Source: Deltaproteobacteria bacterium (GTDB lineage Bacteria; Myxococcota; Kuafuiibacteriia; Kuafuiibacteriales; Kuafuiibacteriaceae). Taken from it: a stretch of DNA of 64,000 nt. The notes beneath the pieces were generated by a model. It ran no database searches. It had not been told where the DNA came from and saw only the letters and a list, made by a program, of their open reading frames with translations. The position numbers were made by a program, and so were the translations under genes. Where the stretch lies: positions 64,001 through 128,000 of the forward strand of contig JAVJQW010000008.1 in the NCBI GenBank assembly GCA_040218735.1. Direction: 5' to 3'. This document shows positions 1 to 64,000 of the stretch, piece by piece; the first letter of the stretch is position 1, and every line of letters begins with the position of its first letter.

Positions 1-1529
1 CGCTTGAACAGCCGCACCCACTCGGACCGCGGCAGACGCGCGTCGGTCGCGAGCTCCGGGTCGAACGCCTTCACCACCACGTGGCGCCCGACGTTCGGGT
101 CCTTCGCGTAGAACGTCACCGCCGTAGCGGAGCGCGCGAGGACCTGCTCGACCCGGTAACGCGCGACGCGTTTGCGATCGGCGAGCTCGAACCCCGCGAC
201 GTCGATCGGCGCGGAGATCGACGGCGACCGCGGCGCCGCCTGCCGCGGCGGCAGATCCCTCGGGGTCGGATCCTCGCGCGTGACCTCCACCCGCGGCGGA
301 GCTTCACGCTGCTCGCGCTGCTCGCGCTTCTTCGCCTCGATCGCCGCGGCGAGCTCGGGCGGCATGCGTTCGTCGATCGTCGTCGCCGTCTCCAGGTCCG
401 GCTGCTCGGCCGGCGCCGGCGCGTGCGGGACGTCCGTCGACCACTCGCCCAGCGCCGCCGGCGGCAACGGCTCGGACACCGGCGTGCCCTCGTCGATCGG
501 GATGTCATCCTCGATGTCCGGCGTCGGCTCCGCGCCCGCGACGCGGGCGATGCCGCTCACCGCGCGAGGCCGCGTCGCGTTCACCGCGCTCTGGGCGCGC
601 GTCGCGGCGCTCAACATGCGCTGCGCGGCGTCGCGCTCCTCCCGGAACGTGGTCTGCATCAGCAGCGATAGGCTCTCCGGGAACGTCGACGCGTCGCCGG
701 CGGCGGTCTCGAGGGCGTCGGCCACGACCATCAGCGAGTCGGGGCGCGCGTCGATGCGTGGCGCCATCATCTCTGCGATGAGGTCGCCGATGCTCGCGTC
801 GACGTCGAGGTTGGTCGAGTTCAGCGGCGGCACGTTGCCGTTCACGATCGCCGTGCGGGTGTCTTCCTCGTTGGCGCGGCGGAAGATGTTGCGCGTCGAG
901 AAGGCCTCGTACAGCAGCGTGCCGAGGCTGAAGAGATCGGAGCGCGGCGTCGGCTCGGCGCCCTTCACCAGCTCCGGCGCCACGTAGGGGAGGCGCGCGA
1001 GTGTCATCTCCACGACGTGCCGCGCGCGCCCGATCGCGAGGCCGAGCAGCTTCACCTGCCCGTCGTAGGTGAGGAAGATGCTGCGCGGCGAGAGCGCGCC
1101 GTGCACCAACATCGCGTTGGCGCCCGCGAACCACGGGTGCTGGTGGGCCGCGTGGAGCGTCGACGCGATCTGCGCCCCGATCCACGCGATGAGCGGGTGG
1201 TGGATGCGCTGGCCGTCGACGCGCGCGCGCTGCACGAGGAGCGAGAGCGGCTGCCCTTCGAGCAGCGGCATCGCGAGGAAGGCCTCCGGTCCGTCGCGAT
1301 CGATCTCGAGGACCCGCACCGCGTTGTCGTGGGTGAACGCCGTCGCGACCGGCGCGCCCGCGATCAGCGCGCGCGAGAACCGCAGGTCCTCGACGAGGTC
1401 CGGGCGGAACACCTTCACCGCGAGGCGTTCGGCGCCGTCGGGCTCCTCGCCCTCGTGGGCGTGGAACACGTCGCCGAGGTGTCCCGACCCCAAACGCGAA
1501 AGCAGAGCATAGCGGCCGATCCTCCGCAC
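1..1529 (-). CDS. Tandem kinase-fold protein (N-terminal pseudokinase plus start of a second kinase-like domain); partial, runs off the left edge
   Basis: Manual translation from GTG at 1529: IGRYALLSRLGSGHLGDVF..LAVKVF..LVHGALSPRSIFLTYDGQVKLLGLA..YVAPE..SDLFSLG, Pro-rich linker, then RYRVEQVL..DPNVGRHVVVKAF; frame stays open to the edge. Confidence 0.8.
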   Translation of the reverse strand, partial: MRRIGRYALLSRLGSGHLGDVFHAHEGEEPDGAERLAVKVFRPDLVEDLRFSRALIAGAPVATAFTHDNAVRVLEIDRDGPEAFLAMPLLEGQPLSLLVQRARVDGQRIHHPLIAWIGAQIASTLHAAHQHPWFAGANAMLVHGALSPRSIFLTYDGQVKLLGLAIGRARHVVEMTLARLPYVAPELVKGAEPTPRSDLFSLGTLLYEAFSTRNIFRRANEEDTRTAIVNGNVPPLNSTNLDVDASIGDLIAEMMAPRIDARPDSLMVVADALETAAGDASTFPESLSLLMQTTFREERDAAQRMLSAATRAQSAVNATRPRAVSGIARVAGAEPTPDIEDDIPIDEGTPVSEPLPPAALGEWSTDVPHAPAPAEQPDLETATTIDERMPPELAAAIEAKKREQREQREAPPRVEVTREDPTPRDLPPRQAAPRSPSISAPIDVAGFELADRKRVARYRVEQVLARSATAVTFYAKDPNVGRHVVVKAFDPELATDARLPRSEWVRLFK

Positions 1530-1581
1530 GGGTTCGAACGAGCCTAGGACGGCTCCGAACCGGTCGCAAGAACGCGCCGAC

Positions 1582-3705
1582 TCAGCGTCTCAGCTTGGCC
1601 TCGACGGTCTCCTGGACCCACGCGTCGATCTGCGCGCCGCGGCGCTGGTACTGGCGACGGGCGGCGCGCGCTTCGCGTTTGTCGACGCACGCCACCGTCT
1701 TGACCGGCGGAAAGGAGGACACGAGCGTCCGGACGCGGGGCGCCGAAGGGTGCGCCGAAGCCCGATCCAGGAACCCGGCGAGGCACGCCTTCGCCTTCGC
1801 CGTGTCGTGCGCGCGGTTGTGGAGCAGACCGAGGTTCAGATAGAGCGACGGATCCGCCCGACGCCCGCTGGCGCCGAACGCGAGGTGATACATCAGCTTG
1901 GCCGTGTCGGCCTGGCGTTCCTTCTCGAAGCGGCGCGCTGTCTGAAAGTACAGCTGGGCGCGCTGGCGGTTCGACGCCTTGGGCGGCGGTGGCGCCACGG
2001 TCTTCTTCGGCGGCGGCTTCACCGCCTTGCTCGGCGGCGGCGTGACGCCCGTGGCGGGCGGCGCCACCGCGGTGCCGGTCGTGTCGGTGGCGTTGGTGCC
2101 GGTCGCGTTCGTCCCCGTGGCGTTGGTGCCGGTCGCGTTGGTATCGGTGGCGTTGGTATCGGTGGCGTTGGTGCCGGTCGCGTTGGTTCCGGCGGCGTTC
2201 CTCCCCGCCGCATTCGTCCCGGCGGTGTTCGTGCCGGTCGCATCCGTCGGGTTCCCCGTCCGGATCGGCTGGCCGTCTGGTCCGACCCGCGCGGCGACGG
2301 TCGGGAGATCGTCCGGCGGCGTCAGCCGCTCCACGGTCGGCGGCTGCGGCCACAGCGTCACCGCCGCCGCGACCACGGCCGCGAGCACGAACCCCGCGAG
2401 CCCCATCCACAGGAGCGGCGACTTCGCCTTGGCCTGCGGCGGGTCCTCTTCGAGCACCGTCGCGCCGGTCTGCTGCGCCGGCACGTCCGCGTGAAACACG
2501 GGCTTCGGCTCCATGAGCCGCGCGGTGTCGTTGGTGAAGTAGCGATCGGCCTCGGTCTCGCCCGCCTGCGTCGCGAACTCGGAAGCGCCGCGCGTCGCGG
2601 CGGTCGCGCCGGGCGGCACGGCCGACGCCGAGGACGCCGACACCGCGGGGCGATCCGTCTCGGTCGGCGGGTCGTCCGGGAAGCGGAGCTTCTGCGCCGT
2701 GTCGATCTTTCCGACGACGCTGCTGATCTCCGACAGCGCGCTCTTGAGCGCGGTGTCCTCTTCGTCGGAGTTCGGGAAGATGTCCTCGAGGAACTCGATC
2801 AGCCGCTGCCGCGGCGACACGACCTGCAGGTGCCCGAGGTACCGGTCCAACGCGACCTGCACCTCGCGCATCGTCTGGTAGCGCTCGTCGATGTCGCGGT
2901 CGAGGCACTTCGCGACGATGCCCGCGATCTCGTCGTCGAGCGACGGGTTGAACTCCCGCACCGACGGGATCGGCGCCTGCGTCAGGCGACGCACGCGCTC
3001 CTTGAGCGTAGGACCGTCGAACGGGTTTCGACACGTCAGCATCTGGAACAGGCAGATGCCGAACGCGAAGATGTCGCTGCGCCGGTCGATGTCGTCGCCG
3101 AGGATCTGTTCGGGCGACATGTACCCGAGCGTCCCCTTGATCGTGCCGGCCGCCGTCTCCGTCGCGCGATTCATCGCGCGCGCGATCCCGAAGTCGATCA
3201 CCTTCACCGACCCCGTGTAGGTGACACGAATGTTCTTCGGCGAGACGTCGCGGTGGACGAGGTTCAGCGGGTTGCCGTCCACCCCCGCCGCATCGTGTGC
3301 GCAGTGCAGACCGGCCGCCGTCTCGATCGCGATCCACACCGCGACCTCCGGCGGCATCAGGCGCGTCAGCTGAATGCAGCGCTTGATGATCTCGCGGACG
3401 TCGACCCCGCGCAGGTACTCGAGGACGAGGTACAGCTCGTTTTCGCGCGAGACGAGGTCGAGCACCTGGCAGATGTTCGGGTGGGAGAGCCGGGCGGCGA
3501 TGTGCGCCTCGTCGATGAACATCAACCGCGACCGCTGGTCGGCGACCAGGTGGGGGAGCGGCCGCTTCACGACGACCTCACGCGAGAAGTTGTTCTCGCC
3601 GCGCATGATCGCCAGATAGATCGCGGCCGTACCGCCGATCTTCAGCGGCTTCACGATGTGGTATTTCCCGAAGACCAGCTCCGGCGGTTGACTGCGAGCT
3701 TCCAT
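1582..3705 (-). CDS. Membrane Ser/Thr protein kinase with a repeat-rich extracytoplasmic stalk and TPR-like C-terminus
   Basis: VVVK, HRDVSPKN, DFGIA, GTLGYMSPE, SDIFAFG motifs; TM helix LLWMGLAGFVLAAVVAAAVTLW. Confidence 0.93.
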   Translation of the reverse strand: MEARSQPPELVFGKYHIVKPLKIGGTAAIYLAIMRGENNFSREVVVKRPLPHLVADQRSRLMFIDEAHIAARLSHPNICQVLDLVSRENELYLVLEYLRGVDVREIIKRCIQLTRLMPPEVAVWIAIETAAGLHCAHDAAGVDGNPLNLVHRDVSPKNIRVTYTGSVKVIDFGIARAMNRATETAAGTIKGTLGYMSPEQILGDDIDRRSDIFAFGICLFQMLTCRNPFDGPTLKERVRRLTQAPIPSVREFNPSLDDEIAGIVAKCLDRDIDERYQTMREVQVALDRYLGHLQVVSPRQRLIEFLEDIFPNSDEEDTALKSALSEISSVVGKIDTAQKLRFPDDPPTETDRPAVSASSASAVPPGATAATRGASEFATQAGETEADRYFTNDTARLMEPKPVFHADVPAQQTGATVLEEDPPQAKAKSPLLWMGLAGFVLAAVVAAAVTLWPQPPTVERLTPPDDLPTVAARVGPDGQPIRTGNPTDATGTNTAGTNAAGRNAAGTNATGTNATDTNATDTNATGTNATGTNATGTNATDTTGTAVAPPATGVTPPPSKAVKPPPKKTVAPPPPKASNRQRAQLYFQTARRFEKERQADTAKLMYHLAFGASGRRADPSLYLNLGLLHNRAHDTAKAKACLAGFLDRASAHPSAPRVRTLVSSFPPVKTVACVDKREARAARRQYQRRGAQIDAWVQETVEAKLRR
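2071..2250 (-). repeat. Imperfect 15-bp tandem repeat encoding (G/D)TNAT pentapeptides
   Basis: Repeated gcgttggtgccggtc-like units; protein reads GTNATGTNATDTNATDTNATGTNATGTNATGTNAT. Confidence 0.9.
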
Positions 3706-3741
3706 CCTCGCCGGCGCCCATCATGCTAAGTTGAAGGCGCT

Positions 3742-4902
3742 TTGTCGAAGGTTCGAGGAGGTGCCCCGCGACCGCCGCCGATGCGCCCGGCCCGAGGCAG
3801 CCCCAAGCCCAAAGGGAAGGGGAGCCCCAAAACCAAGGGAAAGAGCCATGGTAAGGCCCGTTCGGCCCCCGGCCTGACCGAGGAGGAGGCCGAGGAGGCG
3901 GCCGGATTCGAGCGCCGTCACGCCGCCGAGATCGAGGAGGAGGGCCGCCGCCATACCTCTGTGGACGCGGACGCCGAGCTACAGCGCCTCCTCGACGAGG
4001 AGGAGGACGACCGTAAGGTCAAAGGCCTCAACTGGGACGACGAGCGCAAGAAACGGGGCCGCCAGTCGGACCAGGACGACGACGACACCGAGGACGGCGA
4101 GGCCGCCGCCGCCGCCGCCGCCGAGGCGAAGAAGCAGGGCTTCGCGACCGACGGGGGCGCGGGCAAGTACTTCCAGGACATGCCGGAGGACCGGATGGGG
4201 GATCTCTCCCTGACGGATCCCAACGAGATGAAGCGCGCGCTCGGACCGTCGGTGCGGTTCGCGCAGCACGCCATGCTCCTCGCCGAGGAGCGCATGAAGG
4301 CCGGAGAAGACCGCGGCGAGGCCCTGGCGCTCCTCGCGTCGCTGTATACCGGCGTCAGCGACACCGCCTACGCGAACAAGGCCCTCAAGGACTTCGGGCA
4401 CGCGACCGGCATCATCGACCTGTACCCCCTCGAGCTGATGGACCACCTCCTCCAGCACGTCCCGGGGTTCTGCACCAAGGTCCGGCACGGGAGCTTCTTC
4501 GCGCCGGTCGACGGGGAGGAGGCCTCCCAACGGCGCGTCGGCCGCGCGGGGGTGCCGCTCACGCTCCGCTACGACCCGACGCTCCGCGTCCGCGGCTTCG
4601 CCATCAAGGGCGGCGCGCGGCCGGGGTACCTGTTCGAGCCGATCGATCCCCCGGGCTCCTACCAGCTCGTGTTCCTCCAGGCCGGGACCTTCGAGGTGCT
4701 CCTGTCCGCGATCTCCAAGGACGGGTGGCTCCTGATCGAGTCCGTCGAGTTCGTCATCGAGGAGAACACCGAAGAGATCGCCGAGCTCACCGGCATCGAA
4801 CGCGAGCGCGACCACGACCACGACCTCGACCGGCCGGACGAGGAGCGCCCCAAGAAGAAGAAGGACGACGACCTCAAGATCCACTTCCCGAAGCGCATCT
4901 GA
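3742..4902 (+). CDS. Hypothetical protein (charged low-complexity N-terminus, globular C-terminus)
   Basis: 386-aa ORF with strong GC3 codon bias; exact start uncertain (3742 or 3781). Confidence 0.75.
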   Translation: MSKVRGGAPRPPPMRPARGSPKPKGKGSPKTKGKSHGKARSAPGLTEEEAEEAAGFERRHAAEIEEEGRRHTSVDADAELQRLLDEEEDDRKVKGLNWDDERKKRGRQSDQDDDDTEDGEAAAAAAAEAKKQGFATDGGAGKYFQDMPEDRMGDLSLTDPNEMKRALGPSVRFAQHAMLLAEERMKAGEDRGEALALLASLYTGVSDTAYANKALKDFGHATGIIDLYPLELMDHLLQHVPGFCTKVRHGSFFAPVDGEEASQRRVGRAGVPLTLRYDPTLRVRGFAIKGGARPGYLFEPIDPPGSYQLVFLQAGTFEVLLSAISKDGWLLIESVEFVIEENTEEIAELTGIERERDHDHDLDRPDEERPKKKKDDDLKIHFPKRI

Positions 4903-4973
4903 CCGTCTCTGAAAAACGGATCCGACGATCGGGGTATGGTCAGGGGGCCCCGCGGGCGCCCATCCTCGACGCG

Positions 4974-6866
4974 ATGCGGCGGCTGTGGCCCGGTCTCGTC
5001 TTGGCGCTCCTCCCGAGCGCCGCGTTCGCGCAGACGATCTGCGTCGACCCCGGACACGGCGGCGCCGACCCCGGCGCGGTCGGGTGCGGCTACGAGGAAG
5101 AGGACATCGTCATCGACGTGTCGCTACGCCTGCGCACCCTCCTCCAGGGCGCCGGCTTCACGGTGCTGATGACCCGCACCAACGACTCCGCGGTGAGCCT
5201 GTCGGCGCGCTCGAGTATGGCGAACAGCGCGGGCGCTTCGCGGTTCATGAGCATCCACGCGAACTCCGCCGGCGTCGTCGCGACGGGCATCGAGACGTTT
5301 TGCTCCAACAACGCGTCCGCCAACGCGGTCGATCTGCGCGACGAGATCCAGTCGGAGATGATCGCGACGTGGCCGCTCGCGAACCGCGGCGGCAAACGCG
5401 CCAACTTCTCGGTGCTCACGAACACCAACATGCCCGCGACGCTCTCCGAGCTCGGCTTCATCAACAACTGCAACGTGGACGTCTCGTACCTGTCGAACCC
5501 CAACGAACGGCAGCGCGCGGCGCAGGCGCACCTGAACGCCCTCCTCCGTCACCTCGGCCAGAACCCGATGCCGACGACCGGCGTGCTGACGGGCGTCGTG
5601 TTCGAGGACACCGGCGCGGGCCTCGCCGACACCTCGATCCGCATCCCCGGAGCCGCCGTCACCATCCAGGAGACCGGCGCCTCCGACAGCGCCTCGGCGG
5701 ACTCCGGCGCGTGGCGCTTCGACCTCCCGCCCGGCACGTACACCGTGCGCGCCGAGCAGTCCGGCTACGGCGTCACCGCGCGCACCTGCACCGTGCAGAG
5801 CGGCGACACCACGTGGTGCTCCGTCGGCCTGTTCGCAGAAGGGATGGAGCGCGACGGCGGCGTCGTCACGCCGGACGCCGGCCACGCCGACGCCGGTCAC
5901 GTCGACAGTGGTGTGAAGACACCGCGCGACGGCGGCGTCGAAGACAGCGGCGTGCGAATCGGCGTGGGCGGTGAGACGCGTGACGGCGGCGAGCCCGTGA
6001 CCTTGGTGGCGCAGGACGTCGACAGCGGCTGCGGCTGCAGCGCCGCCGAGTCGCGCGGCTTCACGTGGTGGGCCTTGCTCCCGTTCTTGGTGCTGCTGCG
6101 TCGCCGCTCGCTGTGGTTGTTGGTGCTGCTGATCCCCGCGACCGCATCCGCCGAGCCCTCGGTGGGCGACGCGCGGATCGTCGCACGCGGGCGCTACGTC
6201 GCGCCGGTGATCGCGCCGGACGGCGCGCACGTCCTCGTCACGACGGCGGCGCGCGACGGCGTGGTCGTGCTCGGCGTGGACGAACCGATCGAGCGCCGCG
6301 TCGTCGAACAGGCGGGCGCCGGTTATCGCCCGGTGTGGTCCGACGCACGACGCTTCGGCGTACGCAGCGCGGCTCGCCCGTTCTCGGGCGAGCCGCTGAT
6401 GCAGTTCGATCGGCTCGGGGGCTACCACGGTCCGCAGCCGCTCCCGGCGCGCGTCGCGCAGGTCGACGCTCGGGTCCACGTGAACGGTAAACCCATCCAC
6501 GAAGGTGAGCCGTCGTTTGCGCCGGCGCTCTCCCCCGACGGCGCGTTCGTTGCGTACGAGACGCCGACCGGCCTGTTCCTTCATCGCGTCGCGGACGGGC
6601 GTCGCTTCGCGCTGGGGCGCGGCTCGGCGCCGAGCTTCTCCGGCGACGCGAAGGTGCTCGTCTTCGAACGCACCACCGACGACGGCCACACGCTGAAGAC
6701 CTCCGGCCTGTACTTCGTCCGGCTCGGCGAGGCCGCGAAGGTCGAGCGGCTGCTGGACGAGGCGGGCCTGGAACTTTCGCCTTCGCTGTCGCGCGGTGAA
6801 GGCGGCGTGTACCGGCTCGCGTACCAACACGACGACCGCATCGTCGTGCGGACCGTGCGATTCTGA
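4974..6866 (+). CDS. N-acetylmuramoyl-L-alanine amidase (Amidase_3) + carboxypeptidase-regulatory-like domain + internal MYXO-CTERM + TolB/PD40-like domain
   Basis: Signal peptide MRRLWPGLVLALLPSAAFA; DPGHGG..E..SIHAN..ELGFI zinc amidase motifs; LPPGTYTVRAEQSGY; GCGCSAA..WWALLPFLVLLRRR; PALSPDGAFVAY repeats. Confidence 0.88.
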   Translation: MRRLWPGLVLALLPSAAFAQTICVDPGHGGADPGAVGCGYEEEDIVIDVSLRLRTLLQGAGFTVLMTRTNDSAVSLSARSSMANSAGASRFMSIHANSAGVVATGIETFCSNNASANAVDLRDEIQSEMIATWPLANRGGKRANFSVLTNTNMPATLSELGFINNCNVDVSYLSNPNERQRAAQAHLNALLRHLGQNPMPTTGVLTGVVFEDTGAGLADTSIRIPGAAVTIQETGASDSASADSGAWRFDLPPGTYTVRAEQSGYGVTARTCTVQSGDTTWCSVGLFAEGMERDGGVVTPDAGHADAGHVDSGVKTPRDGGVEDSGVRIGVGGETRDGGEPVTLVAQDVDSGCGCSAAESRGFTWWALLPFLVLLRRRSLWLLVLLIPATASAEPSVGDARIVARGRYVAPVIAPDGAHVLVTTAARDGVVVLGVDEPIERRVVEQAGAGYRPVWSDARRFGVRSAARPFSGEPLMQFDRLGGYHGPQPLPARVAQVDARVHVNGKPIHEGEPSFAPALSPDGAFVAYETPTGLFLHRVADGRRFALGRGSAPSFSGDAKVLVFERTTDDGHTLKTSGLYFVRLGEAAKVERLLDEAGLELSPSLSRGEGGVYRLAYQHDDRIVVRTVRF

Positions 6867-6870
6867 TCTC

Positions 6871-8097
6871 ATGACGGTGTACGTGCTCGGCGGCTTCCAG
6901 ACGGACTTCGCCTTCAACTGGAGCAAAAACGACGAGGACCTGTGGGCCATCTTCGGCGCCACCGTGAACGGCGCGTTCGACGCGACGAGAATCGATCCGA
7001 AGGACGTCGACGTCGCGCACGTCGCGAACTTCTCGAGCGAGCTGTTCTGCGGGCAGAACCAGCTCGGCGGGTGGTTCGCTTCCGCGCACCCGGATCTCGC
7101 CGGGACGCCCGCCTCGCGCCACGAAGCCGCGTGTGCGTCGGGGAGCGTCGCGATGCTCGCGGCGTCGGCGGAGATCGAAGCCGGGCGCTACGACCTCGCG
7201 TGTGTGTTGGGCGTCGAGCAGATGCGCAACGTCCCGGGGCAGGAGGCAGCGAAGCACCTCGGCGTCTGCGCGTGGAACGGACGCGAGGGTGAAGGCGCGA
7301 CGTACTTGTGGCCGCACATGTTCAGCCGCCTCGCCGACGTCTACGCGGAGCGCCACGGCCTCGACCGCGAACACCTCGTGCACCTCGCGAAGAAGAACTT
7401 CGCGAACGCGCGCAGGAACGACAACGCCCAGACGCGGCGGTGGTCACTCGACGACGACAGCTTCGGCGTCGACGACCAGGCGAACCCGGTCATCGAAGGG
7501 AACGTGCGCCGCCATGACTGCAGCCAGATCACCGACGGCGGCGCCGCGGTGTTCCTGGCGTCCGAGCGGTACGCGAAGCGCTACGCCGAAACGCGGGGCG
7601 TGCAGCGCCTCGCCAAGCTCGCCGGCTTCGGCCACCGCACCGCGCCGATGCTCCTCGACGACAAACTCGCCGCCTCCGCCGGGCAGCCCTACGTGTTCGG
7701 CGAAGTGAAGCGCACGATCGACGACGCCCTCCGCCGCGCCGCGCTCCCCGACGCCTGGGCCCTCGACGCGGTCGAGTGTCACGACTGCTTCAGCATCAGC
7801 GAGTACATGGCGATCGATCACTTCGGCCTGTGCGACGCCGGCCGGCCGCACCAGGCGATCGAACGCGGCGACGTCGACCCCGGCGGCCGCCTCCCGTTCA
7901 ACCCGAGCGGCGGCCTCATCGGCGGCGGCCACCCGATCGGCGCCACCGGCGTCCGCATGGTCCTCGACGCCTTCCGCCAGGTCACCGACCAGGCCGGCGA
8001 CTACCAGGTCGACGGCGCGAAGCGCGTCGCCACGCTGAACATCGGTGGGAGCACGACCACCAGCGTGAGCTTCGTCGTCGAGCGCGCGACCGCATAG
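6871..8097 (+). CDS. Acetyl-CoA acetyltransferase / thiolase (SCP2-thiolase-like)
   Basis: EAACASG active Cys, ECHDCF, NPSGGLIGGGHPIGATG. Confidence 0.93.
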   Translation: MTVYVLGGFQTDFAFNWSKNDEDLWAIFGATVNGAFDATRIDPKDVDVAHVANFSSELFCGQNQLGGWFASAHPDLAGTPASRHEAACASGSVAMLAASAEIEAGRYDLACVLGVEQMRNVPGQEAAKHLGVCAWNGREGEGATYLWPHMFSRLADVYAERHGLDREHLVHLAKKNFANARRNDNAQTRRWSLDDDSFGVDDQANPVIEGNVRRHDCSQITDGGAAVFLASERYAKRYAETRGVQRLAKLAGFGHRTAPMLLDDKLAASAGQPYVFGEVKRTIDDALRRAALPDAWALDAVECHDCFSISEYMAIDHFGLCDAGRPHQAIERGDVDPGGRLPFNPSGGLIGGGHPIGATGVRMVLDAFRQVTDQAGDYQVDGAKRVATLNIGGSTTTSVSFVVERATA

Positions 8098-8219
8098 TGG
8101 GCCGAGTCATCGCCGCGCCTCAGCCGGCATCGGATCTATCCCCGAGGCGAGATCAATCAACTGCGAACGTGGACTTTATGGGTTTCAATGGGACGGCGAT
8201 GGGTTGGGTCAGGGTTAGG

Positions 8220-9685
8220 CCAAGTACCGTTCACTTGGCGGAAGGGCCTGCGTCGAGCATGCCGTGAGTCCGCGTAAGGCACCCCGAGACAGAGAGCGTC
8301 GCGCCGGGCGCCGCGGAGTGACTCGTCCCTAGGCCGCCATTTCGCCGGCTCGTAAGCGAGGGGGGGGCGCGGAACGCAGTCCGAAGGAGGGTCGCGCTCT
8401 CGAACCCCCTCTGGCATCGCTCTCACGTGCTGCCCTCCGGGCGTGGCCGTGGCGTCGGACGTACTTCACACTGCCCGGGCTGGGTGGAGCTGCGCTCATG
8501 AATCCTTCGCCCGATGAAGGCGCGACCCAACACCTCGTTCGCGGCATGAAGGTTGTGCGCGCGGCACAACAATCGCAGCTCGCCGACCACGCTCTTGGCC
8601 CCCAGCGCCCGCCCGCCGACATGATCGAATTCGAGGTTCGACCGTTCGCTGCATCGCCGCCCGTCCGGGCTCACGTAGGTGCATTGCGCGCCGTCGCGCT
8701 CCACCACCGCGCGGCGCGTTGCCGCTGGGACGTACGCTGCGCCCGCGGGTGCGTCGTCGGCAGGCGTCGATCGTGGACGACTCGTCTTTCCGTTCTTCCT
8801 CCTCTCCAGCTTCTCCACGTAGAGCGCGAGCGCCGCTTCGAAGATCTCCCCGATGTCCGTCCCAGGCGGGGTGAGCTCCTTGGCTCGATCCAAGAGCGCC
8901 TTGGCTTCGGCGCTCCCGTCGAAGCGAAAAGCGAACGTCTCGGCGGTCGCCGCCTCGACACGGTCTTCGCAGCTCTTCGCTCCCGTGAACTCGGTAGCGA
9001 TCAGCATCTCGACCTCGGCCTTGGACTTGTTCCGCGCCTGCTCGACGAGGCTGTGGGCGTTGTCGTCGTTCATGAACTTGGAGAGCTTCGCGACGCCCGT
9101 CATGTGCAGCTCGCCGGTCGCGATCAGCTCGAACACCTCGGGCACCCGCCGCGCCGCGCGCACCACGCCGACGCGCCGGCACGCCTGGTCCTCGGTCAGC
9201 CCGAGCCCCTCGACGCAGAACCGAAACAGCGAGCTGAAGCCGCGCTCCACGTAGAGCTTGCGCCGCTCGATGAACCGGAGCGCCTGGATACCGCTATTCA
9301 GCTCCTCGAAACGCGATTCGGCAGGCCTCGAGGAGGACCGTCTGAGACGTGCGAGGACGCACGCCATGGACCGTCAGCGTCCGGCGAAGAGTCCAAGCTC
9401 GAAAACTTCGAAACGGTCGGCGTTCGTCGAGCAGATGGCCCGGACAGGGCCGACAATTCCGTCAACCCCAAAAGAGAGAAAGAAACTTCTTCCGCAACTC
9501 AACTTGCGCGCCCGCCCATCCCCTCTTGCGAGCCGGCGAACCTCACCGGTCCATCGCAGCCCTCGACCGCCGTCGGCGCATCATCCGACGCTGATTCCAG
9601 TGGTCTCGTGAATGCGTCGAAGGTGGCGTGGGCTACTCGCGTGCGAGGCCGCGAAGATCCATCTGGGGATGGCCGTGCCGCGAGC
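8220..9685 (-). repeat. Copy 1 of a ~1.5-kb HNH-gene repeat element (direct repeat of 18780-20343)
   Basis: Homology starts at ccgttcactt(g/a)gcgga (8227 / 18786) and ends near ccgcgaaga(t/g)ccat..gccgtgc (~9685 / ~20343). Confidence 0.9.
8423..9305 (-). pseudogene. HNH endonuclease (DUF222-like family), 5'-truncated copy
   Basis: Nearly identical to 18973-19935, but the 100 bp (19889-19988) carrying the native start are missing and 9 bp are deleted (RFMAEIERR to RFIERR); an in-frame ATG at 9367 keeps an ORF open. Confidence 0.65.
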
Positions 9686-9744
9686 GCTACATGGGGAGCA
9701 TTCGAGTGCCGCCGACCATCGAGCGGAGCCGACCGCCGTCCTCC

Positions 9745-9799
9745 TCGACTGTGGCAACAGGTGCGACTGCATCGGCGACCACGGCTTGTACGACTTCAC
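9745..9799 (-). mobile_element. Possible remnant of an IS1182-family transposase N-terminus
   Basis: MKSYKPWSPMQSHLLPQS resembles the IS1182 start (MxxFxxYxPxQxxLLPPS); similarity stops right after. Confidence 0.3.
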
Positions 9800-10109
9800 G
9801 CTAGCACGAGATTACGATCGAGTACGCAGTGGGATAGGGCAACGTGAGTAGCGGAGCGCAGGCGGCGGGCGCGCCGGTTCCGAAAGCCGAGCCGCCCCGC
9901 CGAGCGCAACGTGCCTTGCCCATCGCGAACGCTGGGTCCCCGTGTCGATCGATGGCCAATCTCGCCGAACCGAGGTCGGCACGCCCGCCGCCGGGGCGGA
10001 GCGAGCGCCTGGGCAGCACGTCGCATCACCTCCGCGATGGCGCGAAGCTCCTTGGGTCACCCACCCCCATCGGATCGCCGAGCGAAGGCAACTCGACACG
10101 CGGAGCGCT

Positions 10110-10236
10110 GGCGGCGGACGGGGACGCTCTGGAGGGAATCAGTTCGGCTCGCCCGCCGCGGCCATAAGCGAAGCCGAGGGGCAACACCAGGCGAGACGAA
10201 CGGCATCTGACCGGAAGAGCGTCCCCGGCCGACGCC
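10110..10236. repeat. 21-bp imperfect inverted repeat enclosing further helices
   Basis: ggcggcggacggggacgctct (10110-10130) versus agagcgtccccggccgacgcc (10216-10236): 19/21 complementary, 12-bp perfect core. Confidence 0.75.
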
Positions 10237-10448
10237 AAACGCGAAGCCGGACCTGGGCACTCCCCGGCCGGCTATCCGATACACCCTCGTAGGCCATAAC
10301 GCCGCTCCGCTTCGCGGACCGCCTTAGCACAGCCTTCGGACCGGCCGCATTCGCGACCGGCCGCAGTCTAGGCCTGAACATCCAAGCTGTGCCGAAGATC
10401 TTCGTGGGTTGTTTCGCGGTTCGGCCGCCGACAATCTGCGACGCACCG

Positions 10449-13343
10449 ATGACCGTCGAGACCACCAGCCCGCTCGGCCAGCGCGTCGCCGAAGCCGTTC
10501 GCTCCGTCCGCACGCGCGCCGGCGACCCCACCGCGGCGGTCGTCGTCGTCACCCCGTCCGTCGGGAGCGCCGAGCTCGTCCGTCGCGCGCTCGCGCTCGC
10601 GGGCCCGTTCATCCGCGTGTCGTTCGCGCCCCCCGGTCGCATCGTGTCCGCGCTCGGGGAGCTCGCGCTCGCGGAGCGTGGCCTCACGCCCGAGCCGGCC
10701 GGCTGGCTCGGCGCCACGCTGCGCGAAGCGATCCGCGACGACGAGACGGGCCTCGACGCCCCGGGGTGGCTGCCGTCCCTCGAACAGGCGGTGCAGAAGC
10801 TCGACGCCGCGGGCCTCGACGCAGACCGACTCGCTACCGTGACGTGCGCGCCCGAGCTCGAAGGCCGCCGCGATCTGCTAGCGCGCCTCCTGGGCGCCGC
10901 CCACGAACGTCGCTCGCGTGAACGCCTCGCTGGCGCACGAACGATCGGAGATCTCGCGCTCGCGGCGGTCGAAGACCGGCGGCTCGCGTTCAACCGCAAC
11001 GTGGGCGCGGTGGTCATCGGCGATGCTTCGCTGACCCCGAGCCAGTACGAGGTCCTCACGGCGTGGCTCGCGGATCGCCCCGGCGTACGCCTCGCGCTCG
11101 CGCCGCTCGAACACATCGAACTGGCGCCGCAGGGCCTCCGACGCGCCGCGGCGCACCTCGAGGTCCTCGACGTCGACGTGGCGGGCGAGGGCGACGTCGC
11201 GCACCTGCAGCGTCACCTGTTCAAGGAGCCCACGACCGCTGCGCCGCACGACGGTCGCGTCGCGTTGGTCACGTCGCCGGACGAAGCACGGGAGATGCGC
11301 GAGGTCGTCCGCGAAGTGCAACGTGCGATCGCCGCGGGCACCCCCCTCGACCGCATCGCGATCGCGCTCCCCGACGGCAGCACCGCCGACCTCCTCGAAG
11401 AGCGCCTCGACGCGGCGGGCATACCGGCGGTGTGGCTCGTCGGCCCGAGCCTCGCGCGCGATCGCGCGGGGCGTCTGTTGAGGCAGGCGATTCGCCTCGC
11501 GTCCGGCGAGGACTCGGTCGCCGAGTGGTACGCGTTCCTGAGGCACCCGCTGCTCCGCATTGCGCCGCGCCTCGGCGCCGACGCGCTCCGTGGTGCGAGC
11601 CAGTGGCGGCGCGCGTTGGCCGAGTGCGGCGCCGTGCGCGGGACCGCGGCGATCCGTGGCGCGCTGCGCGCAGCGCTCGAGAGGATCGATCCCGAAGAGG
11701 ACGCCTGGCGCCACGCCGCGCACACCTCGCTCCTCGCTGTGATCGAAACCTTCGCCGACGCGTTCGCGGCGTTCCCGGAGCACGACACGCTCGGCGCCCA
11801 CGCGAAGACCTGGTCGGCGTTTGCGAAGACGTGGATCGGCCTCCCCAACGAACGTGCGCAGCTCGCCGACGTCCTCGACGCGTTTGGTGACGCGGGCCCC
11901 GCGATGGACGCCGCCGACGCATTGGGGTTCTTGGAGTCCGCGCTCGCCGCGAAGCCCCGGCTGGAAGGATTCATGACGCAGCCGGGCGTTCGGGTCGTGC
12001 CGCCGATGGAGCTGATCGGCGGTGAGCTCGACGTCGTCTGCCTCACCGGCCTCGTCGAAGGACGCTTCCCGCCGCGCCGTGACGAGGACCCGCTCCTGAC
12101 GGACGCGCTCATCGAGGCCATCGCCGCCTCGACCGACGTTCACCTCCTCACCTCGCGCGACCGCGCCGACCTCGAACGTCGTCGCCTCGCCGCCGCGATC
12201 GCGTCGTGCACCGGGCGGCTGTGGCTCTCGGCGCCGAGCACCGAGCTGATGAGCGCACGTCCGCAGCGACCGAGCCGGCTCCTCCTCGACGTCGTCGCGA
12301 CGCTCGAGGGCCGCCGCGCCTCGTACGCCGACCTGCGCGCCACGCAGCAGAAGGTCGGCTCCCGGGCGCAGTTCGGGCCCGAGGATCCGAAGGACGCGAT
12401 CGACGCGACGGAGCACTGGGTCGCGCGGGTGCAGAACGGCGAGGTGGAGGCGCTCGCGCGCCACGCGACGCCGCGCCGTTTGATGCAGCTGCACCGCTCC
12501 ATCGATCGCCACCGTCGCTCGGCCCACACCGACACGCCGTTCATCGACGCCTGGACCGGCCTGGTCTCGCCCGAGCTCGTGCTGGGGCCGGCGTCGGGGG
12601 ACATCGAGGCGCGTGTGCACGTGTTCGCGGAGGCCGCGCTGCAACCGGCGCGGTACTTCTTCCGCCGCCTGCTGCGCGCGTACCCGGCGCCGTCGCTCTA
12701 CCACGCGTACGACGCCACGAGCGCGTACGTCCTGAAGTCGCGGGCGCGAGCGGCGCTGCGCGCGGCGTTCGACCGCGCGGGCCCCGATCTCCTCGCGCGC
12801 TTCGCGGAGGTGTGGGCGGAGGAGGACGAGGCGCTCTTCGCGCACAAACCGGAGATCGACGCCGACACGATCGCGATGGCCGGCGACCTCGGCCGCGCGT
12901 TCGCGGAGACGATGCTCGCGGCGCGAGACGACTGGCTCGCGGCGGCGCCGCGTACGGTGCCGCCGAATGACTTCGACGGCTGGTCGGTCGCAGCGGACGA
13001 GGTGCTCGTCGCGGGGCCCACGCTCTTGGCGACGCGATCGAAGGCGGGCCGCAAGACACTCAAGATCGATGACGCGTTCGCAGCGATGCTCACGGCGGCC
13101 GCCCTCGAAGACGTGACCGACATCGTGCACGTCGATCCGGACGGCGGGGTGGGGACGGTGGAGGTCCGCGCGCTGAGCACGACGGTCGCGGAGCTCGCGC
13201 GGGTGACGCGTGAGCGCGCGGCGAAGGGGCTGTGGCCGATGGCGAAGGGCGACGACAAGTTTGCGTTGGCGCTCGAGCAGGTCTCGCCGGTGGACGCCAC
13301 CGACACGGCGGCGTTGGAGCGGATGTTGGAGGTGGTGGGATGA
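10449..13343 (+). CDS. AddB/RexB-like inactive helicase-nuclease subunit
   Basis: SPDEAREMREVVREV..GTPLDRIAIAL, VVCLTGLVEGRFPPRRDEDPLLTD, RLWLS..PSRLL; no Walker A; C-terminal nuclease motif degenerate. Confidence 0.75.
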   Translation: MTVETTSPLGQRVAEAVRSVRTRAGDPTAAVVVVTPSVGSAELVRRALALAGPFIRVSFAPPGRIVSALGELALAERGLTPEPAGWLGATLREAIRDDETGLDAPGWLPSLEQAVQKLDAAGLDADRLATVTCAPELEGRRDLLARLLGAAHERRSRERLAGARTIGDLALAAVEDRRLAFNRNVGAVVIGDASLTPSQYEVLTAWLADRPGVRLALAPLEHIELAPQGLRRAAAHLEVLDVDVAGEGDVAHLQRHLFKEPTTAAPHDGRVALVTSPDEAREMREVVREVQRAIAAGTPLDRIAIALPDGSTADLLEERLDAAGIPAVWLVGPSLARDRAGRLLRQAIRLASGEDSVAEWYAFLRHPLLRIAPRLGADALRGASQWRRALAECGAVRGTAAIRGALRAALERIDPEEDAWRHAAHTSLLAVIETFADAFAAFPEHDTLGAHAKTWSAFAKTWIGLPNERAQLADVLDAFGDAGPAMDAADALGFLESALAAKPRLEGFMTQPGVRVVPPMELIGGELDVVCLTGLVEGRFPPRRDEDPLLTDALIEAIAASTDVHLLTSRDRADLERRRLAAAIASCTGRLWLSAPSTELMSARPQRPSRLLLDVVATLEGRRASYADLRATQQKVGSRAQFGPEDPKDAIDATEHWVARVQNGEVEALARHATPRRLMQLHRSIDRHRRSAHTDTPFIDAWTGLVSPELVLGPASGDIEARVHVFAEAALQPARYFFRRLLRAYPAPSLYHAYDATSAYVLKSRARAALRAAFDRAGPDLLARFAEVWAEEDEALFAHKPEIDADTIAMAGDLGRAFAETMLAARDDWLAAAPRTVPPNDFDGWSVAADEVLVAGPTLLATRSKAGRKTLKIDDAFAAMLTAAALEDVTDIVHVDPDGGVGTVEVRALSTTVAELARVTRERAAKGLWPMAKGDDKFALALEQVSPVDATDTAALERMLEVVG

Positions 13344-16300
13344 CCGAGATCGTCGACATCGAAGTCCGCGAGCGCGTCGTCTCGGCGACCGACACGTCGA
13401 TGGCCCTCAACGCGGGCGCGGGCGCGGGCAAGACGACGGTGCTCGTCGACCGCGTGCTCGGGTTGCTCGCCGCCGGGACGGCGCCGGAGCGCATCGCGGT
13501 CATCACGTTCACGGAGAAGGCGGCCGGTGAGGTCGCGGAGCGCGTTCGCGACGCGTTGGAGTCGGCGCTCGCGAGCGCTCAGGGCGAGGCGCGCACGAAC
13601 CTCCAGGCGGCGGTGGAGCGGCTATCGGATCTCCAGACGTCGACGATTCACGCGTTTGCGTCGTCGCTGTTGAAGATGGAGGCGTACGAGTCGCGGTGGG
13701 CGCCGCGCACCGAGCTGATCGGCGAGACGCTCGGGACCTCTGCGGCGGACGACGCCTACCGCACCTGGCGGAAGGGCTACGACGAGCGGCACCCGGCGGA
13801 CATCGCGCCGCTCCGCGGAGCGTGTGCGGAGCAGACCCTCCGCGCCGGGGCGCTGGAGCTGGTGCGCTTCGCGGACCTGGAGCCCGTCGTCGGCCCGGAG
13901 GCGCTCGACTGGACGGAGGCACGCGCGACGCTGGCGGCGATTCACACGACGTTCGAGTCCCTGCGCGCCGAGTGCAACAAACCCGACACGTGCAAGCTCC
14001 TCGCGAACAACGCGGAGGGGCTCGCGCAGATCGCGGCGGCGCTCGCGGGTGAGGACGAGCGGCTGATCCCGGAGGCGGCGCGGGCGAAGTTCAAGAAGGT
14101 CGGCGGCAAGGCGGCGGATTGGAACGGCGACGCCTGCGCGGGCTTCAAGTCGAACATCGACGAGGTGAAGGCGTGGATCGATCGCTGGAAAGCGAACCTC
14201 TTCGCCCCGCTGCACCGGCGCGTCGTCCTCGATCTGTACGAACACTTCCTCCCGCTCGTCGCGACGCGAAAGCGCGCGCGGAGCCAGGCCGACTACGACG
14301 ATCTTCTGTTCGAGTGTCGTCGCCTCCTCGTGGAAAGGAGCGCGGCGCGGGCGCGGTTGGCGGAGCGCTTCGACGCGATCCTCGTTGACGAGGTGCAGGA
14401 CACCGACCCGGTGCAGGCGGAGATCGCGCTACTGCTGACGCGCGAGCCGGAGCTCGACGGTGCGTGGCACGAACACCCGCCGCGCCCCGGGCGACTGTTC
14501 GCGGTGGGTGACGCGAAGCAGTCGATCTACCGCTTCCGTCGTGCGGACGTTGCAACCTGGCATGCGCTCGGCGACGCCATCGCGAAGGACGGTGAGCGGG
14601 CGATGCTCACCCAGAACTTCCGGTCGGTGCCGGGCATCGTCGCGTTCTCGAACTTCGTGTTCAGCGGGCTGGAGGACTACGAAGCGATCACGCCGTACCG
14701 CGAGGCTGCGGAGCTCGATCCGGTGGTCGTGCTCCGCGCGGAGAAGGCGACGGAGACCCGCGCCGCCGTGCATCACGTGAGCGAGCTGCTGCGGTCCGAA
14801 GCGCAGGTGTTCGATCGTTCGATCGACGGGCTGCGTCCGCTTCGCCCTGGGGACGTGATGGTCGTGCTCCCGGCGTGGAGCCGCGCCGACGGGGTGTTGG
14901 CGGACTTCGCCACGGCCGGAATCCCGGCGGTCGTCGAGGGGGGCGCGACGTTGTTCTCGCGCGACGAGGTGCGGCTCGCGCTCTGTGCGCTGCGCGCGAT
15001 CGAGGAGCCGGGGGACAGTGAGGCGGTCGTGTTCCTGCTGCGCGGCATGTTCGGCACCTCCCACGAGCACCTCGCCAGGCACGTGGGGCAGGGCGGCACG
15101 TGGCGTTACACCCGCGAGGATCAGCCGACCGGGGTTGTCGCGGATGCGCTGCGGGTGCTCCGGGACGTGCACCGGGAGCGTCGTCGCCGGTCGTTGTCGG
15201 CGCTGCTCGATCTGCTGCTGGAGCGCACGCGCGCTGCGGGGGTGTGGCGGCTGTCTTCGCGGGGCGTATCGATGCTCGCGAACCTCGACAAGGTGAAGGA
15301 GCTGGTGCGTCAGCTCGAGGAGACTACGACGACGTCCGCGGAGGTGGTGTCGGCGTTGCTCGGCGCGGACCGGAACGCGAAGCAAGAAGACTTGCCGGTC
15401 GCGGACCCGGACATCGACGCCGTGCGCATCACGTCGCTGTTCAAGGCGAAGGGGCGCGAGGCGCCGGTGGTGGTGATGGCGCACGCGGACCGCCGCAAGG
15501 ACGACGCGCGCGCGATCGTGGATCGCGACGGTGGTCGGGTCGCGATCAAGTTCCGGGACTTGAAACCGCCGGACTTCGACGTGTGGGCGGAGCGCGAGGA
15601 CGCGGAGACGAGGGACGAACGTCGCCGCTGGATGTACGTCGCGGCGACGCGTGCGTGTGACCAGCTGGTGATATGTCGCTCCGACAAGTCGGGGCTCTTG
15701 GACGCGGACCTGTCGAAGGCGCTGGCGGCGACGGCCGACGCGGAGCACGACGCGCTCGTGGAGGTCGGCGACGGCGTTCAGATCCGCGTGCGGGATCTCG
15801 AAGCGATCCCCGAGCCGCCGCGGAGCGACGAGACGTTCCCGGGGCACGACGACGCGATCGACGCGTTGCTCGATGCGCCCCCCACCGCGGGTGACGCCGT
15901 GGAGCCCGCGTGGCAAGCGGAGCGCGCGGCGGCGACGAAGCGCGCGGAGCGTTCGTCGCTGCGGTGGCGGACCGTTTCCGAGGAGGTGAGCCGCGTGCGC
16001 GGTCGGGACCCCGCGGGGCTCGGCGGCGGTGTCGGGTTGCTCGGTGGGAAGGTCGTGCACCGGGTGATGGAGCACCTCGATCTCGCGGAGCCCGCGGCGG
16101 TCGCGATGGAGAACGTGCCTTCGCTGGTGGAGCTGTACGCCCGCATCGTGGGTTTGCCGGCCGAGGACGCGCCCAAGTGTGTGGCGGTCGTGGCGTCGCT
16201 CTTGGAGCACGAGGTCGTGGAGCAGGCGCGCGCGGCGCCGGAGCGGTGGCAGGAGGCGGAGTTCACGTTCAGGAAGCGCGGGCGGATCATCTCGGGGACG

Positions 16301-16837
16301 ATCGATCTGTGTTTCCCGACGGACGCGACGCGCAAGCGTTGGGTCGTGGCCGACTGGAAGTCGGACCTCCCCGCGGTCGGCTCGCCGGCGCGGTTGCGCT
16401 ACGAGCACCAGGTGAAGCTGTACGCGGAGGCGCTGATCGCGAACTTGGTGGACCACCCGATCGAGGTGGACGCGGTCCTGGTCGGTCCGCACGCGGGGCT
16501 CGACGTGGACCTGCGCGAGCGTGCGCTGCGCACGGTGCACCCGGCGTTGGCTTCGGGGCTCGCGGCGTTGCTCGACGCCGGGGCGCCGGTGCCGGCGGTC
16601 GGGATGGACGTCGGCGTGAACGAGACGGTCGGCGAGCTGGAGCTGTGCTGGGAGGACCTGCAAGTTGGCTTGCTCTTGGACCGTGACCACGAGGAACGCG
16701 CGGCGATTGCGGCGGAGGGCTTCGCGCTCGTCGAGGGTTCGTCGGAGGTCTCGGGCTGGGCGGACGCGGCGATCGCGGCGTTGGCGGCGCGGTTGGGGGT
16801 GACGTTGCCGGCGACCGAAGAGGACGAGCCCGCGTGA
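13340..16837 (+). CDS. AddA-like UvrD helicase / PD-(D/E)XK nuclease with extra C-terminal domain
   Basis: AGAGAGKT, ITFTEKAA, STIHAF, DEVQD, VGDAKQSIYRFRRAD, NFRS, KGRE, YVAATRA; nuclease GTIDL..ADWKS..QVKLY; ATGA overlap with the upstream gene. Confidence 0.9.
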   Translation: MTEIVDIEVRERVVSATDTSMALNAGAGAGKTTVLVDRVLGLLAAGTAPERIAVITFTEKAAGEVAERVRDALESALASAQGEARTNLQAAVERLSDLQTSTIHAFASSLLKMEAYESRWAPRTELIGETLGTSAADDAYRTWRKGYDERHPADIAPLRGACAEQTLRAGALELVRFADLEPVVGPEALDWTEARATLAAIHTTFESLRAECNKPDTCKLLANNAEGLAQIAAALAGEDERLIPEAARAKFKKVGGKAADWNGDACAGFKSNIDEVKAWIDRWKANLFAPLHRRVVLDLYEHFLPLVATRKRARSQADYDDLLFECRRLLVERSAARARLAERFDAILVDEVQDTDPVQAEIALLLTREPELDGAWHEHPPRPGRLFAVGDAKQSIYRFRRADVATWHALGDAIAKDGERAMLTQNFRSVPGIVAFSNFVFSGLEDYEAITPYREAAELDPVVVLRAEKATETRAAVHHVSELLRSEAQVFDRSIDGLRPLRPGDVMVVLPAWSRADGVLADFATAGIPAVVEGGATLFSRDEVRLALCALRAIEEPGDSEAVVFLLRGMFGTSHEHLARHVGQGGTWRYTREDQPTGVVADALRVLRDVHRERRRRSLSALLDLLLERTRAAGVWRLSSRGVSMLANLDKVKELVRQLEETTTTSAEVVSALLGADRNAKQEDLPVADPDIDAVRITSLFKAKGREAPVVVMAHADRRKDDARAIVDRDGGRVAIKFRDLKPPDFDVWAEREDAETRDERRRWMYVAATRACDQLVICRSDKSGLLDADLSKALAATADAEHDALVEVGDGVQIRVRDLEAIPEPPRSDETFPGHDDAIDALLDAPPTAGDAVEPAWQAERAAATKRAERSSLRWRTVSEEVSRVRGRDPAGLGGGVGLLGGKVVHRVMEHLDLAEPAAVAMENVPSLVELYARIVGLPAEDAPKCVAVVASLLEHEVVEQARAAPERWQEAEFTFRKRGRIISGTIDLCFPTDATRKRWVVADWKSDLPAVGSPARLRYEHQVKLYAEALIANLVDHPIEVDAVLVGPHAGLDVDLRERALRTVHPALASGLAALLDAGAPVPAVGMDVGVNETVGELELCWEDLQVGLLLDRDHEERAAIAAEGFALVEGSSEVSGWADAAIAALAARLGVTLPATEEDEPA

Positions 16838-18777
16838 GCCCGCTGCAGATCGCGTTTGCGCAGACGTTCATGCGTTCGATGGACCGGCTGACCGCGAAGG
16901 AGTCGGCGGCGGTGATGGAGGCGGTGCGCAAGTATCAGAAGGGCCACGGCTCGACGCATCTGCACCAGCTCGCTTCGGTCCCCTACAAGGGCTTGGCGGT
17001 GAGTCAGGGGGCGTTGCGGATCGTGTGTCGGCAGGACGGTGGGACGCTCCTGCTCCTGCACGCGGACCATCATGACGCGGCGTACGCGTGGGCGGAGCGG
17101 CACCGCGTGGTTCGGGTCGGCGACACCGTTCGTATCTTGCCCACGGAGATTGCGACGGCGTCGACGGAGGACGCGACGTCGTCGGTGCGAGGGCCGCTGA
17201 CGGACGTGCCGGACAAGACGTTTCGGCACTTCGAGGTAGGGCCGCTGGCGGCGGCGTTGTTCCGGACGGTGCCGACGGAGGACGCGTTGTTGGACGTCGC
17301 CGCGTCGTTGAAGCCGGCGCTCGGGGAAGCGTTGATCTCGCTGGGCGCGGATCCGGATCGCCTGGATGAGATCGTGTTGGCGTTTCAGTCGGCGCCGGTG
17401 GGTTCCCAGCGGCCGCTGTCGGAGGTGATCGCGGCGCCGCAGAACTCGGACGTTTTCTACGTGGCGCCGGGAGAGCGCGAGCTGGAGCTCGCGCTGTCGG
17501 GTGACTTCGCAGCGTGGCGGTTGTTCCTGCACCCGTCGCAGCGGCGCATCGTGGAGCGCGACACCCGCGGCGCGGCGATGGTGAAAGGCGGGCCGGGGAC
17601 GGGGAAGACGGTGGTGGCGCTGCACCGGGCGCGCCACTTGGCGTCGAAGGTGTTCGCGGACGACGGTCGCCCGGTTTTAGTGACGACGTTCAGCCGGGTG
17701 TTGGGGCAGCAGGTCGCGGCCGACTTCTCCGCGTTGTGCGGTGGTGAGGTGCTGCCGGTCGAGGTGGCGTCGCTGCACGCGGTCGCGGTCGCGGTGTTGG
17801 ATCGCGGTTCGCTGCCGCGCACCTTGGTGACGGGTGAGGTGCTCGACGCGTGCTGGGAGGATGCGCTGGCGCTCGACGTCGCGGGGCGCGGTCGTCGCTT
17901 CTACGAAGAGGAGCGCGAGCAGGTCTTGGCGGAGCAGGGCGTGTGGACGGAGGCGGCGTACCTGCGGGTGACACGGAAGGGTCGCAAAGGGCGCCTGGAT
18001 CGCGCGGCGAAGTTGGACGTGTGGCGGGTGCTCGCGGCGTTCGAGGCGGCGCTGTCGGCGCGCGGTGGTGGTGACACGATCAAGCTGGTGCGCGACGCGC
18101 GCGAGGCGGTCGAGTCCGGGCGGGTGCCTTCGCCGTACGCGGCGGTGGTGTGTGACGAGGTGCAGGACGTCGGCCCGGTGGAGCTTCGTTTCCTGGCGGC
18201 GCTGGCGCGCGAGGGCGACGCGGTGGGGCCAAACCGCTTGTTCCTGGTGGGTGATGACAACCAACGTATCTACCGGCGCCGGACGAGCTTCGCGAAGTGC
18301 GGGATCGACATCGTGGGGCGCTCTTCGCGACTTCGTTTGAACTACCGAACGACGGAGGGGATCCGGTCGGCGGCGCTCGCGGCGTTGGCGGGTGCGGATG
18401 TGGATCTCGCGTCGGGCGAGCGCTCACTGCGCGGCGGCCCGCCGCCGTCGTCACGCCGACTGGGGGCGACGGAGGAGATCGACTTCATCGCCGAGCAGGC
18501 CTTGGACGACGCGCTGGTGCTGGTCGTCGCGCGGACCAACGGTCGCCTCGACGAGGTGTCGAAGGCGCTGGCGGACCGGGGCACGGCGCACGTGCGGCTT
18601 GGGCGTGAAGACGTGGCGCCCGCGGTGGGACTCGTGCTGTGTACGATCCATCGCTCGAAGGGCCTGGAGGCCGAGGGTGTCGTGGTGCTCGACGCGGAGA
18701 AGGTGCAGGACCCGAGGCTGTCGTACGTGGCGATGACGCGGGCGCGGGACTGGTGTGTGTTGGTGGATCGCGCCTAG
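16834..18777 (+). CDS. SF1 UvrD-like helicase with N-terminal RelE/ParE-like domain
   Basis: FLHPSQR, GGPGTGKT, DEVQD, VGDDNQRIY, LNYRTT, TIHRSKGLE, YVAMTRA; N-terminus ..RIV..LLLHADHHDAAYAWA; GTGA overlap. Confidence 0.85.
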   Translation: MSPLQIAFAQTFMRSMDRLTAKESAAVMEAVRKYQKGHGSTHLHQLASVPYKGLAVSQGALRIVCRQDGGTLLLLHADHHDAAYAWAERHRVVRVGDTVRILPTEIATASTEDATSSVRGPLTDVPDKTFRHFEVGPLAAALFRTVPTEDALLDVAASLKPALGEALISLGADPDRLDEIVLAFQSAPVGSQRPLSEVIAAPQNSDVFYVAPGERELELALSGDFAAWRLFLHPSQRRIVERDTRGAAMVKGGPGTGKTVVALHRARHLASKVFADDGRPVLVTTFSRVLGQQVAADFSALCGGEVLPVEVASLHAVAVAVLDRGSLPRTLVTGEVLDACWEDALALDVAGRGRRFYEEEREQVLAEQGVWTEAAYLRVTRKGRKGRLDRAAKLDVWRVLAAFEAALSARGGGDTIKLVRDAREAVESGRVPSPYAAVVCDEVQDVGPVELRFLAALAREGDAVGPNRLFLVGDDNQRIYRRRTSFAKCGIDIVGRSSRLRLNYRTTEGIRSAALAALAGADVDLASGERSLRGGPPPSSRRLGATEEIDFIAEQALDDALVLVVARTNGRLDEVSKALADRGTAHVRLGREDVAPAVGLVLCTIHRSKGLEAEGVVVLDAEKVQDPRLSYVAMTRARDWCVLVDRA

Positions 18778-18779
18778 TC

Positions 18780-20343
18780 CCAATGCCGTTCACTTAGCGG
18801 ACGGGCCCGCCTCGAGCTCCATCAGGCGGAGAGGGGCGCCTCGACGTAGGGCAGCGCGCCGGCGCCGCGGAGCGTCGCGTCCCTCGTCCGCCGTTTCGCC
18901 GGGCTGGTGAAGGAGGGGGGCCGCGGAGCGCGGTGCTCCGAAGGAGGGCCGCGACACCGGCTGCTATCGCTCTCACGAGCTGCCCTCCGCGCGTGCCGGT
19001 GGCGTCGGATGCCCTCCACGCCGCGGGCGCTCGTGACACACGTCCTGCCTGGGCTGGGTGGAGCGGCGCTCGTGAATCCTCCGAGCGATGAGGGCGCGAC
19101 CCAACACTTCGTTCGCGGCGTGAAGGTTGTGCGCCCGGCACAACAAGCGCATCTCCCGGACCACGCTCTTGGCGCCCAGCGCGCGGCCGCCCACGTGATC
19201 GAATTCGAGGTTCGACCGTTCGCTGCATCGCCGACCGTCCGGGCTCACGTACGTGCACTGCGCGCCATCGCGCGCGACCACCGCGCGGCGCGTTGCCGCC
19301 GGGACGTACGCTGCGCCCGCGGGTGCGTCCTCGGCGGGCTTCGACCGCGGACGACTCGTCTTTCCGTTCTTCCTCCTCTCCAGCTTCTCCACGTAGAGCG
19401 CGAGCGCCGCTTCGAAGATCTCCCCGATGTCGGTCCCAGGCGGGGTGAGCTCCTTGGCTCGATCCAAGAGCGCCTTCGCTTCGGCGCTCCCGTCGAAGCG
19501 AAAAGCGAACGTCTCCGCGGTCGCCGCCTCGACGCGGTCGTCACTGCTCTTCGCGCCTGGGAACTCGGTCGCGATCAGCATCTCGACCTCGGCCTTGGAT
19601 TTGTTTCGCGCCTGCTCGACGAGGCTGTGGGCGTTGTCGTCGTTCATGAACTTCGAGAGCTTCGCTACGCCCGTCATGTGCAGCTCACCGGTCGCGATCA
19701 TCTGGAAGACCTCGGGCACCCGCCGCGCCGCGCGCACCACGGCGACGCGCCGGCACGCCTGGTCCTCGGTCAGCCCGAGCCCCTCGACGCAGAACCGGAA
19801 CAGCGAGCTGAAGCCGCGCTCGATGTAGAGCTTGCGCCGCTCGATCTCCGCCATGAACCGGAGCGCCTGTACACCGCTATTCAGCTCCGCGCGAAGCGCT
19901 TCACGAAGTCCGCTCCGGAGATTGGTTTGGGTCATGCAAGACAGGTTGCAAGCTTTCGGGCTCATGCAGCGAAGGTATCATCGAGCCCTCGAAGCGCGAT
20001 TCGGCACGACTCGAGGATGGCGGTCTCAGACGTGCGAGGACGAGCGCCATGGACCGTCAGCGTCCGGCGATGCGTCCAAGCTCGAAAAACTTCGAAACGG
20101 ACTGCGTTCGTCAAGGAGATGGCCTGGACACGGCCTTCGATTCCGTCAACCCCTGCAACTCAACTTGCGCGACCGGCCAATTCCCGCTTACCAGCCGGCG
20201 AACCTCACACATCCATCGCAGCCCGGACCGTCGCCGGCGCGACTTGCGGCGCCTCTTCCGGCGGTTTTCGCGAAACGCGTCGAAGGCGCCGTGGTCGCTC
20301 GCGTGCCACGCCGCGAAGAGCCATGAAGCCGTGCTCCGAACGC
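18780..20343 (-). repeat. Copy 2 of the ~1.5-kb HNH-gene repeat element
   Basis: Aligns with 8220-9685 across coding and non-coding parts; begins about 3 bp after the helicase stop. Confidence 0.9.
18973..19935 (-). CDS. HNH endonuclease (DUF222-like, myxobacterial multicopy type)
   Basis: RKLYIERGFSSLFRFCVEGLGL; C-terminal RRAVVARDGAQCTYVSPDGRRC..LEFDH..LLCRAHN. Confidence 0.85.
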   Translation of the reverse strand: MTQTNLRSGLREALRAELNSGVQALRFMAEIERRKLYIERGFSSLFRFCVEGLGLTEDQACRRVAVVRAARRVPEVFQMIATGELHMTGVAKLSKFMNDDNAHSLVEQARNKSKAEVEMLIATEFPGAKSSDDRVEAATAETFAFRFDGSAEAKALLDRAKELTPPGTDIGEIFEAALALYVEKLERRKNGKTSRPRSKPAEDAPAGAAYVPAATRRAVVARDGAQCTYVSPDGRRCSERSNLEFDHVGGRALGAKSVVREMRLLCRAHNLHAANEVLGRALIARRIHERRSTQPRQDVCHERPRRGGHPTPPARAEGSS

Positions 20344-20360
20344 CCGAGCGGCGGCTTTCC

Positions 20361-20650
20361 GATTCACGAGCGCCGCTCCAACCAGCGAGGTGTACCCGCG
20401 AGCACAACCTTCACGTAGCCCGCGAGTTGGTGGGCCGCGCCCTCATCGATAAGCGGATTCACGAGCGCCGCTCTACCCAGCGCGCCCGTGTGAAGAACAT
20501 CCACCGCAGCGCTTGGAGGGCAGCGCGTGTCGCTGCGAGGCCCCCTGTTCACTCGTCGGCGAAGCGCTCACCGAGGCCGAGTCGCTCAGCGCCGCCAGCG
20601 CGGTGCGCTTCCGCGAGGAGCCCTACGCGGCCTCATCAGCCGCTCGATGT
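20361..20650 (+). pseudogene. Inverted remnant of the HNH element 3' end plus its trailer
   Basis: Encodes CTREHNLHVARELVGRALIDKRIHERRSTQ (compare CRAHNLHAANEVLGRALIARRIHERRSTQ); 20530-20650 aligns with the reverse complement of ~18810-18935. Confidence 0.8.
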
Positions 20651-20707
20651 CGAAGAGGGCAAAGGTAAAGGGCAAGTTCAAGTTCAAACGGCCCGACCTC
20701 GTCGCCG

Positions 20708-21295
20708 TTAGAGCACGAAGACGAGGACGTACATCGCCACCCACACCACGCCGACGAAGTGCCAGTAGACCGCCCAGAGGCGGACGCGGAGGTGGCGGGG
20801 GGCGGTGTAGCGGCCCTGGTAGGCGAAGACCGTGAGCACCGCGAGGGCGACGACGCCGAGCACGACGTGCAGGGCGTGGATGCCGGAGAGGCCGTAGAGG
20901 ACGGCGGCGTAGGCGCCGCGGTGGATGTCGAGGCCGGCGGCTTGGAGATCGACGCCAACGATATACTGAATGGCGACGAACACGATCCCCAGCGCCGTGG
21001 TCAGGGCCAACACGTGCGCGAGCAGCTTCGGCTGGCCCTGGCGCACCGCGCGTAGGCCGTACTCGAACGTGAAGGACGAGGCGAGCATGACGGCCGTGTT
21101 GAGCGTCGGGAGCGTGAGCTCGGGGAGGGGGAGGCCGATCGGCGGCCACTCGGGTGCGTTGAAGCGGACGGCGCCGTAGACGAGGAAGATGCTGACGAAC
21201 ATCATCGCCCACGACGCGATGAAGATGACCATGCCGAGGTAGGCCGTCTTCTTCTCTTCCGCGTACGGGGACGGGTAGCTGACGACGTCGCCCAT
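20708..21295 (-). CDS. ctaE: Heme-copper oxidase subunit III (second copy)
   Basis: GMVIFIASWAMMF, LNTAVMLASS, GIHALHV, YWHFVGVVW. Confidence 0.9.
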   Translation of the reverse strand: MGDVVSYPSPYAEEKKTAYLGMVIFIASWAMMFVSIFLVYGAVRFNAPEWPPIGLPLPELTLPTLNTAVMLASSFTFEYGLRAVRQGQPKLLAHVLALTTALGIVFVAIQYIVGVDLQAAGLDIHRGAYAAVLYGLSGIHALHVVLGVVALAVLTVFAYQGRYTAPRHLRVRLWAVYWHFVGVVWVAMYVLVFVL

Positions 21296-21336
21296 CGCCC
21301 TTTTCAGTCGGCGGTCCGACCCGCCGAGTCAACCGT

Positions 21337-21951
21337 TCAGGCGCCGAGGTCGGCCACGACCAAGGGGTGCAGCTGCGCGTGGGCGGCGTCCACGCGGCGG
21401 TTGTACTCGGTTGCGCCGAGGGCGCGGTCGTCGAGGATTCGCCGGATGCGCATCGGCCCGTAGCAGTAGGCCGCGACGGCGTGGGCGATGTCGCCGTCGA
21501 AGCGGCCGCGGAGCCAGGCGAGGTATTCGATCCCGATGAGGACGTTGTGCACGGGGTGTTCGAGCGTTCGCGGTCCGCGCCACCGGACGCCGGCGCGACG
21601 CGCGAAACTCTCGGCCGTGTTCGGGAGGAGCTGCATCAGGCCGATCGCGCCGACGGAGCTCTTCGCTTTGGTGCGGAAGCGGCTCTCGGTGGTGATCATC
21701 GCCAGCACCAACGCGGGGTCGATGCCGTGTCGCGCGGACTGGCTGTCGATCGCCTGCGCGACGCGTTCGCGCGTGACGGGGTGCCAGTAGGGCGCGCGCG
21801 CTTCGAGGACCTCGAGGATCGCGGCTTCGGGGTCGGGGTCCGCGATCGAGGTCGCGCGCGCGGCGTTCTTCAGCGCTTGCGCCACCTCGGATTCGTCGAA
21901 CGCGATGGGCTGGGTCGTCGCCACGAGCGTGAGCGTGATCGCACCGAGCAT
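21337..21951 (-). CDS. Lytic transglycosylase (SLT domain)
   Basis: IDPALVLAMITTESRF..SSVGAIGLMQL..AAYCYG; start uncertain (could extend to 22062). Confidence 0.88.
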   Translation of the reverse strand: MLGAITLTLVATTQPIAFDESEVAQALKNAARATSIADPDPEAAILEVLEARAPYWHPVTRERVAQAIDSQSARHGIDPALVLAMITTESRFRTKAKSSVGAIGLMQLLPNTAESFARRAGVRWRGPRTLEHPVHNVLIGIEYLAWLRGRFDGDIAHAVAAYCYGPMRIRRILDDRALGATEYNRRVDAAHAQLHPLVVADLGA

Positions 21952-22153
21952 CGTGCGCTCTTGGAATTGCAACCCCTGATCCAGTTGGAGTCGCGTCGTC
22001 GATCCCCCGACACATGAGGCCGACCTGTCGGCGTCGTGACGATCCCGCACAGGTGTCGTCATTCTGTCGCGCGACCTGAATCACGAAGTGCGCGGACGCA
22101 CGCGACGTCGGGTCCGCGTCCAATGTTCCCGACGCCGCGTGCGCCCCACGCGA

Positions 22154-22963
22154 TCACAAGGTGCGACGGGCCTTCTTCATCAGCTCGTCGTACCAACCGG
22201 CGACGGCGCCGCTCGCGCCGCGCGCCTCCTCGAACTTCGCGAGCTCCGCGTCGACCGCCTTCGCGAGGCCTTCGACGGTGCGCGGCCCGACGTACGGTCG
22301 ACCGTTCACGTAGAGCATCGGCGTCCCGCGCACGCCGATCCGCGCGAGGTTCTGGCGGTCACGCTCGAGACGCTGTTTGCACTCTGCGCCGTCGAGGTCC
22401 GCCGCGAACCTCTTCGTGTCGAGCCCGCTCTTCTTGGCGACTTCGATGATGGCGTCCTTGCCGAGCTCCTCGCGCTTCATCTGCGGACGCCCGCCGGTCG
22501 TCGACCACGCGGTGGCCCACAGGGCGTCGCTGAACGGTTCGAAGCGATCCTGCTTCGCGGCCGCGCACGTCGCGAGCGCCGCCGCCGTCGCGAGCTGCGG
22601 GTGCACGACGAACTGCTTCGACACCACGCGCAAGCTGTCTTGCCCCTCGTACTTGTCGATGAGCTGCGAGAGGATCGGCTCGACCAGCGCGCAGTACGGG
22701 CACGCGTACTCGTAGGCTTCGACGATCGTGACCTTTGCGTCGGCCGCGCCGCGGATCGCGTCGTGTTCGTCGACGGGGAGGTAGTAGGTGACGGAAGGAT
22801 CCGGGCGCTTCGGCTGCGGGCGCGCGGCGGGTCGTTGTTTCTCGACGGTCTCGACGCGCTCTTCGAGCTGGTCCACGCGCTCGGTGAGTTGGGCGACGCG
22901 GGGATCTGGGCCGCCGTCGCACGCGACGAGCGCGAGGGCTGAGAGGATGAAGGTTCGATTCAT
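22154..22963 (-). CDS. DsbA-family thioredoxin lipoprotein
   Basis: Lipobox LVAC; EYACPYC; GVRGTP. Confidence 0.9.
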   Translation of the reverse strand: MNRTFILSALALVACDGGPDPRVAQLTERVDQLEERVETVEKQRPAARPQPKRPDPSVTYYLPVDEHDAIRGAADAKVTIVEAYEYACPYCALVEPILSQLIDKYEGQDSLRVVSKQFVVHPQLATAAALATCAAAKQDRFEPFSDALWATAWSTTGGRPQMKREELGKDAIIEVAKKSGLDTKRFAADLDGAECKQRLERDRQNLARIGVRGTPMLYVNGRPYVGPRTVEGLAKAVDAELAKFEEARGASGAVAGWYDELMKKARRTL

Positions 22964-23212
22964 GACTGAGTTCTCCTGAGTCGGCGCGAACGAACGCGCC
23001 GGTCCACGACGCCCACCGAACCCCGAAGGGAGGGCGCGCGACGAACGACGAGAGGCCACGGCCGAGCGGGCCGGGGCGGTCACAGGGGATCGCAGCGATT
23101 CACGAGACGCCGACCGAAACCGACGACTCGACGACGGGTCCGAACGGACGAACACAACACATCGCGGCCGACGAGGGTCGACGGCGAAGTCATGAAAACG
23201 CTGCGATGAAAC

Positions 23213-23572
23213 TCAGGCGCGGGGAGGCCGGTCGATCCGGCGAAGGCGTCCGTCGTGCGCTCCGAGCGTGTCATCGAGCGCTTCGAGGGTGCCGCTACGC
23301 CAAGGGGCGTCCGGCGGGAGGACGATCGCGAACATCTCGACGCTGCGCTTCACGCTGCGCGGCCCCGGGACGGGGAGGCCACCGTTCGATTCGCTGAGGC
23401 AGGCGCGGTCCACGACACCGTCTGCGTCCACACAGAGCGCGCGCGGCGGCGGTTTCGGTGCGGGCGCCTCACACACCGTCAGCTCCTCGGTCCACACCGA
23501 CATCTGCGGCTCCGCCGGCTCCGTTGGGCCGGACAGCATCGCGAACAGGGTGGTGACGAGCGCGGAGATCAC
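23213..23572 (-). CDS. Small hypothetical exported protein
   Basis: 119-aa ORF with hydrophobic N-terminus, ending DRPPRA. Confidence 0.5.
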
Positions 23573-23685
23573 AGGACGATCGGGAACAGGACACTCGCTC
23601 TACGACGTCTATTCCCGCGCGGGTCCGAAAAGTTCCGGGGCCACCTTGTCCGGACCGAGCGACGTCCCTATCACGGGCGAACGCC

Positions 23686-24237
23686 ATGTCGCCGGAGCAG
23701 CAGAAGCGCGCGAACAAGTTCCTCAGCCTCGTGCTCCGACACCGCCCCGAGGTAGTCGGCATCGCGCTGGGCCCACAGGGCTGGGTCGACGTCGACGTGC
23801 TGCTCGCTGCGCTCGACGCCCACGGGCGTCGCCTCACGCGACGTGAGCTCGACGTGATCGTGCAGAACAACTCGAAGAAGCGGTTCCTCCTGTCCGAGGA
23901 CGGCCGCCGCATTCGCGCGAGCCAGGGGCACTCCGTGAAGCTCGACCTCGGGTACGAGCCGGTCGAGCCGCCCGACCTCCTCTTCCACGGCACCGCGGAG
24001 CGCTTCCTCGATGTGATCCGCCGCGAGGGCCTCCGCAAGATGCAGCGTCACCACGTGCACCTCTCGGCGAACGAAGCCACCGCGCGTGAGGTCGGCGCGC
24101 GCCACGGACGCCCGGTCGTGCTCCGCGTCGACGCCAAGACGATGCACGAACGCGGCGCGCAGTTCTTCTGCTCCGACAACGGCGTGTGGCTGACGGACGC
24201 CGTCGAGCCCGAGTTCCTCGCCGGTTTCTCGGACTAA
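23686..24237 (+). CDS. kptA: RNA 2'-phosphotransferase (Tpt1/KptA)
   Basis: [35 protein letters not shown]. Confidence 0.95.
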
Positions 24238-25808
24238 CGCGACGTGCGCGGGCCGCGAACGAAGACGCGGTAGGCCCAGGGCTCGAGCTCGAAGACGTCG
24301 CCCCCTCGCACCGTCACGGCTTCCTCGCTGAAGAGCTCCACGTAGTCGCCGTCGATCGAGCCGGCATTTTCGCTCGGCTCCAGACGCACGCCCGAGAGGT
24401 GGTGCGGTGAGAGGTTGAGCACGACGAGGACGGCGTCGTCGCCGTCGCGGCGCACGTAGGCGTACGCGTGTTCGGCGGGGGCCGTGTCGATCTTTCGGAA
24501 GTCGTCGAAGCCGACGTGGTGCAGCGCCGGGTTCGCGCGGAAGAGCTGCAGCAGCTTCGTGTAGAACGGCCGGTAGCCTTCGGGGTCGGACCAGTCGAGC
24601 TTCACCGCGGGGTCGTGCGTGAGCGGTGCGCTGTCGAGCACTTCGCCGTTCACGCGCACACGCATCCCGGCTTCTTGCCCGTCGAAGATCAGCGGCTTGC
24701 CCGGGAGGGTGCACGCGAGGACGGCGAAGGTTCGGATGCCTTCGCGGTAGCGATCCTGCAGCGTCCACACGCCGTTGTCGTCGTGGTTGTAGGTCATCCG
24801 CATCGAGAGCGCTTCGGGCGCGTCGAGGTACGGGACGAACTGGTCGAAGTAGAGCGCGTCGTCGATCGTCGTGACGGGTTGGTGTCCGTGCGCGACGTCG
24901 CCGAGGCGCGGGTACACGCTCCAGTCGTAGGTCATGTCGAAGACCGGGTGGTACTGGCGTCCGTTCGCCTCCGCGAGGAGGAACACGGGGCGGTCGACCT
25001 CGAGCGCGGAGCGCAGCTCGCGGAAGAACTCGATCGGCATGTGGTGGGCGAAGTCGACGCGGAAGCCGTCGATGTCGAACCGCTCGCGGAACGCCACCAT
25101 CTGATCCTGCATCCAACGCCACAGGTCGCGGTTCGAGTAGTCGAGCTGCGCGATCCACCGAAACTGCTCGCCGACGGAGCGGATGCGCCCGGCTTCGTCG
25201 CGCGCGTACCAGTCGGGGTGTTCGTCGATCAGCGGGTTGTCCCACGCGGTGTGGTTCGGCACCCAGTCGACGATGACGCGCATGTCGAGCGCGTGCGCCG
25301 CGTTCACCAGGTCGGTCAGATCCGCCGCCGCGCTCGCCTCCGTCCCGTCCGAGCCGTACTCGGGGTTGAGCTGGTCGTAACGTTTGATCGCGTAGGGGTT
25401 GCCGAATGGGGCGTCGATCGCCTCGCCACCGTTGACCGCGACGATGCTGCCGATCGCGTTCACCGGGAGGAGCCACACGATCCCGACGCCCAGCGCCTTG
25501 AGCTCCGGGAGCCGCGCCTCGACGCCCTTGAAGTTCCCTGCCTCCGAGAAGTGTCGAACGTAGAGCTCGTAGATCGGCTCGCGGTGCCGCCACTCGGCGA
25601 ACGGGACTTCGCGTCGCGGGGGCGCGGGTGGGTTCGTCCCCTTCGGCGCACCGATCGCCGTGAACGCCGTAGCCTCCACTGGCTCGAACGTGGGGACGGG
25701 CGTGGGTTCGACCTCGGACGGCGGCGCCTCGGCGGGCACCAACGGCTCCTCCGCGGGCGCGCAACCGAGGAAGGTCACGACAACGATCAGCGCTGACTTC
25801 GACGACAT
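24234..25808 (-). CDS. Alpha-amylase family (GH13) lipoprotein
   Basis: DWVPNHT, DGFRVD, LAEA, NHDDN catalytic regions; lipobox FLGC. Confidence 0.92.
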
Positions 25809-25912
25809 CGAATATCTCCTCGTCGCGTAGCGTCGATGGCTCGTCGTTCTTCGGTCGACGCGGTCCGCCGCCAAACATCCCACCGAAACCGTCGCGTGCT
25901 ACGGTCGGGGAC

Positions 25913-26767
25913 ATGGGGTCGGCGTCGCGAGCGAGCCGGACCACACTCCAGGTTCACGCCGTCGGAGGCGCGACCCCCAAGCGCCTCGTCACCAAGACGC
26001 CGACGCTCGTCGTCGGGATCGAAGCGGCCATCGCGGACGTCGAGGTGCGCAAGGCGCAATTCACGATCGACCGGTCGAGCTGCCTCGTCGTCCCCGCGCG
26101 TGCGCGCGTCGTGGTCTCCTCGTCGTCCGCGTCACGGGTCGCGACGATCGGGTTCGAGGCCGCGACCTTCGACGCGGTGGAGCGGACCTACCAACGACTC
26201 GGGTTCGAGCGCGACCGCTTCGACGATTGGCTCACGACCGCTGCGCTCCTCCCGCGCACGGTTTGGGTGCACGAGATCGTGCATCGATTCGTCTTCGAGC
26301 GGTGGGCGCTCGGCGAGGCGGACAACCAGGCGACGCGGTTCCTGGAGGTGGAGATCCTCAAGGAGATCTACTTCCTGTTCCGCGATCGCGACGCGGGCGC
26401 CGAGCGCTCGACGATCGTCCAGAAGCGGAGCGCTGTCCTCGAGCGCGCGGTGGCGTACATCGAGGCGCACGTGTTGGAGCCCTCCGACGTTGCGGCGCTC
26501 GCGCGCGCGGCGGGTGCGAGCGAGCGTACGCTGTTGAGGACCTTCCGCCGCGAGCTGTCGACGACGCCCGCGGCGTACTGGCGGACGCGGAAGCTCGACG
26601 AGGCGCTCGTGCTCCTGCGCGCCGGACGCGACTCGGTCGCGGAGGTCGCGGCGAAGGTCGGCTACGAGAACCCGACGGCGTTCGGGCACGCGTTTCGGTT
26701 GCGATTCAATCGCCCGCCGTCGGCGTTCCGGCCGCGCGCGGACGTACGTCCGGCGCCCGAGATCTAG
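25913..26767 (+). CDS. AraC-family transcriptional regulator
   Basis: C-terminal double HTH ..SVAEVAAKVGYENPTAFGHAFR. Confidence 0.92.
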   Translation: MGSASRASRTTLQVHAVGGATPKRLVTKTPTLVVGIEAAIADVEVRKAQFTIDRSSCLVVPARARVVVSSSSASRVATIGFEAATFDAVERTYQRLGFERDRFDDWLTTAALLPRTVWVHEIVHRFVFERWALGEADNQATRFLEVEILKEIYFLFRDRDAGAERSTIVQKRSAVLERAVAYIEAHVLEPSDVAALARAAGASERTLLRTFRRELSTTPAAYWRTRKLDEALVLLRAGRDSVAEVAAKVGYENPTAFGHAFRLRFNRPPSAFRPRADVRPAPEI

Positions 26768-26792
26768 GCTTCGATCTTGTCGAGGTGGTCGG

Positions 26793-26816
26793 GCCGACCC
26801 GCGGACGCGGGTCGGC
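26793..26816. terminator. Perfect 10-bp hairpin between convergent araC and coxI genes (candidate terminator)
   Basis: gccgacccgc-ggac-gcgggtcggc. Confidence 0.55.
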
Positions 26817-26822
26817 GAGCAG

Positions 26823-28616
26823 TCACGCGGACTGGGCTGCGGGGGCTTCGCCGCTGTCGGTCGCGCCGCCGCCTTCGGACGTGTCGCCCGCGGGGATCTC
26901 TTCGGTCTGGTACACGAAGTCGCGGCCGAGCTTCTTCATGTACTCGGGGTGCGAGAACTCGTGCGGACCGTGGTGGACCACCGGGATCGTGTCGAAGTTG
27001 TGCACCGGCGAGGGCGACGGGATCGTCCACTCGAGCGTGCCGACGTTCCACGGGTTCTGCTCCGCCTTCTTCCCGGCGAACACACTCTTGAAGAAGTTGA
27101 TCACGAAGACGACCTGGCCCGCGATCAGCACGAACGCGATGTGCGAGACCGCCGTGTTGAGCGGCTGGAGGTGCTTCAGGAACTCGTAGTGGTAGGGGTC
27201 GTAGAACCAGCGCGGCTGGCCGGCGAACCCGGCGATGAGCTGGCCGATGAACACGCCGTTCAGCCCGAGGAACGTGATCCAGAAGTGAATCTTCCCGAGC
27301 GTCGGGTCCATCATCCGCCCGAACATCTTCGGGAACCAGAAGGCGAGCGCCGCGAGGCTGCCGAGCAGCGCCGCCGAACCCATCGTCAGGTGGAAGTGGC
27401 CGACGACCCACATCGTGTCGTGCAGCTGGAGGTCCGTCGCGATCGTGCCGAGCGGCAGACCGGTCAGGCCGCCGATGCCGAACACGAAGATCGTCCCGAG
27501 CGCGTAGAGCATCGGGACCTCGAAGCGAATCGATCCCTTCCAGATGGTGTGCAGCCAATTGAGGAACAGAATCTCCGCCGGCACCGAGATGAACAGCGTG
27601 AAGATCATGAACGTCTGGCCGAGCAGCGGGCTCATGCCGGTGACGAACATGTGGTGGCCGTACACCACCGCGGACAGGACGCTGACCGCGATCATCGCGT
27701 AGACGGAGCCCTTGTACCAATACGCCGGCTTGCGGGCGAAGAACGACACCAGGTCGCTCACGAAGCCCCACGCCGGGAGGATCAGGATGTAGACCTCGGG
27801 GTGACCGAAGATCCAGAAGAGGTGCTGGAAGAGCAGCGGGTCACCGCCGCCGTTCACCGCCGACGAGCCGGACACGAAGAACTGCGTGCCGAACATCCGA
27901 TCCATCAGGAGCAGGAGGCCGGCCGAGCCGAGCACCGGCACGAACAGAACGTTGAGGATCGCCGTGAGCCAGAGGCCCCAGACGGTCAGCGGCATCCGGA
28001 AGTACGTCATCCCCGGCGCGCGCATGCGAATCACCGTGGTGACGTAGTTGACGCCGCCCATGATTGTCGCGATGCCCGTCACGAAGATCGCACCGACGAC
28101 CAGCGACTGACCGGCGCCCGGCATACCGACGTTGGTCGACAGCGGCGCGTAGGTCGTCCAGGCCGCGCCCGCCGCGCCCATCGGGACGACGAACGACGCG
28201 AGGATCATCAGCTGCGAGACGACGAAGATCCAAAACGACAGCGTGTTCAGCAGCGGGAACGCCATGTCGCGCGCGCCGATCTGCAGCGGGATGCAGAAGT
28301 TCCCGAACGCACCGATCATGATCGGCGTGATCGCCCAGAAGATCATGATCAGCCCGTGCATCGTGAACGTGCTGTTGTAGGCGGTCGGTGTCATCGCGCC
28401 GCCGTTGCTCGGGAAGAGCAGCCCGCCGAGGAGCGGGACCGGCTCGCCCGGGTACGCCCACTGCCACCGGATGAGGTAGGCGAGTGCGCCGCCGAGCGCG
28501 AGGAAGATCAGCCCTGCCCAGAGGAACTGCTTCGCGATGACCTTGTGGTCATACGACCAGATGTACTTCGAGATGAAGCTGGTCGGGGGTGCGTGAATTG
28601 GCTGGAGCTCGACCAT
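26823..28616 (-). CDS. ctaD: Cytochrome c oxidase subunit I (A-family-like, divergent)
   Basis: TMHG, ARDMAFP, GHPEVY, GHHMF, HDT..GHFH. Confidence 0.96.
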   Translation of the reverse strand: MVELQPIHAPPTSFISKYIWSYDHKVIAKQFLWAGLIFLALGGALAYLIRWQWAYPGEPVPLLGGLLFPSNGGAMTPTAYNSTFTMHGLIMIFWAITPIMIGAFGNFCIPLQIGARDMAFPLLNTLSFWIFVVSQLMILASFVVPMGAAGAAWTTYAPLSTNVGMPGAGQSLVVGAIFVTGIATIMGGVNYVTTVIRMRAPGMTYFRMPLTVWGLWLTAILNVLFVPVLGSAGLLLLMDRMFGTQFFVSGSSAVNGGGDPLLFQHLFWIFGHPEVYILILPAWGFVSDLVSFFARKPAYWYKGSVYAMIAVSVLSAVVYGHHMFVTGMSPLLGQTFMIFTLFISVPAEILFLNWLHTIWKGSIRFEVPMLYALGTIFVFGIGGLTGLPLGTIATDLQLHDTMWVVGHFHLTMGSAALLGSLAALAFWFPKMFGRMMDPTLGKIHFWITFLGLNGVFIGQLIAGFAGQPRWFYDPYHYEFLKHLQPLNTAVSHIAFVLIAGQVVFVINFFKSVFAGKKAEQNPWNVGTLEWTIPSPSPVHNFDTIPVVHHGPHEFSHPEYMKKLGRDFVYQTEEIPAGDTSEGGGATDSGEAPAAQSA

Positions 28617-28625
28617 GTCGTTTTC

Positions 28626-29471
28626 CTAGATCTTCTTCCACGCCCAGCCCCAGTGGGCCTCGGCGTCTTTCTCGTCCCAGACGGCCTCGGAGTCGCGGAC
28701 CTTCAGCTCGACCCATTCGTCGAACGCCTCCTTCGACACGACCTTCAGCGTCCCGGCCATCTGGTAGTGGTTCGCACCGCAGTTCTGCACGCAGACGATC
28801 GGGAACTCACCCTCTTCTTTGCCCTGGAACCACATGAGGTTGATCATCCCGGGCATCGCGTCCTGCTTGATGCGGAAGTGCGGCAGCGCAAACGTGTGAA
28901 TCACGTCGGGCGACGCGAGCTGCAGCAGCACCGGCGTGTTCACCGGCACGACGAGCTCGTGGTCGGAGAGGGCGTCGTCGGACGTGTTGAACTTGCCGTC
29001 CTTGCCCGCCAGGCGCATCTGCCACATCCACTGGCGCCCCTGGACCTCGACCTTCAGCGTCTGCGGATCCTTGTCGACCTTCTCGAAGTTCCAGAACGTC
29101 CCGAAGACGTCCTTCGTCGAGTTCACGAAGAGGTTGCCGTCGACGATCACGAAGATGACCGCGGAGATGGCCATCGCCATCATCACCGCGTTCTTGCCGT
29201 CGCCGGTGTCGTACTCGGCCGAGTGTTTCTTCCCGTGCTTGATGAAGGCCGAGATCATGATGAAGCACATGATCGCGAACAGCACCGCCGAGAAGAGGTT
29301 GGTGATGTTGATGAGCCAGTCGATGTTGTGGCCGTGCTCGGAGGCATCGTGCGGCGCCTCCCAGGCCTTCGGCGCGGCCATGGCCACCGCCGACGTCGCC
29401 CAGACCACCAACCCGGCGGGGATCGCCGCGAGGTGTCGCATGTTTCGGATCTTCATTTGGAGATCTCCCAT
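28626..29471 (-). CDS. ctaC: Cytochrome c oxidase subunit II (CuA)
   Basis: QWMW, DVIH, CVQNCGANHYQM; start uncertain. Confidence 0.93.
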   Translation of the reverse strand: MGDLQMKIRNMRHLAAIPAGLVVWATSAVAMAAPKAWEAPHDASEHGHNIDWLINITNLFSAVLFAIMCFIMISAFIKHGKKHSAEYDTGDGKNAVMMAMAISAVIFVIVDGNLFVNSTKDVFGTFWNFEKVDKDPQTLKVEVQGRQWMWQMRLAGKDGKFNTSDDALSDHELVVPVNTPVLLQLASPDVIHTFALPHFRIKQDAMPGMINLMWFQGKEEGEFPIVCVQNCGANHYQMAGTLKVVSKEAFDEWVELKVRDSEAVWDEKDAEAHWGWAWKKI

Positions 29472-29481
29472 TCGAACGAAA

Positions 29482-29718
29482 TCACTTGGCTTGGGGGGAC
29501 GTGGAGTCCGCGACGGACTGGGTCCCGATCTTTCGCATGACGACGATGGCGGTGCCGGCGACCACGAAGGGCATGCCGAGCATCCCGGCGAGGATGAACC
29601 AGCTGCCGAGGCCCGCCTTGTCGTTGAGCGCGCACATCGGACAGGCGTACGCCTCCGGCGCCGCGAAGAGCGCGAGGAGGAACAGTCCGAGGTAGAGCGC
29701 CGTCTTCATGCCGTTCAC
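29482..29718 (-). CDS. Small membrane protein of the oxidase operon (CPMC motif)
   Basis: Signal peptide, ACPMC, one TM helix; overlaps the subunit IV stop. Confidence 0.7.
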   Translation of the reverse strand: MNGMKTALYLGLFLLALFAAPEAYACPMCALNDKAGLGSWFILAGMLGMPFVVAGTAIVVMRKIGTQSVADSTSPQAK

Positions 29719-30020
29719 CCGACTGCGAGTCGCCAGGTCGCCTCCGCGATGAGCCCGAAGGCGTAGAGCGCGGGGAAGAAGAAGGGCAGCGCGACGGTCA
29801 GCTTGAGGTGCCTCGTCTCGTGGTTGAGGTGCATGAAGAACCAGCCGACCGTCCAGGCCTTGGCGACCGCGAGGAGGACCAACGCGCTGCCGAGGCCGAA
29901 CTTGCTGATGCCCGGGATGTAGACGATCCCGACCTCGAGGACGGTGAGGATCGTCAGCGCCGCGAACACCATGAGGTATTGCTTGCGGCTGACGTGAGGA
30001 GTGCTTGCAGTGCTAGCCAT
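29715..30020 (-). CDS. ctaF: Cytochrome c oxidase subunit IV
   Basis: LTILTVLEV, LAVAKAWTVGWFFMHL. Confidence 0.9.
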   Translation of the reverse strand: MASTASTPHVSRKQYLMVFAALTILTVLEVGIVYIPGISKFGLGSALVLLAVAKAWTVGWFFMHLNHETRHLKLTVALPFFFPALYAFGLIAEATWRLAVG

Positions 30021-30039
30021 CTTCGATGATCTCCCGGTC

Positions 30040-30690
30040 CTAGAGGAGGTAGACGAACGTGAAGACGAGGATCCAGACCAGGTCGACGAAGTGCCAGAAC
30101 AGGCCCGCGATCTCGATCTCGTTGTAGTTGCCGTCGTCGTACTTGCCCATGATCGCGCGGATCAGGGTGATGCTGAGGTAGATGACGCCCGTCAGGACGT
30201 GCATCCCGTGGAAGCCGGTGATGCAGTAGAAGGTCGTCGCGCGGTGGCCCTGGCCGAAGATCAGGCCCTCGGCGATCAGCCCCTCGTGGTGGAAGATCGC
30301 CTCGAACGTCCCGAAGTACTCCTGCATCTGGCCGCACAGGAAGAGCACGCCGCCGAGCACGGTGATGGCGAGCCACTTGATCATGCCCTTGCGGTCCTTT
30401 TCGACGCAGGCCGCGTAGGACATGACCATGCTGACGCTGGAGCAGATCAGAAGAAACGTGAGGCCGGCGGTGAAGTTGATGCCGAACTCGGGCGCACCTT
30501 CGGCGACCCACTCGCCTTTGGTGCCTCCGCGCAGGATGCCGTAGGCGAGCAGTAGGCCGCCAAACGAGAAAGCATCCGAAAGGAGGAAGACCCACATCCC
30601 GATCTTTCCGGCCGTGGCGCGCCCGTATTGCGCGTCTTCCGGATACTCGTGGGGCAGGATCGCAGGGTGATGATGGTCGGCTGCGCTCAT
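30040..30690 (-). CDS. ctaE: Cytochrome c oxidase subunit III
   Basis: GMWVFLLSD, LICSS, ITGFHGMHV, LFWHFVDLVW. Confidence 0.93.
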   Translation of the reverse strand: MSAADHHHPAILPHEYPEDAQYGRATAGKIGMWVFLLSDAFSFGGLLLAYGILRGGTKGEWVAEGAPEFGINFTAGLTFLLICSSVSMVMSYAACVEKDRKGMIKWLAITVLGGVLFLCGQMQEYFGTFEAIFHHEGLIAEGLIFGQGHRATTFYCITGFHGMHVLTGVIYLSITLIRAIMGKYDDGNYNEIEIAGLFWHFVDLVWILVFTFVYLL

Positions 30691-30892
30691 AGATTCGGTT
30701 CCGTCCGTCGGCTTTCGCGAGGGCCCTCCCGGGCCCGAAGCCGCACGCCAGATAGCACGGGGCCATGGACCCGACAAGACTCTGCGACAGGGGTCTTGAT
30801 CGGTTCTGATGCTCAGGGAAATCCGCTGCATAGCCGCGCCGCCTTGTCGGCTTGACTCGACCCCGTGCGCCCACTAAACGTCGCGCGTCCTC

Positions 30893-31825
30893 GTGACCTC
30901 GAATAGCGAAGAGCTCGCCCCGCAGGCATCGGGGCTCGGCGTCGCGCGGCTCTCCTCCGCGGAGCGCGCGCGCGCGTACTACGAGCTCGCCAAGCCGAAC
31001 CTCTCGATGCTCGTCGTCGTGACGAGCATCCTCGGCTTCTATCTCGCGTCGAGCGCCACCGAGCACCTCGACTGGGCGCGCCTGATCTACCTCGTGACGG
31101 GTACGGCGCTGACCGCAGCGGGTGCGTGTGCGCTCAACATGTACATCGAGCGCGACATCGACGCGCGCATGATGCGCACGAAGGGCCGCCCGATCCCCTC
31201 GGGGCGTTTGTCCGCGCAGCAGGCGCTCGCGTTCAGCCTCGTCGTGTTCACGTGGGGCTTCTTGCAGCTGCTGGTGTTCTGCGGCCCGTACCCCGCGTTC
31301 CTCTCGCTCGCGACCGCGCTGATCTACGCGTTCGTGTACACACCCGCGAAGCGTCGCGGTCCGATCTCCATCTGGATCGGCGCGATACCGGGCGCGATCC
31401 CGCCGGTGATGGGCTGGGCGGCCGTGCGCGGTGAGATCGGGTGGGGCGGCCTGTCGCTCTTCCTCATCCTGTTCGCGTGGCAGTTCCCGCACTTCCTGGC
31501 GCTCGCCTATATGTACGAGGAGGACTACCGCCGCGGCGGGTTCAACTTCCTCTTCGCGGACGATCCCGACGGTCAGAAGGTCGGACGCGCCATCGCGTTC
31601 GGCACGCTCCTCGTGCACTCCGCGAGCCTCGCGCCGTACGTGCTCGGCCTCGTGGGTGGGGTCTACCTCATCGGGGCGATCCTCGCCGGCGCGTTCTTCG
31701 TGTGGGCGGGGGCGCGCGTCGCCGTCGAGTCCACGCTCCCGCGCGCGCGTCAGGCGTTCTTCGCGTCGATCACCTACCTACCGGTGCTGCTCGCTTCGAT
31801 GGTGTTGGATCGCCTCGTAAGCTGA
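30893..31825 (+). CDS. ctaB: Protoheme IX farnesyltransferase (heme O synthase)
   Basis: ELAKP, NMYIERDIDARMMRTKGRPIPSG, YTPAKR, WQFPHF. Confidence 0.95.
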   Translation: MTSNSEELAPQASGLGVARLSSAERARAYYELAKPNLSMLVVVTSILGFYLASSATEHLDWARLIYLVTGTALTAAGACALNMYIERDIDARMMRTKGRPIPSGRLSAQQALAFSLVVFTWGFLQLLVFCGPYPAFLSLATALIYAFVYTPAKRRGPISIWIGAIPGAIPPVMGWAAVRGEIGWGGLSLFLILFAWQFPHFLALAYMYEEDYRRGGFNFLFADDPDGQKVGRAIAFGTLLVHSASLAPYVLGLVGGVYLIGAILAGAFFVWAGARVAVESTLPRARQAFFASITYLPVLLASMVLDRLVS

Positions 31826-31867
31826 GCTTGCGCCCATCACGGCTCTCCGCTAGAAGGCACCCCGAAA

Positions 31868-32881
31868 ATGGTGCGAGCTGGTCTTCTCTCGAACCGATTG
31901 GCGTGGGGGCTCGTCCCCGCCGCGCTCCTGACCCTGTCTTGCGACACGATGGAGCCCATCACCGAGCCGTTCACGCTGGCCGACGAAACCGTCGTCTCCG
32001 TGGCGCAGCTCGAGAACGGTCGCGAGAAGTACGTCCTGTACTGCCGCGCCTGCCACGGTGAGCAGGGCGATGGGCGCGGACCGGCCGGCATCGGCATGCG
32101 TCCGCCGCCCCGCAACTTCAAGGAAGGTTACTTCAAGTTCGGTGGCGTCGCCGCGGGTGAGCTTCCGCCGGACTCGGAGATCAAGCGCATCGTGCTCGGC
32201 GGCCTCGAAGGCACCGCGATGTTGCCGTGGAAGATTCCGGAGAAGGATCTCGACGACGTCATCCAGTACATCAAGACGTTCGCGGTCGACGAAGATGGCG
32301 CGAACATCTGGCAGGAAGACGAGCCCGGCGAGCTCATCGAGATCCCGGAGGATCCGTGGGCGGGCAAGAAGGCCGAGGCCATCGCGCGCGGCAAGAGCGT
32401 CTATCACGGGCTGGCGCAGTGCCTGAAGTGCCACCCGGCGTACGGCACGTACCAGGAGATCTGGGACGCCACCGCCGAGGCGACCGGCCAGGGCAGCACG
32501 TCCGCGTTCCGCAAAGGCATGTACTACCCGGAGGCGAAGTACGCCGACGCGTACGGCCACAAGCTCCTTCCGCCGGACTTCACGCGCCACCCGATCAAGG
32601 CGGGCGCCACGCCGAAGGACATCTATCGCACGATCGCCGCCGGCATCGGCGGAACCGCGATGCCGATGTGGAAGGGCTCGATCCCGGACGAGGACATCTA
32701 CGCGATCTCGTACTTCGTGGCGGACCTGTACACGATGGACGGCGAGGCCTCGAAGAAGGCGCGTGAGGCCTGGCTCGCGCAGCCCGAGTTCGTGCCGCCG
32801 ACGCCGCCCGAAGAGGGTGCCGAAGGCGCCGAAGGCGAGGACGCTGAAGGCGACGACGACGACGAGGCCGAAGAGCAGTAG
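31868..32881 (+). CDS. Diheme cytochrome c lipoprotein
   Basis: CRACH and CLKCH; GTAM twice; lipobox LSC. Confidence 0.9.
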   Translation: MVRAGLLSNRLAWGLVPAALLTLSCDTMEPITEPFTLADETVVSVAQLENGREKYVLYCRACHGEQGDGRGPAGIGMRPPPRNFKEGYFKFGGVAAGELPPDSEIKRIVLGGLEGTAMLPWKIPEKDLDDVIQYIKTFAVDEDGANIWQEDEPGELIEIPEDPWAGKKAEAIARGKSVYHGLAQCLKCHPAYGTYQEIWDATAEATGQGSTSAFRKGMYYPEAKYADAYGHKLLPPDFTRHPIKAGATPKDIYRTIAAGIGGTAMPMWKGSIPDEDIYAISYFVADLYTMDGEASKKAREAWLAQPEFVPPTPPEEGAEGAEGEDAEGDDDDEAEEQ

Positions 32882-32928
32882 GCCGCCGTCCCTTGAAAGG
32901 CGCGCTCGCCCACGTTATGAGCGCGCCC

Positions 32929-33738
32929 ATGTTCGCACGCCGAATCACCCCCATCCTCTTCGTCTCCGGCGCGCTCGCGCTGGGCGCCTGCAGCAAGGGC
33001 GACAAGAAGCCCGCCGCCGACAAGAAACCCGCCGCGGCCAAGCCCGCCGAGAAGCCGGCGGAGAAGCCCGCCGAAAAACCTGCGGAGAAGCCCGCCGAGG
33101 TCGCCGGCAAGGGTGGCTCCATCAAGGGCGTCGTGAGCTTCGACGGCGCTGCGCCGAAGCCCGCGAAGATCGACATGAAGAAGGACCCGAAGTGCGTCAA
33201 GACGAACAAGGACGCCATGCGCTCGGACGCGAAGATCGCGGACGGGAAGGTCGCGGAGGTCTTCGTCCACATCAAGAGCGGCCTGCCCGACAAGAAGTGG
33301 GACACGCGTGAGGACGAGGTCGTGCTCGACCAGGTCGGCTGCCTCTACAACCCGCGCGTGGTCGGCCTGCAGGAAGACCAGAAGCTGACGATCGTGAACA
33401 GCGACCCGCTCCTGCACAACGTCCACGCCACGCCGAAGCGCGGTGAGTTCAACATGGCGATGCCGACGCAGGGCATGAAGCTGCAGAAGTCCTTCAAGAA
33501 GAAGGAGCTGGGCTTCGACATCAAGTGCGACGTGCACGCGTGGATGAAGGCGTGGGGCTACGTCGTGGATCACCCGTTCTTCGCGACGTCCGCCGCGGAC
33601 GGGTCGTTCGAGATCAAGGACGTCCCGGCCGGCAAGTACACGGTCGAGTTCATCCACCCGACGCTCGGCGCGCAGGAGGCCGAGGTCACGGTGACCGACG
33701 GCGAGGCGATGGCTTCCGCCACCTTCAAGGCGGGCTGA
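32929..33738 (+). CDS. Lipoprotein with cupredoxin-like / carboxypeptidase-regulatory-like domains
   Basis: LGAC lipobox, PAEK repeats, DQVGC..NSDPLLHNVH..CDVHAWM. Confidence 0.8.
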   Translation: MFARRITPILFVSGALALGACSKGDKKPAADKKPAAAKPAEKPAEKPAEKPAEKPAEVAGKGGSIKGVVSFDGAAPKPAKIDMKKDPKCVKTNKDAMRSDAKIADGKVAEVFVHIKSGLPDKKWDTREDEVVLDQVGCLYNPRVVGLQEDQKLTIVNSDPLLHNVHATPKRGEFNMAMPTQGMKLQKSFKKKELGFDIKCDVHAWMKAWGYVVDHPFFATSAADGSFEIKDVPAGKYTVEFIHPTLGAQEAEVTVTDGEAMASATFKAG

Positions 33739-33801
33739 TCCGGGGCGCCTGCCCAAATAGAGGTAGGCAACGCGGGGGTGTCGGTACTAGGTGACCGATC
33801 G

Positions 33802-34893
33802 ATGTCGGTCGCCGATCTCCCGCACGTCAACGCCAGCATCAACACGGTCGTCGCGCTCCTCCTCATCGCCGGCCTCGTGCTCATCAAGCAGGGCCGGCGC
33901 GACGCGCACCGAAACGTCATGGTCGCGGCGATCGTGCTGTCGGGCCTCTTCCTCGCGAGCTACCTGACCTACCACTACCTGCACGGCTCGACGAAGTTCC
34001 AAGGCCAGGGCGCGATCCGGCCGGTCTACTTCACGATCCTCCTCACGCACACCGTGCTCGCGGTCGTGAACCTGCCCTTCATCGTCGTGACGGTCTGGCG
34101 CGCCTACAAGGGCCAGTTCGCCAAACACCGCAAGGTCGCGAAGTACACGTACTGGGTCTGGCTGTACGTCGCGATCACCGGGCCGATCGTCTACCTGCTG
34201 CTCTATCAGCTCTACCCGGGCGACCGGGGCGCGCAGGCCTTCGCCGACGCGCAGAAGATCCACCACGACGGCGACCGCAAGGCGTCGCTCGCCGCGTACC
34301 AAACGGCGGCGGAGCAGGGGCACGTCGGCGCCGGGTGTTACGCGGCGGTGATCGAGGCGACCCTCGCCGACACGAAGACCTCCACCGCGGGGCTCGTCGG
34401 TCGGCTCGCCGAGCACCCGGACGACGTGCACTGTCTGACGCTCCTCGGGCGCGAGCACACCTATGCGAAGGAGCTCGACACGGCGAAGGCCGAGCTGTCG
34501 CGCGCGGTCGAGCTCGCTCCGGACGACGCCTTCGCCCACGCGAGCCTCGCGTTCGCCTACTTCCGCGGCTACGAGTACGAGGAGGCCGCGGCCGAGTTCG
34601 AACGCGCCGTCGCGCTCGACGCGACCGTCGCGATGTACGTCTACAACGCGGGCTACGCGCACTTCCTCGGCGGGCACTACGCCAAGGCGCGGCCGCACCT
34701 CGCGAAGGCGCTCGAGATGGGCATCGCCGACGAGGTCGCCGCGCGGGCGAAGGAGGACCTCGGCGTCATCGACGGCAGCATCTGGATCTGCCCGATGCAC
34801 CCCGACGAGCGCGGCGGAACGGGTGACACCTGTGGCCGCTGCAAGATGGACCTCGAACCCGTCTCCCGCGGAGTCGTGAGCAGCAAGGAGTGA
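33802..34893 (+). CDS. DUF420 membrane protein fused to TPR repeats and a heavy-metal-binding motif
   Basis: LPHVNASIN..HRNVM..YLTYH..ILLTHTVLA..WLYVAITG; TPR helices; ICPMHP..CGRCKMDL. Confidence 0.85.
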   Translation: MSVADLPHVNASINTVVALLLIAGLVLIKQGRRDAHRNVMVAAIVLSGLFLASYLTYHYLHGSTKFQGQGAIRPVYFTILLTHTVLAVVNLPFIVVTVWRAYKGQFAKHRKVAKYTYWVWLYVAITGPIVYLLLYQLYPGDRGAQAFADAQKIHHDGDRKASLAAYQTAAEQGHVGAGCYAAVIEATLADTKTSTAGLVGRLAEHPDDVHCLTLLGREHTYAKELDTAKAELSRAVELAPDDAFAHASLAFAYFRGYEYEEAAAEFERAVALDATVAMYVYNAGYAHFLGGHYAKARPHLAKALEMGIADEVAARAKEDLGVIDGSIWICPMHPDERGGTGDTCGRCKMDLEPVSRGVVSSKE

Positions 34894-37166
34894 AGCGCTA
34901 CCTCGCGTGGGTGCTCGCGCATCGCGTCGCGGTGCTGCTGCTGATGTTCGCGGTGACGGGGGTCGCCGCGTACAGCCTGACGAACGCCGTCTTTGCGTCG
35001 TCGGTCATCAAGCTCTTCTTCGGCGACAGCCCCGACTACGTCGCGTACCGGGAGCTCGCGGACGAGTTCGTCGGCAACGACGTGATGGTGTTTGCGTTCG
35101 AGGACCCGGAGCTGTTCACGCCCGAGGGCGCGCAGCGTCTGGAGTCCGTGGTCGAGGGGCTACGCGAGCTCGACTTCATCAAACGCGTCGACAGCCTCGC
35201 CTCGGCGGTCCGCATCTCGTCCGAGGGCGACGAGCTGCTCATCGAGCGCTACCTCGACCTCACCGAGACGATGGACGCCGACGCGCTCGTCGACGCGCTC
35301 CGCAAGGACCCGCTGACGTCGGGGTGGCTGATCTCCGACGAATCGAAGGCGACCGCGATGCTCCTGGAGCTGACGCCGGATCCGGACCGGCCGATCGAGC
35401 GCATCCCGTCGATGCTCGCGGAGGTGATGTCGAAGTTCGAGGAGGCCGGCATCGCGCCGGAGACGATTCACCGTGCGGGCATCGTGGTCGAATCGACGGA
35501 GGCCACCGAGCAGGCGCGCTTCACGTTGTCGCGGCTGTTCCCGGTGACGGTGCTGCTCCTCGCGTTCGTGGTGTTCGTCCTGTTCCTCCGCGTGTGGCCG
35601 GTGATCATCACGGGCGGCGTGGCGCTGATCGCGATCGTGTGGACGTTCGGGCTCGCGGTCGCGATCGACCCGGAGGTGAACCTCCTGATGGCGATGGTGC
35701 CGGGGATGATCACGGTGATCGCGTTCTCCGACATCATCCACCTGTACTCGGGCTTCGTCCGGATGTGTCAGTTCGGCATCGACAAGCAGGACGCCGTGCT
35801 CGAGAGCGGCGCGGAGGTCGGCGTCGCGTGTCTGTTCACTTCGATCACCACGTTCGTCGGGTTCGCTTCGCTCATCTTCATCCCGACGCCGGTCATCCGG
35901 CACCTCGGCGTCGTCCTCGGCGCCGGCGTGGGGATCGCGCTGTTGCTCGCGCTGACGCTCGTGCCGATCGCGTTGTCGTGGGTCCCGGGGATCGAAGCGG
36001 GGACACGCGGTGAGTCGCGGTTCGCGCAGCGCTGGCTCGACGCGTTGTTGTCGTGGAGTCAGCGCATCTCGATGGGGTGGCCCAAGGCGACGGTGGCGTT
36101 TTTCACGATCGTCATCGCGGTGTGTGGGTACGGCGCGTCGCTGCTCACGATCGAGTCGAGCTTCGCGAAGCGCCTCGATCCGGACAACCCGATCCGGCAG
36201 TCGCAGCGCTACATCAGCGACAACTTCTCCGGTGCGAACTTCCTCGACGTCTACGTGCTCGCGCCCGACGGCAAGGACGTCCTCGACCCGGAGGCGTTCG
36301 CGGGGATCGCGAAGCTCCACGAGATGATCGAAGCGCAGCCGGAGGTCGACGACGCGCTGTCCCTCGTCGACACGATCCGCGCGATGCACGGCGCGCTCAC
36401 GAAGACGACCGAGCTCCCGGGCACACGCGAGCTCCTCGCGCAGTACCTGCTGTTGTTCGAGATCTCCGGCGGCGAGGGGCTGTCGCAGCTGATCAACGAG
36501 CCGCGGAATCGACTGCGGCTGAGCGTGCGGCTGAAGGAAGACGGCCTGCGCGGGCTCGCGGCGTTCGGCGATCGGCTGAAGGAGCGAGGTGAGGTGCTGC
36601 TGCCCGAGGGGTACACGGTGAAGCCGACCGGAATCACGTACCTGCTCGGCGACTGGATCACGTTCACGCTCGACGGCCAGCGTCGCGGATTGTTGTTCGC
36701 CGTGTTCTCGACGGCGCTGATGATGATCATCTGCCTCCGCTCGTTGCGCGTCGGCTTGCTGTCGATGATCCCGAACCTCCTCCCGCTGATCGTGCTCGGC
36801 GGTTACGTCGGCGGCATCTGGGACGAAGTCGACTCCGACACGATCCTCGTCGCGGTGTTTGCGATCGGGATCGCGGTCGACGACACGATCCACTTCCTCA
36901 CCCGTCTTCGGATCGAGTCGGAGCGCGCACCCGACATCGACACGGCGGTCGCCGGGACGTTCTCGTTCACGGGCCGCGCGATCATCCAGACCACCGTGAT
37001 CCTGTGCATCGGCTTCTCGCCCTTTGCGTTCAGCGACTACTTCTCGACGCAGATCATCGGGACGCTGCTCCCGATGTGTTTGTTCGTGGCGCTGATCGCG
37101 GACCTGTTCTTGGTGCCGGCGCTCGTGAAGCTGGGTGTGCTGCGCTTCGCGTCCCGCGCCGCGTGA
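34890..37166 (+). CDS. MMPL/RND-family transporter
   Basis: Two TM repeats; SDIIH, GIAVDDTIHF, TSITTFVGF. Confidence 0.9.
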   Translation: MKRYLAWVLAHRVAVLLLMFAVTGVAAYSLTNAVFASSVIKLFFGDSPDYVAYRELADEFVGNDVMVFAFEDPELFTPEGAQRLESVVEGLRELDFIKRVDSLASAVRISSEGDELLIERYLDLTETMDADALVDALRKDPLTSGWLISDESKATAMLLELTPDPDRPIERIPSMLAEVMSKFEEAGIAPETIHRAGIVVESTEATEQARFTLSRLFPVTVLLLAFVVFVLFLRVWPVIITGGVALIAIVWTFGLAVAIDPEVNLLMAMVPGMITVIAFSDIIHLYSGFVRMCQFGIDKQDAVLESGAEVGVACLFTSITTFVGFASLIFIPTPVIRHLGVVLGAGVGIALLLALTLVPIALSWVPGIEAGTRGESRFAQRWLDALLSWSQRISMGWPKATVAFFTIVIAVCGYGASLLTIESSFAKRLDPDNPIRQSQRYISDNFSGANFLDVYVLAPDGKDVLDPEAFAGIAKLHEMIEAQPEVDDALSLVDTIRAMHGALTKTTELPGTRELLAQYLLLFEISGGEGLSQLINEPRNRLRLSVRLKEDGLRGLAAFGDRLKERGEVLLPEGYTVKPTGITYLLGDWITFTLDGQRRGLLFAVFSTALMMIICLRSLRVGLLSMIPNLLPLIVLGGYVGGIWDEVDSDTILVAVFAIGIAVDDTIHFLTRLRIESERAPDIDTAVAGTFSFTGRAIIQTTVILCIGFSPFAFSDYFSTQIIGTLLPMCLFVALIADLFLVPALVKLGVLRFASRAA

Positions 37167-37210
37167 CCAAAGTTGCCCCGCGTCGCCGTCGCGCTTAGCG
37201 TGCGGTCGCG

Positions 37211-38050
37211 ATGGCGGTGGAACGGGAATCCTGGCGGGCGCGGCTCCTCCAGGATGTGTTTCGCGTCTTGGTGTTCGCGGTGGTCGTCGGCGGCGTGGCT
37301 GCGGCCGTGTACTTCCCGCCGCGGACGTCGCCGCAGTGGCTGGACGTCATCGCGCGGGTCTTCGCCGGCTTCACCGCCGAGCTCCTCGCGATCGCCTTGT
37401 TCCGTCTCGTGCTGCCGACCCCGCGCCGCGGCGCGCACCGCATCGCGAAGGACGGGCAGTACGCCGCGTGGTTGTTGTCGGCGGCGTTTGCGGAGGTCGC
37501 GATGCACCCTGCGCTGCGCTTTCCGTTCTGGTTCCTCCACTCGACGCGTGTGCTCTACCTACGCGCGCTCGGCGCGCGGGTCTCGTGGGGTGCGAGCTTG
37601 CACGAGCAGGTGAACATTCGAGAGCCCGCGTTGTTCGCGGTGGGGACCGGCTCGCAGATCGAACCCGGCGTCACCGTCGAAGCGGCGCTCCACGGCGCGG
37701 GGCGCGTTCGCGTCGGGCCGGTGACGATCGGTGAAGGCTGCCTGATCGGCGCGCACGCCATCCTGCTCCCCGGGTCGACGATCGGCCACGACGCACGCAT
37801 CGAGTCGGGGGCGATCGTCGGCGAAGACGCGCGCGTCGGCGTGCAGGCCGTCGTCGGCGCCGGTGCACGGCTCGGGCAGGAGGTCGACCTCGGCTCCTAC
37901 ACGTCCGTCGGCGCGGGCGCGATCGTCGCGCAGGGGGTCGTCGTCGGCGACCGCGGTCGTATCGCGCCCGGCGCGGTGGTCGAGCGCGACACGAAGATCG
38001 GCGAGCGCGAGGTCTGGGGCGGCACGCCCGCGGTGCGCCTCAAGGGGTGA
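37211..38050 (+). CDS. Membrane-anchored hexapeptide-repeat acyltransferase
   Basis: LRALGARV, VTIGEGCLIGAHAILLPG, WGGTPA. Confidence 0.85.
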   Translation: MAVERESWRARLLQDVFRVLVFAVVVGGVAAAVYFPPRTSPQWLDVIARVFAGFTAELLAIALFRLVLPTPRRGAHRIAKDGQYAAWLLSAAFAEVAMHPALRFPFWFLHSTRVLYLRALGARVSWGASLHEQVNIREPALFAVGTGSQIEPGVTVEAALHGAGRVRVGPVTIGEGCLIGAHAILLPGSTIGHDARIESGAIVGEDARVGVQAVVGAGARLGQEVDLGSYTSVGAGAIVAQGVVVGDRGRIAPGAVVERDTKIGEREVWGGTPAVRLKG

Positions 38051-38057
38051 CGGGGCG

Positions 38058-38657
38058 TCAGAGGATTTCGATGCGGCCCGAGGCGCTGACGGTAATCGTC
38101 TTCACGACGCCCGACTGACCGACGAGCGTGAACTGGTTCGGCCCGCTGATCTTCAGTCCGCTGCGGCGGAAGCGCATCGTCGAGCCGACGGCCTCCTGAA
38201 TCTGCAGGGGGCTCGCGCTGTCGGTGGCGATGTCTACGACCTCGAGCGTCTGGACCGAGCCGTCCATCGCGATCGCGCGGAGCGCGAGCTGCGTCGGGCT
38301 CACCACGGAGATGGTCGTCATGCGGATGCGGTCGGTGGCGGGACCGAAGTTGATCGGGGGCATCGCGGCGACGGGGGCCGGAGCTGGCGCCGGCGCGGGC
38401 CCAGGTCCCGGGGCGGGCGGCGCGGGCGCCGGCGCGGGGGCCGGAGCCGGTGCGGCCGTGACGGAGCGGCCCGAGGCGCCGACGACGCGAGCCTTCGTCA
38501 CGAGCGACGCGACCTGGCGTGCGGCGTCGCTGCTCTCGCCTTTGCGCTGGAGGGTGGCGAAGGTCGACACCGCGACCACCGCGAGGACCGCCATGATGGC
38601 GACCACGGCCATCATCTCGAGGATCGTGAAACCACGTTGGGCGCTCGTGTTCCGCAT
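38058..38657 (-). CDS. Type IV pilin / pseudopilin (FimT/GspH-like) with Pro-Ala insert
   Basis: Prepilin site QRG|FTILEMM followed by a hydrophobic helix. Confidence 0.88.
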   Translation of the reverse strand: MRNTSAQRGFTILEMMAVVAIMAVLAVVAVSTFATLQRKGESSDAARQVASLVTKARVVGASGRSVTAAPAPAPAPAPAPPAPGPGPAPAPAPAPVAAMPPINFGPATDRIRMTTISVVSPTQLALRAIAMDGSVQTLEVVDIATDSASPLQIQEAVGSTMRFRRSGLKISGPNQFTLVGQSGVVKTITVSASGRIEIL

Positions 38658-38723
38658 CGTCGCGGATCAAAGTACGCAATCAGGGCTGCGCTGTCACGGT
38701 CGGACCACGGTCCATGCGGATCG

Positions 38724-40424
<1,701 letters not shown>

Positions 40425-40455
40425 GCTGGGTGATGGTACCCCAAGTCGCGCCGGC

Positions 40456-41136
40456 TCAACGACCGAGCGCGTATCCGATCGCGATTCCGATCGCGAGGAT
40501 GGCGGCGATGATCATCGCGACGGACTTCAGCTGGAGGCGCGCGCCATCGCGTTCGTGACGGTTCGGTGTCGGACCGTCCGAGGTCATCTCGAGCAAGTAG
40601 CCTTGCGTCGTCAGGAACTTCCGCACTTCGTCGAGGAGGCGCTCGTACTCGGATTCGACCATCTCGAACTTGCGTCCGTAGCGTTCGAGGTACGCACCGC
40701 GCATGACGTCGTAGGTCTTGAGGCGAGCTTGGTGTGTCGTGGCGTCGAGGTGCCCGAAGGTGAACGTACCGACGTTGGGCGAGCCTTCGCGGTGGAGCAC
40801 GAGCGCCTGGCGGGCCTTGGTGCCGCCTTCGGTCGACATACCGTCGGGTGTGTTCAAGCGAACACGCCAGCGCGGCGCGATGCCGAAGTGGGTGGTCTGG
40901 AAGCGGTGCCGGAAGAGGGCGCCGATCTCCATGCCCTGGAGGGCGTGGTGCGTACGGTCGACGCCGTCGTGCGTGCGGGCCGATTCAGGGTCGGTCGTCT
41001 CGGAGGTGCGCTCCGGCGCGGGGGGCGCTTCGGTCGCATACACCGTGGCGTCGAACGACTCGGACGGCGCGGGCGTGTCTTGGCTCGCGTCGAGGTCCGT
41101 CGCGTAGATCGTGGCGTCTTCGTCTCGAAGGGTCAC
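40456..41136 (-). CDS. Hypothetical protein with C-terminal TM helix
   Basis: 226-aa ORF with GC3 bias; ends VAMIIAAILAIGIAIGYALGR. Confidence 0.75.
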   Translation of the reverse strand: MTLRDEDATIYATDLDASQDTPAPSESFDATVYATEAPPAPERTSETTDPESARTHDGVDRTHHALQGMEIGALFRHRFQTTHFGIAPRWRVRLNTPDGMSTEGGTKARQALVLHREGSPNVGTFTFGHLDATTHQARLKTYDVMRGAYLERYGRKFEMVESEYERLLDEVRKFLTTQGYLLEMTSDGPTPNRHERDGARLQLKSVAMIIAAILAIGIAIGYALGR

Positions 41137-41270
41137 GCGTTGGGTTCGGATGATGCCACACGCGCGCGCGTAAACGCATACGGTGCGGGCTGTAAAGAAA
41201 ATGGCCAGGATCGGCCTATAGCGGCCAAAAACTGGCGGCGATCGATCGGCGGCCCTTTCCTAGGCCTCGC

Positions 41271-42215
41271 ATGGTGGCCATCTCACGCACGTACCCCGAG
41301 CCTTCCGCGACCCCCTTCTTGAAGTGGGTCGGAGGGAAGCGGCAGCTCCTCGAAGACATCCTCCCGCGTCTGCCGGGTCGGATGCGGACCTACTACGAAC
41401 CTTTCATCGGCGGCGGCGCGGTGTTCTTCGCGTTGGCGAGCCAAGACCGCTTCGATCGGGCGGTCATCGCGGACAAAAACACCGCGCTGGTCGAGACGTA
41501 CCGCGTCGTGCGCGACGACGTGGAGGGGCTCATCCGTGAGCTCGAGCGCCACGTCGATCATGCGACGGACTCGGACTACTTCTACGAGGTGCGTGCGGTC
41601 GAGACCGCGACGCTGTCCGACGTCGAGCGGGCGGCGCGGCTGATCTTCCTGAACAAGACGTGTTTCAACGGGCTGTACCGCGTGAACCGATCGGGGCGAT
41701 TCAACGTTCCGTTCGGGCGCTACAAGAACCCGCGGGTGTTGAACCCGACGGTGCTGCGCACGTGCTCCGCGTTGCTGCGTGGGGTGGAGATCCTGGAGAG
41801 TGACTTCGCGGACGTCGCGCGGCGCGCGGGGCGCGGTGACGGGATCTACTTCGACCCGCCGTACGTGCCGGTGTCGGCGACGTCGTCGTTCACGGCCTAC
41901 GCGAAGCACCCGTTCGGCCCCGACGCGCACGATCGCTTGGCGACGGCCTACGCGTCCTGCGTGCGCCGCGGCGCGGTCGCGCTGATGTCGAACTCGGACT
42001 GCAAGGTGACGCGCTCGCTCTACGCCGACTTCGAGGTCGAGACGGTGCAGGCGACGCGCAACGTGAACTCGGTCGCGAGCAAACGCGGCGCAATCGCGGA
42101 GGTCCTCGTGGTGGGCCTGAAGCCCCACGCCCGCCGCGTCGTCGCCGCGGTGCCGGACGACTCGGCCGTGGAAGCCGCGGTCGCGAAGAAGCGCGGGAAG
42201 AAGAAGGTCGGCTGA
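41271..42215 (+). CDS. dam: Dam-like DNA N6-adenine methyltransferase (orphan)
   Basis: PFLKWVGGK, EPFIGGGAV, LNKTCFNGLYRVNRSGRFNVPFG, DPPY, SNS. Confidence 0.92.
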   Translation: MVAISRTYPEPSATPFLKWVGGKRQLLEDILPRLPGRMRTYYEPFIGGGAVFFALASQDRFDRAVIADKNTALVETYRVVRDDVEGLIRELERHVDHATDSDYFYEVRAVETATLSDVERAARLIFLNKTCFNGLYRVNRSGRFNVPFGRYKNPRVLNPTVLRTCSALLRGVEILESDFADVARRAGRGDGIYFDPPYVPVSATSSFTAYAKHPFGPDAHDRLATAYASCVRRGAVALMSNSDCKVTRSLYADFEVETVQATRNVNSVASKRGAIAEVLVVGLKPHARRVVAAVPDDSAVEAAVAKKRGKKKVG

Positions 42216-42223
42216 GTCGACGG

Positions 42224-42249
42224 ACCGGCCCGAAGGCCGGTAGGTTTCT
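42224..42249 (+). terminator. Candidate intrinsic terminator after the methylase
   Basis: accggcc-cgaa-ggccggt followed by aggtttctt. Confidence 0.4.
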
Positions 42250-42256
42250 TGGGCCG

Positions 42257-43654
42257 ATGAGATGTGCTCGCGTCCTGGTGGTGGCGTCGCTGATCGCGGG
42301 CTGCGGCTCCGTGGTCGTACCGGAGCCGCGCGACGGCGGCGAAGCGGACGCCGGCGTCACGGACGCGGGTCAGCGCGACGGCGGCGTCGAGCGCGACGCG
42401 GGGCCGGAGCGGGACGGCGGCGTCGAGTACACGCTGACGGCGACGGTGGTCGGGGTTGGCGAGGGTTCGATTCAGTTCGTGGGCAGTGTGCGCGCGTGCC
42501 CGTCGGACTGCGAGGTGTCCGGACCGTCTGGCTCGACCGTCGACCTACGCGCAGAGGCGCTGGCGCCGGATGAGTTCCGCGGATGGTCAGGCGCGTGCAG
42601 CGGCCTCGAGCCGACGTGCCGGTTGACGCTGACGAGGAACGCGACCGTTGGCGCGGAGTTCTCGACGCCCGGCGGGTTCCGGAGGTTTCGGACCATCACG
42701 GAGGTCCCGCTACCCGAAGGGTGGAGCACCGTGGAGGTGTTGGACCTGAACGACGACGGGGTGTTCGTGGGGCAGGCGGATTTGCCGTTCCCCGCGCTCG
42801 GGTATTTCGCGGTGCGTGGCGATCGCGGCGGTGTCATCGAGTCTTTGGAGTCGATCTCCACACTGCCTGGTAGCCGCGCGTTGGGCATCAATGACGCGGG
42901 GTGGACGGTTGGGGGCGCGGCGAATGCGCAGGGGGATGGTCGTGCCGTCATCTGGGCGCCTCGACCGAAGGCCTTTCCGATCGAGCTGGGAACGTTTGGA
43001 GGCGCGGACTCTGTTGGGTTTTCGATAGCGCGTGACAATCGCGTCGTGGGATGGGCTGACACCGCAACGTCGGGAATGCATGGGTTTCTGCGCACACCGG
43101 ACGGAACCATGCACGATCTCGGTACGCTGGGCGGAACCAACTCCATCGCGTCGGGCATTGCCGGAGACTGGATCGTCGGGCGAGCCCAACGCGCAGATGG
43201 CGAGTGGCGGGGCTTTCGTGCTCGTGCACCGGACTTCGAGCTGGAACAACTGGGCACACTCGGCGGTGACTGGAGCTCCGCGTTCCGAGTGAATCGTGCC
43301 GGTGCGATTCTCGGTTATTCGGGGCTCCCGGATGGAAGGAGTCACGCGGTGTACGTTGCGCCTCCGCCGGCCGTCGAACTGGTGGACATCGGCACCCTCG
43401 GCGGAGCTGACAGCGTTCCGTACCTGATGAACGACAGTCATATCGCCGTGGGTACCGCGCAGGTGTTGGGCGGTGACTGGCGTGCCTTCATCTGGAGCCC
43501 CTCGGCGGGGAGAATCGTCGACCTCAACGACCTGCTCCCTCGCGGAGAGACCGAGTGGGAGCTCACGACGGCGGCGGGGATCAACAATCGCGGTCAGGTC
43601 GTTGGTACCGGCACGTTCTTGGGTCAGCCGGCAATATTCTTCTTGGATCCGTGA
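42257..43654 (+). CDS. Lipoprotein with InlB-B-like domain and HAF-type extracellular repeats
   Basis: LIAGC lipobox; FRGWSGACSG; repeated DLGTLGG..S.A..IN..G..VG. Confidence 0.85.
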   Translation: MRCARVLVVASLIAGCGSVVVPEPRDGGEADAGVTDAGQRDGGVERDAGPERDGGVEYTLTATVVGVGEGSIQFVGSVRACPSDCEVSGPSGSTVDLRAEALAPDEFRGWSGACSGLEPTCRLTLTRNATVGAEFSTPGGFRRFRTITEVPLPEGWSTVEVLDLNDDGVFVGQADLPFPALGYFAVRGDRGGVIESLESISTLPGSRALGINDAGWTVGGAANAQGDGRAVIWAPRPKAFPIELGTFGGADSVGFSIARDNRVVGWADTATSGMHGFLRTPDGTMHDLGTLGGTNSIASGIAGDWIVGRAQRADGEWRGFRARAPDFELEQLGTLGGDWSSAFRVNRAGAILGYSGLPDGRSHAVYVAPPPAVELVDIGTLGGADSVPYLMNDSHIAVGTAQVLGGDWRAFIWSPSAGRIVDLNDLLPRGETEWELTTAAGINNRGQVVGTGTFLGQPAIFFLDP

Positions 43655-43682
43655 GCTCCTCTCGAGAGCGTGGGTGTGGGCG

Positions 43683-46670
43683 TTATTCGAGGACCTGAAT
43701 CAACGTGTGGCTGTTGCTCGCTTGCGCCATATCCGCTTGCCCAGCGCCGACGGCGCCTGGCTGCCCCGACCACTGTGCGCACAGTGCAACGTAGTAGTTC
43801 TGGCCGACGGTGATGGAGGGCGAGGTCGTCGTCGAGATATAGGCGGTCGATGCTGCTGAGAGGATCTCACCGGCACTGATCGCGTTGTCGCTGACCGACG
43901 GATGTTGGGGCATCCAGTTCCACGTTCCGGCAGTTAGGGAGGTGGTGTAGCACACACCTGTCTGGAGCGTTCGGGGCTGCTGTGTCTGGCTGACCCGGAT
44001 GGTTCCTCCGCCAAAGGCGACGATTCTCTGAGTAGCCGCCGTGGGCTGAACTGGGCCCGCCGCGGCCGTAAGTGGCACGATCGGACCGAAGGGATTCTGA
44101 CTGCCTCCGTTGGGCAGGAACACGACGCCGCCCACCGAAAAGTCGGTCGCAAGAATGCCGGGCGGGCCCTGCGGGCCCTGGGGTCCCTGTGGGCCTCGCG
44201 CACCGGTCGCGCCCGGCACGCCCTGAATGCCCTGCGGTCCCCGCGGGCCGACGGCGCCGTCCGCGCCGTCCGCACCGGCCGGGCCCGCCGGGCCACGCGG
44301 CCCCACGGCACCGGTCGCGCCCTGCGGTCCCGCCGGTCCGATGGCGCCATCCGCACCGGCCGGACCCACCGGTCCACGCGGCCCTACGGCACCGGTCGGC
44401 CCCACCGGGCCTGCTGGTCCGTCCGCACCGGCCGGACCCGCCGGTCCTCGCGGCCCGACGGCGCCGGTCGCGCCCTGCGGGCCCGCCGGTCCGATCGCTC
44501 CGTCGGCGCCGGCCGGGCCTGCCGGTCCTCGCGGTCCCACGGCGCCCGTTGCGCCCTGCGGTCCGGCCGGTCCTTGCGGTCCGATCGCTCCGTCGGCGCC
44601 GTCCGCTCCGGCCGGACCCGCCGGTCCTCGCGGTCCCACCGCACCGGTCGCGCCCTGCGGTCCGGCTGGTCCGATCGCTCCGTCCGCGCCGGCCGGCCCA
44701 GCCGGTCCTCGCGGACCCACGGCGCCCGTCGGTCCGACGGCGCCCTGCGGTCCCGCGGGGCCTGCCGGCCCTGCGGGGCCTCGCGGTCCGATCGCACCGT
44801 CAGCGCCGGCGGGGCCCTGCGGTCCGGCGGGGCCCGTGAGGCCCGTTGCGCCTGCCGGCCCTGCGGGGCCTCGCGGTCCGATGGCACCGTCCGCGCCGGC
44901 GGGCCCCTGGGGTCCGGCGGGGCCCGTGAGGCCCGTTGCGCCTGCCGGCCCTGCGGGGCCTCGCGGTCCGACGGCGCCGGTCGCGCCCTGCGGTCCCGCG
45001 GGTCCTTGCGGTCCGATCGCTCCGTCGGCGCCCGCCGGTCCTGCGGGTCCGATCGCACCGGCCGGCCCTGCGGGGCCTCGCGGTCCGACGGCGCCGGTCG
45101 CGCCCTGCGGTCCGAGCGGTCCGGCCGGGCCCTGCGGTCCGGCTGCGCCCTGCGGTCCTGCGGGACCCGTGAGCCCGATCGGTCCCTGCGGTCCGCGCGG
45201 GCCGATGGCGCCCGTCGCTCCGGCCGCACCCTGCGGCCCGGCGGGGCCCGTGAGCCCGATGGGTCCCTGCGGCCCGAGCGCGCCCGTCGGCCCCTGAGGT
45301 CCTCGCGGCCCGACGGCGCCGTCAGCGCCGTTCGCGCCCGTCGGTCCGATCGGCCCCTGCGGTCCCAAACCACCCTGTGGTCCCTGCGGCCCGGCCGGTC
45401 CCGCGGGTCCGACGGCGCCCTGCGGTCCCGCGGGTCCCGTGAGCCCGATCGGCCCCTGCGCGCCGGTCGGTCCAGCCGGCCCGCGCGCACCGGTGAGCCC
45501 GATGGGCCCCTGCGGTCCCTGCGCACCCGTCGGCCCGATCGGCCCCGCGGCGCCCTGCGGCCCGGTGAGCCCGACGGGGCCCTGCGGTCCCACGGCTCCG
45601 GTCGCACCTTGCGGTCCGATTGGCCCGATCGCTCCGGTCGGCCCGACCGCACCTTGCGGGCCCGCCGGCCCGGTGAGCCCGATGGGCCCCTGCGGTCCGA
45701 TCGCTCCGGTCGGTCCGATCACACCCTGCGGTCCCTGCGGCCCGGTGAGCCCGATCGGCCCCTGCGGCCCGACGGCGCCGGCCGGCCCGACCGCACCCTG
45801 CGGTCCTTGCGCGCCCTGCGGCCCGGTGAGCCCGATGGGCCCCTGCGGTCCGATCGCTCCGGTCGGCCCGACGACACCCTGCGGTCCCTGCGGCCCGGTG
45901 AGCCCGATGGGCCCCTGCGGTCCGAGCGCGCCCGTGGCACCCACCGGCCCTTGCGGCCCCATCGCGCCGGTCGGTCCCGCCGGTCCCTGCGGTCCGAGCG
46001 CACCCGTCGGCCCCACCGGACCCACCGCGCCGGTCGGCCCGGCCGCGCCCTGCGGTCCGGTCGGTCCTGCCGGTCCGACAGCGCCATCAGCGCCCGCCGG
46101 TCCCTGCGGGCCCACGGCGCCCGTGGCGCCGGTCGGTCCCGCTGGCCCCGCTGCGCCGTCCGGTCCGACGGGTCCCGTCGGACCCGCGATGCCCTGCGGA
46201 CCCGGCTCGCCCTGCAGACCGATCTCACCCTGCGGGCCCGTCGGTCCCATCGGACCCGGAGGTCCCTCGGGTCCGATCTGTCCGCCGTCCGCGCTCAACG
46301 CACGCACCGCGAACGGGACGAAACCCACCGAGAACCGCGGCGCCATCTCCACGTCGTCGCCGACGATCTCGATACCCACGTACAACTCACCACCGAACAA
46401 CGAAGGTGAGATCGAGCTCGTCTCGCCGATCGACAAGTAGAAGAACCCATCGAACGGCACGACACCGAAGTGCTCTTCCTCGAACACCGGCGTCTGCGCG
46501 TCCTCCGCGTCGTACAGCCGAACGACGGCGTCGAACTGCTCCGTGATCGGCATGCCCTGCGTGTCGGTGAGGAAACCTTCGAACGGCAAGGTAACTTGCG
46601 CCGAGGCCAACCGAGGCGCGCTCACCGCAGCCAGCGCGAGGGTGAAGAGTTGGATTCGTGACAAGTGCAT
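43683..46670 (-). CDS. Secreted collagen-like fibre protein
   Basis: Signal peptide; N-domain [21 protein letters not shown]; long Gly-X-Y run; globular C-terminal tip. Confidence 0.92.
44160..46283 (-). repeat. Gly-X-Y collagen repeat (~236 triplets)
   Basis: 2124 bp of GPx/GAx/GLT triplets with larger internal duplications. Confidence 0.95.
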
Positions 46671-46689
46671 GTGATCGATTCCCTGTGTC

Positions 46690-47010
46690 TCAGCGTCCCG
46701 CGCCCGGGACGATTCCGCCGCGCAGCTCGTGTTGGTCACTCGTCGCGCGACCCGTACCGTCGACGCGCAAGCGACCATTGATGTTGTGGCTCGGGCTCGA
46801 CGCGCGCCCCGTCGCGGGCGCCAAGTTCACGCTCCGCAGGACGCGCCCGAGGGGCCCGCCGTCGCGATCCATCCCCGCGTCGGGGACGCCGCCGTCGCGG
46901 TCCCTCCCCGCGTCGACGAAGCCAGCGTCGCGCGGGTCGCGCGGCGGCTCTTCGGGGTTGGCGCAAGCCGTGGCAAGGACGATGCCGAAGCTCAGGACGA
47001 GGCGGCGCAC
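46690..47010 (-). CDS. Small lipoprotein upstream of the collagen fibre
   Basis: LATAC lipobox; DAG linker; two short S-x-x-H/beta repeats. Confidence 0.7.
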
Positions 47011-47116
47011 TCCGCAGTAGTGACCCGAAACGCGTCAGAGTTACAGGGTTATCTAGTCGAATCTCCGAGGTTTTTTGGTACCAACGGAATTCATTCGCGA
47101 TCCGCCCCCCGCCCGG

Positions 47117-48685
47117 TCAGGGCCAGGGGGTGCCGCCGCCCAGCTCGTCGTCGTAGCCGTACTCGGCCGGGTCGCGCACGTCCTTCACGATGAACGGGAT
47201 GATGAGCGTCGCCTGCACGGCGTCCGGCGTGTCGAGGTTCTGCCCGGCGACGAAGCGACTCACCGACAGCTGCGCGAGCAACGGCACCGGGAACTCGCCG
47301 CGCAGGAACGGACCGAGGAAGTTGAAGTTCACACCGACGCCCGCGACCAGGTTCCCGCGAACCGTTCGCCACGCGTAGCTCGCCCGCTTGCGCGCCGCGC
47401 TGCTCGCGAAGCGATTGCGCAGCTCCGTGATTCGGTTCTCCTCCTGAATCTCCCCGTCCGCGACGAGCCGATCCACCTCCGCCCGAATCTCGTCTTCGGT
47501 TTGATACGGCGCCGTCCCCTCCGGGCGTGCGCCGATCCCGTTCACCGAATCGCGGAAGTGGTGCAGCGCGTTCACCGACACCCCCACCGACAGCCACTCC
47601 AGGATCTGGAAGTTCAGATACGAGTACAGGTAGAGCGTGTCGCCGAGCTTGCGTTGGATGTCGACGCGATCGAACCGCGTCGCGACCGGCACGAGCTGCC
47701 CGTCGTCGAGGTAGCGGTTGAACAGCTCCGCCTCACTGATCTCCCCGCGCGCGAGTTGGTTCTCGAGGTCATCGGAGAAGGACACCGTACCGAGCCGCGT
47801 CGTGAACGTGTCGGCGAACGAGATCTCGTACCCCGCCGACGCGCCGAGCCGGAACCGTTCCCCGAACGGCAGCGAGATCGCGGCGAGCAGCGCGGCGTCC
47901 CACTGACCGTCGCCGAGTCGCACGTCGAAGAGGTCGTCGGGGTCGTCCTGCTTCCCGGTGGGGAACACGACGTAGCCGAGCGCCGCGAGGTTGAGATCGC
48001 GGCCGCGGAAGAACTGGTACTTCGCGCCGAGGATCAGATCGCGGAACCCCGAGTAGTTGCGGTCCGCCGTCCCTTGGCCGCCCTGGACGCTGTCGATGAC
48101 GGGTCTGTAGCTGAAGCACTTGCTGATCAGCGCACGGTTCAGGTCGCCGATGTTGAACGTGTAGTTCTCACCGCCGTCCTCGACGATGTCGTCGAAGTTC
48201 GCGGCGAGGTCGAAGTCGTCGCCGCAGTCGAGGGCCTCGGGATCCTTCACACGCAGGTTCGACGTCGCGCCCTCCAGCGAAGCGCGCAGCGTGTAGTTCA
48301 CGTTCTGGTACGGGAGCAGCCCGACGAACGTCAGCCGCTCCGTGACGCCGAACGCGAGCAGGAAGTTGATACCGAACGAACGCTGGGTCCCGTCGAAACG
48401 TGTCACCCCCAGGGTGCCGCCCGCGACCGTCTCGAGCAGCTCCGCGTCACCGCCCGCGATCAGCTCCGACAGGTTGATCCCGTTGAAGTCCGCGATCAGC
48501 GACTCACGCCCGACCTGCCAGCCGCGACCGAAGCGCTGCAACGTCCCCGGCCCGTAACCGAGCAGCGGCTGAATCGCGAGACCACCCGAACCCTGCGGGA
48601 GGACCTCGGCGTCCGAGACCCCCTGCGCCCACGCTACCGCGGGGAGGAGCGTGAGCAGGAGCGCGAGGGACAGAGCACGTGGCAT
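47117..48685 (-). CDS. Putative outer-membrane beta-barrel protein (SphA/MetA-pathway-like)
   Basis: Signal peptide; DLILGAKYQF, VFPTGK..LGDGQWD; amphipathic beta strands. Confidence 0.6.
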   Translation of the reverse strand: MPRALSLALLLTLLPAVAWAQGVSDAEVLPQGSGGLAIQPLLGYGPGTLQRFGRGWQVGRESLIADFNGINLSELIAGGDAELLETVAGGTLGVTRFDGTQRSFGINFLLAFGVTERLTFVGLLPYQNVNYTLRASLEGATSNLRVKDPEALDCGDDFDLAANFDDIVEDGGENYTFNIGDLNRALISKCFSYRPVIDSVQGGQGTADRNYSGFRDLILGAKYQFFRGRDLNLAALGYVVFPTGKQDDPDDLFDVRLGDGQWDAALLAAISLPFGERFRLGASAGYEISFADTFTTRLGTVSFSDDLENQLARGEISEAELFNRYLDDGQLVPVATRFDRVDIQRKLGDTLYLYSYLNFQILEWLSVGVSVNALHHFRDSVNGIGARPEGTAPYQTEDEIRAEVDRLVADGEIQEENRITELRNRFASSAARKRASYAWRTVRGNLVAGVGVNFNFLGPFLRGEFPVPLLAQLSVSRFVAGQNLDTPDAVQATLIIPFIVKDVRDPAEYGYDDELGGGTPWP

Positions 48686-48827
48686 CGGGAGAGAGGGGAG
48701 AAATCAGGTTTTTTGAGGTGGGGCAACGACGGATGACCGATCCCCCCGACCGGGCCGCGGAATCGTGCGCGGCCCGCGAACCGGGGACCGCATCGTCGGG
48801 CACTTTGGTACGATCCGCCCGTCTTCG

Positions 48828-49607
48828 ATGGACTGGACACCCCAACGCGCGCGCGTCGACGAGGCCACCTTCGACGCACGCCGCATCGGCCCCTACCGAC
48901 TCGGGCGTCGCATCCGCGTCACCGCGCTCGGCGAGGTCCGGCTCGCGATCGGCGACGCCTTCGACGAGGTCGTCGCCATCGAACGCTGTGAGCTCCTCGG
49001 CTCGCTCGGCGGCTCCGAGCGCGCGCTGCTCGCCGACGTCGCCCACGTGATCGGCCTGCGCCACCCGAACCTCGTCGAGGTGCTCGGCGCCGGCGTCGAC
49101 GGCGACGTCCCGTACTTGGTCCGCGCCCACCGCCTCGGCGTCACGTTGGCCGACGCCCACGAAGCCGCGGAGGACGTCGACCTCGCCACCGCCGCGGCGA
49201 TCCTCCACGGCGTCCTCACCGTGGTCGGCTTCCTCGCGGAGGAAGGCGCGCAGCCCGGCGTCTGCTCGCTCGGCGGCATCGACGAAGAGGACGTCCTCCT
49301 CGGCTACGACGGCGGCGTGCGTGTCACCAACACGGGCATGAAGCTCGTGCGCTGTCCGAACGGCGACCCCCTCCGCGCCGATCTCTCCAGCGCCCTCGTC
49401 CTCGCCCAGGCCCTCGATCCCTCCGGCGCGCTCGCCGATCACTTCGGCGAAGACGCCAACGCCACGCAGACCGCCCACCGCATCCGCCGCGCGTTCCGCG
49501 ACGCTTGCGGTCGACGCAACGAGCTCGTCGGAGGTCTGTTGCGTCGGCACTTCGACCTGCAGATTCAGGCCGACCGCGCCTTCTTCGGCCTGGTCACGTT
49601 GCACTGA
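48828..49607 (+). CDS. Stand-alone pseudokinase
   Basis: IGPYRLGRRI, LRHPNLVEVL, DVLLGYDGGVRVTNTG; lacks the VAxK, HRD and DFG motifs. Confidence 0.7.
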   Translation: MDWTPQRARVDEATFDARRIGPYRLGRRIRVTALGEVRLAIGDAFDEVVAIERCELLGSLGGSERALLADVAHVIGLRHPNLVEVLGAGVDGDVPYLVRAHRLGVTLADAHEAAEDVDLATAAAILHGVLTVVGFLAEEGAQPGVCSLGGIDEEDVLLGYDGGVRVTNTGMKLVRCPNGDPLRADLSSALVLAQALDPSGALADHFGEDANATQTAHRIRRAFRDACGRRNELVGGLLRRHFDLQIQADRAFFGLVTLH

Positions 49608-49608
49608 C

Positions 49609-50754
49609 ATGGACGACGCCCACGCGCGCCTGAGGCTCGCCGCGTTCTACTTCTTCGCGTTCGGCGGCCTCGGCGGTTTGCTGCCGTTCCTCCCCCTCGT
49701 GTTCGAGACGCGCGGCTTCGACTCCTACGCGATCTCCACGGTGATGCTCCTCCTCCCCCTGAGCAACATGTTCGTCCCGCCGCTGTGGGGCCTCCTCGCC
49801 GACGCCTTCAACGCCCGCGTCGCCGCGATCCGCGCGACGGGGATCGGCTGCGCCGTCGGCACGCTCCTGTTGCTCCCCGACCTCGGTCTGCCCTTCGCCG
49901 TCCTCGGTATGGCGACGTACTGCTTCTTCCGCGCGCCGATCATCCCGCTCGCCGACTCCGCGACCTACGCGGCGCTCGGCGCGCGCTCCGACAACTACGC
50001 GCGCGTTCGCGTGTGGGGCTCCGCGGGGTTCGTGGTGGTGTCGACGGCCGTCGGGCTCCTCGAGGCGACTAAGACCCCCACGCTCCTGTTCGGCGTCGCG
50101 GCCGCGGTCTACGCGTGCGCGACGATCGCGGCGCTCGGCCTCGTCGCGCCGCCGCCCGAGCGTCGGCCCGGTGTGTTGCGCAAGGCGCTGCAGACCGTCC
50201 GCGGCACGACGCTCCCGGCGCTCTTCCTCGGCTCCGCGTTCTACTACGTCGGCCACGGCGCGTACGACGTCTACTTCGGTCTGCACGCGCGCGCGCTCGG
50301 GCTCAGTGATTCCTTCGTCGGGATCGCGTGGGCCGTCGGCGTGACGTGTGAGATCGGCCTGATGCTCGTCGCGCCGCGCATCCTCGCGCGCCGATCCACC
50401 GCGGTGTTGTTGTGCATCGGCGCCGCCGCGTCCGTGTTCCGCTGGTGGCTCCTCTCCGTCGCAACGTCCGCGGAGCTGATCCTCGTCGCGCAGTCACTCC
50501 ACGCGCTCACGTTCGGGCTCTGGTACGTCGCGCTCGTGAAGTACGTGCAGGGCAAGGCGCCCGACGCCCTCCGCGCGAGTGTGCAGGGCCTCGCGCAGGC
50601 GTCGATGGCCGTCGGCATGATGGGCGGCTACCTCGGCGGCGCGGAGCTCAACGAACGCTTCGGCGGCGTCGCGGTCTTCCAGCTCGCGACGGCGGCGGCC
50701 GGCTGCGCGCTCGTCGTGTACGTCTTCCTCGCCATCGTAGACCGTCGCTTGTGA
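49609..50754 (+). CDS. MFS transporter (MFS_1-like, HcaT/MalA type)
   Basis: About 12 TM helices; PLWGLLAD, YARVRVWGSAGF, QSLHALTFG. Confidence 0.9.
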   Translation: MDDAHARLRLAAFYFFAFGGLGGLLPFLPLVFETRGFDSYAISTVMLLLPLSNMFVPPLWGLLADAFNARVAAIRATGIGCAVGTLLLLPDLGLPFAVLGMATYCFFRAPIIPLADSATYAALGARSDNYARVRVWGSAGFVVVSTAVGLLEATKTPTLLFGVAAAVYACATIAALGLVAPPPERRPGVLRKALQTVRGTTLPALFLGSAFYYVGHGAYDVYFGLHARALGLSDSFVGIAWAVGVTCEIGLMLVAPRILARRSTAVLLCIGAAASVFRWWLLSVATSAELILVAQSLHALTFGLWYVALVKYVQGKAPDALRASVQGLAQASMAVGMMGGYLGGAELNERFGGVAVFQLATAAAGCALVVYVFLAIVDRRL

Positions 50755-50790
50755 TCGCGGTGCGCGACGGCGCAACATCGACACTCCCCG

Positions 50791-52242
50791 ATGTGGATCT
50801 TCTACTTCGTGGGGCTCCTCTGCCTCGTCGCCGTCCCGCTCGTCGCGTCGTTCATCGCGGGGCAGTTCCTCTTCGGCTCGATGTGGTGGGGGCGGCACCT
50901 CTTCACGCGTCGGCGCGACGTCCTCCAGATCGCCGGCCCGAGCGGCGCTCTCCTCCCCGCGAAGACCGACGACAAGGGGCTCCTCGATCGTGTCCTCGTC
51001 TCGCGGCGAGGCGCCTTCGGTGAGGATCGCACGACGGTCGTCGACGGCATCTCCATCGCCGTCCGCGCACAGCCCCGCATCGTCGACGAACACGGCGAGC
51101 GCGTCGGCTTCCCGTGGACCCGCGAAGACCGCGCGACGGCGCGCGCCGTCATGCACATCGCGCTGGTCGCGGACCTCTCGGACGTGTTGCCGGAGTCGGT
51201 CTCACTGCACGCGGACGCCCGCGCGGACGAGGTCGGTTTCGGCGACGACGTCCTGTTCGCCGCCTTCATGACCGGACGCTTGCGCGCGGCGGTGGCGGAG
51301 TCGGATCGGATCGGTTTCCTCGACGGGTGCGTCGTCGTCGACTCCGCGTTCGCCGCGGACGACGCCCGCGTCCAGACGCTGCTCGCCGCGCTCGGCCACG
51401 CGTGTCGTCGCCTGCACGATGCGACGAAGGACGGGCACATCGACGTCGGCTCGATGTTGGTCGAACACCTCGCGACCGACGACGACGTCACCGTGCGCGC
51501 GCGCGCGATCGATCGTCTGCTCACGCGTTATCGCGAAGACGGTGAGACGCGCCGGCTCGGGTTGGAGCTCGCCGTCGAGGACGGCGCGGCGGAGGTTCGC
51601 CTCGCGGCCGCGAGGCACCTCGGTGAAGACGGCTTCGACATCGCGGTCGCCACCCTGAAGGACGGCGAGGCGTCGAGCGCGCTCCGTCAACGTGCCTTGC
51701 GCTTCCTCATGCGGCGCTTCGATTACGACCGGCTCCGCCCGCTGTTCGACGAGGTGCTCGAGGACGAGGACGATCGTCTCGCGCTGATCGTCGTCCGGCG
51801 CCTGGGTGACCTCGAAGATCGTTCGAGTGTCGCGAAGCTCTGCGCGATCACGGCGCAGGCCAAGCCGGACCTCGCCGCGGGCATCGCGCAGGCGCTCGGG
51901 GCCATCGGCGATCCTTCCGCGGAGCTGACGCTGATCGCTCTGTTCAAGCGTCGCGAGGTCGAGGTGCGGATCGCCGCCGCCGACGCGCTCGCCACGCTGG
52001 GGAGCGCCGACGCCGTCGCGCACCTGTTGCCGGTCGCGGAGTCCACGCGCACGGCACACGCGCTGCGCGTCGCGGCGTCGAGCGCGGTGCAGCTGATCCA
52101 GTCGCGCCTCTCGGGCCAGGCCGGCGCGCTCTCGGTGCTCACGCCCCCCGATTCAGGGCAGCTCAGCCTGGATCCGGCCGGCCGGGGCGCGTTGAGTGAC
52201 TCTCCCGCTGACAACCCGGATCCGATCGAACTAATCGAGTAG
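50791..52242 (+). CDS. Membrane-anchored HEAT-repeat protein
   Basis: N-terminal TM; AQALGAIGD, VRIAAADALATLG; GALS/GQLS tail. Confidence 0.8.
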   Translation: MWIFYFVGLLCLVAVPLVASFIAGQFLFGSMWWGRHLFTRRRDVLQIAGPSGALLPAKTDDKGLLDRVLVSRRGAFGEDRTTVVDGISIAVRAQPRIVDEHGERVGFPWTREDRATARAVMHIALVADLSDVLPESVSLHADARADEVGFGDDVLFAAFMTGRLRAAVAESDRIGFLDGCVVVDSAFAADDARVQTLLAALGHACRRLHDATKDGHIDVGSMLVEHLATDDDVTVRARAIDRLLTRYREDGETRRLGLELAVEDGAAEVRLAAARHLGEDGFDIAVATLKDGEASSALRQRALRFLMRRFDYDRLRPLFDEVLEDEDDRLALIVVRRLGDLEDRSSVAKLCAITAQAKPDLAAGIAQALGAIGDPSAELTLIALFKRREVEVRIAAADALATLGSADAVAHLLPVAESTRTAHALRVAASSAVQLIQSRLSGQAGALSVLTPPDSGQLSLDPAGRGALSDSPADNPDPIELIE

Positions 52243-52248
52243 CCGGCA

Positions 52249-53595
52249 ATGTCCGACGAGCACCAGGGACCGGTCGGGAAACGTCAGCGTTTCTTCAAGC
52301 TCGCGTCGATGACCGCGTCCGTCGCGGGGAACTACGCGAAGTCGCGCGTGAAGGGGGCGTTCTCCACCGCCGAGGAGGCCGCGAAGGATCGCGCGCGTTC
52401 CTACGCGGAGTCCGGCGAGAAGATCGCGCAGACCCTCGGCGAGCTGAAGGGCGCCGCGATGAAGCTCGGGCAGATGGCGTCGATCACCGCGGACGTCCTC
52501 CCGAAGGAGATCCAGGGCGCGCTGACGAAGCTCCAGAAGGAAGCGCCGCCGATGCCGTACGAGGTCATCGCGGATCAGATCCACAGTGAGTTCGGCGCGC
52601 GTCCGGAGATGTTGTTCGAGCACTTCGAGCAAACACCCTTCGCTTCCGCCTCCATCGGGCAGGTCCACCGCGCGCGCGTCGACGACGGCCGCGAGGTCGT
52701 GGTGAAGATCCAGTACCCAGGGGTGGACGCGACCGTCGACTCCGACCTCCGTCACCTCAAGCTCGCCATTCGCGCGAGTGGGTTGGTGCCGGCCGCGAAC
52801 AAGAACAACCTCGACGCGCTCTTCGCGGAGATCCGTGAACGCCTCCACGAGGAGCTCGACTACTGCAACGAGGCGGACAACGTTCGCCTCTTCCGCGACT
52901 TCCACAAGGACCATGAGTTCGTCGTCATCCCGAACGTGGTCGGAGAGCGGAGCAGCCAACGTGTCCTCACGCTGACCTACGAGCCGGGCGTCGACATCAA
53001 TCACCTCGACGAGGCCGGCTTCACGCAACAGGCGCGCGACCGCATCGGCCGCAACCTCTTCCTCATCACGCTCGAGCAGCTGTTCGTCCTGCAGGCGCTG
53101 CAGGCGGATCCGAACCCCGCGAACTTCGCGTTCCGCGAGGACGGCACCGTCGTCATGTACGACTTCGGTTGTGTGAAGCGCGTGAAACCGGAGATCGCGG
53201 AGGCGTATCGGCGCACGCTGCGTGCCGGAGTGGATGAAGACTACGCGGCGGTGGAGCAGGGGCTCCTCGATCTCGGCGCACGTCGATCGGGCGGGCCGGT
53301 CGTCGAGCACGACTACTACAAACTCTGGCGCGACACGTTGTTGCTCCCGTTCAAGACGGAGGAGCCGTTCGACTACGGCGCGTCGCAGATTCACGAGGAC
53401 GTGAAGAAACTCATCCCCGGGATCCTGAAGCGGCTGAATTCGTTTCAGGCGCCGGTGGAGATCGTGTTTGTCGACCGCGTGGTCGGCGGGCACTACGGGA
53501 ACCTGCGCACCGTTCGCTCGCGGGGCCGATTCCTCGACCTCGTGCTGCCCTACCTCGAGGAGCCGCCGCGCTCCGTCGCCGCGCAGTACACATGA
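52249..53595 (+). CDS. ABC1/AarF/UbiB-family atypical kinase
   Basis: KLGQ, ASASIGQVHRA, VVKIQYPG, EELDY..EA, ADPNPANF, YDFG. Confidence 0.93.
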   Translation: MSDEHQGPVGKRQRFFKLASMTASVAGNYAKSRVKGAFSTAEEAAKDRARSYAESGEKIAQTLGELKGAAMKLGQMASITADVLPKEIQGALTKLQKEAPPMPYEVIADQIHSEFGARPEMLFEHFEQTPFASASIGQVHRARVDDGREVVVKIQYPGVDATVDSDLRHLKLAIRASGLVPAANKNNLDALFAEIRERLHEELDYCNEADNVRLFRDFHKDHEFVVIPNVVGERSSQRVLTLTYEPGVDINHLDEAGFTQQARDRIGRNLFLITLEQLFVLQALQADPNPANFAFREDGTVVMYDFGCVKRVKPEIAEAYRRTLRAGVDEDYAAVEQGLLDLGARRSGGPVVEHDYYKLWRDTLLLPFKTEEPFDYGASQIHEDVKKLIPGILKRLNSFQAPVEIVFVDRVVGGHYGNLRTVRSRGRFLDLVLPYLEEPPRSVAAQYT

Positions 53596-54272
53596 TCGCG
53601 GTCGCTCTCCTGCTCGCGGCGCAGATCACGGGGACGTCGACGGGCGCCGTGGACGCGCGCGGTCGCGGCGCCGCGACCGCCTGGGAGATGCGCAGCCGTC
53701 TGATGGGCGGCTGGTTCACGAAGGAGGAGGTCGTCGAGCACGTCACCGCGCTACCGGTCGACGAACGGAAGGAGTTCCTCACCGCTTGGACGATGGCGGC
53801 GCCCAACTCCGAGGACAGCCTGTTCATCCGTCGGGCGGTGCAGCACTCGATCGATCACCACGACGAGATCGAAGCCCGCACGACGCCGGGACGACCGAAG
53901 CTCCCCATCGAGGAGCCGCCGCCGACGATCGAGGGCGACCGAGAACCCGACCCTCCGCCCAAGGTCGAGGACCGCCCCGAGCCCTTCGTCGCGGGCCTGG
54001 CGTCGTTCCTGTTCGGGCTCGGGATCGGCAACTTCTACGCGGGTGCGATCGACTACGGCGCCGCGATGCTCATCCTCGAGCTGCTCAGCGGAGCGGCGCT
54101 GGCCATCGGGCTCGGCGCCGACGACACCGGCCTCGCGATCGGCGGCGGTGTCATGCTGGGTTGCGTGTGGGTCGGGGACTGGGTGGGCGCGTACGTGAAC
54201 GCCTCGACGTGGCGGCCCGCGCGGCTCCCGGAGCAGGGGACCAACGTGCGCTTGATCGATCTCCGGTTCTGA
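53592..54272 (+). CDS. Hypothetical exported/membrane protein (paralog A)
   Basis: Signal-like N-terminus, GLGIGNFYAG TM2-like segment, C-terminal LIDLRF. Confidence 0.75.
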   Translation: MIAVALLLAAQITGTSTGAVDARGRGAATAWEMRSRLMGGWFTKEEVVEHVTALPVDERKEFLTAWTMAAPNSEDSLFIRRAVQHSIDHHDEIEARTTPGRPKLPIEEPPPTIEGDREPDPPPKVEDRPEPFVAGLASFLFGLGIGNFYAGAIDYGAAMLILELLSGAALAIGLGADDTGLAIGGGVMLGCVWVGDWVGAYVNASTWRPARLPEQGTNVRLIDLRF

Positions 54273-54290
54273 TAAAACCTCCGCGCGGAA

Positions 54291-54995
54291 ATGATCGCGG
54301 TCCTTCTCCTCGTCGCACTACAAACTCATACCGCGACGGCCTCCGAACGTTTCGACCCCCGGGGACAGGGCGCATCGCTCGCGTGGGAGATGAGGAACAA
54401 ACTCATGAGTGGGTTGGTCTCCCCGCAGGAGGTCGTCCGCGTCGTGACTTCGCGGCCGGTCGCGGACCGACGCGCCTTCCTCGGCGCGTGGACCATGGCG
54501 GCGCCGTCGACGGAGGAGGCCATCGAGATCCGTCGCGCCGTCGAGGACTCGATCGAGTTCGGCGAGGTCATCGAAAAGGAGACCGAACCGGGTAAGGCGA
54601 AGGTGCCTCGCCTTCCCCCTCCGGAGGACGCGGCCAAGCCGCCGCCCACGATCTTCGAGATTCCGCCGCCCCGCGCGCCCGATGCGCCGAGCCCCTACGC
54701 GGCGGGGGCCTTGTCGTTCTTCTTCGGGATGGGCATCGGCAACCACTACGCCGGCGCCCACCTCTACGGGATCGGCGTCCTCGTCGCGGAGGTCGTGGGC
54801 ATCCTCGTCGCGGTCGCCGGCGCGGGGAGCGGCGAGAGCTCGCTGACCATCCTCGGGTTGCTGACGTTCGTCGGCGGCTGGATCGCCGACTGGAGCGGCG
54901 CGGTCTATCACGCCGTGAACTGGAAGGTGTCGCCGAACGCCCGCTACGTCGAAGGCGGGCGCGTCGGCGTACAGCTGATCGACCTTCGCTTCTAG
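54291..54995 (+). CDS. Hypothetical exported/membrane protein (paralog B)
   Basis: Shares AWEMR..LM, FL.AWTMAAP, IRRAV, GIGN.YAG and LIDLRF with paralog A. Confidence 0.75.
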   Translation: MIAVLLLVALQTHTATASERFDPRGQGASLAWEMRNKLMSGLVSPQEVVRVVTSRPVADRRAFLGAWTMAAPSTEEAIEIRRAVEDSIEFGEVIEKETEPGKAKVPRLPPPEDAAKPPPTIFEIPPPRAPDAPSPYAAGALSFFFGMGIGNHYAGAHLYGIGVLVAEVVGILVAVAGAGSGESSLTILGLLTFVGGWIADWSGAVYHAVNWKVSPNARYVEGGRVGVQLIDLRF

Positions 54996-55008
54996 GGAGG
55001 CGCGGCGC

Positions 55009-58000
55009 CTAGAACACCCGAACGATGCGTCCGCCCGACACCGTCTCCGTCTCGAACAGGTAGATCGAGTTGGAGGCGGCGTCGTACGTCCACGCGTAGT
55101 CGGCGCTCGCGCCGAGGTCCGCGAGGACGCCGCGGTAGATCGGTGCCGAGCTCCCGGGCAGCTCGATGACGTGGATGTCGGCCGGGTTGCCCTGGCGAAC
55201 ATACAGGTACTGCGGAGCAGCCGGGTCATCGAGGTGGATCGGGTTCGCCGACGAGCCGACGTCGACCGCGAGCATGAGCTCCGGCGTCGCCGACGGGTTG
55301 CCGAGCTCCGAGCGCAGCAGACGATAGACGCCGTCCACGTTGTCCGCGACCGAGATGCCCGTGAAGTACAGGTACGTCGCGTCGGCGGCGATGCCGTAGA
55401 CGTTGTCGATCATGTTGTTGCTCCCGAGCTGCGTCGGCGACTGGGCGGCCGCGATCGGCACGCTGAAGACGTCGACGCTGTTCGTAGCGTGCGTCGCGTA
55501 GATCAGGTTCGTCCCGTCGAAGGTCAGCGCGCGCGCATCCTGCGTCGGGTACGAGGGCGTCAGATCCCACGCCTCGGCCATGAACGACGACTGCCCGTCC
55601 CAAAGGCGGAACAACCGGTTGTTCGACGAGCTCGTGGTGTTGTCGAGGCTGAACAGCTGCTCGTCGGAGAGCGCGACGGCCCCGTAGCCGACGTTGAGCG
55701 AACCCGAGAACACCTCGACCGCCACCGTCGCGGAGGTCGTCGGGTTGGGGAAGCGCTGCACGTCGCCGCCCGAACGACCGAAGTACACCCAGCTCGGCGA
55801 CGCGGCCATCCAGTAGTCGGTGTTCCACGACGTCGAGAACGGCGTCACCGGAACCTCGGTCACGGAGGTGCCGACGCCCGTGTACACGTCCGGCGTGTCG
55901 ACGATCGTGAGCGAGGACGACGCCCCCACCGGGACCGCGATGCACAGCTCCGTGCCGATCGGAGCGGTGCGCCCCACGCCGAGCGAAGCCGGCGACGCGC
56001 TGCAGCCGAGCTCCGACGAATCGTTCGCGTCGATCACGCCGAGCTCCGTCCCGGCGTTGGCGTTGATCTGCACGCGGCCGTTCGCGACCGTGTACCGGTA
56101 CCACTCCACCGAGCCGCCCGTGGTGAGGCAGGCGGGCGCGCCGAGGCGCGCGGTGGAGGTGGGGTTGAGCGTCGTCGTCCCCGCGCCGACCAGGCGCGCC
56201 GTGGCGCAGCTCTCGCCGAGCGCCGGGACGAGCTCGCGGACTTCGACGGTTGCGCCAGGCCAGTCATCGCCCGTCGCTTCCGTCGACATCCAGATGTAGA
56301 TCGGGCCAGCGCCGGGGCCGACCACGAGCTGGCTGGTCGTGACGTCGGCGTTGCAACCGAGCGACACGCGCTGCGGGTCGCGCGAGTTGCAGCGGTCGAG
56401 GACCTCGACGTTGATGGTGTCGTTCGAGCCCGTGCCCGCCGCGACGTCGATCGTCACGATCGCGTTGGTGCTCGTGCGCGGGTACTCGACGACGGTGTCG
56501 AAGCCGTGGATGTCGCCGTACGTCGGGTGGTCGTCGCAGCTGATCGAGCCGGTGCCGCCCCAGGTCACGTCCATGTCGAACGAGTTGACCGCGGTCGACG
56601 GGATCTCCCAGACGTGGGGATCGTTTGCGTTGACGGGCGCGGTGTAGATCGCGCTCGCGGTCGTCCAGGGCAGCCAGCAACCTTCGCCCTCGGCGGCGGT
56701 CGCGGGCACCTCTTCCACGTAGACCGAACCGCCCTGGAAGCTGCCGCTCGTGTTGCGGCTGACCCAGATCCAGTACGTCCCCGCGGGCACGTCCAGGAAC
56801 GACTCGATGTCCGTGTTGTTCCAGTAGCAGTGGTGCTGGGTGCTGGTCGCGCCGACCGTGCACGCGCCGCTGAGCACCTCGACGTTGAAGCCGACGGTGT
56901 TCGCCGATACGGCGCCGACGTGCAGGAGCTCGCCGCCGTTGGCGAGGGTGTCGGACTGCTTGACGTACTCGATCACGATGTCGTCGCCGTCGCCGGAGTC
57001 GTCACACAACAGGCTCCCGTTCCCGCCGGTCGTGCCGGCCTGCACGTCGAACGTGTAGCGGCCGCCCGCAACCGAAGTTGCGTAGCCGATCGTCAGCGGC
57101 GAGCTGCAGTCGAACCCGGTGGGCGGCAGCGGCAGCGAGAAGTCGAGGAGGCCGTCGCCCAGGTAGGGGAGGCCGTTGAGTGTGTTGCCGGCGAGGTCCG
57201 TCACGCCCGAGAGGTCGAAGGTGTACGACGCGCCGACGGTGAGCGTGACCGGGTACGTGGCGGTGAGCCCGTCGCCGGAGAGCGCGCCGGTGAGCTGGAC
57301 CGAGGTCGTGCCGTCCGAGAGCGGCGCATCGATCGTCTGCGGATCGACGGCTTCGCTGAACTGCACGACGATCTGGGACACGGTCGCGACGACGTTGTTG
57401 TCACCTTCGGCCGGCGTCGTGCTCGCGACGGTCGGTGCCGTGTTGTCGGGCGGCGTTGAGAAGTCGAGCCACCCGTCGCCGAGCGCCGTCGAGGGGACGG
57501 CGTTGCCCGCGAGGTCCGTGAAGCCGGTGACCTCGAGGCGGTAGTCGCGGCCGAGCGCGAGGAGGCCGGTGATGTCGAACGTGATCGTCTCGTCGGACCA
57601 GGTCCCCGTCAGCGTGACGCTGGTCTGGGTGGTGGTGTCCTCGAACGTCGCCGTCGAGGCGGTCGTGGTCATCGGCTCGTCGAACGTCACCGAGATCTGC
57701 GACAGCCCGACCGGCACGTTCGGCGTGCCCTCGGCCGGCGTGGTCGTCGCGATGCCGGGTGCGCCGGTGTCGGCCATGGTCGTGAAGTCGAGCGCGCCGT
57801 CCGTGAGGTAGGTCGTCCGGTCGAGCGCGTTGCCGGCGATGTCCGTGAAGCCGTTCAGCGCGAGGCGGTAGGTGACGCCGCCTGCGAGCGTGACGCGGTA
57901 GGTGACCTGCGTGTCGTCGCCGCTCCAGTTCGGCGTGACCGTCGCGGTGCCCGCGCCGGTGAGGACGGCGGTGCCCACGCTGTCGTCCATCGCTTCGCTG

Positions 58001-58803
58001 AAGGTGATGATGATGTCGGTCGAGCCGGCGGCGACGTCCGCCGCGCCCTCGGCCGGGACGGTGACGGTGACGACCGGCGGCTCGGTGTCGACGCCGGAGG
58101 CGGTCGTGAAGTCGAGCTGGTCGTTGCCGAGCGAGGTGATGTCGGCGTCGTTGCCCGCGACGTCGGTGAACCCGGCGAGCGTGATTGCGTAGGTCGTCGA
58201 AGCCTCGAGGCCGCTGAGGACGTAGGTGATGACGGTGTCGCCGCTCGACCACGTCGGCGCGCCGATCGTGGCGTTGCCGTCGATCGTCGCGGTGCCGTTG
58301 TTGGTGTCCATCGCCTCGGAGAACGTGAAGCGCACCGCGGCGAGGTTCAGCGGGATGTCCGTCGCGTCGTCGCTGGGCATCGTGGAGACCAGGACGGGGT
58401 CCTCCTCGTCGGGCTCGGCGGCGGTCGTGAACGTGAACGACTCCGCAGCGGCGGGGACGCTCGCGGTGCTCTCGAAGTTCATGAGGCGGACCGTGTACTC
58501 GGTGTCCGCGATGAGGTCCGCGGGGGGCTGCGCGGTGATCTTGGTGCCGCCGCTGCTCCAGCTCCCGGCCAGGGGGCCGCCGGGGTCGAGGACGATCGAT
58601 CCGGCTCCCTCGTTCATGGCGATCGAGAACTGCACTTCGATCGCGGTGGTCACGGCGATGTCGGTGGCGCCGTCGACGGGGCGGGTCGAGGTGATGGTCG
58701 GTGTGACGACGCCGTCGTCGCCTCCGTCGTCGTCGCCGCTGCAGGCGGCGGCGAGGAGAAGCCCGAGGGGGAGTGTGTGTCGGAGGATTGTGGTGCGGAA
58801 CAT
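55009..58803 (-). CDS. Large surface lipoprotein with ~5 Ig-like (Big_5) repeats and a beta-propeller-like C-terminus
   Basis: LAAAC lipobox; repeats P.DGA..V..I.V.FSE.MD..TDxAGN..LDFTT. Confidence 0.88.
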   Translation of the reverse strand: MFRTTILRHTLPLGLLLAAACSGDDDGGDDGVVTPTITSTRPVDGATDIAVTTAIEVQFSIAMNEGAGSIVLDPGGPLAGSWSSGGTKITAQPPADLIADTEYTVRLMNFESTASVPAAAESFTFTTAAEPDEEDPVLVSTMPSDDATDIPLNLAAVRFTFSEAMDTNNGTATIDGNATIGAPTWSSGDTVITYVLSGLEASTTYAITLAGFTDVAGNDADITSLGNDQLDFTTASGVDTEPPVVTVTVPAEGAADVAAGSTDIIITFSEAMDDSVGTAVLTGAGTATVTPNWSGDDTQVTYRVTLAGGVTYRLALNGFTDIAGNALDRTTYLTDGALDFTTMADTGAPGIATTTPAEGTPNVPVGLSQISVTFDEPMTTTASTATFEDTTTQTSVTLTGTWSDETITFDITGLLALGRDYRLEVTGFTDLAGNAVPSTALGDGWLDFSTPPDNTAPTVASTTPAEGDNNVVATVSQIVVQFSEAVDPQTIDAPLSDGTTSVQLTGALSGDGLTATYPVTLTVGASYTFDLSGVTDLAGNTLNGLPYLGDGLLDFSLPLPPTGFDCSSPLTIGYATSVAGGRYTFDVQAGTTGGNGSLLCDDSGDGDDIVIEYVKQSDTLANGGELLHVGAVSANTVGFNVEVLSGACTVGATSTQHHCYWNNTDIESFLDVPAGTYWIWVSRNTSGSFQGGSVYVEEVPATAAEGEGCWLPWTTASAIYTAPVNANDPHVWEIPSTAVNSFDMDVTWGGTGSISCDDHPTYGDIHGFDTVVEYPRTSTNAIVTIDVAAGTGSNDTINVEVLDRCNSRDPQRVSLGCNADVTTSQLVVGPGAGPIYIWMSTEATGDDWPGATVEVRELVPALGESCATARLVGAGTTTLNPTSTARLGAPACLTTGGSVEWYRYTVANGRVQINANAGTELGVIDANDSSELGCSASPASLGVGRTAPIGTELCIAVPVGASSSLTIVDTPDVYTGVGTSVTEVPVTPFSTSWNTDYWMAASPSWVYFGRSGGDVQRFPNPTTSATVAVEVFSGSLNVGYGAVALSDEQLFSLDNTTSSSNNRLFRLWDGQSSFMAEAWDLTPSYPTQDARALTFDGTNLIYATHATNSVDVFSVPIAAAQSPTQLGSNNMIDNVYGIAADATYLYFTGISVADNVDGVYRLLRSELGNPSATPELMLAVDVGSSANPIHLDDPAAPQYLYVRQGNPADIHVIELPGSSAPIYRGVLADLGASADYAWTYDAASNSIYLFETETVSGGRIVRVF

Positions 58804-58931
58804 GATTCGGTGCGTTGCCCTATACGTGGCCGGCGCCCCCCGGGGCCGTTCGAAGATCGACCACGGGGTGCTTTTTTATTCGGAGCGGACGGAGCCCGCG
58901 GCATCTTCTGCGTGGTGGCGGAGGCTCGTCA

Positions 58932-59249
58932 TCAGATCTCCCCACCAGCGACCGAGCTCGGCCAGGAAGGGTCCCAGAATGCCTCGACGTCTTCGATCCA
59001 GGCGCGCGCCTCGGAGAAGCGATCCTTCTTCAGGCGGTACAGTCGCACGCGTGCGTCGTCCTCCTGGATCTCTTCCTCCACGAGACCCGCACGCCGCAGG
59101 ATCCTCAGGTGCCGGCTCATCGCCGGGCGGCTGACGTCCATGGCCTCCGCGAGATCACTCGAGCGGCACGGCGACGCGCTCAGGCGCGCCACCACCGCGA
59201 GGCGGGTCGGGTCGGAGAGCGCTGCGAAGGTGTCGACGAGCTCGGTCAT
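58932..59249 (-). CDS. ArsR/SmtB-family repressor with an aberrant C-terminus
   Basis: FAALSDPTRLAVV, SRPAMSRHLRILRRAGLV, RLYRL; ATGA overlap with the VOC gene. Confidence 0.88.
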   Translation of the reverse strand: MTELVDTFAALSDPTRLAVVARLSASPCRSSDLAEAMDVSRPAMSRHLRILRRAGLVEEEIQEDDARVRLYRLKKDRFSEARAWIEDVEAFWDPSWPSSVAGGEI

Positions 59250-59683
59250 CCGCGGACGCGCTGCATGAACCACCAGCGGTGGCCTTCGAAGTCGACGGCG
59301 AGGTACGTGCGGTCCGACCAGTAGTCGTCGCCGTAGTCGTGGGTCGTCGGCTCCATCGAGATCTCGGCGCCGGCTTCGCGCGCGTGTGCGCAGTGTGCGT
59401 CGACGTCGTCCACCACGATGCACATCGTCTGGGTGTTGCCGCCCGCGAAGTGCTTCGGCGACTGCGCGAACTCACGCCCGGGGCGCTTGGAGCCTGCGGT
59501 GCCGACCATGATCAGGCCGTCTCCGTAGGTGAGCTCGGAGTGTTCGATGCTGCCGCCCTCGCCCTCGATCTTCAGGCGTACGTCGAACCCGAACGCGCTA
59601 CAGATCCAGTCGATCGCCTTGGCGGGATCCTCGTAGAAGATCGCGGATGAGATGCGGGGCCAGCCTTCGGGAGTTGGTTTCAT
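59246..59683 (-). CDS. VOC/glyoxalase-family protein
   Basis: YEDPAKAIDWI..AFGF, HSEL, VDDVDAHC..A..AGA, DFEGHRWWF. Confidence 0.92.
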   Translation of the reverse strand: MKPTPEGWPRISSAIFYEDPAKAIDWICSAFGFDVRLKIEGEGGSIEHSELTYGDGLIMVGTAGSKRPGREFAQSPKHFAGGNTQTMCIVVDDVDAHCAHAREAGAEISMEPTTHDYGDDYWSDRTYLAVDFEGHRWWFMQRVRG

Positions 59684-59693
59684 TCTGACAAAA

Positions 59694-59722
59694 TAGTTAA
59701 TCGATGTGTTAACTACCGTCAA
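59694..59722 (-). promoter_or_regulatory. ArsR-type operator palindrome overlapping a sigma70-like promoter
   Basis: TAGTTAA-N8-TTAACTA (59694-59715); TTGACG -35 on the minus strand at 59722-59717; AT-rich patch in ~70% GC DNA. Confidence 0.7.
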
Positions 59723-59727
59723 GCGCC

Positions 59728-61836
59728 TCAGTTCGGGTGGCACCCGTCCCCACCGCACACGTCGATGATCTCACCCGTCCTCAGGAACGTGGTCATCTGA
59801 ACGTTGTGGGCGGCGTCTCGGCGCGGCAGCCCGTGCGGGTCGTCGCCGTCGGTCGGCGGCAGGTTGCCGGGCTCGGGCCACGCGTTACCGAAGTCCCAGA
59901 GCACGACGCCCGACCCGGTGTGCGGATACGTCGCGGGCACCACCCCCCACACCGTGCGCTCGTCGTCGTAGTCCTCGAGGATCCGAACGCCCACGTCGGA
60001 GCGGGCGATGATCTCGTTCGTCACGACGGCGACCTGGTGGTCCCCCTTCGCCGGCCCGAGCAGCACCTCGTGCGACGGCGTGTTGGGGAACGGCGACTGC
60101 TTGATGTGCCGGTAGTGGCTCAGCGAATCGGTGCTGTCCCAGAGCAGCTGAACCGCCGCGAGCAGCACGGCCTGGTCCTTCGTGTCCGGGTAGGCCTCCG
60201 CGATCATCGTGAAGAACGGCGTGAAGTCGACGGAGCGGTGGAGCAGCGTCGAGTAGTTCGCGCCCGGCACGCCGAGGTGTCCGCGGGTGACGTCGGTCGA
60301 CAGCGCCATGTAGGTCGCGCCGAAGATGCCGCCCTGCGAGATGCCTTCGTAGTGGAAGTCGGAGGTGTCGATGTCGACGCCGACGTCGATGAGTGGCTGA
60401 AGCGTCGTGATGCGACCGCGCATCGCGCGGCCGAGGACCAGCGCGTCGATCATGCCCTGGTGAAGGGTGTCGGCGATCCACTCGAAGCCCGAGAGCGTCC
60501 GCACCGCGATGCCGACCGCGAGCTGCATGTCCGTGTCGAAGCCGGTCCAGTTGGTGCCGAAGTAGATCCACCCGTGGGTGTTCGCGACCTCCGCGTTGTG
60601 GCCGGCCCAAGTCTGCGAACCGCTGCCGAGCAGCCCGTGGCCGTACTGCAGGATGCCGTGGGTTCGCGTGGACGTCGCTGAGTGCGGCACGAGCATCCAC
60701 CAGTCGATCTGGTGGTTGCCGTCGCGCACGGGCATCCCGTCGCCGTCGCGGTTGAGCACCGTGCTCGTGAAGCCGGAGATCGACTTGGGTCCGAGGTAGT
60801 TCGGAACGGAGAGCGTACCGCGGATGCGCAGGCGGGTGTGTTCGTTGACCGGGAGGCCGCTCTTGTCGGCGACCGGGACGAACTCCTCCACCGTGGTCAC
60901 CGTGAGCGGGGGTCCGTCGGTGCCGACGATACCCAGCGCTTCGTCGCGCATCGCGAGGAGCGGTCCGTGCATCGCCTCGCTGCTCGCGGTGGTGAAGTCC
61001 CACGCGAGCTGCACGTCGTCGGTGTCGACGCCGGCGCGGCTGAGCTCGTTCCACATCGTGTCGAACGCTGCCTGGCGCGGCGCGAGCTGCGGGTCATTTG
61101 CCGTGTCTTGGGCGGCGAGTCGCGCGAAGGCGTCGCTGCGCGGGTAGACGGTACCGTTGGTGTCGGCGAGGCCGCGGACCGCGACGACGTAGCGCGACGC
61201 TTCGCGGAGGATCACCGCGGGGCGAACGAACAGGACGCGGTTCGCGGCGTCGGCTTCGTTGCCGTCGAGCTCGGCCCAGTAGGGGACGCGGACGAGTCCG
61301 CCCTTGCCGCCGGCGCGGAAGAGGAGGATCTCGGCGTCCGCGTCGAGGGACGCGCCGATGTCGTTCTCGTCGGGGAGATTCGTCGCGTCGAGGTCCGCGA
61401 AGTGCATCATGATCGGCTGGCCGGGGCCGTAGCCGTCGAGGCGTCGGTAGGGCTCGGGATCGATCTGTTGCCCGACGAGGTTCACCGCGAGGGAGGTCTC
61501 GCCGAACGCGAGTGTGTACCCGGTGACACGATCGCCGTCCTCCTCCAGGTAGAGGTTCGACGGCCACGGGAAGCTGCACACCGACGGCATCAGCGGATCG
61601 CAGTCGAGGTTCGGTCCGCCGTCCGGGGTGCCGCCGTCGCGGACGACGCCGCCGTCGCGGAAACCACCGTCGGGCGCGCTCCCCGCGTCTGCGAAGCCAC
61701 CGTCGCGCGGTGTGTCGCCGGCGTCGCGGACGCTGGAACCCGCGTCGCGCTCGGGCGTCGTCGTGTCGTCGTCGTCGCCGCCGCTGCAGGCGATCAGGGA
61801 GAGGAGGGCGAGGGGGGTGAAGTGAACGAGCCGCAC
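59728..61836 (-). CDS. Lipoprotein, alpha/beta-hydrolase (lipase-like)
   Basis: LIAC lipobox; YGHGLLG; GISQGG nucleophile elbow; GDHQV; DPH. Confidence 0.75.
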   Translation of the reverse strand: MRLVHFTPLALLSLIACSGGDDDDTTTPERDAGSSVRDAGDTPRDGGFADAGSAPDGGFRDGGVVRDGGTPDGGPNLDCDPLMPSVCSFPWPSNLYLEEDGDRVTGYTLAFGETSLAVNLVGQQIDPEPYRRLDGYGPGQPIMMHFADLDATNLPDENDIGASLDADAEILLFRAGGKGGLVRVPYWAELDGNEADAANRVLFVRPAVILREASRYVVAVRGLADTNGTVYPRSDAFARLAAQDTANDPQLAPRQAAFDTMWNELSRAGVDTDDVQLAWDFTTASSEAMHGPLLAMRDEALGIVGTDGPPLTVTTVEEFVPVADKSGLPVNEHTRLRIRGTLSVPNYLGPKSISGFTSTVLNRDGDGMPVRDGNHQIDWWMLVPHSATSTRTHGILQYGHGLLGSGSQTWAGHNAEVANTHGWIYFGTNWTGFDTDMQLAVGIAVRTLSGFEWIADTLHQGMIDALVLGRAMRGRITTLQPLIDVGVDIDTSDFHYEGISQGGIFGATYMALSTDVTRGHLGVPGANYSTLLHRSVDFTPFFTMIAEAYPDTKDQAVLLAAVQLLWDSTDSLSHYRHIKQSPFPNTPSHEVLLGPAKGDHQVAVVTNEIIARSDVGVRILEDYDDERTVWGVVPATYPHTGSGVVLWDFGNAWPEPGNLPPTDGDDPHGLPRRDAAHNVQMTTFLRTGEIIDVCGGDGCHPN

Positions 61837-61893
61837 GCGCGAAGTTCTAGCGCATCACCGAGGCCGCGGCGAGCCGTTCGGAATTCGTTCGGG

Positions 61894-63075
61894 TCACAAG
61901 CGCGCCGCGACCGAGGCGCCGACGAGGTGGACGGCGCCGTCGTATTGCACCGTCGACGTCGACTCACTCGTGCCGTCCGAGCCGGTGAACAGCACGAACT
62001 GGTAGCCGAGATCCACGCGCACCTGCTCGATCAACTTCAGGCCTGCGCCCGCCGTCAGGCCGACGCGCGCCGAATCGGGTGAGCCCGGGCCGACGGTCTG
62101 CGACGGCACCGGCGAAGGATCGAAGTAGGCGCCCGCCCGTACGTCGAGGAAGTCGAGCACCGCGTAGCGCGCGCCGACCCGCGGCGTGAGCGTGGTCTTC
62201 CAGTTTCGGAGCTGCTCGATGTCGTCGGTTTCCTCGGACGCGAAGTCGAGATCCAGGCGGTCGACGGTGCTCCAGAGCGTCAGCTCGAGATCCGCGAGGA
62301 CCTCCCAGTCCTTCGCCGGACGGTAGCGCGCGCCGAGGCGGAATCGATCCGGCAGCGTCACCGACGTCGAGATCGCACCGTCCTGCACACGACCGGAGAA
62401 CTCCGGCGGCGCCTCGAAGTCCGCGAAGCCTTCGAACGACAGCTTCGTCCGCGACGCGTACGACAGGCCGACGTCGAGCGCGGCGAAGGGGCGCGCGAAC
62501 ACCGAAGCGCTCACGCCGATGCCGTTCGCCTGGGTCTCGATCGCCGCCGTGCCCTCGGTGTCGACGAAGTCGATCGACCGCACGAACCCGAGCTTCGCCG
62601 TGTCGAAGTGCGGGCCGACCGCGAACGAGAGGAATTCATACCGTCCGCTCAAGAAGGCCGACGCGCGGACAACGCGCATCTGCGCCGACCGCAGATCGAA
62701 GCGCCCTTCCCAGTACTCCGGCCACTCGACCTGCGACCCGAACGGCACCGTCACCGACGCGCCGATGCCGAACCGCTCGCCCATGAAGCGCACGTGCAGG
62801 TGCGGCGGGAGCGAGACGTCGCCGGACTTCGCGGAGAAGCCGTCCCCCGTCGCGGAGAGCGACGGCGCGGCGATCACCACGCCGAGCGAGGCGGCGAGGC
62901 CGGGTGACATCATTCCCGCCGCGGCGTTGTAGGTGTTGGCGCCCGGGTCCTCGGCGTTCGCCGCGCCCGCGCCGCCGACGCCCATCGCGGCGACGCTCTG
63001 GTCCGTCGTCGACCAACCGGCGCCGAGCGCGACGCCAGGGAACAACAGGAGGCTCGTGACGATGTACTTCTTCAT
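61894..63075 (-). CDS. FadL/OmpP1/TodX-family outer-membrane fatty-acid transporter
   Basis: AG..QSVAAMGVGGAG..DP..YN.A hatch; PFG..W; PDS; beta barrel. Confidence 0.88.
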   Translation of the reverse strand: MKKYIVTSLLLFPGVALGAGWSTTDQSVAAMGVGGAGAANAEDPGANTYNAAAGMMSPGLAASLGVVIAAPSLSATGDGFSAKSGDVSLPPHLHVRFMGERFGIGASVTVPFGSQVEWPEYWEGRFDLRSAQMRVVRASAFLSGRYEFLSFAVGPHFDTAKLGFVRSIDFVDTEGTAAIETQANGIGVSASVFARPFAALDVGLSYASRTKLSFEGFADFEAPPEFSGRVQDGAISTSVTLPDRFRLGARYRPAKDWEVLADLELTLWSTVDRLDLDFASEETDDIEQLRNWKTTLTPRVGARYAVLDFLDVRAGAYFDPSPVPSQTVGPGSPDSARVGLTAGAGLKLIEQVRVDLGYQFVLFTGSDGTSESTSTVQYDGAVHLVGASVAARL

Positions 63076-64000
63076 GGCATCTCTCCGCGACCGAGCAGAC
63101 GCGCGATGTCCCGCACGCCGACGATGTACGCAGGCTCGACGGGGATCACGAGGAAGCCGTGCTCACCGATGTAGTCCTTCTTGGGCACGCCCGACAGCTC
63201 GGCGAGCCGCTCCGTCGTGACGTTGGGGATGATCAGATCGAGCGTCGCCATCTGGATGAGCACCTGCCGCGGAGGCAGCGGGCCCATCGTGTCGAACGAT
63301 CGATTCAGTAGAAACGGCGCGAACGTGTGCGGGTCGACCGGGTCCGTGATCCAGCGACCGATGTTCAACACCTGCTCGTGTTCGTCGCTCCCGTACTCGA
63401 TCTCCTCGCGGACGAGCAGCGCATCGAGGTGCGACTGGAACACCGTCGACTCGCGGAACAGGTCGATCAGATCCGACCCCGGCACGTTGAGCACCGAACG
63501 CTGGATGTCCGGGTGCACCGCCGTGAACAGCGCGCCGTTGATCCCGCCTAGGCTCTGCCCCACGTAGCGGATGTCCGGGTCGATGTCGTAGCCGATCGCC
63601 TCGCGCCAGTTCCCTTCGCGGAGCGAACGCAGCAATGCAGACAGATCCGTCACCGACTGATGGAAGTGATCGCGCGTGCCGTTCATCGAGCTCACATCGA
63701 CGAACGCCGCGCCCGACGCCTGCGGGAAGCCGACGATCGGCCAGTCGTCGAGCGCGTTGCCCTCGCCGTTGCTGTCGACGCAGCGTCCGTCCGGCGAGCA
63801 CTCCGTCCCGCGCTCACACGGGTTCGGGCAGATCATGTCGCCGCCCTGATCGCGTGGGTTCACGAAGCACTGCGGCCCGCTCCACGCGCAGTGCGAGCGG
63901 AGCCCGTGGTACGGCATGTCCACCGAGATGACCGCCATCCCCTCGCCCGCGAGCGCGTCGGCGATCGCGAGGACGAAGCGCCGCTCGGTCATCAGCCCGT
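63072..64000 (-). CDS. Lipase-like alpha/beta-hydrolase (partial, starts beyond the right edge)
   Basis: DMPYHG, RDHFHQSVTD, GQSLGGI, D..IPN, EHGFL. Confidence 0.8.
   Translation of the reverse strand, partial: GLMTERRFVLAIADALAGEGMAVISVDMPYHGLRSHCAWSGPQCFVNPRDQGGDMICPNPCERGTECSPDGRCVDSNGEGNALDDWPIVGFPQASGAAFVDVSSMNGTRDHFHQSVTDLSALLRSLREGNWREAIGYDIDPDIRYVGQSLGGINGALFTAVHPDIQRSVLNVPGSDLIDLFRESTVFQSHLDALLVREEIEYGSDEHEQVLNIGRWITDPVDPHTFAPFLLNRSFDTMGPLPPRQVLIQMATLDLIIPNVTTERLAELSGVPKKDYIGEHGFLVIPVEPAYIVGVRDIARLLGRGEMP

Follow-up and report, generated by a model that had tools for sequence, protein, structure and literature searches.

Degradation of phage DNA is a side effect of the repair work of RecBCD and AddAB. 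Within this group AddB carries an active nuclease and a 4Fe-4S cluster held by four cysteines, and both subunits of AdnAB carry motor and nuclease motifs. Structures are available for AddAB of Bacillus subtilis (PDB 4cej, 3u4q), RecBCD of E. coli (PDB 1w36), and mycobacterial AdnAB, a heterodimer of UvrD-like/RecB-nuclease subunits (PDB 6ppj). Helicases with UvrD-like cores are also found in defense systems, among them GajB of Gabija. In ARMADA type II, as presented in PMC12458937, the four genes armABCD (E. coli NCTC 12900, ATCC 8739, and EDL933) shielded E. coli from 13 of 80 phages, and losing any one of them abolished protection, as did the K266A mutation in ArmD, whose definition we take from that source. 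Another described helicase with a RelE-type domain is CnuH of the type II/III-A CoCoNuT McrBC systems, in which, according to PMC10542128, a UPF1-like SF1 helicase is combined with a RelE/colicin D-like “RNase toxin-like” domain situated between an OB fold and the helicase. Here we describe a three-gene operon that brings an AddAB-like pair together with an ArmD-like helicase.

An AddAB-like pair with a predicted inert scaffold

The window (the whole 64,000-nucleotide stretch of DNA analyzed) contains three adjoining plus-strand ORFs, referred to here as g1, g2, and g3 (Table 1), which are translationally coupled. At the g1/g2 junction the TGA stop of g1 (13341–13343) overlaps the ATG of g2 (13340–13342) in an ATGA, and at the g2/g3 junction the TGA stop of g2 (16835–16837) overlaps the GTG of g3 (16834–16836) in a GTGA, confirming at the nucleotide level the overlaps reported in an earlier note on this DNA. 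GC3 is coding-type (0.88–0.90) in all three genes. An ATG is present at 10449 as the g1 start; upstream of it, an in-frame GTG at 10389 is a possible alternative. Beyond the operon come an HNH-like gene, a thiolase, and an amidase in one direction; in the other follow an HNH-like gene, COX3, and SLT.

Table 1. Features of the operon and its flanking repeats, in window coordinates.
Feature	Position	Strand	Basis
g1, AddB/RecC-fold scaffold subunit, 964 aa from ATG 10449, predicted inert	10449..13343	+	ORF, fold, missing motifs
g1 C-terminal nuclease-like domain, residues ~720-964, without catalytic or Fe-S residues	12606..13340	+	Model, alignment
g2, AddA/RecB-type SF1A helicase with RecB-family nuclease, 1165 aa from ATG 13340	13340..16837	+	Pfam, motifs
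g2 PD-(D/E)xK (RecB-type) nuclease domain	16046..16486	+	PDDEXK_1, residues 939-1085 of 1201-aa frame
g2 C-terminal extension, ~110 aa	16499..16834	+	No Pfam match
g3, ArmD-like helicase, 647 aa: RelE-fold head, helical linker, UvrD-type SF1 core	16834..18777	+	Alignment to ArmD
g3 N-terminal RelE/YoeB/ParE-fold domain, residues 1 to ~103	16834..17142	+	Model, Foldseek
g3 UvrD-type helicase core, residues 233-645	17530..18768	+	Pfam
Upstream repeat copy with HNH-like gene (8423-9367, -); context only	8307..9562	-	Direct repeat
Downstream copy of the same repeat (gene 18973-19965, -)	18861..20224	-	Direct repeat

Pfam identified UvrD-helicase (1.3e-48), UvrD_C (2.6e-14), and PDDEXK_1 (5.1e-07) domains in g2. 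Among 12 members of the g2 family, 11 retain Walker A, and all 12 retain DExQD and the nuclease motifs; the latter, of RecB type, show conserved H..E, IDL, D-W-K, and Q...Y. Domains and motifs together bear out the earlier description of g2 as an intact UvrD helicase with a RecB-type nuclease. Its NCBIfam matches to addA and recB are partial and far under the cut-offs (203.4 bits vs. 707.65 for addA_Gpos and 173.6 vs. 860.75 for addA_alphas). An extra domain had also been claimed for this gene, and a C-terminal tail of about 110 residues does exist, but it has no family match: Pfam returned nothing for it at E ≤5, and Atlas offered weak leads to DUF559-type domains with scores of 0.75–0.76 against a mark of 0.9. 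The tail is present in some homologues and absent in others.

For g1, no family match was obtained in Pfam, NCBIfam, or PADLOC, and neither PF04257 (RecC family) nor PDDEXK_1 was found by Pfam. Its AlphaFold model has a pLDDT of 92.7, with C-terminal strands at 833–862 and 891–905. Foldseek ranked AddB as the best match over the full length (E 7.5e-25, TMq 0.66–0.70; 4cej_B, 3u4q_B), followed by RecC (E 4e-18) and then AdnA (E 1.8e-16), and in sequence g1 is 27% identical to the genome’s own AddB-like protein (E 8e-15). Walker A was not found in g1, the family consensus at that site being P-S-x-x-N-G. Across residues 700–964 no D/E/K/H column is kept in at least 29 of 36 aligned sequences, except an acidic column at 943, and the strands of the nuclease domain are highly variable in the family. 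Cysteines occur in the window g1 at 133, 393, 531, and 587 only, with none past residue 587; the C-terminal domain has no cysteine column among the 36 sequences, none of which has a cysteine before the conserved P733 of “QPARYFF.” The fold match and the alignment thus sustain the earlier reading of g1 as AddB-like without Walker A, a PD-(D/E)xK motif, or Fe-S cysteines. It is an AddB/RecC-fold protein that lost its ATP-binding, nuclease, and Fe-S residues; because of these losses it resembles RecC in being catalytically dead, an inertness predicted from sequence.

The pair has the two-gene, B-then-A arrangement of AddAB, and in g2, as in AddA, a UvrD motor precedes a RecB nuclease. Unlike AddAB, g1 lacks catalytic residues, C-terminal-domain cysteines, and Walker A, a third gene is attached, and by the NCBIfam addA/addB equivalog cut-offs the operon falls far under (g1 without any match). 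The layout is also that of RecBCD, RecB corresponding to the motor and nuclease of g2, RecC to g1 as a dead scaffold, and RecD to a third helicase, and the gene order of scaffold, nuclease-helicase, and helicase is that of recC-recB-recD; the differences are that g1 has no PF04257 match and that g3 is not RecD (SF1B). AdnA also matches the g1 fold, at a lower rank, but unlike the AdnAB subunits g1 is without motor and nuclease motifs. PADLOC, a scan proposed in the earlier note, returned GajB models or generic UvrD matches for g2 and g3 and nothing for g1; the GajB matches are partial and generic for UvrD cores. Unlike in Gabija, no GajA OLD-family ATPase-nuclease is among the operon neighbors, and GajB has no RelE head.

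A RelE-headed helicase of the ArmD type

The core of g3 (residues 233–645) matches UvrD-helicase (1.2e-15) and UvrD_C_2 (1.4e-10) in Pfam, and G257, K258, T259, D441, E442, Q444, and D445 are invariant in 31 g3-family sequences. A RecD-like role was considered and rejected: the family matches are UvrD/helicase IV-type, and recD scored 22.1 bits vs. a cut-off of 310.15. Since g3 is UvrD/helicase IV-like (SF1A-type) and not RecD, a RecD-like 5′-3′ role cannot be assumed.

The N-terminal head was modeled with a pLDDT of 91.7 and a pTM of 0.84, and all 35 Foldseek matches listed against the PDB were RelE, YoeB, YafQ, HigB, or ParE-type toxins (best E 1.5e-05; TM 0.64–0.73 per target). The best five profile-vs.-PDB matches were likewise YoeB, RelE, or HigB-type (E 0.03–0.05), whereas Pfam scans of the isolated head, the g3 linker, and the g1 C-terminus gave nothing useful at E ≤5. 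The RelE/ParE-like N-terminus proposed for gene 3 is therefore confirmed by fold. Within the head, R62, H80, D81, A83, and W86 are invariant in 28 sequences, and in the profile alignment R62 and H80 fall on the Arg and the C-terminal His of YoeB; the roles of the YoeB residues aligned to R62, H80, and the acidic site are presumed here. At the YoeB acidic position the wider ArmD family has Glu, whereas the clade of g3 proteins linked to the g1-g2 pair has His or Gln, and because this clade lacks the Glu, RNase activity of its RelE heads is doubtful; the head may cut RNA or may do no more than bind nucleic acid. No small coding-type ORF that could be an antitoxin gene was flagged between the operon genes, and the g3 start sits inside the g2 stop. 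A complex prediction for full-length g3 with residues 615–964 of g1 gave no answer (score 0.00) and is informative neither way.

Over residues 5–619, g3 is collinear with ArmD of E. coli ATCC 8739 (30% identity, E 7e-72), the reference sequence being the record named in PMC12458937. Their architecture agrees throughout, with a RelE-like head followed by a helical linker and then a GajB/UvrD-like SF1 helicase, and both have the Walker A lysine (K258 in g3; K266 in ArmD, according to PMC12458937). The RelE-UvrD fusions that the earlier note placed beside methylases and DEAD/DUF1998 helicases are ArmD of ARMADA type II. The partners differ: where ArmD has ArmA (BrxHII-like helicase), ArmB (PglX-like methylase), and ArmC (YprA/DUF1998 helicase-nuclease) directly upstream in strict order, none of these lies beside g3, which has g2 and g1, an AddAB-like pair, upstream. 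What holds for ARMADA may fail to hold where ArmA, ArmB, and ArmC are missing, a consideration against a defense reading.

In the wider family, a DEAD+MZB helicase of about 2100 aa lies directly upstream of the ArmD-like gene in 39 of 77 loci; the only one of these giants scanned with PADLOC (locus L012) was called DruE (2e-106). Other ArmD-like genes directly follow McrB-McrC in several loci. The neighbors of ArmD-like genes elsewhere thus include DruE/ArmC-like helicases and McrBC. With CnuH, g3 has in common a RelE-type domain joined to an SF1 helicase and, in several ArmD-like loci, McrBC neighbors, a likeness by description only. A blastn search with an Enterobacterales ArmD-like gene against E. 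coli genomes found no match. In a tree of 92 ArmD-like proteins, nine of the ten pair-linked g3 proteins form one clade (SH-aLRT 100), which is long-stemmed and has a shorter head loop than the wider family; in the linked loci, g3 diverges in step with the g1-g2 pair. The tenth (L146) groups with the ARMADA-type branch, a placement suggesting that an ArmD-like protein was recruited a second time, independently.

Spread, linkage, and genomic setting

Full-length g1-family genes were present in six of 401 sampled genomes of the phylum, and weaker partial matches in 72 further genomes were mostly to open frames of about 1050–1200 aa, an AddB-like length. A word-indexed protein search recovered only six full-length relatives, whereas a full HMMER scan yielded 89 cluster representatives at E ≤1e-30 with full-length conservation; the family is thus rare but not tiny. 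Relatives of g3 with at least 46% identity occurred in only four of the 401 genomes (G000, G001, G019, and G130), all of which have g1. Of 18 fetched loci, 13 have g1 and g2 side by side; together with the window, G001, and G019 this gives 16 loci, all with intact reading frames. In nine of them g3 adjoins the pair, once (G019) in the order 3-1-2. A 1699-aa protein, P0149, is a g3-like::g1-like fusion, seen as a protein only and in a single database entry. Conservation of the three-gene order, a check proposed in the earlier note, is upheld as to the linkage of gene 3, including the permuted order and the fusion, but gene 3 is not obligatory, being missing beside the pair in five of 14 loci with enough sequence. 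Because of these five loci, g1-g2 can stand alone, as a repair enzyme would.

Close relatives preserve the operon. An 8525-nt contig from another sample (run X2) covers 10336–18850 with 160 differences, so that a strain about 98% identical in DNA keeps all three genes, and a g3 protein cluster 99% identical exists whose longest contig is 8525 nt. Given the near-identical copy in another sample and the conserved catalytic motifs of g2, the operon appears to be maintained under selection. The missing Walker A, nuclease residues, and Fe-S cysteines of g1, like the addA/recB scores far under the cut-offs, would also be expected of a decaying addAB duplicate whose B subunit had lost its active sites and which has no present function. 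Such decay is disfavored and seems very improbable beside the full-length conservation of the 89 g1 representatives, the confidently modeled g1, the intact frames at 16 loci, the motifs kept in g2, and the complete operon of the second strain.

The operon is bracketed by two direct copies of a repeat whose HNH-like proteins are 84% identical. The repeat gene has no Pfam family, and we take it to be HNH-like by a C-terminal Cys/His motif in protein comparison. The earlier note had placed the operon between HNH repeats as part of an accessory island; the two bracketing copies are real, but they belong to a dispersed element with about 20 genome copies (at least 800 nt aligned at 84–90% identity, many at contig ends), and these flanks are specific to this genome. 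One could suppose that the three genes are cargo of a mobile cassette between the repeats, serving the element (maintenance, recombination, or countering host nucleases) and not the host. The 1.25-kb copies, about 10.6 kb apart, bracket exactly three genes, a spacing that by a rough estimate is unlikely by chance because there are only about 20 long copies in 11.6 Mb, and synteny with the congener (G001) stops right after the thiolase gene, at about 8088. A search of three relatives’ loci (L112–L114), however, did not turn up the HNH gene, so as a rule the operon and this gene do not move together; the 10 kb on either side show no integrase, transposase, or conjugation gene; and the other loci suggest that the three genes often occur without a border repeat or mobility gene. 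Nor is there a convincing empty site: joints at 8256->18819 and 7470->18819, which would skip the upstream repeat plus the operon, are too weak, with only 23–29 letters per side at 90% likeness, and the congener’s thiolase lies on a 3.5-kb contig whose sequence beyond that gene matches nothing in the window at 6500–21500, as either insertion or rearrangement would explain. On balance the cassette explanation is improbable.

In the congener the operon lies in an unrelated neighborhood that shares no flanking genes with the window. Most neighbors of the 16 loci are ordinary (kinases, thiolase, cytochrome oxidase, hydantoinase, and glycosyltransferases), and clear defense genes adjoin only three of them, in an uncontrolled tally: one locus reads g1-g2-g3-McrB-McrC (L147), another has HsdM after g3 (L151), and in the third a TmtA-like gene takes the place of g3 (L155; PADLOC 3.6e-66). 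A lone g1 in genome G002 has a methylase beside it.

The genome also encodes a recC-recB-recD cluster (contig C59), whose true RecC matches PF04257, and a canonical AddB(PDDEXK_1+Cas4)/AddA pair (C61). Both of the separate end-processing sets that the earlier note had proposed to look for are thus present, and the g1-g2-g3 operon is consequently a third, accessory set. Linkage of gene 3 to the pair, a RelE fold in its head, and the existence of other addAB and recBCD genes are points on which the earlier note had let its reading depend, and each that could be examined came out in its favor.

A candidate defense module

The operon encodes an accessory, horizontally mobile helicase-nuclease system whose target is most likely invading DNA, and g1, g2, and g3 quite probably act as one system. 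We lean towards regarding it as a candidate defense module, a new combination of known parts, acting against phages or other foreign DNA. A different role, as a third enzyme of DNA double-strand-break resection or recombination acting on the cell’s own DNA, perhaps in certain growth or developmental states, with g3 as an auxiliary helicase and no immune role, strikes us as rather unlikely. It would fit the AddAB/RecBC architecture of g1 and g2 over their whole length, the five loci in which the pair lacks g3, and the mostly housekeeping neighbors. Resection tolerates a dead second nuclease, as RecBC shows, and an AddAB-like enzyme with one such nuclease would be workable. Paralogous repair sets are often found in large genomes of this phylum, this one having both RecBCD and AddAB-like enzymes. 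Against such a role are the two full end-processing systems already in place, the restriction of the g1 family to six of 401 genomes, the different neighborhood in the congener, the otherwise ARMADA/Druantia-like and McrBC settings of the g3 family, and the locus where a TmtA-like gene replaces g3.

As to how a defense module of this kind would work, we propose a specific end-degradation scheme only tentatively, by analogy with the described systems. Following AddAB and RecBCD, a g1-g2 heterodimer would load on free double-stranded DNA ends, the single motor of g2 would unwind them, and its single nuclease would cut; g1 would play the part that RecC has for RecB, that of scaffold and strand guide. 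By analogy with ARMADA type II, the third protein, g3, may be an accessory powered by ATP whose task is to sense or process the DNA substrate or to license the nuclease. That the operon senses phage DNA ends or inhibitors of AddAB/RecBCD and then triggers abortive infection, as the earlier note suggested, is speculation. It is conceivable, if somewhat doubtful, that ArmD-type helicases are portable plug-in modules for at least three unrelated nuclease engines, namely YprA/ArmC, McrBC, and an AddAB-like pair. The operon would then represent an undescribed immune class in which an AddAB/RecBCD-type machine was duplicated and dropped its second nuclease and Fe-S cluster in convergence with RecC, an ArmD-type sensor would control the destruction of foreign ends, and third subunits, TmtA-like ones among them, would be interchangeable.

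With its dead motor and dead nuclease, the g1 family illustrates an AddB that evolved into the RecC condition, and so bears on the relationship of RecBCD and AddAB. If the defense reading is true, bacteria have turned a RecBCD/AddAB-type machine into a stand-alone, mobile immune module, and the operon would offer a second and simpler setting, with three proteins and no methylase, for learning what ArmD and its RelE-like head do.

Composition of the g1-g2-g3 operon

The 11.6-Mb genome holding the window (G+C about 70%) carries three consecutive plus-strand genes, g1, g2 and g3, and the closest protein relatives of the window's genes bear Myxococcota labels. ATGA and GTGA overlaps between neighboring frames can be read in the DNA, so the three genes are translationally coupled, as the earlier note had stated.

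Features of the operon and its flanking repeats (window positions)
Feature	Coordinates	Strand	Remarks
g1 ORF	10389/10449-13343	+	GC3 0.88-0.90 (coding-type); ATG read at 10449
g2 ORF	13232/13340-16837	+	GC3 0.88-0.90 (coding-type); ATGA at 13340-13343
g3 ORF	16834-18777	+	GC3 0.88-0.90 (coding-type); GTGA at 16834-16837
HNH-like gene, upstream	8423-9367	-	in repeat 8307-9562
HNH-like gene, downstream	18973-19965	-	in repeat 18861-20224

The g1 protein matched no Pfam, NCBIfam or PADLOC model, and its residues 236-679 are 27% identical to the AddB-like protein of this genome (E 8e-15). Run in full over 1.84 billion representatives, HMMER recovered 779 proteins with E no higher than 0.001, of which 89 (mostly 950-1000 aa long) reached 1e-30 or lower, vs. 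just 6 full-length relatives from a word-indexed search. An AlphaFold model based on a 36-sequence alignment was confident (pLDDT 92.7, pTM 0.87), and its top Foldseek match was B. subtilis AddB (E 7.5e-25 to 5e-24, TMq 0.66-0.70), followed by E. coli RecC (E 4e-18 to 1e-17, TMq 0.61-0.62) and then AdnA. In the family alignment P-S-x-x-N-G occupies the P-loop site and GK[ST] is missing; acidic column 943 is the only conserved D, E, K or H column of the C-terminal nuclease-fold domain; and at "QPARYFF" cysteine never precedes the conserved proline. The window's g1 has no cysteines in that domain. An AddB/RecC fold lacking the P-loop, catalytic columns and cysteines thus points to a protein in the condition of RecC, with a predicted dead motor, a predicted dead nuclease and no Fe-S cluster. 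The fold search and alignment agree with the earlier reading of g1 as AddB-like without Walker A, nuclease motif or Fe-S cysteines.

Pfam domains of g2 (UvrD-helicase, 1.3e-48; UvrD_C; PDDEXK_1) fit its earlier description as an intact UvrD helicase with a RecB-type nuclease, and curated models for addA (203 vs. a cut-off of 708 bits) and recB (178 vs. 696 bits) matched it only partially, with scores well short of those cut-offs. In an alignment of 12 family members with the canonical AddA of the genome, 11 keep Walker A (the exception, at locus L147, has Met for Lys), and all 12 keep the DExQD box, motif III and RecB-type nuclease motifs. The last ~110 residues of g2 matched no Pfam family and gave only sub-threshold Atlas leads; this C-terminal tail is variable among homologues.

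In g3, Walker A (G257-K258-T259) and the DExQD residues of the helicase core (residues 233-645) are invariant in 31 relatives. The N-terminal head was modeled confidently (pLDDT 91.7, pTM 0.84), and all 35 PDB fold matches listed for it were RelE, YoeB, YafQ, HigB or ParE-type toxins (best E 1.5e-05; TM 0.64-0.73 normalized to the target). A profile of the head alignment (DNA translations of the first ~110 residues in 28 family members) had YoeB, RelE and HigB-type chains as its best five PDB matches, at E 0.03-0.05, and R62, H80, D81, A83 and W86 were invariant. Together, the confident model, fold matches, profile matches and invariant residues argue that the predicted RelE/ParE-like head, first suggested from the sequence, is real. 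We regard the anatomy of the operon as settled, with g1 as a RecC-like scaffold, g2 as a RecB/AddA-like motor-nuclease and g3 as an ArmD-like helicase.

Distribution, linkage and genomic setting

The earlier note had advised looking for a separate canonical addAB or recBCD, and both an AddB/AddA-type pair and a recC-recB-recD cluster were found elsewhere in the genome. On contig C61 (342887-349569), a PDDEXK_1 domain (3.3e-34) and a Cas4-type signature mark a 1090-aa protein, whose gene is followed by that of a 1137-aa AddA-type protein. A recC-recB-recD cluster lies on one strand of contig C59 within ~12 kb (about 40.9-52.6 kb), with RecC (PF04257, 174 bits) and RecD (341 bits) above cut-off and the RecB-like gene covering its whole model at 558 bits, under the curated recB cut-off of 696. 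The AddB/AddA pair and this cluster make the window's operon the predicted third end-processing set of the genome.

Across 401 sampled genomes of the phylum, the g1 profile (E up to 1e-20) matched 78. Six had strong hits at E 8e-83 or lower that spanned most or all of the model, namely the window's genome (G000), G001 of the same genus, G002, G019, G130 and G132; in the other 72 the profile matched in part only, and most of those matches fall in open frames about as long as an AddB (1050-1200 aa or so). Relatives of g3 at 46% identity or above occurred only in G000, G001, G019 and G130, all of which hold g1, and nine further genomes had relatives at 33-38%. In G002, g1 stands without g2 or g3 on contig C38 (L114/L158, 1327-8100), adjoining a subtilase (Peptidase_S8) gene and a gene for an Eco57I-type methylase on the opposite strand.

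Conservation of the three-gene order held in part: g3 adjoins the pair in relatives, but the order is g1-g2-g3 in G001 and g3-g1-g2 in G019, and g3 is absent from five loci. Flanks of the G001 locus are not shared with the window's operon. Eighteen g1 loci from a scan of genome contigs were examined by tblastn, and g1 and g2 were adjacent in 13. Six of these had g3 after g2 (L145, L146, L147, L151, L153, L157), five had no g3 in the 5.9-6.8 kb after g2 (L148 from Plesiocystis pacifica SIR-1, L152, L155, L159, L161), and two end just after g2; among the remainder, four break off inside or shortly past g1 and one, the G002 contig, lacks g2. The contig with the L159 pair carries the label of a Klebsiella pneumoniae MAG; its 67% G+C suggests mis-binning. 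In database protein P0149 (1699 aa), the first ~660 residues align with g3 (34% identity, E 1e-65) and residues 749-1633 with g1, which makes it, at the level of protein sequence, an apparent natural ArmD-like::g1-like fusion; in its head region Ala-Asp-Glu-Ala aligns with the family motif H-H-D-A.

The operon is bracketed by direct repeats of ~1.25 kb, whose HNH-like proteins are 84% identical. The genome has about 20 copies that align over 800 nt or more (84-90% identity), and many fragments sit at contig ends; the repeat probably causes much of the assembly fragmentation. The product of its gene, 314-330 aa long, carries an HNH-like Cys/His motif at its C-terminus and matches no Pfam family. 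The earlier note took this position to fit an accessory island. The HNH-like protein was not found in the three relatives' loci searched (L112-L114), so the bracketing may come from a plastic site, or from a composite cassette, peculiar to this genome. In X2, a run of another sample, one 8525-nt contig spans 10336-18850 with 160 differing letters and ends at both repeat borders; the longest contig of the g3 protein cluster at 99% identity is also 8525 nt.

Other features of the window were also recorded. A piece of the HNH element recurs inverted just downstream of the second repeat copy (20396-20481), forming with 19053-19138 an 86-nt inverted repeat, 81% complementary. At 43683-46778 a 1031-aa minus-strand ORF, in DNA of ~81% G+C that is full of repeats with periods of 9, 18, 27 and 36 nt, would fit a collagen-like protein of Gly-X-Y repeats. 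Between 28000 and 32000, G+C falls to 0.64-0.66 (vs. about 0.69-0.72 around it) and several minus-strand genes there are unusually poor in G+C at first codon positions, which may mark a further acquired segment.

The ArmD-like family of g3

ArmD of E. coli ATCC 8739 aligned with g3 over residues 5-619 (30% identity, E 7e-72). As described in the main report on ARMADA type II, E. coli carrying the four genes resisted 13 of 80 phages, and protection was lost on deletion of any gene and with ArmD K266A (PMC12458937); a preprint describes a weaker need for armD in another strain (10.1101/2025.09.22.677730). By sequence g3 is ArmD-like, but the operon itself is not an ARMADA system because ArmA, ArmB and ArmC are missing beside g3.

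The wider g3 family (28-35% identity) is spread over many phyla; g1-like neighbors were seen at none of the 80 loci fetched. In 39 of 77 of these loci the adjacent upstream gene, in the same orientation, codes for a protein of ~2100 aa with DEAD, Helicase_C and MZB (DUF1998) domains; the single such giant scanned with PADLOC, from Acinetobacter sp. P8-3-8 (L012), scored as DruE (2e-106) and follows a type IIG/DrmMI-like methyltransferase. In a maximum likelihood tree of 92 ArmD-like proteins (LG+G4, SH-aLRT), nine of the ten g3 proteins linked to an AddAB-like pair formed one clade (support 100) on a long stem (0.69); this clade holds the window's g3 and excludes E. coli ArmD and the proteins whose genes have the giant helicase upstream. 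The tenth, from L146, fell in the ARMADA-type branch together with an enterobacterial sequence, suggesting that a g1-g2 pair acquired an ArmD-like gene on a second occasion. From coupling, linkage kept through rearrangement, fusion, co-occurrence and a dedicated g3 clade, we propose that g1, g2 and g3 would act together.

Candidate role in defense

PADLOC, advised earlier as a check, did return UvrD/GajB-type matches for g2 and g3, but these were generic and g1 had none. Among related loci, McrB (AAA_5)-McrC pairs directly precede an ArmD-like gene in five actinobacterial loci lacking a DruE/ArmC-like helicase (L050, L063, L076, L078, L080); L012 (12224-15917) has the ArmD-like gene followed by McrB-McrC, and L147 reads g1-g2-g3-McrB-McrC, with the McrBC adjacency at 10043-12992. 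ArmD-like plus McrBC loci may be another type of ArmD-containing system. HsdM follows g3 at L151, and at L155 (9895-14271, a Gaiellales-labeled contig) an overlapping 1458-aa gene with no Pfam family, TmtA (Tiamat)-like by PADLOC (3.6e-66), takes the place of g3 after g2. The remaining neighbors are ordinary genes.

We lean, by a modest degree, toward the operon being a candidate defense system, because its distribution is accessory and patchy beside two ordinary end-processing systems, because the g3 family includes a tested member needed for phage defense, and because the third position can be swapped (the TmtA-like gene, McrBC adjacency). Counted against this are the mostly ordinary neighborhoods and the loci without g3. 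An AddAB-like enzyme of this kind could also resect the cell's own breaks, and specialized repair of the cell's own DNA is a possible, rather unlikely, role. Among the ARMADA and AddAB papers found by literature search, the supplementary tables of PMC12458937 (which may list ArmD-like genes elsewhere) aside, none describes an ArmD-like helicase that works with AddAB-like partners. The kinds of components in this candidate defense system are already known; what is new is their combination, an ArmD-like helicase with an AddAB-like pair.

What the first reader, a model, noticed from the sequence alone, without database searches (positions are those of the whole stretch)
26823..29471. A-type heme-copper oxidase lacking the canonical K proton channel
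Seen: subunit I keeps all six His ligands, the GHPEVY Glu/Tyr and the D-channel Asp/Asn (RDMAFP.LN). Helix VIII reads ISVPAEILFLNW instead of IAVPTGIKIFSW, giving T359A, G360E and K362L (R. sphaeroides numbering). The PRR pair is PRW. Subunit II lacks the TM2 E-x-x-W K-channel entry Glu, and CuA has CVQNC instead of CxExC. Known: K362 is essential for O2 turnover in A-family oxidases. Inference: coordinated loss in two subunits points to a distinct subfamily with another proton route (the new Glu) or another substrate such as NO.
Basis: partly seen in the sequence, partly recalled or inferred. Interest (0 to 1): 0.7.

Follow-up and report, generated by a model that had tools for sequence, protein, structure and literature searches.

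The report
Lysine-less cytochrome oxidase of myxobacteria
This gene cluster encodes an intact oxygen-reducing respiratory enzyme from a widespread, biochemically unstudied lineage that has lost a textbook proton-channel lysine and carries its own conserved polar residues instead; the lineage is already catalogued in print, but how it delivers protons is untested.

Summary
Observation confirmed: subunit I has T359A/G360E/K362L; subunit II lacks E101. It is a clade trait: 0 of 222 relatives have K362, while all six His ligands and the cross-link Tyr stay. The clade holds at 98/96 with trait columns removed and occurs in 56 of 201 genomes of the phylum.

PRW (9 of 222) and the CuA Glu change are incidental. 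The near-invariant novelties are D288, W283, S/T304, S344, Y319 and a subunit II TM2 Asp (45 of 45).

NO reduction is unlikely: both NOR motifs fail, and only 4 of 56 carrier genomes have nirK/nirS.

Basal members match exactly the K-less 'Oligoflexia' A1 row of Degli Esposti 2021, so the lineage is catalogued but unassayed. The scan noted similar oxidases on other DNA before.

Best reading: a cytochrome c:O2 oxidoreductase with a lysine-free substitute channel. Stigmatella, Corallococcus and Hyalangium members have also lost the D-channel entry, which makes this testable. Side lead: a second K-less clade tracks nir genes (15 of 24 vs 8 of 177).

The parts
26823..28616 (-). Subunit I (coxA/ctaD), A1-type heme-copper oxidase without K362
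   Evidence: PF00115 441 bits; TIGR02891 566 bits, under its cut-off of 671; model matches A-family structures, TM 0.8-0.9
27567..27587 (-). Helix VIII codons S344 (Rs A356), A347 (T359), E348 (G360), L350 (K362)
   Evidence: S 221/222, A or S 218/222, E 154/222, K 0/222
27660..27791 (-). Helix VI-VII: cross-link Y276, W283, D288 (Rs H300), S304 (Rs M316), S315, Y319 (Rs W331)
   Evidence: Y 222/222, W 220/222, D 221/222, S or T 217/222 (0/131 in K-bearing rows), S 219/222, Y 219/222
28626..29471 (-). Subunit II (coxB): CuA ligands intact (H, CxxxCxxxHxxM), no fused cytochrome c, no E101
29139..29141 (-). Subunit II D111, a conserved Asp in the outer half of TM2 (V-D-G)
   Evidence: 45 of 45 non-redundant clade subunits II with TM2; not in the K-bearing rows shown
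29482..29718 (-). 78-aa membrane ORF with CPMC, no family; found at the same place in 9 related loci
29715..30020 (-). Subunit IV (caa3-type)
   Evidence: PF03626, TIGR02229 over cut-off
30040..30690 (-). Subunit III, first short copy (likely start 30690; longest ORF to 30831)
   Evidence: PF00510; upstream of II-I in relatives
20708..21295 (-). Subunit III, second short copy, displaced 5.5 kb by unrelated genes
   Evidence: PF00510; directly after subunit I in 16 of 18 loci L001-L018
30893..31825 (+). Heme O synthase (ctaB), divergent from the cox genes; the only ctaB match in the genome
   Evidence: TIGR01473 over cut-off
31868..32881 (+). Diheme cytochrome c (CRACH, CLKCH), likely electron donor to CuA (inferred)
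   Evidence: present in 15 of 18 loci L001-L018, a paralogue sits in the genome's cbb3 operon
32893..33738 (+). Lipoprotein with cupredoxin-like H...CxxHxxM motif, possible second carrier (inferred)
   Evidence: motif; in 5 of 18 loci
33778..34893 (+). DUF420 membrane protein fused to TPR, common oxidase-operon accessory

Best explanation
A cytochrome c:O2 oxidoreductase (probably aa3-type) of a lysine-free A1 subfamily, a second oxidase beside the genome's ordinary A2/ACIII enzyme. Electrons go from the linked diheme cytochrome c to CuA, the low-spin heme and the high-spin heme-CuB site (cofactor sites shown by sequence; donor inferred). O2 is split with the His-Tyr cofactor as in all O2-reducing members (follows from the kept Y276). 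The D channel works as usual in this member. The proton that K362 normally brings to the tyrosine in the reductive phase comes instead through a rebuilt polar path in the same region: entry from the cytoplasm at D288/S304/N353 between helices VI-VIII, then T312/S315/S344 to Y276 (inferred from conservation, no distances measured). E348, or in other members a Glu at Rs 349, and the subunit II Asp are added polar or charge-compensating groups at the helix VIII/subunit II TM2 face, not the core of the path. I put O2 reduction at about 0.87 and this route, given O2, at about 0.55.
For: Active site intact in the whole clade: His ligands 221-222/222, Y288 222/222, E286 218/222. New polar residues are fixed where K-bearing enzymes are non-polar: Rs 316 S/T 217/222 vs 0/131, Rs 356 S 221/222 vs 3/131, Rs 300 D 221/222. 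The old S299 has decayed (G85, S74, T34, others). Degli Esposti 2021 class the basal members as having a 'KC-like' channel on some of the same columns. 33 of 222 members have also lost D132, among them proteins named Stigmatella aurantiaca, Corallococcus exiguus, Hyalangium and Pyxidicoccus, yet keep the active site, D288 and S344; the D-less loci read keep the subunit II Asp too. They need a non-D route. This enzyme is the only heme-copper oxidase found in G012 (91% complete) and G054 (92%), with no cytochrome bd; G058 (97%) has only two K-less ones and no bd. ctaB is adjacent, and ctaA is in 5 of 5 carrier genomes tested. Helix VIII and subunit II TM2 are neighbours (PMC10095113, PMC6115622).
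Against: No activity, spectrum or structure exists. L350 and F351 put bulky non-polar groups where the lysine was, which could seal the channel. K319M/K362M blocks heme a3 reduction in model enzymes (PMC12901375). The A356S/K-loss link across lineages is not statistically independent (4 pairs: 2 same way, 0 opposite, p 0.5). The sole-oxidase genomes are incomplete MAGs. The D-less branch is long and has also lost the Mg ligand D412 in most rows read, so it may be degenerate rather than informative. The subunit II Asp lies in the outer half of the membrane, which fits a periplasmic route as well.
Confidence: 0.5

Rival explanations
1. O2 reductase that takes every proton through the D channel. 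The K region is sealed; the new polar residues only tune the tyrosine and heme a3 environment, E348 giving charge compensation.
For: D132/N121/N139/N207/E286 are kept in most of the clade (189, 198, 191, 218, 218 of 222). K362 is replaced by L/M/V/F/I in 221 of 222. The D channel can carry up to seven of eight protons (PMC12901375). The 2020 preprint proposes the same for acidophile enzymes.
Against: Members without D132, N121 and N139 exist and are conserved across genera. It does not explain the near-fixed gain of S/T304 and D288 at the cytoplasmic end.
Confidence: 0.2
2. O2 reductase that draws some chemical protons from the periplasm along the helix VIII/subunit II TM2 interface (subunit II D111 -> Rs 349/353 -> S344 -> E348 -> Y276). 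It conserves little energy and serves as an oxygen or electron sink.
For: Subunit II Asp 45/45 in the outer half of TM2. Glu at Rs 360 or 349, mutually exclusive (154 / 19 / 0 both), and S356 lie on one stripe of an ideal helix (60-100 degrees from T359, K362 at -60). A second K-less clade also has a TM2 Asp and extra Glu. Most carriers examined have another oxidase for efficient respiration.
Against: 49 of 222 have no Glu on the stripe. Most members keep a complete D channel, which implies pumping. The helical wheel ignores the P358 kink; no 3D distances.
Confidence: 0.17
3. NO reductase derived from the A family.
For: A carboxylate near the binuclear site recalls NORs; A-, B- and C-family oxidases have some NO reductase activity (PMC11214002).
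Against: Y288 kept 222/222, whereas the NORs listed in Dataset S1 of PMC11214002 replace it by Q, N or E. Both NOR motifs of PMC3084760 fail: H272-P-E-V-Y, and I343 (220/222, V 2) at the helix VIII Glu column. nirK/nirS in 4 of 56 carrier genomes vs 19 of 145 others (p 0.32); none found in G000, nor nosZ. The same test picks up a strong link for another clade (15 of 24), so it has power.
Confidence: 0.07
4. Not a turnover oxidase: a peroxidase-like or very slow enzyme, as laboratory K-channel mutants are, kept for stress protection.
For: K-channel block leaves the peroxidase half-cycle intact (PMC10095113). The D-less branch shows wider decay.
Against: Full subunit set, dedicated cytochrome c, strong conservation in 222 sequences, only oxidase found in G012 and G054.
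Confidence: 0.06

Closest known systems
'Oligoflexia' A1 COX1 group without K channel ('no, KC'; Halobacteriovorax WP_114706215, Bacteriovorax stolpii WP_102242033), Degli Esposti et al. 2021, PMC8239418 Tables S1 and S7
   Same: My Bacteriovoracaceae loci L016-L018 give the published Halobacteriovorax residue row letter for letter (YSFSNDGTSS) and are the basal branch of the window's clade (98/96). A1 type, no extra N-terminal helices, Lys and subunit II Glu lost, Asp at E292.
   Different: The window reads YSLANDWSAS and has E348. The tables list no myxobacterial member of the group and have no columns for Rs 356, 360, 331 or the subunit II Asp. No biochemistry.
Canonical A1 aa3 oxidases (P. 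denitrificans 1ar1, R. sphaeroides 1m56, mycobacterial CtaD)
   Same: Fold (TM 0.8-0.9), six His ligands, His-Tyr, E286, D-channel Asp/Asn, CuA, subunits III and IV; about 40% identity.
   Different: No K362, T359 or E101(II); S299 not conserved in the clade; new D288, S304, S344, E348, Y319 and D111(II); below the TIGR02891 cut-off.
K-less oxidases of acidophilic iron oxidisers and Thioclava (bioRxiv 2020.03.01.968255) and Ferrigenium straubiae COX (bioRxiv 10.64898/2026.01.22.701106)
   Same: Coordinated loss of the Lys and of the subunit II Glu with a kept D channel.
   Different: Those of the 2020/2021 papers have extra N-terminal helices and keep T351 and E292; the window has 12 helices, A347 and D288. 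Not placed in my tree (no sequences at hand).
B-family ba3 and C-family cbb3 oxidases (lysine-free single channels)
   Same: Show that a K-type channel can work with hydroxyl residues only; S304 and S315 fall on the cbb3 'KC' columns S244 and Y255.
   Different: ba3 channel residues T312/S309/Y248/E15(II) correspond to L350/A347/S287/none here; the cbb3 helix VII Tyr is S315; the D channel is present.
cNOR, qNOR, eNOR, bNOR, sNOR, nNOR (PMC11214002, PMC3084760)
   Same: Heme-copper fold; a helix VIII carboxylate in most members.
   Different: Tyr kept; Glu is five positions from the NOR column; no nir association.

Membership tests
Heme-copper O2 reductase, type A1 (Sousa 2011, PMC3084760) | Six His ligands and Tyr-I in helix VI | tested here: met
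Heme-copper O2 reductase, type A1 | D channel: Asp124, Asn199, Asn113, Asn131, Ser134, Glu278 (Pd numbers) | tested here: met
   D117, N190, N106, N124, S127, E274
Heme-copper O2 reductase, type A1 | D channel: Tyr35 and Ser193 | tested here: not met
   F31 and T184; F also in 48 of 131 K-bearing rows, so a tolerated change
Heme-copper O2 reductase, type A1 | K channel: Lys354, Thr351, Ser291, Tyr280 | tested here: not met
   L350, A347; S287 present here but not conserved in the clade. So A1-derived, not canonical A1
Heme-copper O2 reductase, type A1 | O2 reduction with proton pumping; hemes a/a3 | not testable with these tools
   ctaB adjacent and ctaA in the genome allow heme A; heme type not shown
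'Oligoflexia' K-less A1 group (PMC8239418) | A1 motif, no extra N-terminal helices, Lys and COX2 Glu lost, Asp at E292, hydroxyl at KC columns S244 and Y255 | tested here: met
'Oligoflexia' K-less A1 group (PMC8239418) | One clade with the Bacteriovoracaceae enzymes | tested here: met
   98/96 with trait columns dropped, LG+G4, 63 rows; Bacteriovoracaceae MAG loci stood in for the two published accessions, which I did not fetch
B-family (ba3) alternative K channel | Thr, Ser, Tyr at Lys354, Thr351, Ser291; no D channel | tested here: not met
   L350, A347, S287; D channel present
C-family (cbb3) | Cross-link Tyr in helix VII, no D channel | tested here: not met
   S315 at the Y255 column. NCBI's name 'cbb3-type subunit I' for these proteins is a mislabel
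Nitric oxide reductases | No active-site Tyr; motifs H-x-arom-x-E and HH-x-arom-arom-x17-E | tested here: not met
   Y276 kept; I343 at the Glu column
Nitric oxide reductases | NO reduction, FeB | not testable with these tools
   indirect only: 4 of 56 carrier genomes have nirK/nirS

The most novel reading that the evidence does not exclude
The clade is an A-family oxygen reductase that replaced the K channel by a carboxylate relay across subunits (subunit II TM2 Asp plus a helix VIII Glu/Ser stripe), possibly open to the periplasm. Its Stigmatella/Corallococcus/Hyalangium branch, which has lost the D-channel entry as well, would then run O2 chemistry with neither textbook channel: a third proton route in heme-copper oxidases and a living parallel to the A-to-B transition.
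Probability: 0.2. Interest if true: 0.8.

Novelty: new variant of a known kind. Interest (0 to 1): 0.45.

Why it matters
Why A-family oxidases need a separate lysine channel for one or two of eight protons is a long-standing question, studied almost only with laboratory mutants that lose turnover. This clade offers hundreds of natural K362-free enzymes with an intact active site, in 56 of 201 sampled genomes of the phylum, with graded states (Glu at 360, at 349 or neither; D channel kept or lost) and members in cultured, harmless myxobacteria. One purified enzyme would show which residues can stand in for the lysine and what that costs in pumping. Surprise is moderate: K-less A-type oxidases and this lineage's basal members are already tabulated in print, and the scan has met several such clades. 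The proteins are often mislabelled 'cbb3-type' in NCBI, which distorts genome-based inference of oxygen affinity.

Tried and rejected
Serine 356 as the ba3 S309 equivalent: my first guess from recall; rejected, Table 2 of PMC12901375 puts S309 at T359 and T312 at K362.

E348 as the defining replacement of K362: rejected, 68 of 222 lack it. PRW and the CuA Gln as part of the syndrome: rejected.

Independent co-evolution of A356S with K loss: 38 of 46 non-K, non-Q rows vs 2 of 50 K rows have Ser in a 106-row set, but only 4 independent pairs exist, p 0.5. Suggestive only.

Heme b3 in place of a3 because G360E might fill the farnesyl groove (contact recalled, from no call): not testable; adjacent ctaB and a compensating Gly/Ala at Rs 392 (215 of 222) weaken it.

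AlphaFold model (pTM 0.83): confirms the fold, but coordinates do not reach the script box and pLDDT is under 50 at 254-273 and 323-332, so no distances were measured. No complex prediction was sent: subunits I and II are a textbook pair.

Expression: RNA-run contigs X18-X20 cover the region in short, shallow pieces, oxidase and non-oxidase genes alike; no evidence for or against transcription.

Promoter/terminator scan 26500-31200: nothing. Plasmid collection: no member of the clade, best identity about 43%. The plasmid hits read (L106, L107, L110) were a K->Q lineage, not the acidophile group.

Myxobacterial papers (passages) list cox operons but say nothing of proton channels. Ten paper searches found no biochemical study of the clade; the hit on the lineage came only from a supplement.
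Full report
Observation. The two ORFs are intact. Subunit I aligns without gaps to P. denitrificans 1ar1 through helix VIII, giving T359A, G360E, K362L in R. sphaeroides (Rs) numbers (Pd/Rs equivalences from Table 2 of PMC12901375; Rs = window residue + 12 in this region). All metal ligands, E286, Y288 and the D-channel Asp/Asn are present; Pd Y35 is F31. Subunit II has intact CuA ligands and no Glu near E101. An AlphaFold model (pTM 0.83) matches A-family structures at TM 0.8-0.9.

Context. The cluster holds subunits III-IV-small ORF-II-I on the minus strand and ctaB, a diheme cytochrome c, a cupredoxin-like lipoprotein and DUF420 on the plus strand. A second subunit III lies 5.5 kb downstream; it follows subunit I directly in 16 of 18 related loci, and the cytochrome c is present in 15 of 18. 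An independent DNA contig (run X2) covers 20639-35500 in the same order. The genome also has an ordinary K-bearing A2 oxidase behind an ACIII-like cluster (C64), a cbb3 oxidase (C53), cytochrome bd and ctaA. No nirK, nirS or nosZ was found in it. Named relatives are mostly Myxococcota.

The clade. Of 513 aligned domains, 464 covered the core and 401 were unique below 97% identity; 222 were assigned to the clade by nearest reference with the trait columns left out. None has K362 (L187, M19, V5, F5, I5, E1). Y288 is in 222, the His ligands in 221-222, E286 in 218. A maximum-likelihood tree of 63 chosen rows (LG+G4, trait columns dropped, one distant B-family outgroup) gives the clade 98/96, with Bacteriovoracaceae at its base; deeper forks are open. 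The K state changes six times on that tree, so loss of the lysine is recurrent. In 201 genomes of the phylum, 56 score 761 bits or more against the clade profile, the next 618. I read the motifs in 37 of the 56; 19 rest on score.

What replaces the lysine. E348 is in 154 of 222. Nineteen have Glu at Rs 349 instead, none has both, 49 have neither. The near-invariant gains are others: S344 (221; 3 of 131 K-bearing rows), D288 (221), W283 (220), Y319 (219; 1 of 131), S/T304 (217; 0 of 131), S315 (219), Gly/Ala at Rs 392 (215), and an Asp in the outer half of subunit II TM2 (45 of 45). S299 of the old channel has decayed. PRW is in 9 of 222, and the CuA Glu is also missing in most K-bearing Bacteroidota loci, so both are incidental. 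Thirty-three members have lost D132 too; proteins named Stigmatella aurantiaca, Corallococcus exiguus, Hyalangium and Pyxidicoccus lack D132 and N139, mostly N121, and the Mg ligand D412, yet keep the active site, D288 and S344.

Substrate. Both NOR motifs of PMC3084760 fail, and the NOR families in Dataset S1 of PMC11214002 lack the Tyr. nirK or nirS occurs in 4 of 56 carrier genomes and 19 of 145 others (18 of 144 without the unpublished G165; p 0.32); kin are not independent. The enzyme is the only heme-copper oxidase found in G012 and G054, which show no bd; G058 has only K-less ones. These are 91-97% complete assemblies, so absence is not proven. O2 is the likely substrate.

Mechanism. 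Best reading (0.5): an O2 reductase whose reductive-phase proton enters from the cytoplasm at D288/S304/N353 and reaches Y276 through hydroxyl residues, with E348 and the subunit II Asp as added polar groups. The cofactor sites and the conservation are shown; the path is inferred. Rivals: D channel only (0.2), periplasmic relay through the subunit II Asp (0.17), NO reductase (0.07), peroxidase-like (0.06). The D-less branch argues against D-only. Against my reading: non-polar L350/F351 may seal the region, the D-less branch may be decaying, the S356 correlation has too few independent events, and no distance was measured.

Prior knowledge. K-less A-type oxidases are in print for acidophilic iron oxidisers (bioRxiv 2020.03.01.968255: passages and section 7; its supplements are closed and list more K-less sequences) and Ferrigenium (passages). 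Tables S1 and S7 of PMC8239418 (read whole; main text as passages; supplement text part 3 of 8 and passages; figures not seen) list an A1 group 'Oligoflexia: Bacteriovorax and other taxa, K-channel no, KC'. Its Halobacteriovorax row equals my L016-L018 letter for letter. The lineage is therefore catalogued, with a KC-like channel proposed, but the tables list no myxobacterial member and not the Glu, S356 or the subunit II Asp. Other papers were seen as passages only: PMC11214002 (plus Dataset S1 and rows of S6/S8; SI appendix unreadable), PMC3084760, PMC8079940, PMC8361435, PMC12901375, PMC10095113, PMC6115622, PMC2129111, PMC2330069, PMC11841059, PMC3707914. Ten searches gave no biochemical study; subscription journals are largely missing from the library. 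Earlier scan notes describe several K-less oxidases, one with a buried acid in subunit II (seen after my own result); whether any is this clade I could not tell (searches showed no close match).

Side lead. A second K-less A1 clade (WAHHQF; Glu at Rs 361 and in helix IX; Asp in subunit II TM2) is in 24 of the 201 genomes (motifs read in 10). Fifteen of the 24 carry nirK or nirS against 8 of 177 others (14 of 23 without G165). In G019, G040, G072 and G100 it is the only heme-copper oxidase found, with no bd. That clade, not the window's, is the better candidate for an A-family enzyme tied to NO.

Verdict. A real, conserved, uncharacterised variant of a known kind. Interest 0.45.

Noticed in passing
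L086, L087, L154-L161 (G019, G002, G058, G036, G184, G062, G100, G190, G115, G146): Second K-less A1 clade (WAHHQF, S-x-P-x-A-E, Glu in helix IX, Asp in subunit II TM2) in 24 of 201 genomes; 15 of 24 carry nirK/nirS vs 8 of 177 others, including all 4 nirS genomes (one of the 15, G165, is unpublished). Often the only heme-copper oxidase found. Candidate for a Tyr-retaining NO-linked enzyme.
   Followed up: partly
L141-L151; P0273-P0292: Subclade in cultured myxobacterial genera lacking both the K channel and the D-channel entry (D132, N139, mostly N121) and mostly the Mg ligand D412; subunits III-a and IV gave no match near the gene in the six loci L146-L151.
   Followed up: partly
P0133/L152, P0150, P0181, P0235/L106/L107/L110, P0250: At least four further K-less A lineages: SIPS-II, SIPF with Glu at Rs 353 or 360, K->Q with N207E, and an A2 one. 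Most have Ser at Rs 356.
   Followed up: partly
window 21337-26767: Five unrelated genes (lytic transglycosylase, DsbA-like, KptA 2'-phosphotransferase, alpha-amylase, AraC regulator) separate coxA from the second coxC; the two are adjacent in most relatives.
   Followed up: partly
window 29482-29718 (-): 78-aa membrane ORF with a CPMC motif between subunits IV and II, no family, kept in 9 related loci; possible copper-handling subunit.
   Followed up: no
window 32893-33738 (+): Lipoprotein with a cupredoxin-like H...CDVHAWM motif; four paralogues elsewhere in the genome (C41, C13, C14, C8).
   Followed up: no
window 43683-46778 (-): 1031-aa protein with a long collagen-like repeat (PF01391), GC 0.81.
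   Followed up: no
window 13232-18777 (+): UvrD/AddA-like helicase-nuclease followed by a second UvrD-like helicase.
   Followed up: no
window 20000-20640: Repeated or variable stretch: high depth in run X2 at 20000-20516, and a relative's contig skips 20441-20639.
   Followed up: no
P0003, P0021, P0045, P0064 and others: NCBI names many members 'cbb3-type cytochrome c oxidase subunit I'; they fall below the CtaD model's cut-off and are not C family.
   Followed up: yes
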